Source: an uncultured virus (IMG/VR IMGVR_UViG_3300045004_000209) (Duplodnaviria > Heunggongvirae > Uroviricota > Caudoviricetes). From it: a stretch of DNA of 64,000 nucleotides. The number at the start of each line of letters is the position of its first letter. Position 1 is the stretch's first letter. The notes beneath the pieces are model-generated. The model had not been told where the DNA came from. It was given only the letters and a program-made list of their open reading frames with translations, and ran no database searches. This document shows, in pieces, positions 1 to 64,000 of this stretch. Location of the stretch: the IMG/VR virus record IMGVR_UViG_3300045004_000209. One strand, written 5' to 3'. A program made the translations under genes and the position numbers.

Positions 1-1
1 T

Positions 2-3000
2 TATATAGCAAGGCGTTATTCGGGCAACATGTGTGATTTTAATTTTACCATATCCGGGGTTACATTAAGGATACAGGGAGTTGATGATAGCAACTTTACG
101 CCTGTAGATGGTTTTTCTGAAGTGTCCTTCGATTTGACTGACAAGAACATAACAGATGTCATTGCGTTTATTAACTATGCCAACATTAGGATGAAATCTA
201 AAGTTACGGGTATTACTTACAGCATGTTTCAACTTATAGAAGCAAGACCTGCTTTTTCTTTTTGGTTTAATCCTGCTTTAACTCGTGACGGGATAAATAT
301 ATCTTCGCCATCTCTTCCTGCACAAAAGTTGGCAGCAACGAGTAATGCAAGATTGGCGGATACATCACCTATTCTTTTTAGAATGGGGGAATTTAATTCG
401 GACATCACCGACGATGGAACTGGAGGCTTTTTTGCTTCTGGCGGCATAATTTTACAGGTTAAAGATTCTTCAGCTTCACCAACAACTTACACATATACGA
501 CAGGTCAGCAAATCGCACAGGTTTCTCAAAAAACAAAACTGAGGACATATTTGCTCCCCTCAGGACTGACAAAACCAAAAACAAAATATAGTATATCGAT
601 TGTTGCGGTTGATGAGTATAACAATAAATCCATCGCATCTTCTTTTGATCTTTTTAGCCCCTTCATTGATGACATGCCTGCTCCTGGGGAGTTGGATGGA
701 GTTTTCTCTGCAGTTGTACAAGATGGCATCATGGTTACGTGGAATGGAAAATCACGACTTCCCGCAAGGAAGTTTTTAGTATACAGAAGTCAAGTTGACT
801 CATCTGGCTCTCTTGGTCCATATGGGCTGATTGCGGAGATTGATCCAAGTTCTTATGAATATCTAGATCTCATGGTTCTGGACGGGAATTCCTACTCCTA
901 CCGCATAGGATATGAAAATTTTTGGGGCGCTAGGAGCATGCGTCCAGAAACATACGAATTAGAGGGTAAAATCGGAGTTCTTACCACTTTTGTGAGCAGG
1001 TCAGAAAATCCAGGACCTACTGGTCTTTCTTCACAATTTATAAATGACGACTATGTATTGTCTTGGAATGAATACACAATACCTGTAGATGGATTTGAGT
1101 TGTATGTTTCTGATCCTTCTACAGGTAGATTCTCTAGAGTTGGTTCTTCAGATAGTAAATCAAAAACATACACCTTAAGAAATTTTAAACTAGCCAACGG
1201 AGAATACAGGTTTGCTATCAGGTCTATTGTGTCTGAATGCTCAGTGGTCACGGCTCAAATCACCAACCCTCCAGATAGTAGCATGCTATTGTTCTCAAGA
1301 TCTCAAAATGGATCATTAAAAGACGAGCGTAGATTGCTTTCTAACATGATTGATCCTGTTGTTGAGAATGCTGAAGAATTGATTGCCGAGCACAGACATT
1401 TCAGATTGGATGATAACAACGATTTCAGAATAGATTTGAGTGATCTATATTTGATAGATAAATATGTTTCTGAAGACAGGTTGACATACATCCCTTCATC
1501 GCCTATTGAGGTTGGAATTGACCCATCTCATGGTGTTGTATTTGTAAACAATTCAGTAACTTCTGTTGGTTATCAAATATTCGGTGATGGATCCATAAAT
1601 TTTGTGGAAGAGCTTCCAGATGATTCTGTAGTTAAATCTGTAGTTTTTGGAACTTCTGAAGTCGAAGGAGTTTTGGACGGGGAGCAGATTGGCATACTTT
1701 CTGCAGGTCAATTAACATCTGGGACTGTCAGTAGGGGTGTTATCCCATCCGTAAATCATGACGAGACATTCATGGACATGCTGCCTATGACATGCATCAT
1801 GCAATCAGCAGACAATTTTAGATGGTTTGCTACTGTAAACGAAAGAAACAAGATTAGATTATATTCTGAATCTGACTCCCAATATTCAGAAGTCGCTATT
1901 GAGTTGGCTGGTGCAGAGGTTGATACCCATCTTGGTTCTGTCCCTAGTTCATTCCCCATATCTAGAGGCAGTGCTCGTGCATTTATACATGACATGGAGT
2001 TCTTTGGAAATATTGGCTTTGTTGCATCAAGTGTTGGCAGTTGGATGTATAAAAACACTTCTGACATTGGAACGATTGTTGAAATATCCTCATCTTTGCC
2101 TCCTGATGATGCGGGTTGTCCATTCAGGATAAGAATATTTGGCGACATTGTGTTCATAATTGCCTTTAGGGGTATAGACATGGCTAGAATTCAAGCAGAT
2201 GGCAATTTGACTCCTTTGGCTACGGGATTAGGGATGCAGAGGGGAGTTAAGTGCTTCCGAGATGTCATTAGAATTGATGATTTAAACTTCATAGCAGTCG
2301 CTGCAAATGCCATATGGAAGATATCTATACAGCTAAATTCTCAGATATATTTTCGGCAACTACCCTCCATATCTTCAGAGGCAACTTTGATATGGTCTTG
2401 TTTCTCTTGGAATGGATTACCGTACATCTATTCGGAAGACGGTCTTTTCGTTGGAGATTCAAGTGGTTCAGAGTTTTCTCTACTAGATAATTTACCAGGA
2501 AGGCTCAAAATAATAGACACTTATATTGAACAAGATTTTGTCTTGTTAATTGCAACTAATTCAATATGGAGACTTGATAATTCTTCTGTATCAAAGATGT
2601 TTCAATCGGACATCAGGCTCGGTAGGTGTGCCGTACATGAAGACGGGCTGTTTGTCTGCTCCGACGACGGCTTGCTCAGAACTAACTCAGACACCAATTT
2701 AAGGGAATCAGATAGGTATGTCCTCCGCAAAATGTCTATGCCAAAATTTACCGATGGTCGCTTCTTCTTGCCATTGACTGTGAAGTCCCATTCTGGACGC
2801 CTGTGGGTTGGGGGTGAGGGGGGTGCTATCTCTGCAGTCAATTTCAATAGATGGGCTAATTATTGTGATCTTTATTTTGGAATTAGTATTTTTGACGTCA
2901 AAGAGTCACCAACACTTTATATTAATGGCAAGCCTAGGCACATTGGTATTTATTTTCAGTTCGTTGCGAATGGATCAAGAGTTTTTCCTAGGCTTGCTGC

Positions 3001-3892
3001 TGATCAGGAGTATGAATCTCAACTTGAAACCGGGTTGCCAGAATGCGTATTTTTAGAGGAGCCTCCTGAGGAATTTTTTGAAATAGAGGTTGCTAGAAGT
3101 TATCATGCGTGGAGGCACCCTAAAGGTCGATGGGCTCATTTAGATTATGCAGCCCCAATTGCACTAAAAGTCAACGGTAAGAAAATTAATGATGGTAGCC
3201 GAGCAAAAAGACCATATGATGATATTGCTTTCATATCTAGCTTAAACCCAACATTTGGCGAGGAGTCATCCGCCAAAAAATCATTTGATTTGGCTTTTCA
3301 AGAAATGCGGGATCATGCTAAATTCATGTTGATAAATTCAGAAAACACAGAAACTGGCGAGCCCGAATCTTATGGTGTTCACAGATTTTCTAGAAGCAAT
3401 ATGCGCATTTTGCTGAGCAAGATTGAGAGAGCCAATCGTTTTGTGTATGACAGACAGGCTTTGGCATTCTTGGGTATTGATGCTACTTATAGGCTTCCTG
3501 ATCCTATGATCAAGGTTGATTTGCTTGCTAATGCATTTGAGTCACCATATGGTGTCAGATCCTCTCTCTTGTCCTCGTTGGGTGTTGTTTCATACCCATT
3601 TTCAGAGACCATAGTTGGCAACAAGGGTGTTTACGACGCCGAAGACATCGGCTACCGTCTGCCGCCAATTTTCCCAAAAGATTCACCAGAGGGTTCTCTT
3701 GAGCCGAATTACGAGCTTTTACCCGAAGACGCTTCAGCGCTTTCCATTCCTATTGAAGATCTTGCATTCACTGGAGAATTCACCTATTTTGGAATAATCC
3801 CTAGTGTATTAAGGTTCTTCGGAAGAAGAAAGTTTAGAGGTCAAATCCTAGATGGTCCATCAACCGTATTGCCCGAAATCATGTCCCAGTAG
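2..3892 (+). CDS. Large putative virion protein with FN3-like repeats and a beta-propeller-like region (probably 5' partial)
   Basis: The frame is open from base 2 (YIARRYSGN precedes the ATG at 29). FN3-like motifs include YSISIVAVDEYNNKS, IMVTWNG..FLVYRS..YLDLMVLDGNSYSYRI and YVLSWNE..GFELYVS..YRFAIRS. It also has tail-fibre-like AGQLTSGTV and propeller-like SEDGLFV/SDDGLLR/LWVGGEGG blades. Confidence 0.7.
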   Translation, partial: YIARRYSGNMCDFNFTISGVTLRIQGVDDSNFTPVDGFSEVSFDLTDKNITDVIAFINYANIRMKSKVTGITYSMFQLIEARPAFSFWFNPALTRDGINISSPSLPAQKLAATSNARLADTSPILFRMGEFNSDITDDGTGGFFASGGIILQVKDSSASPTTYTYTTGQQIAQVSQKTKLRTYLLPSGLTKPKTKYSISIVAVDEYNNKSIASSFDLFSPFIDDMPAPGELDGVFSAVVQDGIMVTWNGKSRLPARKFLVYRSQVDSSGSLGPYGLIAEIDPSSYEYLDLMVLDGNSYSYRIGYENFWGARSMRPETYELEGKIGVLTTFVSRSENPGPTGLSSQFINDDYVLSWNEYTIPVDGFELYVSDPSTGRFSRVGSSDSKSKTYTLRNFKLANGEYRFAIRSIVSECSVVTAQITNPPDSSMLLFSRSQNGSLKDERRLLSNMIDPVVENAEELIAEHRHFRLDDNNDFRIDLSDLYLIDKYVSEDRLTYIPSSPIEVGIDPSHGVVFVNNSVTSVGYQIFGDGSINFVEELPDDSVVKSVVFGTSEVEGVLDGEQIGILSAGQLTSGTVSRGVIPSVNHDETFMDMLPMTCIMQSADNFRWFATVNERNKIRLYSESDSQYSEVAIELAGAEVDTHLGSVPSSFPISRGSARAFIHDMEFFGNIGFVASSVGSWMYKNTSDIGTIVEISSSLPPDDAGCPFRIRIFGDIVFIIAFRGIDMARIQADGNLTPLATGLGMQRGVKCFRDVIRIDDLNFIAVAANAIWKISIQLNSQIYFRQLPSISSEATLIWSCFSWNGLPYIYSEDGLFVGDSSGSEFSLLDNLPGRLKIIDTYIEQDFVLLIATNSIWRLDNSSVSKMFQSDIRLGRCAVHEDGLFVCSDDGLLRTNSDTNLRESDRYVLRKMSMPKFTDGRFFLPLTVKSHSGRLWVGGEGGAISAVNFNRWANYCDLYFGISIFDVKESPTLYINGKPRHIGIYFQFVANGSRVFPRLAADQEYESQLETGLPECVFLEEPPEEFFEIEVARSYHAWRHPKGRWAHLDYAAPIALKVNGKKINDGSRAKRPYDDIAFISSLNPTFGEESSAKKSFDLAFQEMRDHAKFMLINSENTETGEPESYGVHRFSRSNMRILLSKIERANRFVYDRQALAFLGIDATYRLPDPMIKVDLLANAFESPYGVRSSLLSSLGVVSYPFSETIVGNKGVYDAEDIGYRLPPIFPKDSPEGSLEPNYELLPEDASALSIPIEDLAFTGEFTYFGIIPSVLRFFGRRKFRGQILDGPSTVLPEIMSQ

Positions 3893-3921
3893 GTTTAGTA
3901 GTTCTATAATGTAGTGGCGGT

Positions 3922-3948
3922 AGGTAGTAGGGTGATTCTGCAGAAATA
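3922..3948 (+). promoter_or_regulatory. Putative phage promoter, AGG-N15-GCAGAAATA
   Basis: Lies in one of only two sizeable intergenic gaps in the structural block. The same bipartite motif and spacing occur at 25650 and 51271. Confidence 0.45.
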
Positions 3949-3970
3949 ACATTTTGTCAGGAATTTTTAA

Positions 3971-4789
3971 ATGCCACACAACGACACCAGATATGAATCG
4001 GATTCTGATTTTCAGAGACTTCTTAATGTTGCCAGGTCTAGAAACCTACTTGAGATGTCTCTCAATAGGCAGAGACCAATATGTTTTAGATCAGATGTGG
4101 ATACTTCTCTTTTTAATTTTTGCAACGAGTCTTTTTATATTAATCCAAATCTAGAATACGACTACACGCAGTATGCACCTGAAGATTCTAATCTAGCGCT
4201 ACAGCCATCGGAGTCGAAGATAGCAAAATTGTTTAATGCTACAGTTCCCATTTTGATATACTTAGGCACAGCAGCAAGCAAGCGTACTGCGGGCTATAGT
4301 GCTGTGGCCTCAGAAGATTACGGAGAAATTAGTCCTTCTCAACACATTAAATCAATTACCTCTGCAGCAACTAGGGAGTCATCATTCACTCAAAACTCTT
4401 ACTTTTCTTTTTGGTTTTCTCTTCATCCTAGGGTCAGGCAGCAAATACTAGATGTCGTATCTTCGTTGTCTAATACATTGGGTGTTGATCCAATATGCTC
4501 GAGAAAATCTAATGTCTCCTCGTGCAGAAGCAATAAGGCAAAAGTTCTTTTGAGGGTCGTGGCGGCCCTTCGTACCAACGACCAATCTTCGGCAATACCG
4601 CAGCTGCTACAGTCTATAAGGCCAGACACAAACACGGCAAAACCCATCGGCATGATCAAGTCTGACTTGGGTCTTGGAAATGTTTACAAATGTCTTCAGC
4701 GTGCTAGAACGAGAAAGAAACTTCAGCAGGATGGTGGAGGTTCTTGCGGTGGTGAAGACTGTGACCCATGTGTAGATAGAAACTTATAA
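3971..4789 (+). CDS. Hypothetical protein with Cys-rich C-terminus
   Basis: 272-aa ORF in operon orientation ending GGSCGGEDCDPC. No family recognised. Confidence 0.75.
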   Translation: MPHNDTRYESDSDFQRLLNVARSRNLLEMSLNRQRPICFRSDVDTSLFNFCNESFYINPNLEYDYTQYAPEDSNLALQPSESKIAKLFNATVPILIYLGTAASKRTAGYSAVASEDYGEISPSQHIKSITSAATRESSFTQNSYFSFWFSLHPRVRQQILDVVSSLSNTLGVDPICSRKSNVSSCRSNKAKVLLRVVAALRTNDQSSAIPQLLQSIRPDTNTAKPIGMIKSDLGLGNVYKCLQRARTRKKLQQDGGGSCGGEDCDPCVDRNL

Positions 4790-4791
4790 AT

Positions 4792-6294
4792 ATGGCAGAC
4801 CTTAAGTTTCAATTTGATCCTGGACAACATTACTCTTGGAGTCAAAGAGACAAGGTTTCATTTGTAGGTTCTTCTCGCCTACTCCTATCTGCTGTAAGAC
4901 CTTCTTGGCTCACCGATATGCGTTTGTATATTTCAGAAAAGAACATTCCAAATAAAATTGTTTTGCCCACAGATATAAACATCACCTTATTTTTTGATAG
5001 GGATGTTGATGTAGAATGGAATTGTTCTAATAGTACAGGAAATTGCTCATCAAATTCGTGTATTTTGGGTATTTTTAAATCGTCTTGTACTGGTTTTATT
5101 CATGCTTATGGGGTTGATATACAGCTATCAGTTCTCCCGATGGCTGACTTAAGTGGCGGTTCTGCATATTATATTAACCCATCTGCTCCATTTACTTTTG
5201 AAGATGGTCATGTTTCATCCACAAAAGAATTGCTTATTTCTTTTGAACCCAAAATGACTAATCATCATTTTTACGACAGCGGAAGCAGCAGTGCGATTGG
5301 CATTAATGGAGTTCAGAACAGTGTAATGTATTTGAAACCTCTTGAGTCCTACAATTTACGTTCAGATGGAGTTTTAGACATTTCTCAATTTGCCATCTGC
5401 TCAGATCACCGCATGCAGGCTAATTCAGTAATTTTAAGAACAAGCAGGGAATCTATAGATGTTCCTTATTGGATATCTAGAAGCAGTGAAAAACTTTGGT
5501 ACGGAATGGTCAACAATCCTCAAAGCGGCGGTCGTGTTTATATCTCTTCACAAATGCCCTTGGGGACGCCTTGGTCTGCATGTGTCGGCAATTCCACAAG
5601 TTCTATCAACAGTATCAGTAATTTGCCAGTCGGAAATTTCTGTATGATAAATTTTGCAGCCATGCATGCGCCATGTTGTGCATCATGTTCTGTTCTTAGT
5701 AATTCAATAAACACGTTTCGGACTTCCTCATGTTTGTGGTCTGGAGGCGCAAGACTTACTGATGGCGTGTGGAAAAAAAATACATATTCTGATGATTTTT
5801 TTTATTTGAGTGAAAAATTGAGAGGCAGCGAATCTTTAGATTCTTATATAGCTTTTGTAGAGCCTGGAATACTGAGCAGAGAATTTAAGTTCTCATCAAG
5901 TTCTTTCATGTATTTATCTCGCTGGCTTGAGAGATTTTCTAGGAACGGCAATCACGCATTCGCTTGTGCTTTCCCGTATGGACTTAGAGAAGATGACATT
6001 CCATCCATAGACTCATATATGAAGTCTGCTATGGCAAATACAACTCCTCCAATTAAGTGGGCTTGCTATGTAAACTCAAAAACGACTGATGCTTGCCTGT
6101 CTGTTTTGCGTGACTATGTCTCCAATTCGCACAGAGATATATACATAATTGCTATAGAAGATAAAACCGTATCGAGGGCGCAGTCATATGGGATTAGCAT
6201 GATAGTTCCATATTCAGTTAGTGCTCTCGTGCATCCTATGTCGGGAAGGCATGTCGTTGTTTTGGATGTGATGCCATTAGAGGACTTGCAATAA
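4792..6294 (+). CDS. Hypothetical protein
   Basis: 500-aa ORF starting 2 nt after the previous stop and ending 1 nt before the next start. Confidence 0.8.
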   Translation: MADLKFQFDPGQHYSWSQRDKVSFVGSSRLLLSAVRPSWLTDMRLYISEKNIPNKIVLPTDINITLFFDRDVDVEWNCSNSTGNCSSNSCILGIFKSSCTGFIHAYGVDIQLSVLPMADLSGGSAYYINPSAPFTFEDGHVSSTKELLISFEPKMTNHHFYDSGSSSAIGINGVQNSVMYLKPLESYNLRSDGVLDISQFAICSDHRMQANSVILRTSRESIDVPYWISRSSEKLWYGMVNNPQSGGRVYISSQMPLGTPWSACVGNSTSSINSISNLPVGNFCMINFAAMHAPCCASCSVLSNSINTFRTSSCLWSGGARLTDGVWKKNTYSDDFFYLSEKLRGSESLDSYIAFVEPGILSREFKFSSSSFMYLSRWLERFSRNGNHAFACAFPYGLREDDIPSIDSYMKSAMANTTPPIKWACYVNSKTTDACLSVLRDYVSNSHRDIYIIAIEDKTVSRAQSYGISMIVPYSVSALVHPMSGRHVVVLDVMPLEDLQ

Positions 6295-6295
6295 A

Positions 6296-9200
6296 ATGTA
6301 TTACACTGGCACCAACCTCATAGTCAGTCTCAAAGTTGCTGATGCAATAAAATTTTCTAGAACAGATGTTTGTGAGATTTTTACATTTAGAGAGGGTGGT
6401 GCCGGTAGGCGTGTTGGATCTTTGGCAATGGTCTCTTCAGTTTTGGGCGACACTGTTTATTTGACATTCGGTTCTTTACCAATAGATATAAATGACCACA
6501 TAGAACAAGGAGATGTTCTACGACTCTTGTTAAATCCAGATGTTTATTCAGAAATTATTGGAGATTTCATAAATTTTAACGACGGCTCTCCGCGTTTCGG
6601 CAAATCTATAGATGAGCCAAACTATGATACAGAAAGACATGATTTGCTTAATTATGAGTCTGATGGATTCACCCCATCGCAAATTAATTTGGCGTGTATG
6701 TCTGGATCTAATTTCAGTCCGCTGTCTATGGACTACACTGGTTTGGTGTATGCGAGAAGGACAGAAACACCTAGGGGTCACAGAAATGGTATGGGGTCAA
6801 GGATCGCCGTACTAATTACTAGACAGCATCTGCTCATGTGCGAGCATTACCCTCCGACCACAAGCACCATGTATGCATGCACTGACAGCACGAGATTTAC
6901 TATCATCAAGAGAACTAACACAGAGCAGGGATCTACTGATTGTTGCAGATACACTACTCTTGGCAACGGCGTCATGGTATTGAATAGATATCCTGAATGG
7001 TACGAGAACAATAATGGAAATACTGTAAGTCAAAGATATCCAGATATTCCGGCAATTACTTGGAATCAATTTCACGATGCAGTTGTTCAGGTATTTAAAA
7101 ATCCAGTTCCTAATGAAATAAATCCAATACGGCTTGGCTTCACTCAATATCCAAACATTCATTTCCCTACCAATAGCGCTCTAGCTTTTGTAAATAATTC
7201 TTGGTTTACTGTTTCAGCTATGAGATTAACCAGTTCTGGTCAGATCACTCAGGCTAATTCTGTAAATTCCCCTTGGGCAGCCATGCCGTCGGGGGTTCAA
7301 CTTACAGACATGCAACACTGCGTGGCAGCTGGCGATTCTGGAAGTCTTTTTCTTCATAAACACAGCGAGGGCACGATTTTTATGGGTGCGGCTTTGTGGG
7401 GCGGAACCACTTACGGATTAACTATAAATTCTAATGGATTTTTTTCTTGCACGCCGCCTGCGTTTGACGGTAATTCCATATGTAGTTTTGATGACAGAGC
7501 AATAACTTCTACCATAAGTACTGGTGTTTCTCTCTTGACCCCTAACATGAAAAGAGTTCTAGAGATAATATTAAGTGATTTATCTTGGCAAATCACTAAT
7601 ACACAAAACAGTAATCCTGACAAAAACATATCAGATACAGATATTATTCACACGAGCGCTTTTTTTGTAGATTTAGATTCATCCTACTCTTCGTCTTCTT
7701 CATCTTCTTCAAGTTCTAGTTCTTCTATTTCTAGTTCTTCTAGTTCTAGCTCAATTTATGGAGTTAATTGCAACCCGCCTTTTGATATCTCTCAGTGTCC
7801 CGACTATTTTGACAGAGAAGCATATCTAGCTTCAAATAGCCAATCCACAATAGATTCAGAATTTGGAATATTGACTGAAACATCTATTTTTGGAGGTGGG
7901 CACGGAGATTCTTTGCCCATAGATTTTGAGCAAGCTGGGGCAGTTGTGGTTGGGCAGGCGTTGCCGACCTTGGGTCAAATGCGTTTCATAGATGGCTCTA
8001 GAGTTGGCAAGGGAGATAAGGTTGAGGGCGTAGTTTTGGCAAAGAGATGGAATGATTCTGGAGAGGTTACTCACAGGGTTATAGAAGATAGTCTTGAAGG
8101 CAGTAATTCAGGACTTACATTAAAGATGGCAGAAGCTATGCGAATAAACATGCTTCATAATGCAGCATCAATTAAAATAGAAACAGGCGTTGATCCCACG
8201 AGGGGCACAGAAAAAACATCACTGCATGATGCAGCAGATATGTCTTGGATGGACGCTAAAATATCTACTGTTGGTCATACAGCCGTGAGGTGGTCGTATG
8301 GCCTTTCTAAATCGCCTTCTTTTGTTCTTTCTGCAGTATATTTGATAAACCACAATTTGATCGCATTTTCTACCGATGTTGGAGTTTTGTTCGTTGATGC
8401 ATCTTCTGGTCATATGACATCCGCTCCACCAGGCTGGCTTGATCACGGATTCGCTTTCAAGTTGGCTATTTACGGCAACCTAATTGTTGCCTATAGCCCA
8501 AGCAAAATACTTGAATATGATCAATTTGAGATGTCTAGTCGAGTTGTGCCCCTCGAAGGTGTTGTCGGATTGATTGTCGCCGGCGGAAAAAACGGACAAA
8601 CATACATTGTGGCAACATCAAATATCATATACTCCAAAACAAATGTTTCAATTTCATTTGTTCGTCGTGGAGGTTTAGATTTTAATGAAGACAATCAGCT
8701 CGAAAAAATAAACCATATATTCGATGGCACGCCTACTGTGATTTCTTCAGGATCAAATTTTGCCTGGTCTCTAGACGGTTTAAGATTTGCAAAATCACGA
8801 GATTCACTTCTTACTACACCTTATGTTCTTGTAAAATTCAGAGGCCATCGTACATATCAAGGCCTCCACTCCGAGGAAGAGTTTTTGGTTTATGGAGGAA
8901 AAAGTGGTGTGGTTTATGATAAAATGTTGGCTGTTGGTGCCTCTAGTAACTCTAATAATCCACCAAGACTTTTAGAAATACCCGAATCTCCTGATGGAGT
9001 TTCTATGTCTGGAGTTGCTTGCAATTCTATATTGGTGTTCAGGTCAATTTCTCAAAACGGTTCTTTGCGAGATGATTACATGATTTGCGGATTCGCAAAT
9101 GGTTATACATGCGTTGTAAAGTATACTTTTGACAATAATATAGAATTTTCGCAAACAAGTTTTGAGGCAGAAACGCCTCAGGCGACTGGAATAGATTGCG

Positions 9201-9313
9201 TGCATCATTTGATAGAAGTTGGTGGTAGGATCGCTGTTGTTGGATTCAACATGTGGAAGTATATAGATGAAAACAGATTAAACAGGATTGTTTCTGGAGT
9301 TCCATTATCATGA
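6296..9313 (+). CDS. Putative virion protein: trypsin-like serine protease domain, poly-Ser linker and C-terminal propeller-like region
   Basis: IAVLITRQHLLMCEHY (His motif), HDAVV (Asp) and AAGDSGS (Ser motif) occur in chymotrypsin order. A Ser tract lies at 7679-7753. Confidence 0.65.
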   Translation: MYYTGTNLIVSLKVADAIKFSRTDVCEIFTFREGGAGRRVGSLAMVSSVLGDTVYLTFGSLPIDINDHIEQGDVLRLLLNPDVYSEIIGDFINFNDGSPRFGKSIDEPNYDTERHDLLNYESDGFTPSQINLACMSGSNFSPLSMDYTGLVYARRTETPRGHRNGMGSRIAVLITRQHLLMCEHYPPTTSTMYACTDSTRFTIIKRTNTEQGSTDCCRYTTLGNGVMVLNRYPEWYENNNGNTVSQRYPDIPAITWNQFHDAVVQVFKNPVPNEINPIRLGFTQYPNIHFPTNSALAFVNNSWFTVSAMRLTSSGQITQANSVNSPWAAMPSGVQLTDMQHCVAAGDSGSLFLHKHSEGTIFMGAALWGGTTYGLTINSNGFFSCTPPAFDGNSICSFDDRAITSTISTGVSLLTPNMKRVLEIILSDLSWQITNTQNSNPDKNISDTDIIHTSAFFVDLDSSYSSSSSSSSSSSSSISSSSSSSSIYGVNCNPPFDISQCPDYFDREAYLASNSQSTIDSEFGILTETSIFGGGHGDSLPIDFEQAGAVVVGQALPTLGQMRFIDGSRVGKGDKVEGVVLAKRWNDSGEVTHRVIEDSLEGSNSGLTLKMAEAMRINMLHNAASIKIETGVDPTRGTEKTSLHDAADMSWMDAKISTVGHTAVRWSYGLSKSPSFVLSAVYLINHNLIAFSTDVGVLFVDASSGHMTSAPPGWLDHGFAFKLAIYGNLIVAYSPSKILEYDQFEMSSRVVPLEGVVGLIVAGGKNGQTYIVATSNIIYSKTNVSISFVRRGGLDFNEDNQLEKINHIFDGTPTVISSGSNFAWSLDGLRFAKSRDSLLTTPYVLVKFRGHRTYQGLHSEEEFLVYGGKSGVVYDKMLAVGASSNSNNPPRLLEIPESPDGVSMSGVACNSILVFRSISQNGSLRDDYMICGFANGYTCVVKYTFDNNIEFSQTSFEAETPQATGIDCVHHLIEVGGRIAVVGFNMWKYIDENRLNRIVSGVPLS
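7679..7753 (+). repeat. Poly-serine coding tract
   Basis: Run of about 25 codons, almost all Ser, using mixed TCN/AGY codons. Confidence 0.9.
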
Positions 9314-11640
9314 CTGAAATTGCAACTACTTATGCGCATTATGCAATAGATAGGAGATTTATTGTAGATTTTTCTAGACTGTATATGTCCGAAGATTTTT
9401 TTATTTCTTCTTTAAAAAAAGCGTATGGGTGGGGTGTGAGAAGGTTTGTGGTATCACCATGCGGCAACGCAATTGGAATTGCATCCGATCCCTATTATGA
9501 AGTGCAAAACGAGATTTGCACATCTTGGCTTAGTTTGGTGTATTCTTTTGTTCAGTCTTGCAGTCATCCCGTTACTGTCGGTGTGCGCTATGATTTAGGC
9601 TACCATATGGCCGCTCAAACTAGTTTGCTTAGTGGCAGTTTTATGGATTATGAGTTACCTAAGCTTGTAAACAACGGAATCACCGCTATAGTGTCGGACA
9701 ACATGCCAAAGCCCTCTGATCCATACGATCCGTATGACAGTTGCACAAATCGCCTTTTAAAGCAAATACTTGAACGACATATGTTGTTTTACTTGTGGCG
9801 AGACAATTCTGGCAATCCGTATGTGTCCACTAGCGGAGCGTGTGATTTGCCTGAGTGGTACGACCTACCAGTGGCTGTTTCTGACAGCACTTTACCAGTA
9901 AGTGGATGGGCGAGTGCTAATGTGAGGGCTTCAGTTGAATCAGTTGTGACGATAGAATCGGAAGACTTGTCAGAAAGAGTGATTCGCTCTTGTGTAAATT
10001 GGGGATATGTTCCATGCTGGAAACCATCTGTTTCTTCTCTTTCGTCTGATTGGAAATATATAGTAGATGCCTATCTTGACGAAGAGCGTCGTGTTAAAGA
10101 TTTGGGCGCAAAATCTAAGAAATTTATTGTCCCATCTCTAGCCGGTCGCAGATCTCATGTTGGCGTTGGTTCTTGTCATTCATTTTTTAGCAGTATCGCG
10201 AAGTCTATTCCGAGTATAGTCGCACCTGCAAACATAGACTGCTCAAGTAGCGCGAATGAAGCAGGTGGTGTCTGTAATCTTCCTTCGTATTATGCAGCAA
10301 GACAGCCGTACTACGAAGATCCATTGATGCCATTTACTAGTGCTGGAATCTTGTCTTCCAAGATTTCTTCGCCATCTGCATATGGCTCTTATGGGGCATG
10401 CAAAGCTGCTGATGCTGCTATAGGCATTCTTGCGGAAGAGTGGAGTAGTCATCCCCAGCGTGATTACTTGGGCGAGTTTGCTTCCGTGTTAGTTTTTTCA
10501 GATTGGGGGCGTGGCGGTTCTTCTCAAGTCGTAGATACACATTACGAGGAGTGCAGGCTCACCGAACATGCTGGAGATGCCTTGTCTTTGCCTCCATCTG
10601 GCAAATCTATACAGAATCCTAGAGATAGCTTGTTCAACTATAATGGGATTTTATCTTGCAGATCTTGGATGTCAAAATTCATATACAGGTTTGAGACTGT
10701 GCGCCAGAGGTGGGCTGTTTTTATAGGCGTAGGCGTCCAATCTCCTTGGTGTGTTGTTTTCAATTCAAAATTGCCCGTAGATATCAACAGTGCAGTATCT
10801 CAGCCAAAAGTCGTGGACGGCATAACATATTATGGAAATTGGGAAAGCCATATTTTTGACAGCAGGTGGGAGCGGGAAGTGATTGCAGATATTTTTGGAT
10901 CAGAGAAAACGCTGTTAGCATGTTCGGAATTTTCAAGAATCTACTCAGTAAAATCTTACTTGCCAGGTGGTCAGTTAGACAAAACATTCACCGCAAATAA
11001 TGTATTTCAGAACAGATCTGCATTTGATTTTGTTGGTAACAGAGCGTTTGCAAAGTGGTACATGGATGTAGCCCGAGCTGCTGCTGCTTTTGCTCTTAAC
11101 GAATCTGTAGGCAAAATGTTGGTTCATCATTTTGTTGGATGTTCTGTTTCTTCTCCAGGATTAACTCCGAAATCTTCTCAAAATATATGCGATCATAAAG
11201 ATGCATCTCCGCTATTCAGCATGGTGCAGTACAATAATTTTAGTTCACCATCACTTACTCCATCTCCACGTATTGGTATTCCACATGTCGGTATATTCGG
11301 ACAGGGACATAAGGATGTGCCTCCTCTGTCAGAAGGGGTTCGTGTTTTGACCAAATGCTCATCTGATGGAGATCAGCTTTCAGATTGGTATCTCTCTTCT
11401 CCCGTCGGTGACTGCTCATGGCGTTTTGGCGGAGAAAGAGAAAGGTTTGGTTTTGGGGTGGATGACTCTGAAATTGTTGTGGATGATGGCGATCCCAACC
11501 CTGTAGCCATACAAGGATATTCTGGCGGGACTGCTCAACCTATAGACCAGGCCCCGTGGTGGGGAGTTTATGCTGGTAATTTCAATCCAACTGTTTACCT
11601 GCGAACTTCCAAATCTGATGATGAGGAATATTACCAATGA
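9310..11640 (+). CDS. Hypothetical protein
   Basis: 776-aa ORF with ATGA overlaps at both ends. No firm family. Confidence 0.8.
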   Translation: MTEIATTYAHYAIDRRFIVDFSRLYMSEDFFISSLKKAYGWGVRRFVVSPCGNAIGIASDPYYEVQNEICTSWLSLVYSFVQSCSHPVTVGVRYDLGYHMAAQTSLLSGSFMDYELPKLVNNGITAIVSDNMPKPSDPYDPYDSCTNRLLKQILERHMLFYLWRDNSGNPYVSTSGACDLPEWYDLPVAVSDSTLPVSGWASANVRASVESVVTIESEDLSERVIRSCVNWGYVPCWKPSVSSLSSDWKYIVDAYLDEERRVKDLGAKSKKFIVPSLAGRRSHVGVGSCHSFFSSIAKSIPSIVAPANIDCSSSANEAGGVCNLPSYYAARQPYYEDPLMPFTSAGILSSKISSPSAYGSYGACKAADAAIGILAEEWSSHPQRDYLGEFASVLVFSDWGRGGSSQVVDTHYEECRLTEHAGDALSLPPSGKSIQNPRDSLFNYNGILSCRSWMSKFIYRFETVRQRWAVFIGVGVQSPWCVVFNSKLPVDINSAVSQPKVVDGITYYGNWESHIFDSRWEREVIADIFGSEKTLLACSEFSRIYSVKSYLPGGQLDKTFTANNVFQNRSAFDFVGNRAFAKWYMDVARAAAAFALNESVGKMLVHHFVGCSVSSPGLTPKSSQNICDHKDASPLFSMVQYNNFSSPSLTPSPRIGIPHVGIFGQGHKDVPPLSEGVRVLTKCSSDGDQLSDWYLSSPVGDCSWRFGGERERFGFGVDDSEIVVDDGDPNPVAIQGYSGGTAQPIDQAPWWGVYAGNFNPTVYLRTSKSDDEEYYQ

Positions 11641-13352
11641 GGGTTTTGATGCCATCTAACAGGCTTGGATTCAGGTGCGATTCAGAGCAGGCCGAAAATT
11701 TCGTCGGATGTTTCTGCAGTGCATCAGGTGTGCCGTATGGTGTTGTAGGTAGCACATCTGTGGAGTCGCTATCCTCTGTTGGGTGTACCGTCACGCCGTG
11801 CATTGATGGATTTGCTGGATCTTATGGTAATGGTGACGGCTTGCCAAGCTTGAATGACAAATTGTCTAACAATCAATTTCGTGATTGTGAAGGTGAAAAT
11901 CTTTTTTTGCAGCCAAATTCCGAATATCTAAAAATTATAACCGGCAGAAGGTTCAATGCTCAAGAAATGATCAAAGGTATGACTTCTGAGTCTGGCGCAC
12001 ACCTGCGCAGGGCGCATGAGGTGGTTCGTGGCTTCAGGAGAACTGAAGGCATATCAAATATTTCTTTGACATCTGATGAGATGTATTTTTCTGTTATTGA
12101 ATCTTTGGTTATGGATGCAAGAAGAAATTGCGATTTGGCTTTGGCTGCCACAAGGAAAAAAACTAGCGTGATACCTCCGGCATGTGCTGATTTCATAAGT
12201 TCTGATTCAACGATGTCATATGGGGTGATCAGGGATGCTGCTTTCAGTATTGGCAACAGCAACTTCAGATCTGAATTGCAAAAAAACTTTGCGATTGCTT
12301 GCGGGATTTCTGGATTTGGCTTGAAGATGCCATTTGTGGAAGCTTTCACCTCCTCCAAGGGCTCATATTTGTATAATTCAAATTCTCGAGGCAATTTTTT
12401 TGTTCATATGAGTTCTGGGATGCCACATGGTTGGGTAGATTTGATAAATTCAACAAAACTTCCTCACGGTTCCACATTCAGGGCAGTTGGCGCAAAAGAT
12501 GCAAAAACAAATTTTCAATATCAGATATTGTCTGATTCTTGCAAATTGGCAGCTAGGGAGTCTGGTCTCTCTTTGGCGCGTTTTGCAAAAACCATAGGTC
12601 AGCAAGATTCTATCATACTTTGCGTTTCTTCAGTTTTGCCGAACGCCTTGATGGGTAGCTCATGGTATGGTATGCTGCCAATCCCTGAATATTTTATAGA
12701 CGAATATATAAGGCCTCTTCTACGCGGAATTTATGACGGCGGCGGCAAGGTCTTAGATTTTGTTATTGGCGACAATATGGAAGAAATTATATCTGCAGCC
12801 ACCTCAAGCTCAAATTCCGACAGATTTACCGCAAGAAGGTCTCTTGAGTATCAATTTTTGGGGAGAAGGATGATTTCTAGGCCGATTGACGAAAAAAGAG
12901 ATGAGCTTGGTCACGAAAATGCAGTTGGTTTTGCATGGAACCACGAACTTGCAGATCCAGAACTTGGCAACTGCATGCATGACATATTTTGGTCGGACTT
13001 GGACGGATCTCGCATGATTGACTGGAAAGGTACAATATCTTCTTGTGTAGACGATCAAGCAGCATGGTCGTCTTTGAGATTTATTTATCCAGATTTGCCT
13101 GTAAAAAATCCTGTGCAGGGCATGTCCGTATCATCTGGTCGGTATAATAATAAAAATGCAAATTATGTTGCCTCAAGTTCATCACTCATTACAAGGCAAA
13201 TTGTTGCCATCTTGAGATGGGAGAAGGTGGAATGGACACATCTTCTAACCCGCCACCTCAGGGCGCTCGCCGACACAAACGCTAGACATATGGCTTCAGC
13301 GTCTACTGATTGGTCTGTTTCCTCAGCAGGAACGGTTGATATAGTGCGATGA
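11637..13352 (+). CDS. Hypothetical protein
   Basis: 571-aa ORF with ATGA overlaps to both neighbours. Confidence 0.8.
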   Translation: MRVLMPSNRLGFRCDSEQAENFVGCFCSASGVPYGVVGSTSVESLSSVGCTVTPCIDGFAGSYGNGDGLPSLNDKLSNNQFRDCEGENLFLQPNSEYLKIITGRRFNAQEMIKGMTSESGAHLRRAHEVVRGFRRTEGISNISLTSDEMYFSVIESLVMDARRNCDLALAATRKKTSVIPPACADFISSDSTMSYGVIRDAAFSIGNSNFRSELQKNFAIACGISGFGLKMPFVEAFTSSKGSYLYNSNSRGNFFVHMSSGMPHGWVDLINSTKLPHGSTFRAVGAKDAKTNFQYQILSDSCKLAARESGLSLARFAKTIGQQDSIILCVSSVLPNALMGSSWYGMLPIPEYFIDEYIRPLLRGIYDGGGKVLDFVIGDNMEEIISAATSSSNSDRFTARRSLEYQFLGRRMISRPIDEKRDELGHENAVGFAWNHELADPELGNCMHDIFWSDLDGSRMIDWKGTISSCVDDQAAWSSLRFIYPDLPVKNPVQGMSVSSGRYNNKNANYVASSSSLITRQIVAILRWEKVEWTHLLTRHLRALADTNARHMASASTDWSVSSAGTVDIVR

Positions 13353-16300
13353 AGTCTGACTACGATCAGTTTGATCTGCTCAACAGGCTCGTCCAAGACG
13401 GATATGTGAAGATTGCCAAGGGATCCTTGGGCGCAACCTCATCTTCTTACGCTCCTGTTGCTTACCTCGAGGGTTTTTCTTCTGACCCATCAAAGGCACA
13501 GCCCCTATCGGGAAATCTGTCTTCTGGAGTCTCTCCTGATGCAAAAACAATTGGGTTATACTCTTCTAATACTGGTGTTGGTTTGTCGGTTGAGACTGGC
13601 TCCGCTGTAATTGCTGGGGTTTTTAATGCTGGCGCTGGTGTGGTATTGGTTGATTCGGACAATTTTGCAAGAGTTGATTTCGATTTTATGGCAAGATCTG
13701 TGTTGGGTGCAAGTTGTGTGCTTTCACAGCAAACCGTCACAACTTTTGAAGAAGCAAAAACAGCTGTATTATTGATCGCATCGGGAACGACCGGATGTCA
13801 AACTGATGCACTTGTTATGCACGACCCAAACCATTTTGTAAAGTCTGATCGTGGGGATCTTGGGCAGGTGCTGTCTGTTTTGTTCCAGGTTTTGTCTTCT
13901 GATTATGGAATCAATCCAATATCAGCATATGAAGATCTTTTCTCTGCCGCCTCATTTGATCATGAAACCGACTTTTTACGCATCTTCAAGACCGAGGGCG
14001 ACTGGAGCACTGGAGCAACTGCAACCTCTTTCAGTGTTGGCAAGCCCTTTCTTGCGGTAGCCCACAGACTAAACCTACTAGATCCCTTGTTTGCCGCAGC
14101 GGGATGCAGGTTGAACTGTGATTTCGACCCTTGGCCTGCAGTTGATTTCATGTCCCTTGATGACTTCAATGGTTTCAATATGTGGGACACTGGGTGGAAC
14201 CAATCTGAGACATCCTCGGGAGGCTACCTTTGGCTGAGGGGCTGGCCATACCAGAAGCCATCTGGGAGAAGCCCCATCAGCAGGAGGGTGAGGCCGTTTG
14301 TGGTCATCGACAGATGGGGGAGTCCGCACCCCACAGCCCCTCCTAACAACGATTTTGACAATCTTACTCTCAAATACAAGAGATTGAAATTTTCAGGAGA
14401 AAGTCATATTGTTGAAGATGTTAGCGAAGTATTTACTTGCCAGAAAGATGCACAAATAGACAGCATATGTGTTAATGCTTCTGCTGGTGATTATTCATTC
14501 AAGGTTACTGATCCAGCTTTTGCTGGAGATGGCAATCGTCCTCAAAATTATGCAGTGAACAGGTGGCTCATCAACAGTCACAGCAGCACGCCACCGGCTT
14601 CTCAGCTTCCATGGTCTGCGACAATCACACATAGTGTTTTTTACGATGCTGTCAGATATGCCATCGATGGTGGCAACATGAACGACATAATCATGCCTGG
14701 GCTTTTGTGCGACAGGGGTTATTTCGGGTTTGATGCATCCAACCCCCAGCCCAAGCCAATACCATCTGGCCAAAGGGGATATTATCCCGTTGATATTCCT
14801 TTCTGCCACTCGTGGAAGGGAGACTATCGTTCTCGCGTTGAGCCATCTGACCCTCACTCTTGGAGATATCCAGTATGGTTTCAGCCAGATCTGCAGGAGT
14901 ATACATACACGGATTTTGGGGGATCAAGCAGAACAGTTCGTCTGCCATCACTTTTCCACGATAATCTGATCAAGTTCTATTGCGGGACTCTCGATGCTAG
15001 TGGGCAGCCGACCGCAAGCGGTGGTGGATTCATACAGTACATGATCAGGAAACTCTGCTGGTATGCGAAGCAGCCACCTAACGTTCCAAATGTGAATGCA
15101 ATTGGTCAAAGGCTATTTGCGAATGTTGATGCCTCTAGCATCGGCTCTGATCCATACAGGTTGCCATTTGACCTATCTAGGGATGGCAACCTTCTTGACT
15201 ACATCATTTATGATTTCATAGTTGAGTTCGCAGGAGACAAGACTGGCACACTTTGGGATTGGATACAAGTGGTGCGTGGCTATGGACTGATGGATGAATG
15301 GTTGATTAGACAGACCACCAATCCAAAATGGAGCAACCTATCTTGGAACGGCTTTACTGGTGTGATATCTATACTAGAAGCAGGTAATGGCAGATACGGG
15401 TCTAGTTTGACTGGCTCTAGGAGCATATCTGAAGGGTTGCGTTCTCTGGTTGAGACTCGATGGGATGGCTCGGTGGAGCATCCCATGCTGAGTCGTCTCC
15501 AGCTTGTGGTTTCAATACTAGAAAATGAAGTTTTTGCGCTCATAACCAAAGCCATAGAGGTTACTCTTAAGGCAGAAGGGTGCATGCGTCCAGAAAGTAG
15601 CCTTCCATATTATGGCTACCAGTGTGTTTCAAGATTGGATGCAGACACCACTTTTAAGGTTGGTCAGTTCCCTGAGAGGTATGGAGAAAACTACACATCG
15701 ATATCTGTAGGTCATTCGCCAATAATATTCTACACCCTGAAAGACGGGTCTTTAAGATGGGTTACCACGCAAGATAATTTTGCAGGATATGATCTGCTGC
15801 CACCTTCTGAACTTGCTTCTCTCAAATACAGGCAGATAGCAGTTGGATATGGTGTTGTTGTCGGTTTGACAACAGATGGAAATGTTGTGGCATGGGGTGG
15901 ACCTGCTCTAGAGCATTGTGATGTTACTGCTTCAGAAGCTGCCGAAGCCTTCACAGAACAGTTGGCTTCACTTGGTCGTACAGTAAAGAAAATCGCTGCA
16001 GGTGGATCTCATTTCTTGGCGCTGCTAGACAACGGATCTGTAGTTGCCTGGGGGGACAATTCATCTGCCCAACTGAGCGATCCCAATACAGTTTGGACCA
16101 AGGTGGGAAGTATACCTAGGCCCACCGCAGGAGATGCGACGCTCATTACAAATCATATTCCATACATCGACTTCGAGTACAAGCAAGACGCATCCTCATA
16201 TCTAGGGTATTTCCCATGCATCACAGATGATCAGGACAGTTGCGTTCTTGATGCTTCTGGCGACCCTGTGCTGCAGGGCAATTCTTGTCAAATTAGTCCC

Positions 16301-19300
16301 CAGAACAGAAAGTATAGGCTTTTCAGATTCAACTCTTTGGGATGTCCATTCCGTGGCGGCGATCTTCCCAACAGCAATTTTGACACTCCATCTACATCTT
16401 ATCCTGCTCCCAGCGCAACTTCTTGGGCAGGCATAGTCAACTGGGAAACGGACACAGGTGCTCCAAATGACTACCAGTTTGCCAGATCAACTGTTGCTTC
16501 TGGTGTCAACGTCAGCCTAGATGGGTCTTGGTTAAGTTCTGCAGAGAATATAAGCACGGGGAACAGTCAAGGATATACTAATTCATCAGGATCTTTGATA
16601 CCTAACTCCATATTCGGGACATCCGGTCAGTCGTATATTGACATCTCTGCTGGCAGATTCCACAATCTTCTTCTCACTGATGACGGGAACATAGAGACAT
16701 GGGGTGGTAATTTCTTCTACGCAGTAACTGGCAGCGGCCTACAGACCAATGAATATGTCAGGATGGGGTCTGGCCGGCCTAACGCAACTGCTGAAGCATC
16801 AACTAGCAAGTGGATAGAAAATGGCAGGGAATATCCATATCCAAATGCTCCCCCTGGGGACAATACAGCTCCAACTGTAAAGACCCTAAAAACCACTGCA
16901 AATTCAGTTTCTGCAATATCATGCGGATATTACAACAACTATGCAATCAGACCAGATGGTTCTATATTTGCATGGGACAGGAACGAATGGGGAGAATCTC
17001 TGCCGAATGGCGGCATCCCATCAGGCCCATTCAAGCAGGTAGCTGGCGGTTACCACCATGCGGTTGCCCTGCGCAGAGATGGAACTGTTGCTTGTTGGGG
17101 AGAAAATAACGACGGTGAATGCGTTGTGCCCGTCCAGTTTCAGAACGCCACTACCTCCGACTGTGTGTGGGTTGGCGCAGGCCAAAGATTCACCGTTGCG
17201 CTCAAAGCAGATGGAACCCTATATGCTTGGGGAGACCTGTCGAAATTGGTTTCGTCTAGCACCCAAGGTATGCGGATCAATCTCGCGGAGAGGATATACC
17301 TTCCAGGGACTCCGCTCATTTCTGCCAACCCTGGCTCTGATGGTACCATATCAAATCAACTTAGTTGGCAGGGCAAGTATTCTCTTTTTGAATGCGCTGG
17401 AGACATCCCGACTGATGTAATCTACAGCGGTTATAGTCAGTACTGGCTCTTTACGCAGTTTGTTGATGTTTCTAATATGCAGAGTGGTTTGATTAACACT
17501 TTTTATCATGGTTCTAGTCAATATGAAGTGGGAACAATAGATGACCAAAGTTCTTGGCCGCTTGTTTTGATGGGAGGCTCTGGTAATTACGGTGGTTTCT
17601 TGAGGCTGAAAACAGATGGAAAATTGTCAAGCGGCACGAACTCGGATGACAGGTCTGGGCCTGAGGAGACTTTCAACCAAACTCAGTTGCCGGGGTCTAG
17701 ACTGACATGGGTGGGTAACGGCGCCAGGCAGAATGTCCCAACCGCAAACGGATTCAGTTCGTTTACCAAGGCGCTGGCTCTCGTACAATCTGACAACTTC
17801 ATATCTCCTCCAACTCCAGCACGTAGCGCCATGGAGCCATTTGCTGATCTCAAGTATGGCATCTACGCGATCAAGCAGTGCGCATACAGCCATCCATCCC
17901 AAACTTGTCTTGCATGGGTCGAGTGGCCTGGCGGCTTTGCCCGTCCAGATGTTTCTCCAGTTGGATTCATATGGAATGAGGCAGACAGGCAACTGCCAGG
18001 CGAGAGTTGGCCAAGTCGATGGCATGGAGGGGGCGTGCGCAGCAGGGAACTGGTGCACGGCTGGATGTGGTGGGAAAAGATGGTTCATGCCATGCTAGTA
18101 GCCCAGGGCCACCCTCTATTTACATTCTGGTATGGAAGCGCAGAAAGAATATTTACAGGCAAATATGCAGTGGTTGCTGAAGGCATAGAAGACACGGTAT
18201 TCAACAGCACAACCGTTAACGCAGTTTTGGGAGATATAGAGCGTGCTGTTGGCTCACGTCGTCGTTGGAGTATTGCATTCCGACACGAATATCAGTTTAG
18301 TTTTGCGGAAACAGACTCTTCCGACACGCCTCAATCTCTTGTGGATGGCACCATCCCGCCACTCACTGATGCACAGATGAAGCCATGCATCACATGTGTC
18401 AAGGTAGAGGAGACAGATGATGGCTCATCTCCTGCGTATTTGCTCTTCAGACTTTCTGTTCCCACCCCGACCGAAGTCCCCGACATAAGTCCCAATGAGC
18501 AGTATCCTCCGAATAACAGGATACTGAATCTGAAGAAATTCGTTGTTTCGGTCAGGTCTGGATCTGAAGAGATCGCTAGATTGCGTCCGAACCCGAAGCG
18601 TCCTTGTGGCATGTGGTTCAGCATGCCATATGAGGAGGGCATGACTCCGCCCACGTTCGAGATGGTGGAAGACACTGGGGTGGTAAGCCGACGAGATGGC
18701 TTGACCACCTACAGGCTCGAAGGAACCAAGGTCGCAGGGTATGCAAATGCATCTGCAACTACCTCTGGTGTCAAGGATACATCTTGGTACAGAGAATCAA
18801 GATTCAGCCTTCATACCCAGTGGAGCGGATTAAACTGCGTCTTGCTCTATGATCAAAATGTCAGAAACATGAAGGGTGCTGCCATAAGCGGTTCTGACTG
18901 CGAGGTTTGTTTGCTGAGCAACTGCTCTGCTCCAAATCTTTCTTCCGCATCCCTTTCATTCTATAAGCGCAAGCACTCCACTGGGTCCTCGACATTTGAG
19001 TCGTCTTCTTTGCCGTCTTGCGGTGCGGCCACGGCTGCTAAGTTGGCTGGCGCTCGTGCTGCTTTTAGTTCTGCTTTCAACATAGATGCTCAGGTTAGGG
19101 CTGCAGCACAGTGGAATCCTGATTTTGCTATTGTATTTTTGAGGAGTTCAGACGAGCCTATGTGGTTCCCAAAGCCTGCTTCAACGCCATCTACAGATTG
19201 GGATTGGAGCAGAGATGGTGCTACTTTTAATCAGTGGAAGTTGTTCGCAAATGATGGAACTGTGGCGGGAGCGGTTGGGATGGCTATGGACCCAATGGCT

Positions 19301-22300
19301 GAATATGTGGCGGCTTCTATTAAATATGGAATTCGCCTGATTGCATACTTCAAGATGTTCTCTTCTATAGAGTTGGATGTTCAGGCAAACAACACAAATA
19401 CAAGTTTAACGAGGTTCGGAATTACTGCACCTTCTGGTGGATGGAAAATATCAGAGGTTTTCCACAAGGCTACTGATATATTTGGCAATCTGATCACTGC
19501 AAGTGAGCATGGCAATTCTGGCATGACTCTCCTGTCCATCATGTCTCCGTCGACAAGAGCTTTGATGGCTGATTGGTGCAAAGAGGTTGCAAGGCAAGGT
19601 CTAGCAAAGGATGTTTCTAACGAACCAATTCTTGGATCTGACGGATATCCGCTTGGTGTTCGCGGCATGTATTGGGATAGCATGCCGATAGATCCTTTTA
19701 GGGGAGACTTTTCTGAAGACACCGTGAGTTGGGCAACGTATGAGGGCCTTTTTGAAAATTTCAACCAAGAATTCCAAATACCCAAGCCAGATCCATCAAT
19801 TTTCCCATTCCCCCTCACTTACGAAAAAGCAAATAATTTAGGTCTTGTCTCACTGTGGACTTGGCTCAGCAATCAAAACACAACAAATATAACCGATCTT
19901 TTATCTCTTGATAATCCTTCTGTGAACTGGATAGAATCAAGCCAGACCAACCCTGTTACTTTTAAATCTGAAGTCCGAAGATACTTAGAATGGTTGAGGA
20001 AGAAGGAAAAAGAATTCATGAATTTCATCGCGGACACGATGAAGTCTTATGGGCATCCCGATTTTGCAATCATTCCAGCCGGCATACATTCTGGTCATTC
20101 CTACTCAATTTTTGCCAATCAGCATGACTCTGCATATTACTCTGCTGGTTTCAAGTCTGAACTTGGTGTGGAGCAGATACTCGATCTGCGGATGCCAAGC
20201 AACAATACCAGCCCATCAACTCCTCCTGACATGTGGTTGGCACAAATTGCAGACATGCTTATGTCAAGGAGCAGGGATGGTAAGCCATCCCTGATGTGGC
20301 AGCCGCTGACTCTGTGGAGCCCCTCAGAGTCAGATGCGCTCAGACCTCCAACGGACACAGAGCAGAGTTTGGTGACATGCACAAGCAATTTGGACTCCGC
20401 CTATCAAGCAGCGAGCGGTAGATTCACATTCTTGGGCGGGAAGGGGATTGTTCGCGATCATGCAATCAGGGGTTTCCTAGAGAACAAACTGCTCATAACA
20501 TGGGCATGCGGTAACATTTTTGATGCGATGTATTTCTCTGGCGCTGGATATTCAGGAGAAAATCCTGATTCCCTAACGGGGGTGGAAAACAACGACACTT
20601 CATTGCCTTCGGATAACGCCTCTGTATACATCAGAAGACTAGCATCCATGGCTTCAAGTCTTAAGGACGGTGGCCTGCCTAAAGCCAAGAGAAGTAGGGT
20701 GCCTTGGGTGGCAGTGGTTCACAGCCCGGAAGCTGCTTTTGGGGCTTCTATACAGGGAGGCGTCGCAAACGCCAAGTGGCAGCAATACTATTGGCCACTC
20801 ATGGGTGCAATCCACACATGTGTTGATAATGGCGTGCCTGTTTCTGTGGTGCAGGATGACTCTCTAGACCTTTATGATGAATTGGGGATTGGAGTTTTGG
20901 TTATACCTTTTGCCCGTTCTGCAGTTCCAGCAGCAACTGCTAAAATATTGAATAGGTTCAATGGTGGTGTCATATGGATGCAGGAGGAGTTCCTCGACAG
21001 CCCTGATCCTGGAGCATTGGTGCCACCGCCGCTGGCAACATTAAAGAATGAGTTCTATGACACCTCACTCATGGCTGGATTGTCCATAACCAAAGCGAAG
21101 AATTCCAGAAATCTTCTCTGGAACCTCATAAAAATCCGTGGTGGCGAGCCACCCATCTCGGCGACAATCGGGCCATCTTCAGGTGGCGAGTTTCCCAATC
21201 CTCTCGCTGTTCCATGTCACGGATTTGAGGTGTGTGTTGGAGACGGTAGTGCGCAACACATGATAATCACATCAGCTACAGATCTTGGCTGGACGGACAT
21301 GACGAAGCACATGAACCCGATCCAGTATTCAACACGAAAGCATCTGCTAGAAAACATTCCTTCGGGTGCAAGGTCAATACTCAGCATGTGCAGTTCTTCA
21401 GCGTTTATCGTAGCTGACAGCTTCTACAAGACCACCTACACAGGATCTGATCAGCTTATTCCGCTCGAGCACATGCCATTGCTAGGCAAATTGAATTTCT
21501 ATGCAGGAACTCCAAGAACATGGGGAAGGTATGTAAGGTTCAATTTTAAATTCTCATCAACACAGCTACCTGTGCGTGCAAGACAGTTCCTGCTCAACAA
21601 GGAACGTGGAAAATTTGATCCTATAGACATGGTCATAGAAGGTGGTTATTCAGAAATGAACGACATGATTGGGGTGCGCACCGTCGAAGGTGTGTCGATC
21701 ACCCCATGTTCATATGATCTTGGTTCGGTAATAGACGTGCAGTTGCGCGATAGGGTTAAAGATGACGATGTCACTGAATTTATAGTCAGAGCAGGACAGG
21801 GGTCCCAATTTGATCCGTGCCCCTATCCAGGGCTTTCTTGCAACTCCATCAACATGTTGAGGTGTCTGTTTGACTGGCTAGCGAATGCTGCTGAAGAAGA
21901 TGACAAGATCATCGTAAGAATGTACTGTGACGGATCCGAGAATGACCCCGATGTATCCAAGATAGTCCTTGCAAAGCCGATCTTCGAAGATCTGCACGCA
22001 AGTGTTGTTGCGAACCCATCGGCTTGGCAGCGTGTGATCGATGAGCCAAATAGCTTAACAGGTTTTTCTTCGTATTGCCCATTAGGATTTGTGGTCGCGA
22101 GGGACAGGGTGGGCAACCCTTCTAGTCCGACAGATGTCACCAGGATTGTCACTGGTATTGAGTTTAGAGGGAGCTATGGCAGTTCAACACTTGCAGGCAT
22201 GCTTCCCTCGCTTGCTGGGATCGTGCCATATTGCTCTTCAGAGAGTCCGCTACCGCCTGAGGTATTCTGTTCTGACAGTGAGGCAGTGTACACCCTCACT

Positions 22301-25300
22301 CCAGAAGACCAGCTGATGAGGGATCACATTCTTGCCAAACGTTCTTGGGCGAACTCTCTTGGTGCAAAACCAATGCTATTTGTACGAGAAGATTCATCAC
22401 CATCATCTCAATACAGGAACATAGACGACAACGGCATGCCGATCCCCTCAGGAATTATTAGATATGTGAATGATCTCAAGTCGAATATTGCCAGTGACAC
22501 TGCGATTGGTTTTGCGTCTGAAATAACACATGTCATCATAGACCTGAAGAGCATTTTCCGTTCTGACAATGTCGATTCTGATGTATTCAATCGCCATTCT
22601 AGGTGGGTTTCAAATCCGATTGACATGATTGATCCAAATGACACGCTCGGCAGCAGGGATCAAATATTGCGAGAGTTGGCGGCAATTAATGGCTTGCTGC
22701 TAGAGACCATTGCCAAACTCAAGACAATCCATCCATCTGTAAAATTTGGTATCTGTGGGCTTGGTAATTTTACAATAAATGGAAATGTCGGGGCTGCCTA
22801 TTTTGAGTCATCGAGGTTTGTCTCAGCAGAAACCAATGTCGATATAAGGCAGAGTTCATCTTGGGCAAGGCAGGGTGTTGCAACACGCATATCGGAAGCT
22901 TATGGGCCTCTTCTAGACGCGGTTGATTTCGTTGCTGTTGAATGCACGCCTGCATCCCCAACCATAATAAGCAGGCAACAAATTTCTACCAAGGTGGGTG
23001 TGGCAACAGACGCCATACTGCATCACTACAGCCAATCAAAGAAAACACCCAGGCCTATATATGTCACCAATATTGGCGTATTTATTTTTCCTACCATTCC
23101 TTCTTACGCGACGCACAACTGCAAGATGTCAAAATCTCAATTCAATTCATCTTGCATACAGCCGTTCATGAGGCACAAAATTGATGGATTCATATTTGAT
23201 GCCATAGAAAGAGATCTGAAGAGATCTGATTTCGCAGGTTGTCCACTTGTTGGTGGCGCCATTTTCTCAAAGACATGCTGGGAGCTTGGAACGGTGACGT
23301 GTTCATCGATTGCCAAGGCCGAATATGTAGCTTCTTACAACATTCAGTCGATGGTTTCAGAGCTTGCAAACAGGACTGCAGATCCAACTCGGATTGTGCG
23401 CCCAATCTGGGCTGGTACCTGGCGTGGCCCAGTGTCTGCAAGCTTGGATGCTGATGTAATAGATCAAACGTCTGCGGATTTGACAATGTACACATATGTC
23501 AAGCCTATTGTTCCCTTGTACGGACCCACTAGCACAAGTACCTTCACTGATGGTGGTCAGAGTGCCCCTGCAACATTCATAAATACAGATAGGTTCAACG
23601 CGGTTGTGTCGTTGCTCAAAAAACTTCCATCTGGCATGCGATCTCTTCGTATGCATTATTTCTATAAAGCTGGCGTCAACAAGAGAATGTTCTATGACAA
23701 CCTTGGTACTCCAGATCAATTTGTCATTTCTAGTGGAGTGAACGTTCCTTCCATATGGGCCTCCAACGGAGTCACTGCTGTAAAGAATGCCTGGACAACC
23801 ATCGTAGGAGCCCTGAAGAACCAAAGTGCTCCACTCGATCATTTGGTTTTTGATTACGAAATGAGGGGGATATTTACCAACTGGAGTCTTGATGCAGACA
23901 GGGTTAATTCATATGCCAATAGGCCAGAATTCTCCAAGTCTTGGTTTGGCGTTGCCTCTTGGAAATACTGGTTCACCGATGGCGGTCGTTTTGATTTTAA
24001 CGCTCAATTGGAACAATTGATAAGCAGTCTTTCTGGGCCACACCCCCAAAACACCCCTGCATATCACTATTGGAATCGCGGTGTATCTGCTATTGATGCA
24101 GCAAACCTCTACGAGGCATTTATGCCAATAGGCAAGGCTCAATATCCAGGTTTGAGCATGACAAACTACCATGCATATTCTATTGCCCCATGGGACCACT
24201 CCTATGACGCCAACGGGCATTATGACATGCAGCAGGGTCTTGCTGGCAATGCTTCTTCTCCCTATCTTTACGGTCAATGGTATTTTCCAAATACATACTC
24301 TGTGGCAACTGATGACCCCACAAGGCTAGTTCGCCTGGACCAGTCAAATGCCACCACGACTCCCTTTGGACGGACTCCTTGGAATTCTCTTTTGTTGGCT
24401 CTGCAGACCCTGCGTGCCATCAACAGAAGCTGTGGCGGTTCGCCGATCAGGCCATGGATAGCTCCAAGGTCGTGGGATGGCGACGATAGTGGAGAAGTTG
24501 GTTTTGTGAATTCTTCCATGTGGGACGAGTTGCTGCGTCATGCGTGCATAACTGGAATTGATCATATATATTCTTGGGAGCCAGATGAATTCCCTCAAAA
24601 TTCGAGGGCAGATACTTTTTCAAGAATAAATTCTATACTAATAGACATCAACGAGCGTCTTGGAGGCTTCTCGCCGTATGTTGCGGCTAATCAGCGCCTG
24701 TCTTTTAATTCGGATTTTATCGTAAGCGGCGCTCAAGCAGTTGCTGGACAAAACATTAGCAAATGGGTGTGGCGCGTTACTAGATCATCAGATAGTATAC
24801 AACTTTATGAAACAGGAGTTGGTTTAATAAATATGGACGCTGACGGAGGAGCTTGGTTTGTGACAGACACCTCTAGTCCTCCACTAATAACTACTGATTT
24901 TTCGTCTTCAAGTTCATCATCTAGTTCGTCATCTAGTAGTTATTTGTCCTCCTCTAGCAGTAGTTCTAGCAAGAGTTCTTCAAGTTCGTCTTCAAGCAGC
25001 AGTTCCTCAAGTTCATCTTCAAGCAGTAGTTCTTCATCTTTTAACAGCAATTCCTCATCTTCTAGCAGCAATTCGTCAAGTTCATCTTCGAGCAGCAGTT
25101 CTTCATCTTCAAGAAGCAGTTCCTCAAGTTCGTCTTCTAGCAGTTATGCTTATGAGACGCCATGCATACCTTCTAGTGTTACTCTTGATGTAGCAGCGAT
25201 TATTGTAGAGCTTGAAAATCTCAACGATGATACTTTTTTGAGCGTGACTTCAATATGCACCAATAATTCTTACACAAGAATATATCGCACTTCTAAAGTG

Positions 25301-25627
25301 ATTGATATGTTTAAAATACTCTCTGCGCCACTTGGATCGAGTCGGATAGATACTGACAATCCATATGTTTCTTTGGCAACCTATGATGGTCCATGCTCTG
25401 GTTTCTCTATAGTGAATTTCGAGTTCTCTCAATTGTCTGTATGTGAATTTCTTAGTGATATCCTAGACATTCCAGAAGACTGCTGTAGCCAATCTGGATC
25501 TTCGAGTTCTAGCTCAAGCTCAAATCCACCTATTAAAGGACTTTTGGAAATTGGCTTGCCAACAAGAATACCTAAATTGGTAATTTCGGTGTCTGAAATA
25601 CCAGACATAGACGATTTGTCTACTTAA
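13349..25627 (+). CDS. Giant (4092 aa) putative tail/appendage protein with RCC1 repeats and several glycoside-hydrolase-like TIM-barrel domains
   Basis: RCC1 blades include IAAGGSHFLALLDNGSVVAWGDN, ISAGRFHNLLLTDDGNIETWGGN and VAGGYHHAVALRRDGTVACWGEN (about 15690-17240). Barrel-like segments include GVRGMYWDS, LLETIAKLKTIHPSVKFGICG and LDHLVFDYE. A long Ser tract lies near the C-terminus. Confidence 0.75.
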   Translation: MKSDYDQFDLLNRLVQDGYVKIAKGSLGATSSSYAPVAYLEGFSSDPSKAQPLSGNLSSGVSPDAKTIGLYSSNTGVGLSVETGSAVIAGVFNAGAGVVLVDSDNFARVDFDFMARSVLGASCVLSQQTVTTFEEAKTAVLLIASGTTGCQTDALVMHDPNHFVKSDRGDLGQVLSVLFQVLSSDYGINPISAYEDLFSAASFDHETDFLRIFKTEGDWSTGATATSFSVGKPFLAVAHRLNLLDPLFAAAGCRLNCDFDPWPAVDFMSLDDFNGFNMWDTGWNQSETSSGGYLWLRGWPYQKPSGRSPISRRVRPFVVIDRWGSPHPTAPPNNDFDNLTLKYKRLKFSGESHIVEDVSEVFTCQKDAQIDSICVNASAGDYSFKVTDPAFAGDGNRPQNYAVNRWLINSHSSTPPASQLPWSATITHSVFYDAVRYAIDGGNMNDIIMPGLLCDRGYFGFDASNPQPKPIPSGQRGYYPVDIPFCHSWKGDYRSRVEPSDPHSWRYPVWFQPDLQEYTYTDFGGSSRTVRLPSLFHDNLIKFYCGTLDASGQPTASGGGFIQYMIRKLCWYAKQPPNVPNVNAIGQRLFANVDASSIGSDPYRLPFDLSRDGNLLDYIIYDFIVEFAGDKTGTLWDWIQVVRGYGLMDEWLIRQTTNPKWSNLSWNGFTGVISILEAGNGRYGSSLTGSRSISEGLRSLVETRWDGSVEHPMLSRLQLVVSILENEVFALITKAIEVTLKAEGCMRPESSLPYYGYQCVSRLDADTTFKVGQFPERYGENYTSISVGHSPIIFYTLKDGSLRWVTTQDNFAGYDLLPPSELASLKYRQIAVGYGVVVGLTTDGNVVAWGGPALEHCDVTASEAAEAFTEQLASLGRTVKKIAAGGSHFLALLDNGSVVAWGDNSSAQLSDPNTVWTKVGSIPRPTAGDATLITNHIPYIDFEYKQDASSYLGYFPCITDDQDSCVLDASGDPVLQGNSCQISPQNRKYRLFRFNSLGCPFRGGDLPNSNFDTPSTSYPAPSATSWAGIVNWETDTGAPNDYQFARSTVASGVNVSLDGSWLSSAENISTGNSQGYTNSSGSLIPNSIFGTSGQSYIDISAGRFHNLLLTDDGNIETWGGNFFYAVTGSGLQTNEYVRMGSGRPNATAEASTSKWIENGREYPYPNAPPGDNTAPTVKTLKTTANSVSAISCGYYNNYAIRPDGSIFAWDRNEWGESLPNGGIPSGPFKQVAGGYHHAVALRRDGTVACWGENNDGECVVPVQFQNATTSDCVWVGAGQRFTVALKADGTLYAWGDLSKLVSSSTQGMRINLAERIYLPGTPLISANPGSDGTISNQLSWQGKYSLFECAGDIPTDVIYSGYSQYWLFTQFVDVSNMQSGLINTFYHGSSQYEVGTIDDQSSWPLVLMGGSGNYGGFLRLKTDGKLSSGTNSDDRSGPEETFNQTQLPGSRLTWVGNGARQNVPTANGFSSFTKALALVQSDNFISPPTPARSAMEPFADLKYGIYAIKQCAYSHPSQTCLAWVEWPGGFARPDVSPVGFIWNEADRQLPGESWPSRWHGGGVRSRELVHGWMWWEKMVHAMLVAQGHPLFTFWYGSAERIFTGKYAVVAEGIEDTVFNSTTVNAVLGDIERAVGSRRRWSIAFRHEYQFSFAETDSSDTPQSLVDGTIPPLTDAQMKPCITCVKVEETDDGSSPAYLLFRLSVPTPTEVPDISPNEQYPPNNRILNLKKFVVSVRSGSEEIARLRPNPKRPCGMWFSMPYEEGMTPPTFEMVEDTGVVSRRDGLTTYRLEGTKVAGYANASATTSGVKDTSWYRESRFSLHTQWSGLNCVLLYDQNVRNMKGAAISGSDCEVCLLSNCSAPNLSSASLSFYKRKHSTGSSTFESSSLPSCGAATAAKLAGARAAFSSAFNIDAQVRAAAQWNPDFAIVFLRSSDEPMWFPKPASTPSTDWDWSRDGATFNQWKLFANDGTVAGAVGMAMDPMAEYVAASIKYGIRLIAYFKMFSSIELDVQANNTNTSLTRFGITAPSGGWKISEVFHKATDIFGNLITASEHGNSGMTLLSIMSPSTRALMADWCKEVARQGLAKDVSNEPILGSDGYPLGVRGMYWDSMPIDPFRGDFSEDTVSWATYEGLFENFNQEFQIPKPDPSIFPFPLTYEKANNLGLVSLWTWLSNQNTTNITDLLSLDNPSVNWIESSQTNPVTFKSEVRRYLEWLRKKEKEFMNFIADTMKSYGHPDFAIIPAGIHSGHSYSIFANQHDSAYYSAGFKSELGVEQILDLRMPSNNTSPSTPPDMWLAQIADMLMSRSRDGKPSLMWQPLTLWSPSESDALRPPTDTEQSLVTCTSNLDSAYQAASGRFTFLGGKGIVRDHAIRGFLENKLLITWACGNIFDAMYFSGAGYSGENPDSLTGVENNDTSLPSDNASVYIRRLASMASSLKDGGLPKAKRSRVPWVAVVHSPEAAFGASIQGGVANAKWQQYYWPLMGAIHTCVDNGVPVSVVQDDSLDLYDELGIGVLVIPFARSAVPAATAKILNRFNGGVIWMQEEFLDSPDPGALVPPPLATLKNEFYDTSLMAGLSITKAKNSRNLLWNLIKIRGGEPPISATIGPSSGGEFPNPLAVPCHGFEVCVGDGSAQHMIITSATDLGWTDMTKHMNPIQYSTRKHLLENIPSGARSILSMCSSSAFIVADSFYKTTYTGSDQLIPLEHMPLLGKLNFYAGTPRTWGRYVRFNFKFSSTQLPVRARQFLLNKERGKFDPIDMVIEGGYSEMNDMIGVRTVEGVSITPCSYDLGSVIDVQLRDRVKDDDVTEFIVRAGQGSQFDPCPYPGLSCNSINMLRCLFDWLANAAEEDDKIIVRMYCDGSENDPDVSKIVLAKPIFEDLHASVVANPSAWQRVIDEPNSLTGFSSYCPLGFVVARDRVGNPSSPTDVTRIVTGIEFRGSYGSSTLAGMLPSLAGIVPYCSSESPLPPEVFCSDSEAVYTLTPEDQLMRDHILAKRSWANSLGAKPMLFVREDSSPSSQYRNIDDNGMPIPSGIIRYVNDLKSNIASDTAIGFASEITHVIIDLKSIFRSDNVDSDVFNRHSRWVSNPIDMIDPNDTLGSRDQILRELAAINGLLLETIAKLKTIHPSVKFGICGLGNFTINGNVGAAYFESSRFVSAETNVDIRQSSSWARQGVATRISEAYGPLLDAVDFVAVECTPASPTIISRQQISTKVGVATDAILHHYSQSKKTPRPIYVTNIGVFIFPTIPSYATHNCKMSKSQFNSSCIQPFMRHKIDGFIFDAIERDLKRSDFAGCPLVGGAIFSKTCWELGTVTCSSIAKAEYVASYNIQSMVSELANRTADPTRIVRPIWAGTWRGPVSASLDADVIDQTSADLTMYTYVKPIVPLYGPTSTSTFTDGGQSAPATFINTDRFNAVVSLLKKLPSGMRSLRMHYFYKAGVNKRMFYDNLGTPDQFVISSGVNVPSIWASNGVTAVKNAWTTIVGALKNQSAPLDHLVFDYEMRGIFTNWSLDADRVNSYANRPEFSKSWFGVASWKYWFTDGGRFDFNAQLEQLISSLSGPHPQNTPAYHYWNRGVSAIDAANLYEAFMPIGKAQYPGLSMTNYHAYSIAPWDHSYDANGHYDMQQGLAGNASSPYLYGQWYFPNTYSVATDDPTRLVRLDQSNATTTPFGRTPWNSLLLALQTLRAINRSCGGSPIRPWIAPRSWDGDDSGEVGFVNSSMWDELLRHACITGIDHIYSWEPDEFPQNSRADTFSRINSILIDINERLGGFSPYVAANQRLSFNSDFIVSGAQAVAGQNISKWVWRVTRSSDSIQLYETGVGLINMDADGGAWFVTDTSSPPLITTDFSSSSSSSSSSSSSYLSSSSSSSSKSSSSSSSSSSSSSSSSSSSSSSFNSNSSSSSSNSSSSSSSSSSSSSRSSSSSSSSSSYAYETPCIPSSVTLDVAAIIVELENLNDDTFLSVTSICTNNSYTRIYRTSKVIDMFKILSAPLGSSRIDTDNPYVSLATYDGPCSGFSIVNFEFSQLSVCEFLSDILDIPEDCCSQSGSSSSSSSSNPPIKGLLEIGLPTRIPKLVISVSEIPDIDDLST
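24902..25144 (+). repeat. 81-codon Ser-rich linker built from degenerate 27-nt units
   Basis: AGTTCTTCAAGTTCGTCTTCAAGCAGC (24974-25000), AGTTCCTCAAGTTCATCTTCAAGCAGT (25001-25027) and AGTTCCTCAAGTTCGTCTTCTAGCAGT (25118-25144). Confidence 0.9.
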
Positions 25628-25649
25628 AATAGCGATAAATCATTTGGCG

Positions 25650-25676
25650 AGGGTAGAGAATAATTTTGCAGAAATA
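25650..25676 (+). promoter_or_regulatory. Putative phage promoter, AGG-N15-GCAGAAATA
   Basis: Intergenic, 11 nt upstream of the 4147-aa gene. It shares TGGCG, GGTAG and ATTYTGCAGAAATA with the 3915-3948 site. Confidence 0.45.
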
Positions 25677-25687
25677 GAGGTTTAGAA

Positions 25688-28600
25688 ATGTCGTCGCAAG
25701 AATTTTCTAGAATTTCTCTTCATCTGCATGGCGTTGGTGGAGCCGGGCATGGCGCCCCCATACTTGTTTCTGGGAAGACATATATTGATGTAGGAAATGT
25801 TGTAGATTTTGAATTCGGGAACCATGCCTCTAGATTTAGATTTGACTATCCAGAGGCATATGGATCATGTGCTTTTGATATGTTTTTTGAAGATTTGGGT
25901 TTACCATCTGTTTGTAGATATAGAATAAAAGCTTCTGTATCGGTGCTTCACAATTTATTTTTACGTATATCACCATATGCCGTATTTACAAATATTAGGG
26001 TGGTTGTAAAATGTGGTCATTCGACATTCAGTAGTATCCAAATATCTCCTGAAGACATAATGGAAGCTCAGAATCCTGAATGGTTTTGGATAAGGCTTAA
26101 TTGGCTTCCTCCTGAGGCAGGCGAGCAAGATGTAGAGATGATGTTTTATGGTAGCGGCTATGTTGTAGATTGTTTTATCATTGCAGTAGAAAATCTTTTT
26201 TTGGAAGAGGAGAATCAGGCTGCAATAATATCTATACACACCGCTACTAGTGGGGGGAAATTCGCTATTATTGATGAAGTTGTTGTGTCTGACTTCAATA
26301 AAAACACTATTATAGATAGTTTTTCTTCAGCATACACCACTGTGCATATTAAAATTCTAGATGTCGCAGATGACAACACTGTTGTTGGCGAATATCCAAT
26401 AGTTGGAGTGGAGTCTGATGTCACCCCTTATGCCGAGGATGGATGGGTCAATTTTGGTTTACGATCACTCCCCGGGTTTGATGTACCTGCGATGCCAACT
26501 AAATTTGGCGTAGCCGTAATCCAAAGCCCTGCAAGTCCTTCTCGTTATTTTGTTTGGGATGAAGATGCCGTATCTGCATCTGATCAGGCAACCAAAACAC
26601 TGATTTATAGTACTAGTGGTAATTATGAAGTTCCTAACAGGATGGCTATTAGGGTGTACGCGGCATCACCGTCTTCTGATGTCTGTATACAGACAAGTCC
26701 TGCGATTCAAAAATCAATTACAATAACTGATTTTGATAATGCTTCTTTGAAACCTAAATTCACTAATACTGCATCTGTAGAAGGTGGCTTGGCTCTCAAT
26801 CTGCCAGAAAGGACGATAGTTTTTGTTGTTGATCAAAGCGGTTCTATGAGTTGGTCAGATAAAAGCAAGGCAAGATATGATGTTGCTTCAAACATATTAT
26901 CTGCAATAAATAATGCATATCCTGGTCGTCTCAATTCAGTGATATCCACCTTTCAAGGTGATACAATCAAAGTTGAGTGGTTCGCTGCTACTGAGGAGCA
27001 AATATCTACACCCTCAAACCCTCTTGTGGCAAAGGGTGGGGCGCTCAAGGACGAAGGAACTGATTTTTATGGAGTTCAAGTCGTCAGAAGATACGACCGT
27101 TATCCTGTATCTCCCACAGATGGAGACATAGTTGCAAATGGTTTGGTGGATATGCATGTCAATATATCTCCTAGTGGCGTGTCCAATGTGTACTACGGCA
27201 TTTATCCCTATGATTCTCGAGGTGTTTTCGGTGAAGCTAGCTATATTCGTGTGCCAATAGGCGGCCCAAGACCACCTGGAATCAAGAGTTTGATCGGTAA
27301 GGAGATGGTTGGAACTGGGGTCAAGAGATCGCAAGATGCAGCTCTGATACTGCACATGGACGAGGGCGGAGGAGAGAAATTATATGATTTTTCATATAAC
27401 AGCAATCATGCGTCTGTTTTTTATGGACCTGTGCCGCCTCTATGGGTGGGGGGCGATCAGTCTCCGCCCACGCCAACTGGTGAAGGCAAAGGTTTTGCTT
27501 TGCGTCTCAATGGTAGAGACCAATATATAAAGACGAACTCTGATGTAGGAAATATAGTTGGGGATCTTACTTTTGCCATATGGGTTTATGGAACATCTTC
27601 TTCAGGTAATAAATCGATAATATTTACTATTGTCAATGGAGACCCACTGATAATTTATTGGGATGGATCCCAAGTTCATAGTTATTGGTCTGGTAATTCT
27701 CTAAGCATGCCCATGAGCGCCGACAACTGGCACAGGGTTGCTTGGTCTTATTCAAAGGACTCTTCAGTAATCAGGTTGTATGTTGGTGCTGATTTTGCAG
27801 AAATATCCTGCAATACTGTCCAGTCTTTCTACATTGGTGGAGTATGTGTTGGTGCTGATCCCGATGGCAAATTTGCCCGATGGTTTGGCAGAGTTTCTGA
27901 GTTTTCCGTGCATGCATCTTTCTTGGAAGTTCAGGTTCAGTCCTCTTTGTCTTCTGGTGTTTTGCAAGATAACGGAGATAGAGCTGTCGTGCTCAGTTGG
28001 TTTGTTGGGCCTCATGCAGTTGGCGAAGGTGAAAATGTTCGCATAAAAATAAAGAGAACTAAAGAACTAGGGCATCTACGAGTTCTCAATCAAGACATAG
28101 CAGGAGCCTCTAACGTCGGATCTTATTTGGGCTCTGTTAATTCGAGACCACCAGGTTCAGGTAATCAGGATATTTCGCAAAGCGACTTGAGGGTTCGCAT
28201 GGCGTTAGGAGACGATGTTGGTCCATGCGATGTTGATCAGGGGGACACAGTTGTTGATGACTTTTTTGGCATCGGTGAGCACGAGTTCATGTTTAACGAT
28301 GACTTTGACAGCCCGTTAACACCTGGGGCACAAGGGCAGAGGGGAAGACTTATTTGGGGAGGCATGAGACACTTCTTCAGAATTTTTTCCTCTTCTAGTG
28401 ATGGCAGCAGTGATTTTTCTGCTCCCGAAGACAGTGGGCTTTTTCAATACACTCCACGCATGGTGCTAGAAAACGAGAGGCCATCAGTGTCATTGCCTCC
28501 AGTTTCTGTACTGTCGGCGAGGGCAAGCAGGAGCAAGGTTATACTTAACTGGATTCCTCCGATTTCTTCAGATGTTTCAAGCATAATTGTTTATTACCAA

Positions 28601-31600
28601 AAGAATGATTTTCCTATAGTTGAGCAAGATGGCGGACTTTCTTCTGGGTATTACCCAATTTTTGTTGGTGATCCTCAGGACAATTCATGCGTTCTACGTT
28701 CGGGTAGAATTTGCGTTGCTGATAGACCACTTGCTTCTATTAATGATTTTTTCGGTGAACTTTCACTTTTGGGAGAAGATTGTGCTCAAGATATAGAGCC
28801 AGGAAAAAAAGCATATTTCTCTGTGTACACTAGAGATAGATATGGCAATTTGAGCTCACCAGAGTCAATTGAGGTCATTATTCCACAATCTGAATCACCG
28901 ATAGGGGTGGGTCCAGAGGCTGTTTATGGTTTAAGATACGACCGAATCGATTCTAGAACTACCACTGTAAGATGGTTCAACCCTTTGCTTCCAAGACTCT
29001 TTTTTGATGTAAATGCATGGTTTGATGAGAGGGTGTATTTGTATTGCAGGGTTACTGATCAATACGGTAATGCACTGCCTGATCAGAACAACTTCACAAT
29101 CACGACCGAATTCGTATACTCTTCTTCCGATCAGGGATCAGTCACAATTCCTGGTTTTTGTTTCACAAATACAGATTTTACTTTTGACGCATTAACTAGA
29201 AGTGCGTCTGTGCAACTTTTTAAATTTAGAGATACTGTACGATTTAACCAAGTCAGCTTGGCAAATGGTTGGACACGTTTTGACATCAGCCTTGCTCCTG
29301 CGTCTCCCGAGCGACTTGCATGTTTGGAAAGTATTTTCTTTTCAGCCAAGGTTGGTATCACAATTAGGCAAAATGCTGTTGGAGATTCTGTAAATATTTT
29401 AGGATCTGACTCAACGGCCACTTCTGATAGGTCGTTCGCATTCGTCACCCAGCCAATTAGGATAGCATTTCAAAACCCCATAGGTATAACTCTTACAGCC
29501 GGGGCTGGAGATTCTGTTTCTTACGAGTGTACAGGTCTAGCAAGATCTTCGCTTAATGGGCAGTCATTTTGTGGTTCCCCCGCGTCGACTGTAAATCCGA
29601 CAACGGTTGAGGTGGGTGCTTATGCAGGAAGAAAGTTGCCGCTCTCTTTTGCTGTATTTGCGCAATACCGCAAAAAGGGTCTTCCTGCCGGTTCTGTATG
29701 CACAATAAACAGTTTTGATGCCGACATGCCTAAGTATAGCAGTTCGGTAGGTGATGAAGGTGCTTTTACTGAAGTTTGCAGTAATATAAACAATCGTGAA
29801 TTTTTTGGTGTTGCTGAACAGGTTGATCTTCCAGGGCCTAGTTTGTGGCAGAGGGTTGAAGCTGCTACAAATATTATTGATACAGCCACTTATAAAGATT
29901 CTACCATACTGATACCTAGTTCTCCAGTCGCCTACTTCAGTTCTCCTACAGAAATTATTTATTATAGCACCACCTTGACTGGTGGTATGTCAGTAGCTGA
30001 CTTTTACATCCAAGTTCCTGATGTATCTTGTGCTGCAGAGGTGTGCGCGACAGTTTCAATCAATGGACTCAGAAGGACAGTTCACAAATATATAGTTGTT
30101 GCTCCCACCCTTCGTGTGGATTTTACTGCACGATCTCCAATTGCTAACGGTCTTGATATTGCTCAGCAGGTGGCTGAAATTTCCATAATAGACCCAGATA
30201 AATCTAATGCCACAACAGTTTTACGTAAGCCGAGTCCAGACGGCACTCCCGTCAGGTGGGAATTGATAGGCTTCAGAAACAGCAGAAACCGTCCATTCTA
30301 TTCAACATCACAATCAGATGACCCAAGATATGCCTTTGGAGTTTGGGATTTTACAGTTGGTGGCAAGTCAGATAGGGTGTACTTCGGCCCAGCTTCTGAT
30401 GTGGTAACCTCAATAGTGACCCGATCATCACCTGGAAGTAGTATAGGAGATAATGGGGACGTAAACTTTGGCGGTTCTCAGTCAGTCTACTACATAATTC
30501 CTGAGGAGTATGTGATAAGGGTTAGTGTTTCTCTCTCTGGCCAGTCGGCTTCCGTAAGCACCGTAGCTTGCTTGATTCCTTATCAAAATGAGGAGGTAGA
30601 AGACCCTATAGTAGAAAATTCTTTACAGACAGCAGCGATTTATGCTGACGGTCCGGTGCAATCTTTTGGATACAGAAATACACAAATTATATATAGCGAT
30701 GGAGAGCAGAGTGCTATATTCAGAACTGTAAGAGATGTAATGTCTTTAGATCAAATCGATCAAAACATCAATACTGATAATTTTAAGAGTTGTTACATAT
30801 CTGATGACGGCTCTTTATACGGGTCTTTGCCGAATGCCACTTATGTGCCGATGTCTGAAAATACAGTAATCGATGTCAAGATTCATCGGCCAGTGCGTTT
30901 CACTGAAGAGGGGTCGACATCTATACCCTATTGGAGTAGCCCTGTCAAAATAATAAAAGGCGGACTTGTATACACGAATGATTCCACTCTGCAACTTGAA
31001 CCGGGTAATCAAACCTATTTTAGAGTTTTAAGCAACGCATTTATACCTCTCAAGTGGAATAGGTTTGGCAAGCCAACAACTGCAAGAACAGGTAATGTGA
31101 CTTGCGAAACTTTTTCAGTTGCTGGCTGGTCTGATTTGCCATCATCAGATCCTGAAAACCCCAACAACTGGATTGATTATGATATTGCCGTATCTGTTGC
31201 GGCGAATCTTTTTGTCAACTCCTCTATCTATACCTCCACAGTTTATGGAGAGGGCAGAAAGGGCATGGGGGTGCCTGAAAAACTCATAAAATTTAGAGAG
31301 CCACTCAATGTCCACTTTGGATGGATAGAGAGGGATGGGCAAAGGTTGTTTACCAATGAAGTACTTGCTGATGGAGAAGCACATCACAATTTGGTATTTG
31401 TCGTTACATTCGCAAATAATCCTGTGCCAGCAGATGTAGATGTATATATCACATCTTGCGGAAGTGAATTGCCAGGAGTATCTGCACAAACACTCAAGAC
31501 TCAAGTTGTAAATGAAAGCGGATCTTGGTATGAGCCAAATGAAATAGGCGAGGTTCCTGCTCTATCTTCTGTTGTGAAAGTTGCCATTTTGCCAATATCT

Positions 31601-34600
31601 CCAGGCATGTCTTTTAGCACAACAGTATTTGCCGAATGCAACTATGATAAAGGAAACTTTGGATTCGTTTATAGACAACGTGTCCATGGAGTATCCTTGT
31701 CATATCAGGGTGGTTCTTTTGCAGCGCTGATGGGTGGCGACGGAGGTGGCGACGGAGGTGGCGACGGAGGTGGCGACGGAGGTGGCGACGGAGGTGGCGA
31801 CGGAGGTGGCGACGGAGGTGGCGACGGAGGTGGCGACGGAGGTGGCGACGGAGGTGGCGACGGAGGTTCGGGTGATGGATCTTCTGGATCGCCTATACCA
31901 CGCCCAGATCCTTCAGAATTGACTGATGAGGCGGGTCTGATTTTTAGAAATGAGATCGTCTTGCCACTAACAGCCACATGCTACATACACGACCTTAATG
32001 ATGCAGACAGCGGTTGGACAAGAACCGCAGATATGGGTTTCAAGAAATGCTGGCACGGGATGGCGTATGCACATGGTCATTTTTACTCTATAGGAGGATT
32101 GACATCTGCTGGAGTGACCAACTACATGGAGCGGTGGTCGTCATCAGAGAACAGGTGGAAAAGTTGCGCCAAAATGCCGAAGCCATTGATGGGTATGTCG
32201 GTAGCAAACGACGATCAATACATCTATGTCGTTGGCGGAGTTGAAATGGTTTTCCTCGGATCTGGCTCTTCAGGAGGTTACAAACCAAAATGTTCAAGTT
32301 ATTTCTTCAGATATAGTATAGAGGCAGATGAGTGGCAAGAGATGCCCCCCCTGCCACAGAGAACTGATTTGCCTCCTTCTCCCTCTTCTGGAGGTTTCGG
32401 TGGCTCAGGATCAAATTCTGGATCACCTCCTGTTATTAGACATGGTCATGCGTTCGGGAAGTGCATAGTTGCTGGAGACTACATTTTTGCCCTGTGTGGG
32501 GCAAGCAATGTCGAGCAAAACGTACTAGAGGTTGCAGAAGTTTCTAAATATGTTCATATTTTCAGCATATCAGCTAATAAGTGGCTTGGCTCTTTCTTGG
32601 TTCTTGATAACGATCTTGCCACCTATGGTCGTTTGTATCCTGCAGCTGTAAAAATTGATGATGCTAAATGGGCATTTACAGGGGGAAGCAGTATAATCAA
32701 TGAAGAGGTTTCCTATACATTTGGGAATGCGGATAGTGTAGTAACCGTTGAGGAATCAAGGGAGGTTTATTTCGCCGATTCTTTCATGTTTGATGTGTCA
32801 AATATTGACTCCTACTTTAGTTCACTTTCTTCTTCTTCTTCTTCTTCAAGCAACAATTCTTCTAGTAGTTCTTCAACAAGTACTGCTAGACCGTTTGATA
32901 TATATTCTGCAGATTCTATTTTTGCTGATATACCTGATCCTCGAGGGAAGGCTGCGCATGTTGATTGCGATGGCACTTTAATAATCATTGGTGGAAAACT
33001 TCCTCCAATTGGAAAATATCTTGGAACCAATGCCACCAAGAGAATGGAAATACTTGAGTTATCCAACGGTCTTTATGTTAAATCTCAAGGAAGGTCTCTT
33101 ATTGGTGGCAGGTTGTTGCTAGCATCCACTTGGGACGGAGAGTCTTTGGTTATGGTTTCTGGAGGCATAACCAATGGCAAGGCGCCAGGATTTTGCCAAA
33201 TTGCAGTCGAAGCGTTCGGAGAACAGACTGAGTCCAATGTTCAGCCTATACAGGATGGATTAAGAATTGAGGATGTCCAGGCAAGTGCTAGGCTAGATGG
33301 AATTTCTGGAGTTGATCTCAGGATTAGGGTTTTCGACGATGAGGGTAGACCTCTTGATGATGATGTTGTTGTAGAACTTGATGGCTACATAAAATTTCAA
33401 GGTAATGATTTAGAAGAGCTGTCGGTAGGCACTGGAGGCATTCCTAGCGGAGGAGGAACTGGTAATATATTTAGGCGAAGGAAAAGGAAGGGAACAAAAA
33501 TATTCCCTGTGAGGATAGATGACCGTATTGTTAACATATCGTCTGGTATTGGCTATGCAAGATTGGCTCCAAGATCTGAAGATCCTTTCAGACCATTAAG
33601 TGATATAGTAACTCTGCTTGGCAGCAGCGTTATAACTAGTGCTGATATTGGGGTTGTGGATACTTTGGCAGCTACTGATGAGCTAGATAACACCATCTCG
33701 ATTCGTCAAGGGAAAACACGCTTTCCATATCAAGTAATTGTGGCAGCAAGGATAGTTGATAATTTTTACTACGGCAGTACAGAATTTGATCCAAGTGCAG
33801 AGGCAGATCAAGCAACAGAAAACGAACTCTCATTCCCAGAGCTTTCTGACGAAGACAGATATGCTGATGCTGGTGAATTTGATTATGCTGCAGTCATGCC
33901 CGTATTCTCGGTAAGAAGAATAAGTGGGATGCTGCCAATTCGAGGAGCCTCTTCTAATGATGGGGTTGAAGCTTTTGTTTCCACTGCGATAGGAGTCATA
34001 TCTGGCATTGGTGACACTGATCTTTACTCTTTTGTTGCGCCTATTAATGGCATAGTTGACATATGTATCGAACCTAGGGGAATAAGCACACTTCGCAGCT
34101 CTATACGCATATACAATGAAGAAAGGCAGTTGGTAAAATTTGAGTCTTTGACAGACATTAATTTGAAACCGATATACAGGGCTTATTTTGACGAAAATGG
34201 AGATCATACATCGCCGCCAGATAACAGTTTTTTTGCATCAACAGGTATTCTTATAGATGTCAATACATTATCCAATCAAATATACTATGTTGAAGTGTCT
34301 TCATACGACCAAACTGAAACAAAATATCAGGTTGGAGAGTACAGAATTATTGTTTCATACCCATTAAATGAAGTCTCTGAGCAGCAGGCTTTTGGTACTG
34401 GTCAAGTTGCTTATCCAATGCCGTGCAACGGCAACATCGATTGGGAAAAATTAGAAATATGTTGGGAGCAGATGGTTCCTGTGTCTTTCTTGATAGAAAA
34501 TGGAGTTAATCCTCCCGAAGCCGATAGGGAGGTAATTTATGGTTGTGAGATGGCTCCGCACACTGTATGCGTTCGACCATGTCTGATGTCTCTCAATGAT

Positions 34601-37600
34601 CCCAAGTCAATTATAGGAGTTGCTTCTGGAGACTTGAATTGGAAGATTCTTAGGTTACCGCCCTATCCATGCGGTCAGCAGCCGCAGCCGCCTCAGGGGG
34701 GAGAGGCATGTGAAACAGATTGGCCATCTCCTGACTGCAACAAGGAAATCGGAGAGTTTGCAGTTGATCTTTGCGGTCAGTTTGAAAACGGAGAGAATTT
34801 CCTCAAATGGGCGTGGTCTCCGCAATCGCCCTTGTGGATGTGTAAGACAGATTTGTGCAAACACTGCCCAAATCTATGCAGCATAAAATCTTGGCCTGAT
34901 TTCACAATTCAATCATGTCTTAACACATGCAGCGACCCAATAGTGTGCAACACTCATACAGAAGATGACAGAATAGACTTCTCTTGTGCTGACAGATATT
35001 GGACAACCTATCTTGGCTTTGATCTTAGAACTAGATCTGTTTGGGGTCAGGTTGCTTTTGGCCCTGAAGGCAACAGAGTTCCTACAGAATTAAATCCTAT
35101 ATATCCAGGATATGACCCTGCAGCGGTTCAGCAGGCTCAAATAGACCCATCAACTGCAAATTTCTCACAATATTTGATGCCAACAATTTTGCCCAAATTG
35201 AGAAAGAATTTTAGATTCCTAGTCACATGCGAAGTCACTGGTCAAAACTTTCAGTTTTCAGCTCTCATGTCAGGATCTAGCAGTGACTCTTCGAGATCTG
35301 ATTTAAAATTTGGCAGTATTTCTTCATGCCCATTCACATGCCCATCGTGCTTGAGAAATACCAATACGGTTGGGGGTATTTCTTGCACTGGATCTAATAA
35401 CACTATTTGCACCCCTGTTACCGTTGTTGCGAATAATTCTAGTTTCAATTTTAGATCCTTCACATCTATGGCTTTAACATCGGGCGACTCTTCTAGTAGT
35501 TCTTCTGATGGAGTAGGAGGATCGGTTTATTTACCACCTCCTCTTGAGGCGCAACTTGATTCAGAGGCCTTGCGATTTGACTTGATAGGAGGACAATATG
35601 CATTTACCAATTTCTTGTCCAATGCAGCTGGGATAACTTTACTAGATCTGCCCGACAATCCCATCATACAGTATTACTCTGATCTTGACTGGGTTCCCAC
35701 TGTAAGAACTTGGAAGTATGAAGGTCAAAATGCCGTTTCAGACGCAATACAGCGCATCGGTGAATTGTCAGGCAGCCGTCCGTTTGGATGTTCTCCAATG
35801 TATGACGCAATTGCTCAAGCAGCAAGAGAGTCAGACGCTATAACTGATCAGGATGGCTCTGTAATTACATTTGTTCTAACTGACGGGGAAGAAAATTTGA
35901 GTAGATTGAATGCAGTAGAAACTGTAGGAGATCTAATTTCAATCAGGGGTTCTAGAAATAGTCCATTATATTTCGTCAATCTTGCAGACTATTATCCTAC
36001 CACTGTCTCGGCGCAAGCAACCTTAGCAGATCAGGGAGAGCAGAGATATATGGTTCTCTCTACTAATGGCGCATCCATGGCGATTGTTGATGCCTCTTCT
36101 GTTGACTCTGTGTCTCGCTCCGCTATCAGAATAGCTCGTGGATTGGCAGGCGGTCAATACCAAGCAGTACTCAATTTTGGTCGTAAGGTTAATCTAGAAT
36201 CTCTTGAGGTGGTTGGTAATGAATCTGCCATCGTATCGGTTTCAATATCAAAGACAAATGACGGTATTTCTTTCTATGGGACGGATGTAGTCGCGACTCC
36301 CTCCATGCCTTGGCTAGGAGATCTTATGGGAGATATTTTTAGAATAAACATTTCATTGATCCAAAAATTTCCTGAAGAGAATGAATCTTTTGTTGAAGCG
36401 CTGCTGAGATCCGTAACAATAAAATATTCTTTACCTACAGAGACGCTCATAGTCTCGAAGCCAAATCAATTGAATGCTGCGCCACATCAGATTGTGGGCG
36501 TTGCACATGCTAGTATTGGAGAAGCAACTGATGTTAAGTTCTCGGCGGCAGCTCATCCTTATACATCTTGGGAGAAATTTTCTAATGAAATAACTCTCGC
36601 AGCAGTTGGCGGTGGCAGGGTTATCGTACCTATAAGGTCAGCTGATCCAAATGGAGTATTTGTGGATGCATTGATAAAGGTGTCTCCCCACTTGTATGTT
36701 TCTAGGCTTGGCCCTTGGCAGCGTGGATCTTCTGTTGTTGTCAAATCAGGTGCAGATGTTGTTGAAGCAGATAAGTATAGGGCTGATGCTGATTCTGGAA
36801 CGGTTGTCTTCAAATCCGCCTATGATGTTGCCGACATGACAATAGCAATCGGCACACCATACGAAGGAGTGTTTGCTTTCAATATCGCCAACAAATCATT
36901 TGAGCAGACCGCCTGTATAGAATCTTTTGTTGTTGATATGCTAGAGGCTCCATATCCAAGACCTGAATATAATTCCAAGCCTGAAGTGCTTGATCTTAAA
37001 TTCTTGTCTAGTTTTTACACTCAATACTCAACCATATCTATATATTATCTGTTTGTTGATGCTGATGGCGACCAAGAGGACATCGAGAAAACAGAAATAC
37101 GTTGGTATAAAAACGGCGTTGAGATGCCAATTATATTTGGCAGCAAGAAATATAATGATCTTAATGACGCAAATGACACATTGTATGTAAATCAGTTTTG
37201 GACTAGAGAGTACTATTCTGATGCACAGACATCTGGACGCCCTGCTGAAATTTTAGCGGCACAAAATGGAGAGAGTTTTTTCAATATTGGAGACCAAGTT
37301 TATTTTGAAGTCAGACCCCACGACGGAAAAGATTTTGGTGCTGTTGTCAGGAGTCCTGTGATAACAATAGTTAGTCCGCCACTCCGTCCTCAAAGTTTTA
37401 CATTGATACCTAAATTGGAATCAGATAGATATGTAACTATAAGTCTATCCAATATGGCATTTGCATTTGCAGATTTTGACTTTTATGCTCCCGCAGAGAT
37501 TTTGGAGACCAAGATAAGGTGGAGATATCGTCTATCAGGAAGCGACGAGTTTGTCAATATAGGTGATCCGCGTCCTCTCAGGGAGTCTGCTGGATTCGGT

Positions 37601-38131
37601 GGAGGTGATTATGTGCTTGAATTGCATCGCAATCAAGTTTCTATTCTCTACCAGAGTGGCACGGCTAAAGGCTTCCCGATAGGCGGACGAATATCCGCAC
37701 AATTGATCTTTAGAGATAATTTGACTCTTGATAGTAACGAGTTGATTGTCTCTAACACTATACCAAGGGTTTCAGGGTCAACTGGGGCATTTGGGGATTT
37801 GGGTAGTGGAGACGTTCAATTGAATATACAATTGATTTTTTCAGATATTGACATTGAACTCAACCAGCCGAATCAGAGTATTTCATACCAAGTTGTTTGG
37901 GAAAAGAGTACTGAAGGAGGTGATTTCGTGCCTTTTTCGCCAATTTCTCCACAACCAACCAACAACACTTTAACTTTGTATAGTTACTCCAATGGAACTG
38001 GCGACTTTAACTGCTTCGAAGGCCCAGCAATAACATTTAGGGCAACCGTGACACCGCATGATGGATTAGAATATGGTCAACCGTTCGTCATCGAACACAA
38101 CACTGATGGTTGCGGAGACTTTTCTTGGTGA
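25688..38131 (+). CDS. Giant (4147 aa) putative virion adhesin/baseplate-associated protein with discontinuous VWA, LamG, FN3-like, Kelch, PPC-like, Cys-rich and Ig-like domains
   Basis: VWA MIDAS IVFVVDQSGSM (about 26815-26850) and GCSPMYDAI..FVLTDGEEN (about 35785-35895). LamG LILHMDEGGG..LRLNGRDQYI..WHRVAWSY..FGRVSEFSV. Kelch FYSIGG/IYVVGG/IIIGG. PPC-like GDTDLYSF..YYVEVSS..GEYRI. Ig-like YLFVDADGD..IRWYKNG..VRPHDG. Confidence 0.8.
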   Translation: MSSQEFSRISLHLHGVGGAGHGAPILVSGKTYIDVGNVVDFEFGNHASRFRFDYPEAYGSCAFDMFFEDLGLPSVCRYRIKASVSVLHNLFLRISPYAVFTNIRVVVKCGHSTFSSIQISPEDIMEAQNPEWFWIRLNWLPPEAGEQDVEMMFYGSGYVVDCFIIAVENLFLEEENQAAIISIHTATSGGKFAIIDEVVVSDFNKNTIIDSFSSAYTTVHIKILDVADDNTVVGEYPIVGVESDVTPYAEDGWVNFGLRSLPGFDVPAMPTKFGVAVIQSPASPSRYFVWDEDAVSASDQATKTLIYSTSGNYEVPNRMAIRVYAASPSSDVCIQTSPAIQKSITITDFDNASLKPKFTNTASVEGGLALNLPERTIVFVVDQSGSMSWSDKSKARYDVASNILSAINNAYPGRLNSVISTFQGDTIKVEWFAATEEQISTPSNPLVAKGGALKDEGTDFYGVQVVRRYDRYPVSPTDGDIVANGLVDMHVNISPSGVSNVYYGIYPYDSRGVFGEASYIRVPIGGPRPPGIKSLIGKEMVGTGVKRSQDAALILHMDEGGGEKLYDFSYNSNHASVFYGPVPPLWVGGDQSPPTPTGEGKGFALRLNGRDQYIKTNSDVGNIVGDLTFAIWVYGTSSSGNKSIIFTIVNGDPLIIYWDGSQVHSYWSGNSLSMPMSADNWHRVAWSYSKDSSVIRLYVGADFAEISCNTVQSFYIGGVCVGADPDGKFARWFGRVSEFSVHASFLEVQVQSSLSSGVLQDNGDRAVVLSWFVGPHAVGEGENVRIKIKRTKELGHLRVLNQDIAGASNVGSYLGSVNSRPPGSGNQDISQSDLRVRMALGDDVGPCDVDQGDTVVDDFFGIGEHEFMFNDDFDSPLTPGAQGQRGRLIWGGMRHFFRIFSSSSDGSSDFSAPEDSGLFQYTPRMVLENERPSVSLPPVSVLSARASRSKVILNWIPPISSDVSSIIVYYQKNDFPIVEQDGGLSSGYYPIFVGDPQDNSCVLRSGRICVADRPLASINDFFGELSLLGEDCAQDIEPGKKAYFSVYTRDRYGNLSSPESIEVIIPQSESPIGVGPEAVYGLRYDRIDSRTTTVRWFNPLLPRLFFDVNAWFDERVYLYCRVTDQYGNALPDQNNFTITTEFVYSSSDQGSVTIPGFCFTNTDFTFDALTRSASVQLFKFRDTVRFNQVSLANGWTRFDISLAPASPERLACLESIFFSAKVGITIRQNAVGDSVNILGSDSTATSDRSFAFVTQPIRIAFQNPIGITLTAGAGDSVSYECTGLARSSLNGQSFCGSPASTVNPTTVEVGAYAGRKLPLSFAVFAQYRKKGLPAGSVCTINSFDADMPKYSSSVGDEGAFTEVCSNINNREFFGVAEQVDLPGPSLWQRVEAATNIIDTATYKDSTILIPSSPVAYFSSPTEIIYYSTTLTGGMSVADFYIQVPDVSCAAEVCATVSINGLRRTVHKYIVVAPTLRVDFTARSPIANGLDIAQQVAEISIIDPDKSNATTVLRKPSPDGTPVRWELIGFRNSRNRPFYSTSQSDDPRYAFGVWDFTVGGKSDRVYFGPASDVVTSIVTRSSPGSSIGDNGDVNFGGSQSVYYIIPEEYVIRVSVSLSGQSASVSTVACLIPYQNEEVEDPIVENSLQTAAIYADGPVQSFGYRNTQIIYSDGEQSAIFRTVRDVMSLDQIDQNINTDNFKSCYISDDGSLYGSLPNATYVPMSENTVIDVKIHRPVRFTEEGSTSIPYWSSPVKIIKGGLVYTNDSTLQLEPGNQTYFRVLSNAFIPLKWNRFGKPTTARTGNVTCETFSVAGWSDLPSSDPENPNNWIDYDIAVSVAANLFVNSSIYTSTVYGEGRKGMGVPEKLIKFREPLNVHFGWIERDGQRLFTNEVLADGEAHHNLVFVVTFANNPVPADVDVYITSCGSELPGVSAQTLKTQVVNESGSWYEPNEIGEVPALSSVVKVAILPISPGMSFSTTVFAECNYDKGNFGFVYRQRVHGVSLSYQGGSFAALMGGDGGGDGGGDGGGDGGGDGGGDGGGDGGGDGGGDGGGDGGGDGGSGDGSSGSPIPRPDPSELTDEAGLIFRNEIVLPLTATCYIHDLNDADSGWTRTADMGFKKCWHGMAYAHGHFYSIGGLTSAGVTNYMERWSSSENRWKSCAKMPKPLMGMSVANDDQYIYVVGGVEMVFLGSGSSGGYKPKCSSYFFRYSIEADEWQEMPPLPQRTDLPPSPSSGGFGGSGSNSGSPPVIRHGHAFGKCIVAGDYIFALCGASNVEQNVLEVAEVSKYVHIFSISANKWLGSFLVLDNDLATYGRLYPAAVKIDDAKWAFTGGSSIINEEVSYTFGNADSVVTVEESREVYFADSFMFDVSNIDSYFSSLSSSSSSSSNNSSSSSSTSTARPFDIYSADSIFADIPDPRGKAAHVDCDGTLIIIGGKLPPIGKYLGTNATKRMEILELSNGLYVKSQGRSLIGGRLLLASTWDGESLVMVSGGITNGKAPGFCQIAVEAFGEQTESNVQPIQDGLRIEDVQASARLDGISGVDLRIRVFDDEGRPLDDDVVVELDGYIKFQGNDLEELSVGTGGIPSGGGTGNIFRRRKRKGTKIFPVRIDDRIVNISSGIGYARLAPRSEDPFRPLSDIVTLLGSSVITSADIGVVDTLAATDELDNTISIRQGKTRFPYQVIVAARIVDNFYYGSTEFDPSAEADQATENELSFPELSDEDRYADAGEFDYAAVMPVFSVRRISGMLPIRGASSNDGVEAFVSTAIGVISGIGDTDLYSFVAPINGIVDICIEPRGISTLRSSIRIYNEERQLVKFESLTDINLKPIYRAYFDENGDHTSPPDNSFFASTGILIDVNTLSNQIYYVEVSSYDQTETKYQVGEYRIIVSYPLNEVSEQQAFGTGQVAYPMPCNGNIDWEKLEICWEQMVPVSFLIENGVNPPEADREVIYGCEMAPHTVCVRPCLMSLNDPKSIIGVASGDLNWKILRLPPYPCGQQPQPPQGGEACETDWPSPDCNKEIGEFAVDLCGQFENGENFLKWAWSPQSPLWMCKTDLCKHCPNLCSIKSWPDFTIQSCLNTCSDPIVCNTHTEDDRIDFSCADRYWTTYLGFDLRTRSVWGQVAFGPEGNRVPTELNPIYPGYDPAAVQQAQIDPSTANFSQYLMPTILPKLRKNFRFLVTCEVTGQNFQFSALMSGSSSDSSRSDLKFGSISSCPFTCPSCLRNTNTVGGISCTGSNNTICTPVTVVANNSSFNFRSFTSMALTSGDSSSSSSDGVGGSVYLPPPLEAQLDSEALRFDLIGGQYAFTNFLSNAAGITLLDLPDNPIIQYYSDLDWVPTVRTWKYEGQNAVSDAIQRIGELSGSRPFGCSPMYDAIAQAARESDAITDQDGSVITFVLTDGEENLSRLNAVETVGDLISIRGSRNSPLYFVNLADYYPTTVSAQATLADQGEQRYMVLSTNGASMAIVDASSVDSVSRSAIRIARGLAGGQYQAVLNFGRKVNLESLEVVGNESAIVSVSISKTNDGISFYGTDVVATPSMPWLGDLMGDIFRINISLIQKFPEENESFVEALLRSVTIKYSLPTETLIVSKPNQLNAAPHQIVGVAHASIGEATDVKFSAAAHPYTSWEKFSNEITLAAVGGGRVIVPIRSADPNGVFVDALIKVSPHLYVSRLGPWQRGSSVVVKSGADVVEADKYRADADSGTVVFKSAYDVADMTIAIGTPYEGVFAFNIANKSFEQTACIESFVVDMLEAPYPRPEYNSKPEVLDLKFLSSFYTQYSTISIYYLFVDADGDQEDIEKTEIRWYKNGVEMPIIFGSKKYNDLNDANDTLYVNQFWTREYYSDAQTSGRPAEILAAQNGESFFNIGDQVYFEVRPHDGKDFGAVVRSPVITIVSPPLRPQSFTLIPKLESDRYVTISLSNMAFAFADFDFYAPAEILETKIRWRYRLSGSDEFVNIGDPRPLRESAGFGGGDYVLELHRNQVSILYQSGTAKGFPIGGRISAQLIFRDNLTLDSNELIVSNTIPRVSGSTGAFGDLGSGDVQLNIQLIFSDIDIELNQPNQSISYQVVWEKSTEGGDFVPFSPISPQPTNNTLTLYSYSNGTGDFNCFEGPAITFRATVTPHDGLEYGQPFVIEHNTDGCGDFSW
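31733..31867 (+). repeat. Perfect 12-bp tandem repeat (GGTGGCGACGGA) x11 encoding (GGDG)n
   Basis: Directly visible with no mismatches, in frame within the 4147-aa ORF. Confidence 0.97.
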
Positions 38132-38146
38132 GCCGTATATTTTATC

Positions 38147-38845
38147 ATGAAGACATTTTTTTGCATCCTATCGCACGGGCGGGCGAATCTAACCATCAGA
38201 TGCGTTAGGCATCTTGAGAGTTTTTGTTTTGGTCAAATTCGCGTTCTTGATAATGGGTCTGAAGCAGATGAATTCTTGTTTTTGAGAGACAATTTGCCCA
38301 AGAGTGCTAGATTGATGAGAAGTGATGTGAATCTTGGGATAACGCAAGGAAGAATTAGGATGGCAGACGATGCATTTTCTTCTTGTGCTGATATGGTCAT
38401 TTTTCTTGATAATGACCAATTCCCATCTGCAGGAGCGATTGAAGCCTACAAGCATATTGGCGATGGATGCATATTAGGCGCTGAAGCTTGGTCTATGAAT
38501 CAGGCATTCAGGCCTGTCAGGAAAATTGATAACCATGGCGAGCAATTCACCTATATTGGATGCGGGGGCATGGCTGTGCGCAAAGACATTTGGAGTGCGC
38601 TAGGAGGTTTTGATAGTCAATTTAGTCCTTATTATTTTGAAGACCCAGATTTTTGTCTTAGATTTGTGGAGTCTGGGGGAGAGATGCGGGTCATGCGCCC
38701 ACATGAGATGAAACACGAGGCCCATAGCACCCTTGGGGTCAAGAGGGATAGGATGTCTATGTTTTTGGCAAACTACCAAAGATTTCATAAAAAATGGGTT
38801 GGTAAAGAGCATCTGCTCCAGAGTGGTTCAATAAGATGGGAATAG
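38147..38845 (+). CDS. Glycosyltransferase family 2
   Basis: VLDNGS, FLDND (DxD) and YYFEDPDFCLR motifs. Confidence 0.88.
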   Translation: MKTFFCILSHGRANLTIRCVRHLESFCFGQIRVLDNGSEADEFLFLRDNLPKSARLMRSDVNLGITQGRIRMADDAFSSCADMVIFLDNDQFPSAGAIEAYKHIGDGCILGAEAWSMNQAFRPVRKIDNHGEQFTYIGCGGMAVRKDIWSALGGFDSQFSPYYFEDPDFCLRFVESGGEMRVMRPHEMKHEAHSTLGVKRDRMSMFLANYQRFHKKWVGKEHLLQSGSIRWE

Positions 38846-39744
38846 AGGTATGGCACAACTCGGCTGAAGGCACTGGGAGGGGGCACTTTGCAAACGCTTT
38901 TTTGCAATCAATTAGGGACGGTGATTTGGATCGCGGTTTGGGTAATGTGGGTATAAATTTTATACATGGCAAGACAAGGAAGGGGTATTTTAATGTTTTG
39001 AGGGTTGACGGTGTTTATTACGATTTGGCGCGTATGAGAATGAATGATTCAATAAGAAGAGCTATAGAAACTCACGACTTGGTCATATACCAAAGCTCAT
39101 TTTCTAAGATTTTCGCTGAAAGGATGCTTGGTGTCAGGGCGAGAAAAGATTGCGTGATATACAACGGAACTAGCATGGTGCCTAGCGAAAAAAAAATAGA
39201 AAGGGAGGACATCATAGTCGCATGCTCTCGCTGGCGAACTAACAAGAGGCCAAAGGCAATCGCTAGAGCTTTTGTCCATGCAAGTGATGACTTTGGCATG
39301 GTCGCAAAATTGTTTTTTGTTGGCGATGTTGACCCGCCTAGCAGAATCAGCCACCACAATATATACTATATAGGATCTAAAAATCACGATTATATGCGCG
39401 GTCTATACCATCGTGCAAAATTGATGATTCATGTTTGTCATCTTGACAGTTGTCCAAATTCTGTTGTAGAGGGGCTCAGGATGGGGTTGCCTGTTTTGTG
39501 TAATAACATAGGCGGGACAAAAGAATTGATTGACGAAAATTGCATGATATCAAACATAGACAGGGAATTTTCCTTTAGGCCAGTGGTCAATATGGATCAG
39601 GTGGGGGATGACGCTGTAGATTGTCGCATGTTGGGTCGCGACATGAGCATCGCATTTAAAAAATGTAAAATAAAATATAGAGAAGATATGTCTATGACAT
39701 ATTGTGCTAGTAAATATGCTGAAGAAATACGAAAAAATATCTAA
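38836..39744 (+). CDS. Glycosyltransferase family 4 (GT-B)
   Basis: DSCPNSVVEGLRMGLPVLCNNIGGTKEL, a D/E-x7-E motif. Confidence 0.85.
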   Translation: MGIEVWHNSAEGTGRGHFANAFLQSIRDGDLDRGLGNVGINFIHGKTRKGYFNVLRVDGVYYDLARMRMNDSIRRAIETHDLVIYQSSFSKIFAERMLGVRARKDCVIYNGTSMVPSEKKIEREDIIVACSRWRTNKRPKAIARAFVHASDDFGMVAKLFFVGDVDPPSRISHHNIYYIGSKNHDYMRGLYHRAKLMIHVCHLDSCPNSVVEGLRMGLPVLCNNIGGTKELIDENCMISNIDREFSFRPVVNMDQVGDDAVDCRMLGRDMSIAFKKCKIKYREDMSMTYCASKYAEEIRKNI

Positions 39745-40498
39745 TATTAAAGATGGAGTTTCGGTTGTTGTCACTCTTTTCAATTACTCCAAATTTATAA
39801 AGGAATGCATCAGGTCTTTTGGATCTCAAGATGTAGATTTTCCATGCGAGATGATTATCGTTGACGATGGCAGTACAGACGGAGGACATGTGGTTGCTGC
39901 CAACGAAGCAGGGAGATGTCGACACGATATTGTCATAGAAAAATTCGATAGTAACCGTGGTTACTCATTCGCAAAAAATCATGGCATTAGGATGGCGAGG
40001 TTTGGTTATATAAAGATTCTTGATGCTGATGACATGCTTTACGACGGCTGTCTGCGTAATGGTTTTGAAGCCTTAAGTTCTGATTGCGAATTCGTTCACG
40101 GTCCTTGTTTGGTCCATAATTGGAAAAACAATAAGTTGGTATCTAGCGGCCTGCACAGGATGGAAGATGAATGGGTCAAGCATAAGGATGGGGCATCCCC
40201 ATATCTTGGCATCCATGCTCAGGGCACCATGTATCACAGATCTCTTCATTCAAAATTTGGATTGTACGACGAAACCATGAGTTCAAAAGCTGACAGAGAG
40301 ATGTGGGCAAGATTTTATCATAATGGAGTTAGCATGTGTCGAAAAGATCACATTATGGCAATTTACAGACAACACCCAAAGCAGATGTCTAGGTCTGTTA
40401 AAAAAAAATATAATTTAAAAAGCATAAATGATTATTTTAATGATGTTGTGTTGAGGCGAAAAAATGGAGACATGAGAGGCTTAGAGATGCTGAAATGA
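39716..40498 (+). CDS. Glycosyltransferase family 2
   Basis: VSVVVTLFN, IVDDGSTD, AKNHGI and ILDADD. The ATG at 39716 is preferred over the GTG at 39704. Confidence 0.9.
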   Translation: MLKKYEKISNIKDGVSVVVTLFNYSKFIKECIRSFGSQDVDFPCEMIIVDDGSTDGGHVVAANEAGRCRHDIVIEKFDSNRGYSFAKNHGIRMARFGYIKILDADDMLYDGCLRNGFEALSSDCEFVHGPCLVHNWKNNKLVSSGLHRMEDEWVKHKDGASPYLGIHAQGTMYHRSLHSKFGLYDETMSSKADREMWARFYHNGVSMCRKDHIMAIYRQHPKQMSRSVKKKYNLKSINDYFNDVVLRRKNGDMRGLEMLK

Positions 40499-41073
40499 AT
40501 GTTTTTGTCTCAACTCTCAATAGAAGTTCCTTAAGGTATTGCATCAAGACTCTCAGAAAAGCTGGTTGTCATGATCCAAAGGTCGTTAAGCACATGAGGT
40601 GGGCAGATGCTTGTAATTTTATGGCAGATTCTGCCGACAGAGATTGGTTTTTAAGGGTGGACGACGACATGTTGTTATGTAAATGGGCAGTCAATTTTTT
40701 CAATAAGATCATATCAAAATATCAAGAAGTCGCAGTTGTCAGTTGCAACCTTTTTGATTGGAGGACAAAGACACATTTACGGGGCATCAAAGCGTATCAT
40801 TCTGATACTGCTAGAAGGTTACGTTTTTTTCCTGACAAAAACGGCAGGGTTGATCGTCTTTACGCATCCCGCGTTGCTGATGCAGGCATGCAGATGATGA
40901 TGCTTGATCATGTGGTTGGAGTTCACGCCCAAACAGAGGATGAGGAGCAGTGCAGAAGTTGGCTTGCGCGTGGCGAGAAAGACATATCTAAATTTAAATC
41001 TCTTCTAGGCGAACCATTTAATTATCAAGACCAGATGGAATATCTTGAAAAAATTAAGAAACCCAATGTCTAA
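40495..41073 (+). CDS. Short GT-A fold glycosyltransferase-like protein
   Basis: WFLRVDDDMLL DxD motif, embedded in the GT cluster. Confidence 0.65.
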   Translation: MNVFVSTLNRSSLRYCIKTLRKAGCHDPKVVKHMRWADACNFMADSADRDWFLRVDDDMLLCKWAVNFFNKIISKYQEVAVVSCNLFDWRTKTHLRGIKAYHSDTARRLRFFPDKNGRVDRLYASRVADAGMQMMMLDHVVGVHAQTEDEEQCRSWLARGEKDISKFKSLLGEPFNYQDQMEYLEKIKKPNV

Positions 41074-42133
41074 TATTTTGATTTTTACCAATCATACCAT
41101 GCCCATGAGCATTGGAGGGTGTGAAGTCGTTGTCGACAGGATTGCATCGCACATTTGTAGGCATTCTAATGTCACTGTTTTTGGCTGTGATGTTGCCAAT
41201 TCCTGTCATTACAATGGATATAAATTAGAACCATGGAATGAACATGTACTCGCGACTATCTCCTCTCTTGGAGATTTAGACTGCGTTTTTGTATACAGTG
41301 ATTCATTTTTGCACTGGGAAAGGGTTCTAAAATCTTGTTCATCATCTAAATGCAGGGTGGTCTTGTGCACTGTTGGATTGCTCGTATCTCGCAAAAGCAT
41401 GGATATTATCAACAGAATTAGATCTTTAGGTGATCGAATAAAGATGGTTGTCCACAGCAAATTGCATAACGAATGCACTGTTCTTGATTCTTTTGGCTTA
41501 TCATATTCGGTCATTCCGAATGGGGTTGATTCTAGCGAGTTTCTAGTTCATCAGCGCACAATCCCATCAAAACATAAGTTTATAACCGTGGCCAACTGCT
41601 TTCCAGGGAAGGGGCATGAACATGTACTTTCTGCTCTCAACATGCTTCATGCTGAAGGTTTAAACTTTTCGTGGACTGTTTTTTGCACCACTCCTCGTTG
41701 GCATATTGCCAAGCGCGCTACCATGATGATAATGACGGCATGTTCAAAAGCGCCCTTTGAGACAAGTTTTATGCTTGATCGTGAAAGATCTTTGATGTGT
41801 AAATCGATGAGATCTTCCACATTGATGCTGCATGGATCGGTATCAGAGGTTGCCCCACTTGTCGTGCTTGAAGCCATGGCTGCAGGGGTTCCTTGGGTTG
41901 CTTTTGATGTTGGTAATGTTGCCGAATTGAAGGGAGGTTTGGTCGCAGGCCCACCTCCGATTGCATCTGGTGACGACCATGTTAAAAGATTTGCAGGAGT
42001 GATTAGTGATCTTGTTCGTAAAAATTCTAAAATTTATGAAGAATGCTCAGCAAGCGGCGTAAACTTGGCTAGGTCATCATTTGATTGGAATTCGATATTG
42101 CCCACATACAAAGAAATTTTACTTGGCAAATAA
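41066..42133 (+). CDS. Glycosyltransferase family 4 (GT-B)
   Basis: PMSIGGCE, VIPNGVD, KGHE and EVAPLVVLEAMAAGVPWVAFDVG (E-x7-E). Confidence 0.9.
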   Translation: MSNILIFTNHTMPMSIGGCEVVVDRIASHICRHSNVTVFGCDVANSCHYNGYKLEPWNEHVLATISSLGDLDCVFVYSDSFLHWERVLKSCSSSKCRVVLCTVGLLVSRKSMDIINRIRSLGDRIKMVVHSKLHNECTVLDSFGLSYSVIPNGVDSSEFLVHQRTIPSKHKFITVANCFPGKGHEHVLSALNMLHAEGLNFSWTVFCTTPRWHIAKRATMMIMTACSKAPFETSFMLDRERSLMCKSMRSSTLMLHGSVSEVAPLVVLEAMAAGVPWVAFDVGNVAELKGGLVAGPPPIASGDDHVKRFAGVISDLVRKNSKIYEECSASGVNLARSSFDWNSILPTYKEILLGK

Positions 42134-42866
42134 CCACGACATATCTGTATTGATGTCTGCAAAAGACGCATCAGCAACTGTGGCTGATGCCATTATGTCT
42201 CTGAAGCCATTTGCAAACAATATTGAATTATGTTTTGTTGACGATGGCAGTTCAGACAGCACTCATGAATTGGCTGTCAAGACGGCTCATCATTGCAAAA
42301 TCAAAATCAAAACACAAAGCGTCAAAGAAAACATTGGCGTCCCCAAGGCTAGAAATATCGCAGCAAAAATGGCTTCTGCTCGATGGCTCATGATCCATGA
42401 TGCTGATGATATTTGTTTACCATGCAGGCTTGAAGAAACACTTTCATGTATTGGCGACCATGACATCGTTGGTGGATGGGCTATTAAGAAGAAAAATAAC
42501 TCAATAATAGGCGTGATGGATTATCCACCTGCGGATGATCATGTCATCAAGTCTATGTTGTCAACTAGTTGGCTCAATCCAATGATTGATCCTACAGTCT
42601 GCTTTAACAGGCAAATGTTCGAAGATTTGGGTGGATACTCTGAGGAGGAAATATGGCGGCACGTTCAAGATCTAGAGTTTTGGCAAAGAGCAGCAAGAAG
42701 CGGAGCAAAGTTCTTAAATATTCTAAAACCTATGATAATATACGCGATAAATCCTCAAGGCGTGACACAGACAAAAAAGTCAGAGATGATAAGGCGTCAC
42801 ATGCAACTGATAGCAAGGCATTCCGCGATGAAACTCTCAAGCACTTTCCATCCATCGTGGAGATAG
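42123..42866 (+). CDS. Glycosyltransferase family 2
   Basis: ISVLMS, FVDDGSSD, ARNIA, IHDADD and QDLEFW. The TTG start at 42123 is inferred (ORF track gives 42081). Confidence 0.88.
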   Translation: MANNHDISVLMSAKDASATVADAIMSLKPFANNIELCFVDDGSSDSTHELAVKTAHHCKIKIKTQSVKENIGVPKARNIAAKMASARWLMIHDADDICLPCRLEETLSCIGDHDIVGGWAIKKKNNSIIGVMDYPPADDHVIKSMLSTSWLNPMIDPTVCFNRQMFEDLGGYSEEEIWRHVQDLEFWQRAARSGAKFLNILKPMIIYAINPQGVTQTKKSEMIRRHMQLIARHSAMKLSSTFHPSWR

Positions 42867-44053
42867 GCAAGCCCAAATTTGATAACTCAAATTGGGCTGC
42901 AGATGACTTGGAGTATCTTTATAGGGCACGTTCGAACAAAGTCCCATATGAGATCATAGCTAGTCATCTCAAAAGAACTGCCGAGTCTTGCAAAAGTAAG
43001 TGGCTGAAAACTGCATGGAGCGAAATGCCATGGTTTTATCCAATCGCTGAAGATGTGCGGAAGCAGGCTAAAATTGCTTATGAGTCAAAGATAGAGACTG
43101 GCTTTAGATCTAGGCTTGATATAGCTAGATTACGTGCTGATGCCATTGGCGATGTCTTGAGGGAGTCTATAGCTAAAGCTCCAAAGATAGAAAGAAGGGT
43201 TTGGTCTCCACCAAAAAAGATGAAGAGCAAGGGCTCGGAAGATGTCGGTCTGCTCTTGAGTGATCTGCACATAGGTCACAACCACTCTGCGGACGAGACT
43301 GGCGGGCTTAGCACCTATTCTCTTGATGTTTTTAGGGCAAGAATGCGCAAACTTGAGAAGAAGGTAGCAGACATTTACGAATTGCATTCTACTCTCTACA
43401 AGTTGCCAGTTTTGCATGTGTTCTGCTTGGGCGACATTGTTGATGGCATGAATGAATCTGGCTCTTGGAGTCCTGTCTATATAAACAACAGTATATACGA
43501 TCAATTCACTATAGGTTTTGAAGAAATTAGTGCAAGTTTAGGATACTTTCTATCAGTTTTTGAGAAAATAATTTTTTATGGGGTTCGCGGAAACCATGGA
43601 AGGGTTGCAAAGGCTGGCTCAGAGAAGGACTACGCCAACTGGGACAATTTATGCTACGAAATGCTCAGGCATAAGTTCGAAAGTAATCCACGAATAGATT
43701 TTAAATTGACCAAAAGTTGGTTTTTATCGGAGAATATCAAAGGCCACAATTTTTTACTGACCCATGGTGACGATTTGCGCAAATCCTCTAGTGCGATCAA
43801 AAGTTTAGAGTCTTTTGCGGCAGATATGGCTGGTATGACTCGGGTACATCCTGATTTCACCCTATGTGGTCATTTTCACCAATCTGCAGAGCAATCAACA
43901 AATTTTGGTAGGGTTATTGTAAATGGGTCTTTTGTTGGAGGTGATGTGTATTCTATCAAAAACCTTCAAAAAATGACACTTCCCGAACAGAAGATTTTTG
44001 GGATCAACGACACTCACGGTATCACATGGAGGTACGATTTAGATCTGACCTAA
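42857..44053 (+). CDS. Calcineurin-like metallophosphoesterase with N-terminal Myb/SANT-like HTH
   Basis: LSDLHIG, LGDIVDG, RGNHG, THGD and CGHFH motifs. The N-terminus reads WAADDLEYL..YEIIASHLKRTAESCKSKW. The GTG start at 42857 is inferred. Confidence 0.85.
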   Translation: MEIGKPKFDNSNWAADDLEYLYRARSNKVPYEIIASHLKRTAESCKSKWLKTAWSEMPWFYPIAEDVRKQAKIAYESKIETGFRSRLDIARLRADAIGDVLRESIAKAPKIERRVWSPPKKMKSKGSEDVGLLLSDLHIGHNHSADETGGLSTYSLDVFRARMRKLEKKVADIYELHSTLYKLPVLHVFCLGDIVDGMNESGSWSPVYINNSIYDQFTIGFEEISASLGYFLSVFEKIIFYGVRGNHGRVAKAGSEKDYANWDNLCYEMLRHKFESNPRIDFKLTKSWFLSENIKGHNFLLTHGDDLRKSSSAIKSLESFAADMAGMTRVHPDFTLCGHFHQSAEQSTNFGRVIVNGSFVGGDVYSIKNLQKMTLPEQKIFGINDTHGITWRYDLDLT

Positions 44054-44062
44054 ACATATATT

Positions 44063-44479
44063 GTGATCAAGTTACCACATTGGGCAGAGGTATATTTGCA
44101 TGACAATAATTGCCCAAATTGTGGGGAAAAACTATCTAATTCGGAGTTGGTTTCCGTTGGCATCAAAAAGTCGCAAGACGGTAAGCCTAGATTGTGCTTC
44201 GATTCCGTGTGCCGAAAGTGCAGCGAGCGTTGCAGCACAACGCTAGTCACAAGTTTTGATCTTGAGGCTCATCAACTTGCATCAGAAATACTTTCTGCGT
44301 ATGGCGGAGAGTCTATTTTCGAGGTCGTTCATGAAAGAAAATTATTGCCACCTGGTCGTGGTAAGGAGGAGTTTGACAAAGACTTTGAGCATCTTAAAGA
44401 ATTCATGAAAAGTAACGACTGTTTCTACAGTTTTCTTAAGTTTTGTGGTTTGAGTGATCGGGAGATAAAGAATCCATGA
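44063..44479 (+). CDS. Zinc-ribbon protein
   Basis: CPNC ... CRKC pairs. Confidence 0.7.
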   Translation: MIKLPHWAEVYLHDNNCPNCGEKLSNSELVSVGIKKSQDGKPRLCFDSVCRKCSERCSTTLVTSFDLEAHQLASEILSAYGGESIFEVVHERKLLPPGRGKEEFDKDFEHLKEFMKSNDCFYSFLKFCGLSDREIKNP

Positions 44480-45456
44480 ATAAAAAATCTGAATTGGCCT
44501 TAGCTTCTGCTGTGATGAGGGTGTTTGCACGCTACTTTGGTTCCGACCTGCCTAACCTTCATGTTTCTTACCATGACAACTCTTTGCCCTCTGTTGAGGG
44601 TAAAAATGTATATGTGCCTGTATCTTTCGGTTCTCGCCAGTCATTTTTAGCTGCGTGCACAGAAGTGCTTCATAACTCTTTGAACAAGTTTGGTTTCACT
44701 GCCGACCCTCAAGAGGTTCAAGCTTATCAGGCTTTTTGTATAGGAATTTCTTCTATTATTTATGGAGAGCCAAAACCTCCTATGGAGTCTCCAGCATCCT
44801 TTGGTTTTATGCCAACATCATTTGTCTTAATTCGTGATGGAGTTTGTCCTGTTCTTGGTATTCCATTTGATGATTTAGCTGTTAAGTCATGCGTTATGCC
44901 AGGTGATTTATATTGCGATAAAGATTGCTTATGTATATCTTGTGAGATACATGACCCAGTCGTAGAGGCAGCAATTATGGTCAAGTATTTTGTTGAGCGT
45001 CACGATCCAAGGCTTGTTGCTGTTCTGGTAAAAGATGATGCTTTCAGAAGATATTTAAATAACTTTTTGAATGAGTCTTACGGAATTGCGTCTTCATCTC
45101 TGCTGCTGTTTTTATTGTGTTCTATGAATGGTTTGAATATTGAATCTTATGGAGCTGATGTTTTTGAGTCAAGCAGGTCTCCCGTAGTTAAGACAGCACA
45201 AACATCTCCGTCTTTTTGGCTATTTGGCCTGATAGAAAAGATGCTTGCCCCATCAAGGAGCGCAAATCCCCATATAAAAGAAAAATGGGCGCCAGTTGTC
45301 GATGCTTTATATTCTGCGGTTGATAAGGAACGCAGGCGCAAGGGTCTCACAGGCGCCCCACTTGAGTTTATGCTTCGCGTGCAAGCTGGCCAAAATTCTC
45401 AAGGAGTTTCTTCGACATTAATACAATCAATGTTGGAGGACAGCAGATCATGGTAG
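44476..45456 (+). CDS. Hypothetical protein
   Basis: 326-aa ORF overlapping the upstream stop. Confidence 0.75.
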   Translation: MNKKSELALASAVMRVFARYFGSDLPNLHVSYHDNSLPSVEGKNVYVPVSFGSRQSFLAACTEVLHNSLNKFGFTADPQEVQAYQAFCIGISSIIYGEPKPPMESPASFGFMPTSFVLIRDGVCPVLGIPFDDLAVKSCVMPGDLYCDKDCLCISCEIHDPVVEAAIMVKYFVERHDPRLVAVLVKDDAFRRYLNNFLNESYGIASSSLLLFLLCSMNGLNIESYGADVFESSRSPVVKTAQTSPSFWLFGLIEKMLAPSRSANPHIKEKWAPVVDALYSAVDKERRRKGLTGAPLEFMLRVQAGQNSQGVSSTLIQSMLEDSRSW

Positions 45457-45653
45457 GAAAAGATAATAAATATTTTATATCTGAAGCATTAGGAAGAATT
45501 ATTTTCAAATTAGATGCAGCCTCTCAATTGCTCTTCGACGGTAAAATGATACCTGCTCATGAAAAGATGATTGGGATACGCCACATATTGATGAATCTCA
45601 GATTAGAAATCATAAAAAGGGAACAAGATGGGAAGACCAAATCAGAGGGGTAA
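45450..45653 (+). CDS. Small hypothetical protein
   Basis: 67 aa with GGAGG upstream of the ATG; fills the gap between neighbours. Confidence 0.6.
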   Translation: MVGKDNKYFISEALGRIIFKLDAASQLLFDGKMIPAHEKMIGIRHILMNLRLEIIKREQDGKTKSEG

Positions 45654-45843
45654 TTCTGGTGCTCTAGATCAGGCAAATTCGGCCTATTTGAGCACAATAC
45701 AGAGTAGAGCTGTGGGATCATACTGCCCTTCATGTCCGAAGAAGAGCATCAAATCCTTCGGCAGGCGTAGAATTTACCAACTAGGTGCAGATGTCCCAGA
45801 TGCCGATACGACAGCGAAAACGACAGGCACACGAGAGAAGTGA
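45628..45843 (+). CDS. Small hypothetical protein (CxxC)
   Basis: 71 aa with AAGG upstream and YCPSC; overlaps both neighbours. Confidence 0.4.
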   Translation: MGRPNQRGNSGALDQANSAYLSTIQSRAVGSYCPSCPKKSIKSFGRRRIYQLGADVPDADTTAKTTGTREK

Positions 45844-47377
45844 TTCTCTCACTGTTAATTCAAACCAAATATTACCGTCGGTAGAATTGGTTGTTGGCAA
45901 TTCATTTACCGATGTAATAGGTCTAGATGGCGGTTCTTTATATCAATACTTTAAATCGGTTTTGAGTTATCAAACAGATGCACACCTTTGGTCTTCAAGG
46001 GGTCAAAATTGGGACGGTCGTGTATCTGTTGTGTGCCGAGGCGGACAGTACTGCAGATGCAGGTACAAATCTCCTCATGTGCATTTCCCAACTGGTTTGT
46101 TGTACATGGCTAAAGAATTTTTCGCCGTTGCATCTAAACAGTGCATTATCACTGATGCAAGAGAGATGCCTGTAAAAAACAAAAACATAGAGTTTTCTGA
46201 GGGCTTGGTACTTAGAGATTATCAGCAAGAAACCATAAATGCTGCTGTCGAAAAAGGTCGTGGGATAATAAAGGCTGCAACTGGCGCTGGTAAGACAGTT
46301 ATATGCGCAGGAGTCATAAAGCAACTTCAGCGTGCTCCTGCTTTGTTCTTGGTGACATCTAAAGACTTGATGGAACAGGCTGCTACCGAGTTTGAAAGGT
46401 TTTTAAGAGAAGATGGTAAGCCAATAGCAGTGGGCAGGGTGTGTGGTGGTATGTGTAAACTTGCCGACATAACAGTCATGACTGTGCAGACAGCGGTAAG
46501 ATGCTTGGGTGACAAATACGAGAAGTTTGACGAAGAGGATGGCGATGAATCAGTTGAAAAAATCGATGAAGATGACAAATATAAGATTCTCAACTTCATA
46601 AAGAATTCTACAGTGATGTTTTGTGACGAGGTTCAACACTGGGCAGCAAAAACTTGTCAGTCCGTGAGTTCTGCATGTGTAAATGCTCGTTTTAGATTTG
46701 GTGTAAGCGCTACGCCATGGAGAGATTTAAATGATGACATGTTGATTGATTCTTGCTTCGGTCGAGCATTTGCTGATATAAAAGCTAGTGATCTCATACA
46801 ACGCGGTGTACTTGTTAAGCCTAAAATATATTTCATAAAAACATCTTCTCGTCAAGGCGGCACATACCCGCAGGTGTATAAGGAGTGCGTGGTTAACAAC
46901 GAACTTCGCAATAAAGCCATCGCTGACTACGCCATCAGGTTGCGCGAGGAGGGTAGGAAGGTTTTGGTTTTGATCAGACAAATTGAGCACGGACGCATTC
47001 TTAATGACATGATACCCGACAGTGTTTTCATAAATGGTTCAGATTCTACGAATGTGAGAAACAAATGTTTTAATGATATGCGTAGCGGTGTCAGCAGCAT
47101 AGTATGTATTGCCACAAGTATTTTTGATGAAGGCATAGATGTGAGACCCCTAGATGCGCTCATTTTGGGTGGCAGCGGAAAAAGCTCAACTCGCGCCCTG
47201 CAGAGGATTGGTAGGGTAATCCGCTGTTTTGACGGTAAGAAGGACGCAATTGTCGTAGACTTTGACGATGATGTAAAGTATCTCAGGAAACACTCTAAGG
47301 CACGAAAGAAGATATATGAAACGGAGCCACTCTATCAAATCAAAAGAATTGTCCCGTCTATCCCCATCATCAAATGA
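45785..47377 (+). CDS. Superfamily 2 DExH helicase (UvsW/XPB/ResIII-like)
   Basis: LRDYQ (Q motif), AATGAGKT, DEVQH, SAT, IFDEGIDV and QRIGRVIR. The start is uncertain (TTG at 45887 is possible). Confidence 0.92.
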   Translation: MQMSQMPIRQRKRQAHERSDSLTVNSNQILPSVELVVGNSFTDVIGLDGGSLYQYFKSVLSYQTDAHLWSSRGQNWDGRVSVVCRGGQYCRCRYKSPHVHFPTGLLYMAKEFFAVASKQCIITDAREMPVKNKNIEFSEGLVLRDYQQETINAAVEKGRGIIKAATGAGKTVICAGVIKQLQRAPALFLVTSKDLMEQAATEFERFLREDGKPIAVGRVCGGMCKLADITVMTVQTAVRCLGDKYEKFDEEDGDESVEKIDEDDKYKILNFIKNSTVMFCDEVQHWAAKTCQSVSSACVNARFRFGVSATPWRDLNDDMLIDSCFGRAFADIKASDLIQRGVLVKPKIYFIKTSSRQGGTYPQVYKECVVNNELRNKAIADYAIRLREEGRKVLVLIRQIEHGRILNDMIPDSVFINGSDSTNVRNKCFNDMRSGVSSIVCIATSIFDEGIDVRPLDALILGGSGKSSTRALQRIGRVIRCFDGKKDAIVVDFDDDVKYLRKHSKARKKIYETEPLYQIKRIVPSIPIIK

Positions 47378-48182
47378 TGACATAGCAAGCATTTTTGGCG
47401 GCGAGGTTCAAGATGCTTCAGAAGTAGGCAAGAAGTCTCGAGACAAGAAATTTGCACATAACACATGCGAGTGGTCTGATGGTTTGGAGCAGTACGACAG
47501 AGTTGATTCTTTTGATGACTTCACGCCACGTGTTTTTCTTTCTTATGTTCGTGGCAAAATCAGCAAGCGTTACAAATTATCTATCGGAGGCGGGATGCAC
47601 TACATCTATACTGTTCTCAGCCACTTGAGAGAAAGCCTTGCAGACAAGTTTCCAAAGGAAAATCAAAATTCATTGTCTGTAGAATACTTTCATTGGTATA
47701 TTGAGACAGTGGCGGATAAGGATATCCTTTCTTTGAAGTCGAGAGAGTATTGGCCAATAAAGTTTCTTTTAAAGCCAAGTCATTTGGCCGCATTCTTCCT
47801 GTCAAGATCTTCCAAGAAGCCTCTCGTGCGTAAGGTTGTTGTGCTCTCAACCGATGAGTCCACATTGACGGATATGATCAATGGTGATTTGGACAATTTT
47901 GTTGATTCCTACGGGCCGATATGGCCGTTTGCTCTCCTCCGAAAGAAGTCCAAGTTGCTAGAAGTTCAGGCGTCAAAGGCAGTTATAGGATCAGTCAAAA
48001 GGATTGTTCTCAATGGGCGGGCGTCGTATACTTATCTTGAGTGTCTATTAGAAGCATACGGACCATATCCTCACGCAGTTGAAGCTATGGGAGCGAGAGT
48101 GTTTGTCGACTCCATGTCGGAAGAGACAAGATACGATTTCTCTAAGGCTCTGAAGTTCCGACCCGGCGATGACAAGAATTGA
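47316..48182 (+). CDS. Hypothetical protein (position upstream of loader and helicase suggests a replication role)
   Basis: 288-aa ORF; the functional hint comes from context only. Confidence 0.65.
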   Translation: MKRSHSIKSKELSRLSPSSNDDIASIFGGEVQDASEVGKKSRDKKFAHNTCEWSDGLEQYDRVDSFDDFTPRVFLSYVRGKISKRYKLSIGGGMHYIYTVLSHLRESLADKFPKENQNSLSVEYFHWYIETVADKDILSLKSREYWPIKFLLKPSHLAAFFLSRSSKKPLVRKVVVLSTDESTLTDMINGDLDNFVDSYGPIWPFALLRKKSKLLEVQASKAVIGSVKRIVLNGRASYTYLECLLEAYGPYPHAVEAMGARVFVDSMSEETRYDFSKALKFRPGDDKN

Positions 48183-48930
48183 ACAAAACATCAAACTTGC
48201 TCTAGAAGTTCTCCAAAAAGAGTGTCCCCAGATTCATTTATGTGGAGACTTTTGCTACTGTCGTGCTCTTTCAGAGGTTATTGGTTACCAAAGATCCATC
48301 ATTCCGCGCAAATACGCAAAATTAGAACTCCCTGATTTTACAGGGGTGGTTGACGGCAAAACGGTTGTTTCTGAATTTGTAATGCGCATGGCTACATCAA
48401 GCCTTTTGAGGTATTGCTTTGGCGACGATTCCATTTTGCTTACCACTCCTCGTTCTAAGTTGAACGAATTGTCCGTTATGGACAGAAGGTTTGAAGACGG
48501 ATGCAATGTATTTGTTCACGGCCAAATCAGCGACCATAGAATTAAAAATGCAGGAGGTTTAGGCAGAAGTTTTCTTGCAACTTTGATTCTCAAGGAAGCC
48601 ATATGGAGAAGAATATTTAAGGGCAATAAAGCTTTGACATATCGTTTTGCTTCTGTTCACGATTTGATTACCGAGGTTCTCGACAAAGACAATCGCGACA
48701 ATGATTGGTTGACCGACTGGCTTGTGATTGATGACATCAACTCATATCAAAACAAAGCTTTGTCAATCACCTTGGACAGGATCGTCAGTAGGCGGAGGAT
48801 GATGAGTTTGCCGACTGTTTTTGTGTTGCAGTTTGACGCCGAAACATGCGATTTGGAGCATTCTCTAGGCAACATGGCGGCAAAAACTTATTTTGACAAG
48901 GACCTTTGCTTTCATATGAGGCTTGGTTAA
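48169..48930 (+). CDS. DnaC/IstB-like AAA+ helicase loader with degenerate Walker A
   Basis: Cys cluster (C..C...CYC), IPRKY, VFVHG...GLGRSFLA and WLVIDDI; directly upstream of DnaB. Confidence 0.7.
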   Translation: MTRIEQNIKLALEVLQKECPQIHLCGDFCYCRALSEVIGYQRSIIPRKYAKLELPDFTGVVDGKTVVSEFVMRMATSSLLRYCFGDDSILLTTPRSKLNELSVMDRRFEDGCNVFVHGQISDHRIKNAGGLGRSFLATLILKEAIWRRIFKGNKALTYRFASVHDLITEVLDKDNRDNDWLTDWLVIDDINSYQNKALSITLDRIVSRRRMMSLPTVFVLQFDAETCDLEHSLGNMAAKTYFDKDLCFHMRLG

Positions 48931-48932
48931 TC

Positions 48933-50384
48933 ATGGTCAGTGTATCAGAAAAAGCATTCAAGCTTTTATCCTTGATGATAAAGGACAAGACTTGTGCTGA
49001 CAACTTTTTTTCATCAGGTAATGATGGGAAAATATTCTCCGATCCATCTCTTTCAAGAATCTGCAGTGGTCTTTCTTGGTCTGCAGATGAATCAAAGCCT
49101 CTAACTAGAGACAGATTTGAGCACTATCTTCGAATTATCGCAGGAGAGGCCCCTGCATCCATTTCCGGCGTGTTGGGCACCTTTGACGCGCTGATTGAGT
49201 TTGAAGTTGACAGTGCAGATTTCGACCACATCCTCGCAGAATTACGAGATCAGTTCCTACAGAGAGAGTTTAGAGATCTCATTAAGAAACTTAAGAATGA
49301 CGACAGGCCGAGCTTCAAGACAAAATTAAGCGACTTCTCCGATGGGTTGTCTAAGCTTGTCAGTTACGAAGCAGACGGTATATTCGACTTTTTTGATACT
49401 AAGGATGTTTATGAGGGATATGTAGATCGCCTAGAGCATAAGGCTAAAAATCCTGAAAATCGCATTACATGCGGCATAAGGGAGATAGATGATTGTATGA
49501 CGATTGGGTTCAAGCCTGGAACCCTAACTTTGACTGTCGCTGATGTTGGTGGTGGCAAGAGTACCATGATGCTTAACATCGCTTTCAACCTCTTCAAGAG
49601 AGGGCACAACGTTCTTTTTTTGCCTCTCGAGATGCCTTTTGACGATATATATGCCAAGTTTTTGTCTAGAGAGTGCATGATTGAATTTGAAAAGATAGCC
49701 AAGCCCGAAATGCTAAATGCAGATGAATGGAAGATAATTAGGTCGCATAAGGAAAAAGTTCACGAATCTCGCGGCGGATTGATGTGGGCTGATGTTAAGA
49801 GCAGACCAACTGTTCAGGAGATAAGGCATGCGATTGACAGGAAGATGCCTTTTTTCAAGCCCGCAATTGTTGTGATTGACTACGCAGCCAACATAAAGTT
49901 GCCTCAGAATGACAGGCATGACCTTGAGATTGGATATGCCCTGAAAGACCTGCGCAATATGGGGAAGAGCAGAGGATTTGCTGTTTTGAGTGCTGCCCAA
50001 TTGAGCCGCGATGGCATCAAGAAGTTAAAAAACGAGAAGGAAGGCGGTCGTGGGCCGGGGAGTGAGGATCTTCGAGGTTCTCATGAGTACAGCGCAGATG
50101 CTGATAACATTTTTGTTCAAACTCCAAGCCCCGATGAGCCAAATAGAAAGATGCTTTTGTATTGCATCAAAGCTAGGTGGGGTAAGAAAGTTTTTGGTGG
50201 CGGTAAGAATTGCGCGTGTCTTGACTGGTTCCCTGAATATTGCAAGGTGGAAAGCGGAACATCTGGGAGTCTTGATGTCAACGATCCTACGATTGCTTCT
50301 ATGGTTGACTCAATTTCATCACTTCGCAACAAGCCGAAGAATTTTGGCAAGTCGTCTGGCGACTGGGAATGGCTAGACATGTGA
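48933..50384 (+). CDS. dnaB: DnaB-like replicative helicase
   Basis: ITCGIREID, ADVGGGKST, FLPLEM, VVIDY, AAQLSR, LRGS..ADAD and KARWG. Confidence 0.92.
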   Translation: MVSVSEKAFKLLSLMIKDKTCADNFFSSGNDGKIFSDPSLSRICSGLSWSADESKPLTRDRFEHYLRIIAGEAPASISGVLGTFDALIEFEVDSADFDHILAELRDQFLQREFRDLIKKLKNDDRPSFKTKLSDFSDGLSKLVSYEADGIFDFFDTKDVYEGYVDRLEHKAKNPENRITCGIREIDDCMTIGFKPGTLTLTVADVGGGKSTMMLNIAFNLFKRGHNVLFLPLEMPFDDIYAKFLSRECMIEFEKIAKPEMLNADEWKIIRSHKEKVHESRGGLMWADVKSRPTVQEIRHAIDRKMPFFKPAIVVIDYAANIKLPQNDRHDLEIGYALKDLRNMGKSRGFAVLSAAQLSRDGIKKLKNEKEGGRGPGSEDLRGSHEYSADADNIFVQTPSPDEPNRKMLLYCIKARWGKKVFGGGKNCACLDWFPEYCKVESGTSGSLDVNDPTIASMVDSISSLRNKPKNFGKSSGDWEWLDM

Positions 50385-50926
50385 TGGAAGATATTCGTGT
50401 TGAACTTTCTAAGCGTCTTAGCCTTGTTGATTTCTTGGCAGAAAGAGGCATCAGGCCTGCTCGTCAGTATGGAGACAAATCTGTATACAGATGCCCAATT
50501 CATGATGGAGATAAGACGCCAAGTTTTTATATCTACCAAAAAGAAGATGGTCGACAGGACTGCTACTGTTTTGGATGCAAATTCTACGGGGACATTGTTA
50601 GGTTAAAGGCGAAGTTAGATTGCACATCGCAAGACCAAGCTTTTGCTGAACTTGCATCCCGATGTGGTTTTGATCCAGATAGCCCTGATGCTATTATTGA
50701 TGACTGTGTATCAATAGTCGAAAGCATGAGCAGCGTTAACGACGATGTGGATGAGATCAAGTCTATGATTGTTGAATTGACTGCCTTATACAGGGTTCAT
50801 AGGACAGTTGAACCCGTATCTGAAAAATGGGGGCTTGTTTGGGCTCGTGCTGATGATGCTGCTCGCAACGGAGATTTGGAGGGGCTGATCAATGCAAGAC
50901 CATTTGATCCAAGAAGTAATTGTTAA
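50384..50926 (+). CDS. Stand-alone CHC2 zinc-finger protein (primase zinc-binding domain)
   Basis: CPIHDGDKTPSF..CYCFGC..GDIV with no TOPRIM motif. Start 50381 or 50384 overlaps the dnaB stop. Confidence 0.85.
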   Translation: MEDIRVELSKRLSLVDFLAERGIRPARQYGDKSVYRCPIHDGDKTPSFYIYQKEDGRQDCYCFGCKFYGDIVRLKAKLDCTSQDQAFAELASRCGFDPDSPDAIIDDCVSIVESMSSVNDDVDEIKSMIVELTALYRVHRTVEPVSEKWGLVWARADDAARNGDLEGLINARPFDPRSNC

Positions 50927-51311
50927 GCACACAGCATTCGGAAAGCCATCGTTTACAGATGTGGGTGAATGGATGAAGATTCAAGATCCACACGCTCCTT
51001 TGTGGATGATAGAATCTGTAGCAACTGTAAAATTTGACATGATTGAGATAGATTATCTTTTGCATTTCAGTCATAATGCAAGAACTGTAATTTATTCTTC
51101 TGGATCTGGCGGGGTGCGAGCCGGGGATCAGAAAGCCGTAAGGATTCTTTCATTTTGGTTGATTGAAAACGGATGGAAAAGACCAGAACCTTCACCTAGC
51201 GAGGTTGATTCATCTAGGGATTTTTGGAAAGAGTTGTGGATTACGGGAGTTGTTGACTCGATGTACCTGCAGGGCAGGTTTGGCAAGCGTAGAATTTTTG
51301 ACGAGGAGTAG
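50892..51311 (+). CDS. Hypothetical protein
   Basis: 139-aa ORF with GGAGG upstream. Confidence 0.65.
   Translation: MQDHLIQEVIVKHTAFGKPSFTDVGEWMKIQDPHAPLWMIESVATVKFDMIEIDYLLHFSHNARTVIYSSGSGGVRAGDQKAVRILSFWLIENGWKRPEPSPSEVDSSRDFWKELWITGVVDSMYLQGRFGKRRIFDEE
51271..51297 (+). promoter_or_regulatory. Possible third copy of the promoter motif (AGG-N15-GTAGAATT)
   Basis: Same 18-nt offset between AGG and GYAGAA as at 3922 and 25650; ends 17 nt before the 51315 start. Confidence 0.3.
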
Positions 51312-51314
51312 AAG

Positions 51315-51893
51315 ATGCCAATAGTGACAAAAAAAGATCAACTTTCCATCTCTATGACATGGTCCCCTTCTGATGATTCATCAGAGATAGACATATGTGT
51401 CTCTAGGAATGGCGATGACAATGTCCAGCTAACCATGTCCTCAGGAAAGAATTTGATCAAGTTCGATCCGAGTTTCATAGTGGAACTTCATGAGTTTTTG
51501 GTCTCAAAGGGCATCATAGATGCACTAGAAGTTGAGGAATTAGGCAGCGTGGATCGGGGTGCTAAAATGCCTGCGGCTGCAGATTCCGCCTCTCATGACC
51601 TCCTTTCCTTGATGGAGGAAGCCAGGAGAAGCTCGTCTGTGGCCCATTCATTCCAAGGGAGTTCTGTGGTTCACAACCCACCTGGGATGGCTCCTAGGGG
51701 GCCTGCATATGCCTCCCCTGCCATGGTGGTTACATCGGCATCCGCAATTGCTATGGAGCCAAACAGTTCTGTGGCGCCTGTGGTGACTGGCGCAGCATCA
51801 GATCCAATTGTTTTGCTCAACGAATCTGATTCCGATAACACTGATGATCCCATAGAGATGGGTGAGGTTCCGTCGGATATATTTGGCAGATAA
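51315..51893 (+). CDS. Hypothetical protein with low-complexity acidic C-terminus
   Basis: 192 aa with a GAGGAG ribosome-binding site. Confidence 0.75.
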   Translation: MPIVTKKDQLSISMTWSPSDDSSEIDICVSRNGDDNVQLTMSSGKNLIKFDPSFIVELHEFLVSKGIIDALEVEELGSVDRGAKMPAAADSASHDLLSLMEEARRSSSVAHSFQGSSVVHNPPGMAPRGPAYASPAMVVTSASAIAMEPNSSVAPVVTGAASDPIVLLNESDSDNTDDPIEMGEVPSDIFGR

Positions 51894-51895
51894 AA

Positions 51896-52141
51896 ATGCA
51901 GTATCGCTGCACGCTCAAGTCTCTTTCCACATTTTCTGGGAACCCAAAAAAGTTTTCAACGCTTTGCGACAAATGTCAAACCTCTGATTGTGAAAACCCT
52001 ATAGAGTTTGTTTCCATTAGCATTTTGGGCGTAGCAAGTAAGCACAGAATATACAAAAACAGCACAGGAGGTCAGCAGGTGGTAAGGTGTGATGGTTTCT
52101 CTTCTGATATCTCTGGAGGAGACGATGAAGCGCAGCAATAA
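51896..52141 (+). CDS. Small Cys-rich (putative zinc-binding) protein
   Basis: C..LCDKCQTSDC..C pattern. Confidence 0.65.
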   Translation: MQYRCTLKSLSTFSGNPKKFSTLCDKCQTSDCENPIEFVSISILGVASKHRIYKNSTGGQQVVRCDGFSSDISGGDDEAQQ

Positions 52142-53417
52142 AGATTTTGTACACATGCACTGTCATACCGAGTTCAGTGCGTTTGACGGACTAAGCAAGG
52201 TTAAGTCTATAATCAAAAAAGCCAAGCATATGGGTTTTCCAGCTTTGGCAATTACCGATCACGGCAACATAGGTGGTACGATCAAATTTTTTCAAGAGTG
52301 CAGAAAAAAAGAAAATTTGTCAGATGGTCGGGATGGTGTTTCCATAAAACCGTTGCTTGGTTGCGAATTCTATTTGGCACGCAGCAGACATGCGAAGAGT
52401 AAGCAGGAGCAGCTAGACGGGAGAAAGGGTAACAGACACATCATTCTTATTGCACAGAATGCAGATGGCTACAGAAATCTTTGCAATTTAAGTCAGATCA
52501 GTTATTCAGAGGGATTCTATTCCGATCCTAGAATCGATATGGAGATTCTTCAGAAGCATTCTGCAGGTTTGATATGTTCTAGTGCATGCTTAAGTTCAGT
52601 TGTCAACGCAAACCTTGTTCATGGAAGGTTTGACGCAGCCCTCAAGGCGGCTAGTATCCTAAAAGATATTTTTGGAGATCGCTTCTTTTTGGAGGCTATG
52701 TTTCATGGACTTGATGAAGAGCGGATGATTATCCCAGACATCATCCGTCTTTCACAAAAGTTGAACTGCAGGATTGTTGCAAGTAATGATTGCCATTACC
52801 CTTGCGCAGAGGATGGCAGGAGTCAAGAATTGCTGATGTGCATGAGTACTTCTAAATGTATAAAGGATGATCGAAGAATTTCTTTTCCGTATCACGAGTT
52901 CTATCTCAAAAGCGCAGAAGAGATGGCAATCATGTTCGGATCCCACGCGGACATGCTCGATGCTACAGTTGACCTTGCAGCGATGGTTGACGACGATTCA
53001 ATTGCAAAATTATTTGGCGGCATGAGGTTGCCTAAGTATATGGTGCCTGATGAGTTTGCAGACCCTCATGCGTATCTTGAGCATCTTGCCCACGAGGGCT
53101 TGAAGTCTATGGGCAAAGACGCAAGTGATGCTCACAAAAAGCGCCTGCGTATGGAACTAGACGATGTCAAGATTGCCAAGTTAAACAATAACTACGATTT
53201 TGCCACATATTTTCTTATCGTCAGAGACTACATCAATTTTGCCAAAACTAAAGGTATACTAACGGGTTGTGGTCGAGGAAGTGGCTTTGGTTCCTTGCTG
53301 CTAAGATGCATCGGCATAACCTATGGAATTGATCCATTAGAGCATGATTTGCTCTGGGAGCGATTTCTTGGCTTTGACAACAAAAGATTTGTGAAGGCTT
53401 CCGACTTTGGTATCTGA
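52125..53417 (+). CDS. dnaE: DNA polymerase III alpha, N-terminal fragment (PHP domain and start of palm)
   Basis: FVHMHCHTEFSAFDG, AITDHG, GCEFY, SSACL, NDCHY, GRGS and DPLEHDLLWERFL, with GGAGG before ATG 52125. It stops before the catalytic PDID motif. Confidence 0.92.
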   Translation: MKRSNKDFVHMHCHTEFSAFDGLSKVKSIIKKAKHMGFPALAITDHGNIGGTIKFFQECRKKENLSDGRDGVSIKPLLGCEFYLARSRHAKSKQEQLDGRKGNRHIILIAQNADGYRNLCNLSQISYSEGFYSDPRIDMEILQKHSAGLICSSACLSSVVNANLVHGRFDAALKAASILKDIFGDRFFLEAMFHGLDEERMIIPDIIRLSQKLNCRIVASNDCHYPCAEDGRSQELLMCMSTSKCIKDDRRISFPYHEFYLKSAEEMAIMFGSHADMLDATVDLAAMVDDDSIAKLFGGMRLPKYMVPDEFADPHAYLEHLAHEGLKSMGKDASDAHKKRLRMELDDVKIAKLNNNYDFATYFLIVRDYINFAKTKGILTGCGRGSGFGSLLLRCIGITYGIDPLEHDLLWERFLGFDNKRFVKASDFGI

Positions 53418-55365
53418 AGACGCATTGCGAAGCAAATATAGGGAGTTGATACGCTCCTCGTTGGCCTTTGGCAGGATTGACAAATCAGAAGCCAAGTTGT
53501 CAGCACAAGAGCTAGAAGAAATGCTTTCTATCGATGGTCTCACGTCTGATAGCGTGCTTCATGAATTTGATGCCATCTATCAGTCAAGCGCTGGCGCTTG
53601 TGGATCGCAAAACAAAGCCAATTCTTGGTTAGCATATGCGATTGGCTTAACATCAGCAAGACCTGAGGGCGCTTTTCTGCCCCCGCGACGCATATTTGCA
53701 AGAGCTGGTTTTCCAGATATCGATGCTGATTTTGAGTTCGAAAGACGCCAAGAAGTCTACGATTATATAATTGATGCATATGGTCGAGAGAACGTGGGGA
53801 ATATAGGTACATATCAAACACTCAAGATTAAATCCTACATTACTAGGTCTGTAAAGGCTCTAGATCTTTCCAACTCATTTCATCTTGGCAAAGAAGAGTA
53901 CATTAAAAGAAACAATCTTTTAGTTCGCGAAATAATTGATTCATTGCCAGAGCAGAAGGGGGCATTTCTAAAGGTATTTGATGACGAGGGAGAGGAGCAT
54001 CAGGTAGCGTCTGTGAATGATGCTTTCAAATATTGCGATGTGTTCCATGAAAAAGTGTCTAAGTTTCCTGAACTTGTCGAGCATGCTTCGAGGCTAGAGG
54101 GTTTGTCATCTTCATTTGGTGTGCATGCTGCAGGAATTGTCATATCTAGCGAGCCTCTTCACCGCATAGCCCCTCTGAGGTCAACAAGCGGTGGTGAGGG
54201 CGGAGGAGTTGACTATGCCACTCAGTTCCCCTACGAAGATCTTGAGTACATCGGACTGATTAAGTTTGACATCTTGGCTCTTTCCACTCTAAGTGTGGTG
54301 TCTGAGTGTTTGCGACTCATCAAGGATAGAAAAGAAATTGTTATAGACATAAGTCAGTTGCCTCTTGATGACAAAAATACATTCAAGTTGTATCGCACTG
54401 GTAGACTCGTGGGCGTTTTTCAGTGCGAAGAGCGCGGCATGCAGAGTACCATGATTAAGATGCAGGTTGACAGATTTGAAGATATATGCGCAGGTATAGC
54501 TCTATTCCGTCCTGGACCAATGGCAAACATACCTAGGTATTGCGCTAGAAAAAATGGTGAAGAAGATATTGATTATTTTCATCCATCGATTGCTCGTCTT
54601 GTGAGACCAATTTTAGAGCCAACATATGGCGTTTTGTGCTATCAGGAGAGCATAATGCAGATCTGCAACTCTCTTGCCAACTTCACTATATCAGAGGGTT
54701 ATCAAGTTATAAAAGCAGTGGGTAAGAAAAAGGGCGACTATCTTGCTAAGTTTCAATCAAGGTTTGTTAAGGGATGCGTCACCAATGAGGTTCCTGAAGA
54801 TGTGGCACTAAAATATTGGACCGATTTTATTATGCCATTCGCGGCGTATGGATTCAATAAGAGCCACAGTTATTGCTACGGGTTGCTATCGTATCAAACC
54901 GCATATCTAAAAGCCAATTTCCCGCATGAATTTATGCTTGCATATTTGAGGGTCGAGACAAGGCAGAAGAAGTGGGAGCGTGTTGTTCAGTTGGAGGCAG
55001 AGTCTAGAAGCATGGGAATAAACATTGCTCCTAGGGTAGTTAACAACTCTTCTGTAAATTGGCTTCTAGATGTTTTTGAAAATGCAGATGGATCTGAACG
55101 TGCCATCCTCACGCCACCGTTGATGTGCAAGGGCATTCGAGTCGCTGCGGCAGAAAACATAAAGCAAAACCAAAAGTACAAAAATTTTGAAGATTTCTGT
55201 GCGAAAATAGATACGGGGATCGTAGACTCTGAATGTATACTTGCTCTGAAAGAAGCTGGTTTTTTCAAGAATGTGAAAGATCCTGTTGGTGACTATATTA
55301 GATATAGGGATCACTTCAAGAAGGCAAGATTGAAAGGCATGACTGGACAAGACCTGTTTGCATGA
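53407..55365 (+). CDS. dnaE: DNA polymerase III alpha, C-terminal fragment (catalytic palm/thumb/fingers; no obvious OB-fold tail)
   Basis: FPDIDADF, GVHAAGIVIS, GLIKFDILAL, GVFQCE, ALFRPGP, YQE and YGFNKSH. TTG start in the +1 frame relative to the N fragment. Confidence 0.92.
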   Translation: MVSEDALRSKYRELIRSSLAFGRIDKSEAKLSAQELEEMLSIDGLTSDSVLHEFDAIYQSSAGACGSQNKANSWLAYAIGLTSARPEGAFLPPRRIFARAGFPDIDADFEFERRQEVYDYIIDAYGRENVGNIGTYQTLKIKSYITRSVKALDLSNSFHLGKEEYIKRNNLLVREIIDSLPEQKGAFLKVFDDEGEEHQVASVNDAFKYCDVFHEKVSKFPELVEHASRLEGLSSSFGVHAAGIVISSEPLHRIAPLRSTSGGEGGGVDYATQFPYEDLEYIGLIKFDILALSTLSVVSECLRLIKDRKEIVIDISQLPLDDKNTFKLYRTGRLVGVFQCEERGMQSTMIKMQVDRFEDICAGIALFRPGPMANIPRYCARKNGEEDIDYFHPSIARLVRPILEPTYGVLCYQESIMQICNSLANFTISEGYQVIKAVGKKKGDYLAKFQSRFVKGCVTNEVPEDVALKYWTDFIMPFAAYGFNKSHSYCYGLLSYQTAYLKANFPHEFMLAYLRVETRQKKWERVVQLEAESRSMGINIAPRVVNNSSVNWLLDVFENADGSERAILTPPLMCKGIRVAAAENIKQNQKYKNFEDFCAKIDTGIVDSECILALKEAGFFKNVKDPVGDYIRYRDHFKKARLKGMTGQDLFA

Positions 55366-55684
55366 GATTACTATGAAAATGCGTATATCAATCGCTAGAA
55401 AAATAAACACAGCAGCGTATGAGAACATCACGATAGCAATTGATGTTGAAAAAGATATGTCAGTTTCTGAATTCTCCAAAGAAGAGCAGTTCGTAGCGGC
55501 ACTTCGTAAAGAGGCTATATCTCATTACAAGGAGATTGAGGCATGTGTAATGTCCGAACTTGGGCTATCCGAAAAGTCTGCATACCAAGAAAGTCGGCCT
55601 GCAACAAATTATTCTGCACAGAGTAATTCAGTGAGCAATAAAAAAAAGACTTTGAGCGATGAGGAACTCGCTGATCTTATATGA
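55358..55684 (+). CDS. Hypothetical protein
   Basis: 108 aa; alternative ATG at 55373. Confidence 0.7.
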   Translation: MHEITMKMRISIARKINTAAYENITIAIDVEKDMSVSEFSKEEQFVAALRKEAISHYKEIEACVMSELGLSEKSAYQESRPATNYSAQSNSVSNKKKTLSDEELADLI

Positions 55685-56709
55685 CATCTGACATGGATGA
55701 CATTTTCAATATACCAACAGATGGCTCTCATCTTGATGAGTCAGGCAGTCTAGATGATGCTAGCTACGCCAACACCAAAAAGAACAAGAAGTCAAATACT
55801 GCATTTACCGATGAACTGAAGAGGCTCGCACATACAATTGAAGATTCTCAGTCTAATTCTGTACATGCCGAAGGTTCTTTGCATATAAAATCTGCCACTA
55901 ATTCTTCGCCCAGTGATATTCCTGAACTCGTGCCCGTGGTCGAAAAAAAGACAATGACCAAAAAAAAATCAGACATTTCGGAAATTAATTGTGAAGAGGA
56001 GGCCATGGATGGTTCGGCTATAAATTGCGCAGATACTCCGCTTGATGGAGAATGGAGACTTTCTCATCCAGACCACAAGTTTTTTTCATTTTATGAAATG
56101 AAATCTAGAGCTTTGAAGAACTGGCTTCTTCCTGGAGGAAGGTTGAAATTTCAAGAACTCAACCAAGAATTGAAAACGGCTCAGGTCAACCTCTCTAATG
56201 TAGCGCTTGGAGACATCGTGAACCTTTTTGAAAAAATGCGTGCAATACAGGCCCTAAAAGACAGGGTTACATATATTATTACATGCTGCAACGAACAGTA
56301 TTATTTATGGAAACGTGCGATTGACATCTTTACCGGTGTGCTCGCGCGTATTCAATATCTCAAGCCTGCTCAGCGACAGGTCGGTTTAAATGCCGAACAT
56401 ATGGCAGACATGGAGCGCTATCTTTCAGAATTAGAAGCACTGCATTTCAACACCGATCATGTCCTGAGAAATTTAGAGAGTGCATATGAGATGATTTCTA
56501 GGTCGGTTACTATGTCCATGCCAAACAATAGAGATGTTGAATCGGCAGAAAAAAAAGTTAATAAAGCATTCTCTGCCGTGGATGGGGTGGGTAAAGGCGT
56601 ATCATTTTTAGACCAGATGGATAGTGTGCCGCAAAATTCTTCACCGTCTCGAATTTCTTCGGCGTTCAAAACTCAGGGCAAGACGGGCATAACAGATTGG
56701 AAGGTATAA
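55681..56709 (+). CDS. Hypothetical protein with disordered N-terminus and long helical C-terminal half
   Basis: 342 aa, immediately upstream of the SSB-like and recA genes. Confidence 0.75.
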   Translation: MTSDMDDIFNIPTDGSHLDESGSLDDASYANTKKNKKSNTAFTDELKRLAHTIEDSQSNSVHAEGSLHIKSATNSSPSDIPELVPVVEKKTMTKKKSDISEINCEEEAMDGSAINCADTPLDGEWRLSHPDHKFFSFYEMKSRALKNWLLPGGRLKFQELNQELKTAQVNLSNVALGDIVNLFEKMRAIQALKDRVTYIITCCNEQYYLWKRAIDIFTGVLARIQYLKPAQRQVGLNAEHMADMERYLSELEALHFNTDHVLRNLESAYEMISRSVTMSMPNNRDVESAEKKVNKAFSAVDGVGKGVSFLDQMDSVPQNSSPSRISSAFKTQGKTGITDWKV

Positions 56710-56710
56710 A

Positions 56711-57346
56711 ATGGCACTAGTGGATTGGAACAGTTTTTCTGCAGATGGCAAGAAAGGCGACAAGAATTTCTTGAAACTTGAGCCGAATAAGTCTTATAAG
56801 GTGCGCTTTGTGGGCAAGCCCTATGAGATTTGGAAGTATTGGATTGAGCGCCCAGATGGTCAGATTCGTCGGGCCATCACAGAGGGTCCCAATACATGCG
56901 TTATCGCCAAGAAATACGGCGAGAAGCCGAAGCAGCGTTTTGCACTTCAGTGCTTTGACCGTGCTGACGGCAAGTTGAAAATACTTGAGGTTCCAATAAC
57001 CATTTTCAAGAGCATAGCTGCTTGGTACAACGAGAGCGGCATTGAACCTGGAACTAAGGGAGCTGGCGATTTTGCTATCAAGGTTGAGCGCTCAGGCAAC
57101 GATCCCAAGAACACCCGCTACACAGTGATGTTCCTCAATTATGTTCCCTTCACAAAGGAAGAGGTCGATACATTCAAGACGAGCTCATACGACCTCAGTG
57201 AAATCTTTAAGCCTGTACCGCAGGACCAGATTGAAGAAGTCATCTATGGCGAAAGTCAAAGCGGTGATTCCGCGCCATCTAGTGGTGCAACCAAGGTAGC
57301 CAAGCATCCTGCAAAGGCTGAAGTCTCTGACGATCTAGACTTCTGA
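56711..57346 (+). CDS. Putative phage single-stranded DNA-binding protein
   Basis: FLKL...KVRFVG..LKILE..DFAIKVE..TRYTV pattern typical of phage SSBs, with an acidic-aromatic tail (EVSDDLDF) and position next to recA. Confidence 0.7.
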   Translation: MALVDWNSFSADGKKGDKNFLKLEPNKSYKVRFVGKPYEIWKYWIERPDGQIRRAITEGPNTCVIAKKYGEKPKQRFALQCFDRADGKLKILEVPITIFKSIAAWYNESGIEPGTKGAGDFAIKVERSGNDPKNTRYTVMFLNYVPFTKEEVDTFKTSSYDLSEIFKPVPQDQIEEVIYGESQSGDSAPSSGATKVAKHPAKAEVSDDLDF

Positions 57347-57348
57347 AA

Positions 57349-58506
57349 ATGGCAAAAAAGAAGTTATCATCGGAAATAGAACCCCTCGACCAGCTCGAGG
57401 GGTTCTCTATTGGAGCAAATGTCAAGGTTGTTGACCTAATCACCACGGGCCACCCAGAACTTGATAATGCCATCAGTGGAGATTTGTGTACTGACGATTC
57501 AAATCTCAGGGGTGGAGGCTTTCCCTTGGGAAAGATTGTGATGCTATATGGAAACGAAGGTGGAGGAAAGAGCAGTCTCGCCTATCGCATGGTAGGTGCT
57601 GCACAGCGTAAGGGCTACACATGTGCATGGATTGATGCAGAGCACAGTTTTTCAGAGCAACTTGCGGAGGTTAATGGGTGTGATGTTTCTACATTACGTT
57701 ACAGTAATCTAGAAAAATTGATTGGATCCAATTCTCGTAAGAAAAACGATGAGGAGGACAGCATTTTGAGTGGAGAACTTGTGATGCAGAAAATGATAGA
57801 CGCAGTGAAGTCTGGGGCAATAAATGTTATTGTTCTTGACAGCATCGCATCTCTAGTTCCTGATCAGGTTCTCAAGAAAGACGTGAACGAAGACACCATG
57901 GCAACCCTAGCTAGGGTGATGGCAAAATCACTGCCAAAATTGGCTACCCTTGCTCAGCAGCACGATGTCTTGGTAATTTTTATCAACCAGTTGCGTGAAA
58001 AGATAGGGGACATATATGGAACCCCGCACACCTTCCCTGGAGGTCGCTCTGTTCGACACCTTTGCTCCACGATTGTCAAGATAATGAAGGAAGGCTCTAA
58101 GGAGAAGGAAGAAATTCGCATCACTAATGATGAGGGAGAACAGGTGCTGGTTGGTCGCTATAGTTACGCTGTTATTGAGAAGAACAGGTTCAGCAGACCA
58201 GTTTCTGAAAAGATAAGAGTTCCAATTTATTATGAGCCATATTTTCCAGATCTTTTAGGCACTGCTTTTGAACTAGGACGTCAACTCAAACTCATTCGTG
58301 TCAGAATGAATGTTTATTCTTGGTCTAACCTAAAGGTTGAAAGCAAGTCTGCATTTGTAGAGGCTATAAAGCAGAATAAAAAACTTTCAGAGTTGGTTGG
58401 CAACATCAGGGCTGCAGCGGAAAAAGAGAAGTTTCCGCTGCCAATCGAGATAATCAAATATCAAGATGAGTCTGAAGTTGCCGAAAGTTTATCAAGGGAA
58501 GAATAG
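57349..58506 (+). CDS. recA: RecA/UvsX-like recombinase
   Basis: TTGHPELD, GGFPLGKIVMLYGNEGGGKS, WIDAEH, IVLDSIASL, FINQLREKIG, PGG and KNRF. Confidence 0.95.
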   Translation: MAKKKLSSEIEPLDQLEGFSIGANVKVVDLITTGHPELDNAISGDLCTDDSNLRGGGFPLGKIVMLYGNEGGGKSSLAYRMVGAAQRKGYTCAWIDAEHSFSEQLAEVNGCDVSTLRYSNLEKLIGSNSRKKNDEEDSILSGELVMQKMIDAVKSGAINVIVLDSIASLVPDQVLKKDVNEDTMATLARVMAKSLPKLATLAQQHDVLVIFINQLREKIGDIYGTPHTFPGGRSVRHLCSTIVKIMKEGSKEKEEIRITNDEGEQVLVGRYSYAVIEKNRFSRPVSEKIRVPIYYEPYFPDLLGTAFELGRQLKLIRVRMNVYSWSNLKVESKSAFVEAIKQNKKLSELVGNIRAAAEKEKFPLPIEIIKYQDESEVAESLSREE

Positions 58507-58509
58507 CAG

Positions 58510-59193
58510 ATGCGCGAAGCTCTCACCGCAGAGCGTCGCAGTATAATCCTAGAACTCGCAGAAAAGACCTTATTCGACTCTTCAGAGGAGTCTGTAGAGG
58601 CAAGGTCTTATTTGTTTAGTTCAAGGAAAATATCAGAGTCAGTGGCTAGAAAATTTCACATTGGGTATGTTCCTAAGCGTGCCATAGGAACTGGTTTTGC
58701 CGGAAGGCTTATATTGCCACTGCATGACCATCACGGCAACTTGGTTTGTTTCACCACAAGAGATTGGAGACTAGGAGCCCATAACAGGGGCCACTGGCAC
58801 GAATCTTTTGAGAAGAAGTGGTATTTGTATGGTCTGTATCAGGCGATGGAGTCCATCATCTCTTCAAGATCTGTTGTTCTTGTGGAAGGACAGTTTGATG
58901 TCCTCAGACTGCACTCGATAGGCGTAAACAACGCCGTTGGACTTCTCGGCAGCAAGCCTAGTTGGTTTCAACTGACGTTGCTATTTAGGGAGGCTGACCA
59001 CCTGAAACTAGCACTTGACAATGATGAGGCAGGGAGACTTGGCGCAAAAGAAGTATTTAAAATATTGAAGTCATCCGGTTTGAGCAAGATGTCTAATGTG
59101 GACATTAGCTTCGTACAATTGAAGCCTGCAAAGGATGCAGATGAATTGATTGATAAAATTGGCTGTTATTATGCTAAGGAAAGGTTTATATGA
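58510..59193 (+). CDS. dnaG: DnaG-type primase catalytic core (TOPRIM) lacking the zinc-binding domain
   Basis: ARSYL..RKI..FHIGYVP, GRLILPL, LVEGQFD, LALDNDEAG and KDADEL. Confidence 0.88.
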   Translation: MREALTAERRSIILELAEKTLFDSSEESVEARSYLFSSRKISESVARKFHIGYVPKRAIGTGFAGRLILPLHDHHGNLVCFTTRDWRLGAHNRGHWHESFEKKWYLYGLYQAMESIISSRSVVLVEGQFDVLRLHSIGVNNAVGLLGSKPSWFQLTLLFREADHLKLALDNDEAGRLGAKEVFKILKSSGLSKMSNVDISFVQLKPAKDADELIDKIGCYYAKERFI

Positions 59194-60137
59194 GCACTAC
59201 AAAAGCACCTCAAGAGTCTAGTAACGGATTAGAAGCATATTCGGTTTCACGCATTATAGACAACTTCTTGCAGTGGAAAAACATTGTTGACAAGAGTAGA
59301 AGTTATGCCGTTTATCATCCATCTGCATTTGGGAAGTGCCTGCGTAAGATGCAATTTCAGCGCTACTCTTCTCTTGGTATAATTGAGCAACCAGAGAAAA
59401 GTTTTGACGCACGCACCATAAGAATTTTTGACACAGGTCACACTATGCATCACCGCTGGTCTGAATATATGCGATCTTTGAAGGTCTTGAGGGGCATATG
59501 GAAATGCCAGTCTTGTGGGCATGTGCATGGCAATGAAGAAATGCTGGGGTGCTTTGAACCACAGGGCTGTGCGGATTGTGGCAGTCCGCTGCTTGTTTAT
59601 CAAGAAATAACTATTCAGGACAAGGGCATTAATTTCCACGGGCATGTCGATCAGGTGATCGACTTCGGATCTATAAGGGAAGATTTCATAAAAAGTAGTC
59701 ACGGTCAAGCTGTTGCTGGAGATCTTTCCAATCTTCCATCTGGTCCATTTGTGGTTGACATGAAGTCAATAGGCAAGAGTCAATGGAGCAGGATAGCCAA
59801 CGAGCCACATTTTGAATATGTGGTTCAACTTACGACATACATACACATACTTGGTCTTGAGTGTGGCATGCTCATTTATGAGAAAAAAGATGATTCTGAG
59901 TTGAGGTTCTTTAAAATACCTAGAAATGATGAGATGTGGGAGGACATAAAAAAACAGGCAGGTCTCATGCTCGAAATGTCTGAGAGGAAGAGTTTGCCGC
60001 CGCCAAGGCCAAAGAGCAAAGATTCTTGGGAATGTAAGATGTGTGAGTACAAGGAAATGTGTCATTCTGCTGGCATTTGGAATCGCGCGGATCTCGATGA
60101 CTTGCGTCGTAAGTTTTACCCATTCGATAGGGAGTAA
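59190..60137 (+). CDS. Cas4-like PD-(D/E)xK exonuclease with Fe-S cluster Cys and an inserted zinc ribbon
   Basis: PSAFGKC, GHTMH, GHVD, VDMKS, QLTTY and C-terminal CKMCEYKEMC, plus extra CQSC..CADC. Confidence 0.82.
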   Translation: MSTTKAPQESSNGLEAYSVSRIIDNFLQWKNIVDKSRSYAVYHPSAFGKCLRKMQFQRYSSLGIIEQPEKSFDARTIRIFDTGHTMHHRWSEYMRSLKVLRGIWKCQSCGHVHGNEEMLGCFEPQGCADCGSPLLVYQEITIQDKGINFHGHVDQVIDFGSIREDFIKSSHGQAVAGDLSNLPSGPFVVDMKSIGKSQWSRIANEPHFEYVVQLTTYIHILGLECGMLIYEKKDDSELRFFKIPRNDEMWEDIKKQAGLMLEMSERKSLPPPRPKSKDSWECKMCEYKEMCHSAGIWNRADLDDLRRKFYPFDRE

Positions 60138-60139
60138 TT

Positions 60140-60643
60140 ATGGATCTAGTTAAATCAGGTCTTGAAGCTCTCAAGTCTATTGTTGCGGAAATAGAATCAG
60201 TTATGGCTGAAAAGAGAGGTCTTGACGCTAAGATTTCTGACCTGAAAAAGCAAGAAGAGCAGATAAGATCTGTTATACATGCAGGAATGAATGACGCGAA
60301 TAGCAAGGAATTGATTTTTAATGGTCTTGGCCAAGTGGTTGTGCGCAAAGGTCCAAGACAATTCATCATCGATGATGAAACAGCTTTTGCTGATTTAGCC
60401 AAACGCAGCAACAGATACGAGGATATCTTCAAGACTGAAGTTAAGATGTCAAAGACGGCTGCCAACAAATTTCTGTCTGATCTTCAGTCATGCGGATCTC
60501 TTCCAGGTTGTGTTTCTGTAAAGGAAGGGGAGATTGGCATCAGCATCACATGGGAAAAAGAAGAGTCTAAGCTAGCGCCAAAGGTGACAATAAAACCACA
60601 AGAGTTAAGCAAAGACATCATCGAAGATTTGGACACTCTATGA
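60140..60643 (+). CDS. Siphovirus Gp157/Gam-like protein
   Basis: Coiled coil EKRGLDAKISDLKKQEE, then VVRKGP..IIDDE..K..K..LPG, matching the Gp157 pattern by eye. Confidence 0.6.
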   Translation: MDLVKSGLEALKSIVAEIESVMAEKRGLDAKISDLKKQEEQIRSVIHAGMNDANSKELIFNGLGQVVVRKGPRQFIIDDETAFADLAKRSNRYEDIFKTEVKMSKTAANKFLSDLQSCGSLPGCVSVKEGEIGISITWEKEESKLAPKVTIKPQELSKDIIEDLDTL

Positions 60644-60861
60644 AGGGAATAGTTGAGGTGATGTGCAAGGAGGCTGAATATGATCCTAGCACTGGGATGG
60701 TTTCCTGGCGCTTAGAGACACCTGATGGAGAAAGAGTGGCACTTTATCATGTATCTGATCTTGTACCGACAATAGGAATCAGCGGAGATCCTACCCACGA
60801 TGATTGGCATTTTTTCTGCAAGGTCATTAAGGGAAAAAAGTTTAAGATGCAATTTGAATAA
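60640..60861 (+). CDS. Small hypothetical protein
   Basis: 73 aa with an ATGA overlap. Confidence 0.65.
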   Translation: MKGIVEVMCKEAEYDPSTGMVSWRLETPDGERVALYHVSDLVPTIGISGDPTHDDWHFFCKVIKGKKFKMQFE

Positions 60862-60863
60862 TT

Positions 60864-61217
60864 ATGGAAAAGCTCAAGATAATTGTATTTGGCAGCGACA
60901 ACTGCCCCAAATGCATGATGCAGAAGAAGGAGTTTAACTCTCTTGGAGTACCTTTTGAATTCGTTGATGCTCTTATCGAAGAAAATCAAAAACTGTGCGA
61001 CCATATGGATGTGGAAGAGCTTCCACATTCTATATGCTTTTTGGAGGCTGCTATGAAACCTGTTCATGAATACAGGGGTTTTATTTTTGCACAACTTTTT
61101 ATGGACCAAGTTGTAAGAAGGCTCTCTAAAGGCAAGCAGGTCAAGTTTGTAAGTAACATACATCCGCACAGGGGCAGGGCTAAAAATGAAGATTCGGGCA
61201 TGGATTTTATGAAATGA
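60864..61217 (+). CDS. Glutaredoxin/thioredoxin-fold protein
   Basis: IIVFGSDNCPKC and cis-Pro region EELP. Confidence 0.8.
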   Translation: MEKLKIIVFGSDNCPKCMMQKKEFNSLGVPFEFVDALIEENQKLCDHMDVEELPHSICFLEAAMKPVHEYRGFIFAQLFMDQVVRRLSKGKQVKFVSNIHPHRGRAKNEDSGMDFMK

Positions 61218-63166
61218 ACGATAAGTTAAATGGTGAGCAAATTCAGGCGGTCATGCATCGTGAGGGACCGTGCATAGTGTCTGCATGCCCAGGATCTGGA
61301 AAGACTAGGGTAGTTACTCATAGGGCTGCCACTATGCTTGCAGAAGGCATACCTGGGGGGTCGATGCTTCTAATCACATTCACCAACAAGGCTGCAAAAG
61401 AAATGAAGGCTCGCCTTATGCGGCTGTGCGAGGTTAACAATATTACTGGTGCAGAACATGTTGTCATCAGTACTTTCCACGCACTTTGTGCAAAATTGAT
61501 TCGATTTGGCTTCATTCAGAATGGTTTGTGTGAAAATTTTACCATTCTAGACGAGGATCAGGCGTTGCATCTGATGAGTGAAGTTGCACATGAGCACGGT
61601 CTTGACAGAGACGATGCAAAGAAACTACATTATATTTATGCTTCTTGGCGCGAGACGAAAGATGGATGGCTCGGTCAGTATATTTCCAATACTTTTGGGG
61701 ATCAAAAAGAGATTGACATTATCAGCGCGTATGAGTCAGCCATGAAAGCAAGCAATGCCACCGATTTTGCAGGTCTGATTAGGGATGTCGCAAGATCCGT
61801 GTCAACCTCAGACGAGACTGTAAAAAAACTTTCTAATATATTTAAATACGTGGTTGTTGATGAGGCTCAGGATACTAATGATGCGCAGTTTCATATAGCA
61901 ACAAGAATTGCTAGTCATGGAAATATAATGATTGTTGGTGATGCTGATCAGGCAATTTATGAATGGCGTGGTGCAAAGCCAGACAACATGTTTAATATGC
62001 AAAAAAACATGGATAAATGCAGACTGATTCGCCTACAGACCAACTATAGAAGCACAGCAAGCATTACTGATCCTGCTTCCGCACTTATTGCCTATAATGG
62101 CAACAGGCTCAATGAATTTATCAATCCTTACAGCAGTGATGGGTTGCCAATAAAAGTCTCAGTGCATATAGACAGAGAAGACGAAGCCCAAGAAATTTGC
62201 AAGAAAATCAGGACTCTTGCTTCTTCTGGGGTGTCAATTAAGCGTATAGCTATCCTTTTTAGAATCAACAGTCAAAGCCGAGCTTTTGAGATGTGGTTGA
62301 GAAATTTTTCTATACCTTACAAGTTGATTGGTGCATTCAAGTTTCTAGACCGAGAAGAGGTCAAAGATGTTTTGTCGATGCTCAAGTTTGCAGTAAACAA
62401 TGTTGATTCAATTAGCTTCAGTCGGTTTGCAAACAAGCCCTCAAGGGGACTAGGTGCTTCCGCAGTTTCCATTCTTGCTCCACGACTTATCCTCGGCAAC
62501 ATAAAAGCAGTAATAACTAGAGTTGAGGCTGATTCTGCTTTCTCTCCCAAGCAAAGGGATGCATTGGTGTCTGTTCTATCTGCTTTCGAAGGATTGTACC
62601 CGAATAGCAACCCAGGTGAGGCAGCAGAACTTTTGGTTCAAAGGCTTGGCTATAAAAAGCATCTTGAGGCATCAACAAAAGAGAAGCACAAATCAGAAGA
62701 AAAAATTGACAATGTAGACGAGTTAATAAAATATGCATACTCTTTTTTTGAGCAGGGTAAGGGTTCCTTGAGGGATTTTTGTGCGTCTCTTTCTTTATCT
62801 GATGATGACAGGGACGAAGAAACAGATCAGTCAGTCAATCTGATGAGCATGCATGCTTCCAAAGGTCTAGAGTTTGACACTGTTTTTGTGGTTGGATGTG
62901 AAGAGGGATCCATACCGCACGAGAGGTCGATAAAAGAGAATAGTCTAGCCAAGATTGAGGAAGAGAGAAGATTGATGTATGTGGCCATGACAAGAGCCGA
63001 GAAGAGGCTCAGTATGACTATGAGTCTTTTTGATGGTAAAAGCAGAAACAAAGTTGGTAGAGTTTTCATTAAGAGATACTCGCGTTTCTTGCAAGAGGCC
63101 GGATTGATGGATGCAGAAATTTTTTCTGAAAAAGTAGCCGAAATAAGAGCCTGTTTGAATGACTAA
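61214..63166 (+). CDS. uvrD: UvrD/PcrA SF1 DNA helicase
   Basis: LNGEQ, ACPGSGKT, TFTNKAA, VDEAQD, VGDADQAIY, NYRS, HASKGLEF and EERRLMYVAMTRA. Confidence 0.95.
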   Translation: MNDKLNGEQIQAVMHREGPCIVSACPGSGKTRVVTHRAATMLAEGIPGGSMLLITFTNKAAKEMKARLMRLCEVNNITGAEHVVISTFHALCAKLIRFGFIQNGLCENFTILDEDQALHLMSEVAHEHGLDRDDAKKLHYIYASWRETKDGWLGQYISNTFGDQKEIDIISAYESAMKASNATDFAGLIRDVARSVSTSDETVKKLSNIFKYVVVDEAQDTNDAQFHIATRIASHGNIMIVGDADQAIYEWRGAKPDNMFNMQKNMDKCRLIRLQTNYRSTASITDPASALIAYNGNRLNEFINPYSSDGLPIKVSVHIDREDEAQEICKKIRTLASSGVSIKRIAILFRINSQSRAFEMWLRNFSIPYKLIGAFKFLDREEVKDVLSMLKFAVNNVDSISFSRFANKPSRGLGASAVSILAPRLILGNIKAVITRVEADSAFSPKQRDALVSVLSAFEGLYPNSNPGEAAELLVQRLGYKKHLEASTKEKHKSEEKIDNVDELIKYAYSFFEQGKGSLRDFCASLSLSDDDRDEETDQSVNLMSMHASKGLEFDTVFVVGCEEGSIPHERSIKENSLAKIEEERRLMYVAMTRAEKRLSMTMSLFDGKSRNKVGRVFIKRYSRFLQEAGLMDAEIFSEKVAEIRACLND

Positions 63167-63902
63167 CGCAAAGAAGATCGAGGAATTCTTTGGATGCCAT
63201 CAAGGTCAACCTGGTGTTGTCATGTGCTCTGGGCCGTCTCTGCTATCTGTTGATAAAGAAGAATTATATCGCTTCCCCACTGTAGCTGTCAATTCTTCTA
63301 TACTCCACTATCTAGATTGTAACTATTTTATATCTGATGACCAAGATTTGAAAAATTGGAGTTATTTTACAAAAGACTTGCCCCAGTCGCGATGTGTAAA
63401 ATTTCTGTTCGGTAAAAAATTAGGATTTGAAGCAAGAAGGTTTAGAGGTTCAGATGTGTGCTTGTTTGATCACACTTGGTGGTATGACCCATCAACTGGA
63501 AGAAAAAATGTAGATGGCATTGTTATGGAGAACAATAAGTCAGGTAAGTTGATTGGGGCAAGATCAAGCGCTGCAAGCGCAATACACCTTCTTTATCTGA
63601 TGGGTTGCTGCCCAATATTGATTGTTGGCATGGATGGGGGGCTTGTCAATGGCAAGAGATATTTTTGGGAGATGCATGATCAGCCAAAGGTCTGGAGGAA
63701 GTCAGGAGGATTGCCTCGCGGAGCTATGTCTATGATCATAGGCAAGAAGGAATTGAATGAGATTAATTCATATTGGAATGAGTTTTGCGAGGCTAATGAG
63801 TCGTGGGTGGGAAATATATGGAATTGTTGTACCACTTCTAATGTGAGAGCATTTAAGAAGATGTTTTGGAATGATGCCATTTCGCAACTAAAGATGAGGT
63901 AA
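63159..63902 (+). CDS. DUF115/Maf-like (MptE-like fold) putative glycosyltransferase
   Basis: VVMCSGPSL, VAVNS, FISDD, SSAASAIHLLYLMGCCPILIVGMD and IWNC. Confidence 0.72.
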   Translation: MTNAKKIEEFFGCHQGQPGVVMCSGPSLLSVDKEELYRFPTVAVNSSILHYLDCNYFISDDQDLKNWSYFTKDLPQSRCVKFLFGKKLGFEARRFRGSDVCLFDHTWWYDPSTGRKNVDGIVMENNKSGKLIGARSSAASAIHLLYLMGCCPILIVGMDGGLVNGKRYFWEMHDQPKVWRKSGGLPRGAMSMIIGKKELNEINSYWNEFCEANESWVGNIWNCCTTSNVRAFKKMFWNDAISQLKMR

Positions 63903-63906
63903 TTAA

Positions 63907-64000
63907 ATGTCTGCTGTAGCAATAGTTCCGTGCCGAGCAGGATCGAAAGGTGTTATAGGAAAAAACAGAGCGGAGGTCAATTGTTTGCCTCTTTTCTTGT
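63907..64000 (+). CDS. neuA: Acylneuraminate (CMP-nonulosonate) cytidylyltransferase, 3' partial
   Basis: Manual translation gives MSAVAIVPCRAGSKGVIGKNRAEVNCLPLFL, which matches the NeuA/KdsB-family N-terminal motif AIIPARGGSKG..GKN....GxPL. Only 31 codons are visible. Confidence 0.75.
   Translation, partial: MSAVAIVPCRAGSKGVIGKNRAEVNCLPLFL

Follow-up and report, generated by a model that had tools for sequence, protein, structure and literature searches.

The giant gene encoded in the window, by which we mean the whole stretch of 64,000 nucleotides analysed here, specifies a protein (P0001) in which two distant segments probably build one discontinuous VWA domain of the MIDAS type. The source of P0001 is an uncultured giant phage, and the frame remains open over 12.4 kb, uninterrupted. 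The main parts of the gene are the following:

25688..38131, + strand: giant gene P0001, 4147 aa, a single open frame with an ATG start, stop codon included.
25688..26782, + strand: N-terminal region, aa 1-365, without family match, its length varying across relatives.
26810..26959, + strand: VWA N piece, aa 375-424, with beta1 at 375-382, alpha1 at 395-410 and beta2 at 415-422 (secondary structure from the AlphaFold model).
26960..35692, + strand: insert, aa 425-3335, ~2,900 residues, interrupting the VWA fold at its beta2-beta3 hairpin.
35693..36145, + strand: VWA C piece, aa 3336-3486, with beta3 at about 3339-3344, beta4 at 3394-3398, beta5 at 3427-3432, beta6 at 3462-3466, and flanking helices.
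36146..38128, + strand: C-terminal region, aa 3487-4147, without family match.

The initial annotation had located the halves of a split VWA domain in these two places, and all of the strings quoted in it, as well as D382 and TDG at 3398-3400, were found in the ORF. On the N piece these are TIVFVVDQSGSM at aa 376 (nt 26813), RYDVASNIL at aa 396 and VISTFQG at aa 418, and on the C piece DAIQRIGEL at aa 3352, GCSPMYDAIAQA at aa 3367, ITFVLTDGEEN at aa 3393 and PLYFVNL at aa 3426. The MIDAS signature, given as "DxS/TxS/T, T, and D" in the passages of PMC12607857 used here, is divided between them. The DxSxS motif of the N piece corresponds to D382-Q-S384-G-S386 at the C-terminal end of beta1, while the C piece holds S3369 (in G-C-S-P) and D3399, positioned at the end of beta4 within T3398-D3399-G3400. 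The spacing usual for the MIDAS Thr/Ser, about 70 residues after DxSxS, appears only when the insert is set aside.

Profile searches and structural models describe the two pieces as complementary. When the whole of P0001 was compared with Pfam VWA_2, aa 377-420 aligned with positions 1-44 of 107 only (E 8.5e-4), and a 131-aa segment holding the N piece gave E 2.9e-5 and 25.1 bits at a cut-off of 27 bits. The C piece of P0001 searched alone gave no match in Pfam, while the C pieces of relatives aligned, below the cut-off, with the remaining part of the same profile (P0134 with positions 51-106, the fragment P0073 with 52-106). Half a domain is expected to score below the cut-off of a profile made for a contiguous domain. 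Furthermore, the P0001 C piece resembles positions 73-140 of 204 in phrog_7371 (E 5.8e-7), and a profile built from 6 C pieces produced 134 matches at E <= 1e-3 among 1.84 billion representatives. This profile also retrieves small, Pfam-verified contiguous VWA proteins, P0135 with 33.6 bits and P0141 with 36.0 bits at a cut-off of 23.8. An HMM made from five small contiguous VWA proteins gave an insignificant score with the N piece (E 4.9).

The N piece, modelled by AlphaFold within aa 330-565, forms a beta-alpha-beta unit of moderate confidence (pLDDT about 60-80), after which only beta strands follow, except for a short helix at aa 445-452. A second model, covering aa 3236-3500, leaves aa 3236-3335 without secondary structure (pLDDT under 50) and predicts aa 3336-3485 with pLDDT 80-94 and only three parallel strands. 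Neither piece thus makes a full VWA domain with local sequence in these models, as the initial annotation had supposed. In a VIA-align comparison of the C-piece model with 48,161 chains, nearly all of the best 50 rows were VWA/MIDAS domains (Z 8.2-11.7), for example 4wfq_A (Z 11.7, rmsd 2.3 over 130 residues) and BatB 3ibs_A (Z 10.0), with SpaC 6m48_A and integrin beta chains also among the matches. Foldseek against PDB found no match at E <= 0.001, the best being BatB at 2e-3. The structural match begins at approximately residue 54-56 of short VWA chains (3ibs_A 54..209, Rpn10 56..192, BchD 54..192), so that the missing part has the size of the N piece.

The residues of the predicted metal site are conserved on both pieces. 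D382 and S386 were found in all 74 N pieces and S384 in 73, with one T in its place; among 147 C pieces, S3369 is present as S or T in 146 and D3399 in 145. This conservation extends down to about 20% identity, and DxSxS is invariant in the 9 close relatives of P0001. When aa 3322-3492 and aa 366-428 were co-folded as two separate chains with our own alignment, the score was 0.83, and the best of 3 controls reached 0.00. Of 157 solved complexes 116 attained this mark, against 2 of 215 mismatched pairs, a benchmark that is only rough here, as our own alignment was used. Contacts agree between runs in at least 93%, with a partner pLDDT of 78 or more. The nearest contacts connect 377-382 with 3393-3397 (beta1-beta4) and 416-421 with 3341-3344 (beta2-beta3), as in the sheet of VWA domains, and D382/S384/S386, S3369 and D3399 are all within the listed interface. 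The Rossmann fold with a convergent MIDAS that the initial annotation asked of the joined halves is thus obtained in the models, with the full order beta3-beta2-beta1-beta4-beta5-beta6 seen in models only. The co-fold may owe its success to the model's memory of solved VWA domains; what it shows, at the level of a prediction, is that each piece resembles the part of a VWA fold which the other lacks, and this does not imply their association in P0001.

In regard to the distribution of this organization, both pieces are present in one chain in 67 of the 143 collected proteins, originating from many sources, where 1484-3111 residues (median 2004) separate them. Each of the 29 locus records examined with 10-kb flanks, representing 28 distinct places, contains both pieces, either in the same ORF or in adjacent ORFs. 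Besides 14 further single-ORF loci, there is a roughly 1000-aa class, in which, at all seven loci, the N piece is found on an upstream ORF of 1922-2081 aa and the C piece on the ORF that follows. At five of these seven, a TAA or TAG stop is followed by ATG 2-8 nt later; at locus L003 the ORF with the C piece is irregular at its 5' end. At another locus, L021, the pieces lie on adjacent genes with the break before the Kelch module, and this split could be a one-base error, as a 56%-identical relative has one ORF. The gene boundary inside the insert, with both pieces kept, is real in related phages.

Taken computationally, the pieces are complementary, co-conserved parts of a VWA domain, neither of them complete locally, and it is likely that the domain takes shape only once both segments come together. 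We propose that beta1, the DxSxS loop, alpha1 and beta2 would come from aa 375-424. From there the chain would exit via the beta2-beta3 hairpin into ~2,900 residues comprising FN3-like, LamG, GGDG linker, Kelch, Cys-rich and other modules, and re-enter at about residue 3336 to add beta3-beta6 with the MIDAS residues Ser3369 and Asp3399. The folded VWA domain would close the insert into a giant loop and form one divalent-metal site from both segments. The path suggested by the initial annotation, leaving after beta2 and returning ~2,900 residues later into one VWA domain, is supported by all the computational tests applied, namely the complementary profiles, the local models in which neither piece is completed, the superposition of the C-piece model on VWA structures from about residue 54, the co-fold, the co-conserved MIDAS and the two-gene forms. 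We infer that the pieces would fold together in the real protein, and in P0001 in cis. In the related giant phages, where a gene boundary lies inside the insert, the VWA domain needs two polypeptides and may act as a clasp joining two chains.

Alternatively, the VWA fold could form between molecules, the N piece of one copy pairing with the C piece of a second in a domain swap that drives oligomer or head-to-tail fibre assembly, with no intrachain loop. If the two-gene phages form the domain, they can do so only in trans, the co-fold was itself run on two separate chains, and a tether of 2,900 residues constrains little in favour of cis. However, the high local concentration within a single chain favours cis, and the partners in the two-gene phages are different proteins, which would give a heterodimer and not a polymer. 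We see a small chance that P0001 assembles in this way.

The two segments could also be independent of each other, the N piece being a relic beta-alpha-beta unit packed on neighbouring modules and the C piece a truncated Rossmann-like domain, alone or completed by other sequence, without a shared MIDAS. Each piece alone stays under the Pfam gathering score and the N piece alone is modelled as a moderately confident beta-alpha-beta unit, as such an explanation would expect, but it fits poorly with five MIDAS residues kept across both pieces in 74 and 147 sequences, with pieces that local sequence does not complete, with a C-piece model in which precisely the ~54 starting residues of VWA structures are absent, and with the presence of both pieces at all 28 places, and we regard it as very improbable. 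That a chimeric assembly or a misread frame has fused two unrelated genes is hardly credible, given an architecture common to 67 proteins of many sources, nine independent, full-length relatives of 4136-4365 aa aligned end to end with 45-84% identity, and even conservation along the 12.4 kb open frame.

The discontinuous domain proposed here would host an insert about fifteen times its own size, which is extreme among interrupted domains. The profile matches of the N piece and the C piece are 2893 residues apart, and the insert is conserved over its full length in relatives. The following modules were recognized in it:

27035..27274, + strand: FN3-like all-beta module, aa 450-529, directly after beta2, from AlphaFold strands.
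27509..27922, + strand: LamG / concanavalin-like module, aa 608-745 (Pfam Laminin_G_3, E 5.4e-6, 27.1 bits at a cut-off of 27.6).
31733..31864, + strand: (GGDG)11 linker, aa 2016-2059, by direct reading of the sequence.
31973..32362, + strand: partial beta-propeller of Kelch repeats, aa about 2096-2225 (above the Pfam cut-offs for Kelch_6, E 3.1e-12, and Kelch_1, E 2e-8).
33290..33781, + strand: module shared with the two-gene phages, aa 2535-2698, from blastp of the roughly 1000-aa class against P0001.
34385..35422, + strand: Cys-rich stretch, aa 2900-3245, with 23 Cys (6.65 per 100 residues vs 1.17 upstream).

From the modules named by the initial annotation, Kelch was thus recovered by Pfam, and (GGDG)n and the Cys-rich stretch by direct reading. 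LamG falls just under the cut-off, and the FN3-like module has weak structural support: most of its top 50 structural rows are FN3 domains, but the best Z is only 4.6, and Pfam gave no match for aa 450-529. The Ig-like and PPC-like modules were not confirmed by Pfam. The GGDG linker is the least conserved stretch of P0001 (identity to distant relatives of 0.15 in aa 2001-2050), while many Cys of the Cys-rich stretch are invariant in the 9-sequence alignment. In the two-gene phages, the module at aa 2535-2698, which has no match in Pfam, stands at the N-terminus of the separate protein carrying the C piece. Outside the insert, the N piece starts in relatives anywhere from aa 53 to aa 2171, and the C-terminal region at aa 3487-4147 is kept in all relatives carrying the C piece.

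Domains interrupted by other domains are already known. Canonical MIDAS VWA domains (BatB 3ibs, TFIIH p44/Ssl1, integrin alpha I, VWF A1, CMG2/TEM8, ITIH1, Rpn10, BchD) share the five-residue MIDAS signature with P0001 and the fold with its C piece (Z 8.2-11.7; for most rows the rmsd is 2.3-3.5 A across about 130 residues). They are contiguous, however, with about 180-200 residues, while in P0001 the first ~50 residues lie 2,900 upstream, and in two-gene relatives on another gene. The integrin beta I-like domain and the Gram-positive pilus tip adhesins RrgA and SpaC also have a VWA domain with loops or "arms" near the MIDAS face that shape ligand binding, but their inserts measure tens of residues, compared to thousands in P0001. 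The specificity-determining loop of integrins sits between strands B and C, and in RrgA, which has nested domains, VWA sits inside as the inserted domain and is not the outer one that is interrupted. Likewise, the accounts of PilY1 considered here, concerning the type IV pilus tip adhesin of Pseudomonas aeruginosa, present a MIDAS-bearing vWA-like domain into which another domain is inserted; there, however, the insertion is at beta1-alpha1, not at beta2-beta3 as in P0001, the insert is small, and the protein belongs to a cellular pilus.

The closest organization is that of the vWA domain of Caulobacter CpaL, which in the passages of PMC12607857 used here consists of a first piece at residues 148-203 (~56 residues, with DxTxS), an insert, and a piece contributing T and D of the MIDAS. 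P0001 breaks at the same point, after aa 424, its first piece having 50 residues. In those passages, however, the CpaL insert comprises about 180 residues in two beta-barrels, compared to ~2,900 residues and many modules in P0001, and CpaL starts with a pilin-like domain and is part of the Tad pilus, while P0001 is phage-encoded and lacks a hydrophobic pilin-like N-terminus (it begins with MSSQEFSRISLHLHGVGGAGHG..., without a hydrophobic segment). The same passages describe no two-gene form of CpaL. The domain of P0001 would work like that of CpaL, but P0001 is not a member of the TadG / CpaL-type minor pilins; its split VWA is an extreme new variant beside CpaL with the same insertion site. 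Our full-text literature search found no paper describing a split VWA of the P0001 type. The division of the same domain over two genes in relatives is extreme, and P0001 offers a test of how much discontinuity a Rossmann-type fold tolerates. It would also represent a natural protein-fragment complementation system, with a predicted 50-residue plug, 150-residue socket and shared metal site.

In regard to function, the predicted MIDAS site may bind metal and, by analogy with other MIDAS adhesins, possibly an acidic ligand. A bolder and rather doubtful extension is that the split VWA serves as a fold-complementation clasp, in which the 50-residue beta-alpha-beta "plug" docks into the three-quarter VWA "socket" of another chain or of a distant part of the same chain, and the metal site is complete only on docking. 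Giant phages could assemble, and perhaps metal-gate, multi-megadalton fibres by this means, and single-chain forms could swap pieces between copies and polymerise. If true, it would be a new principle of phage-appendage assembly, comparable to donor-strand complementation in pili. The label of virion adhesin given by the initial annotation is supported by none of our results, and no structural-gene match was found near P0001; the product of the giant gene is likely a candidate for host-surface binding. Around the giant gene lie genes for phage replication and for glycosyltransferases rather than for pili. A search of GenBank phages for the giant gene gave no match, and its carriers are phages of about 0.5 Mb without cultured relatives. 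In each of the 3 complete genomes searched, the giant gene is present as a single copy.

The best-supported reading of P0001, the giant protein under study, is that two distant segments form one discontinuous MIDAS-type VWA domain: an N piece (aa 375-424) with beta1-alpha1-beta2 and the DxSxS motif (D382-Q-S-G-S386), and a C piece (aa 3336-3486) with the rest of the domain, including MIDAS residue S3369 and the TDG motif (T3398-D3399-G3400). They are separated by an insert of about 2,900 residues (aa 425-3335). The initial annotation had proposed such a split domain from sequence strings that were all located in P0001 where it had placed them; the split itself was confirmed, and its interpretation as a single domain is supported by profiles, structure models, co-folding and MIDAS conservation. 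The features concerned are the following:

13349..25627, + strand: giant ORF 1, 4092 aa, directly upstream of P0001, with RCC1-type repeats (Pfam RCC1_2, E 6.5e-39)
25688..38131, + strand: giant ORF 2, encoding P0001, 4147 aa
31733-31864, + strand: perfect (GGDG)11 repeat inside the insert, in the part of the protein least conserved in relatives (identity 0.15, aa 2001-2050)

In regard to sequence profiles, Pfam VWA_2 covers aa 377-420 of P0001 with only positions 1-44 of its 107 (E 8.5e-4 with the whole protein; with a 131-aa segment, E 2.9e-5 and a score of 25.1 bits, where the cut-off is 27). The C piece alone gave no Pfam match and no PDB sequence match at E <= 10, and it matched positions 73-140 of the 204 of phrog_7371 (E 5.8e-7). 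A profile built from six C pieces (A2) and run against 1.84 billion representative proteins produced 134 matches at E <= 1e-3, the weakest of which include small proteins with an ordinary contiguous VWA domain according to Pfam (P0135, 33.6 bits, and P0141, 36.0 bits; cut-off 23.8). In the small contiguous proteins, the C-piece alignment begins at about residue 80. An HMM made from five small contiguous VWA proteins recognized the C piece at E 1.3e-12 and the N piece at just E 4.9. Since the N piece corresponds to VWA_2 positions 1-44, while positions 51-106 and 52-106 are matched by the C piece of the giant relative P0134 and by the fragment P0073, respectively, the two stretches are, at the profile level, complementary and non-overlapping parts of one family profile, with the break at about positions 45-50. 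Word-based protein searches returned nothing, whether the query was the C piece (proteins of 93-298 aa) or the N-piece alignment (longer proteins), the latter negative being of little weight.

Alternatively, each piece could be completed into a VWA domain by its own neighbouring sequence, an outcome that the initial annotation had regarded as contradicting its proposal, and AlphaFold2 predicted no such completion at either piece. In the model of aa 3236-3500, calculated from a 27-row alignment purposely kept free of contiguous VWA proteins, aa 3336-3485 form helices and only three parallel strands (pLDDT 80-94), preceded by aa 3236-3335 with pLDDT under 50 and without secondary structure. A possible beta-alpha-beta unit at aa ~3294-3321 was thus rejected as a local substitute; this stretch is also absent from a class of relatives encoded by two genes, where about 25 residues lie between the preceding module and the C piece. 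At the other end, the model of aa 330-565 (22 rows) contains beta1 (375-382), alpha1 (395-410) and beta2 (415-422), followed by one short helix (aa 445-452) and otherwise by strands only. The structural search with this N-piece model found nothing at Z >= 5, and the all-strand module downstream of beta2 was weakly FN3-like (best Z 4.6). For the C-piece model, Foldseek against the PDB gave nothing at E <= 0.001, with VWA entries at the top of the list and BatB first. In the exhaustive VIA-align search, the top 50 were almost wholly VWA/MIDAS domains (Z 8.2-11.7), including TFIIH p44/Ssl1, a Catenulispora VWA, ITIH1, integrin I domains, BatB, VWF A1, CMG2/TEM8, Rpn10, Sec23/24, MDN1 and BchD. 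Because the aligned ranges open at about residue 54-56 of short VWA chains (3ibs_A 54..209, 8amz_W 56..192, 2x31_A 54..192), the C piece is, as modelled, a VWA domain without its first ~54 residues, and the missing part corresponds to the N piece in both size and content.

For co-folding, aa 366-428 and aa 3322-3492 were entered as separate chains, with the corresponding columns of the 9-row alignment A1 supplied for each. They scored 0.83, against 0.00 for the best of three controls; among solved complexes 116 of 157 attain this mark, among mismatched pairs 2 of 215, counts that are only rough as a self-made alignment was used. The runs share at least 93% of contacts, with partner pLDDT of at least 78. 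The closest contacts join 377-382 to 3393-3397 (beta1-beta4) and 416-421 to 3341-3344 (beta2-beta3), so that strand neighbours follow the VWA sheet order, and the interface listed takes in the full set of five MIDAS residues, in agreement with the initial proposal. Such a result indicates that the pieces resemble complementary VWA parts and does not imply binding; it may stem from VWA structures already known to the model.

Both pieces are retained in nine full-length relatives of 4136-4365 aa (identity 45-84%), in which D382, S384, S386, S3369 and D3399 are invariant, and conservation is even over the whole length of P0001. In the more distant P0011 (3014 aa, 22% identical), aa 54-114 are the N piece and aa 2221-2391 the C piece. 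When our own HMMs of the two pieces were run on all 143 collected proteins, 67 had both in one chain, 1484-3111 residues apart (median 2004). The three positions of the N piece are D in 74/74, S in 73/74 (one T) and S in 74/74 pieces, and those of the C piece are S/T in 146 and D in 145 of 147. That three MIDAS residues of one segment and two of the other persist at identities as low as about 20% would be difficult to account for if they did not act together. Among the relatives, none with a short insert or without an insert was found, the smallest single-chain gap in the collected proteins being 1484 residues, and ordinary spacing occurs only in the small, distant contiguous VWA proteins. In P0062, P0067, P0082 and P0086 (4625-5031 aa) the N piece lies ~2035-2170 residues from the N-terminus, and therefore a further giant extension precedes the split domain.

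A tblastn search of GenBank phages with the C-terminal 826 aa gave no relative, and the locus search in viral contigs gave nothing with the C-terminal 847 aa of P0001 or with P0017 alone; contig loci were recovered once alignments served as queries. One ORF with both pieces is present in 14 locus records (L008-L015, L017-L020, L022, L023), of which L008 and L009 have identical coordinates and scores. Three complete genomes of ~0.5 Mb have exactly one C piece each.

A C piece without an N piece was found in 73 of the collected proteins, some of them fragments, others falling into several size classes with consistent Met starts. Proteins of the ~1000-aa class open with the equivalent of P0001 aa 2535-2698, and the C piece follows ~25 residues on. 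Their alignment (A3) recovered seven loci in viral contigs of 87-548 kb, and in all seven the N piece is near the N-terminus of the directly upstream ORF (1922-2081 aa; 55-67 bits) and the C piece on the next one. At five of these junctions, the stop is TAA or TAG and the ATG of the downstream gene comes 2-8 nt after it, and in L007 a GTG overlaps the TGA. A single recoded stop or one conserved frameshift is an unlikely source of the two-gene form, since the junctions include all three stop codons and differ in their frame relations. In L003 (9985-10298) the C-piece ORF opens 190 nt past the upstream stop, while the protein match starts right after that stop; a frameshift or an interruption near the 5' end of this ORF could account for the irregularity. 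A second break point, located before the Kelch module, is found in L021 (the contig of P0014), where the ATG overlaps the upstream stop. This split may be a one-base error, as the 56% identical L022 has a single 3151-aa ORF, but a start of the L021 type is common to 16 clusters.

If the pieces form one discontinuous VWA domain, the insertion point would be its beta2-beta3 hairpin, a turn that in the VWA fold lies on the MIDAS face. Once folded, the domain would hold both ends of the 2,900-residue insert together or, in two-gene phages, two giant proteins, and docking could take place either within one chain or between copies. The MIDAS would bind a divalent cation and, by analogy with other VWA adhesins, an acidic group of a ligand.

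The closest published precedent is CpaL of Caulobacter, whose predicted vWA is reported to comprise residues 148-203 and 384-626, with a beta-rich insert of 180 residues between them and D160/T162/S164/T470/D515 as MIDAS (PMC12607857). The two proteins share the VWA break point, the P0001 insert is ~16 times as long, and the two-gene forms among P0001 relatives are a point of difference. In PilY1, the insertion is a small domain that lies between beta1 and alpha1 (PMC11525922). P0001 has neither a pilin-like N-terminus nor pilus genes nearby, and is therefore placed outside these pilin families. Full-text literature searches, with subscription journals mostly outside their reach, turned up no account of any split VWA domain from a phage. 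P0001 represents a new, extreme version of an already known discontinuous VWA arrangement.

Among the insert modules listed in the initial annotation, Kelch, the Cys-rich stretch and the glycine-rich linker were recovered, LamG came just under its Pfam cut-off, and the FN3-like one was recovered only weakly (the Z of 4.6), while Pfam searches of eight segments taken one by one gave no match to FN3, Ig-like, PPC-like or Cys-rich families. The first four of these modules, together with flanking glycosyltransferases, fit a putative surface-binding appendage. No recognisable virion module was found around the P0001 gene by any search run: as a test of the virion role that the initial annotation had proposed, PHROGs and Pfam gave nothing on six upstream ORFs, and Pfam tail sheath and terminase families had no match in four related phage records each, where controls did match.

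The window is occupied by a large-phage gene run on one strand, from the two giant ORFs through glycosyltransferases to a replication module (helicases, primase, DNA polymerase III alpha-like enzyme, UvsX-like recombinase, SSB). The two adjoining giant genes, each of more than 4000 codons, take up 24.7 kb. At least five glycosyltransferase-like ORFs lie in a row directly 3' of the P0001 gene (38147-42866, +) and a sialyltransferase-like ORF at the window end (63159-63902, +); their products might act on the giant proteins or on the host surface. The DNA polymerase III alpha-like gene consists of two overlapping ORFs (52089-53417 and 53407-55365, +) matching adjoining stretches of phrog_405 (33-435 and 439-942 of its 1190 positions); gene splitting, a frameshift or an error could each explain this. 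Primase-like matches to phrog_47 fall on two ORFs about 7.5 kb apart, covering positions 29-112 (50369-50926, +) and 129-325 (58510-59193, +); with the profile divided in this way, the zinc-binding and catalytic parts of the primase seem to be separate genes.
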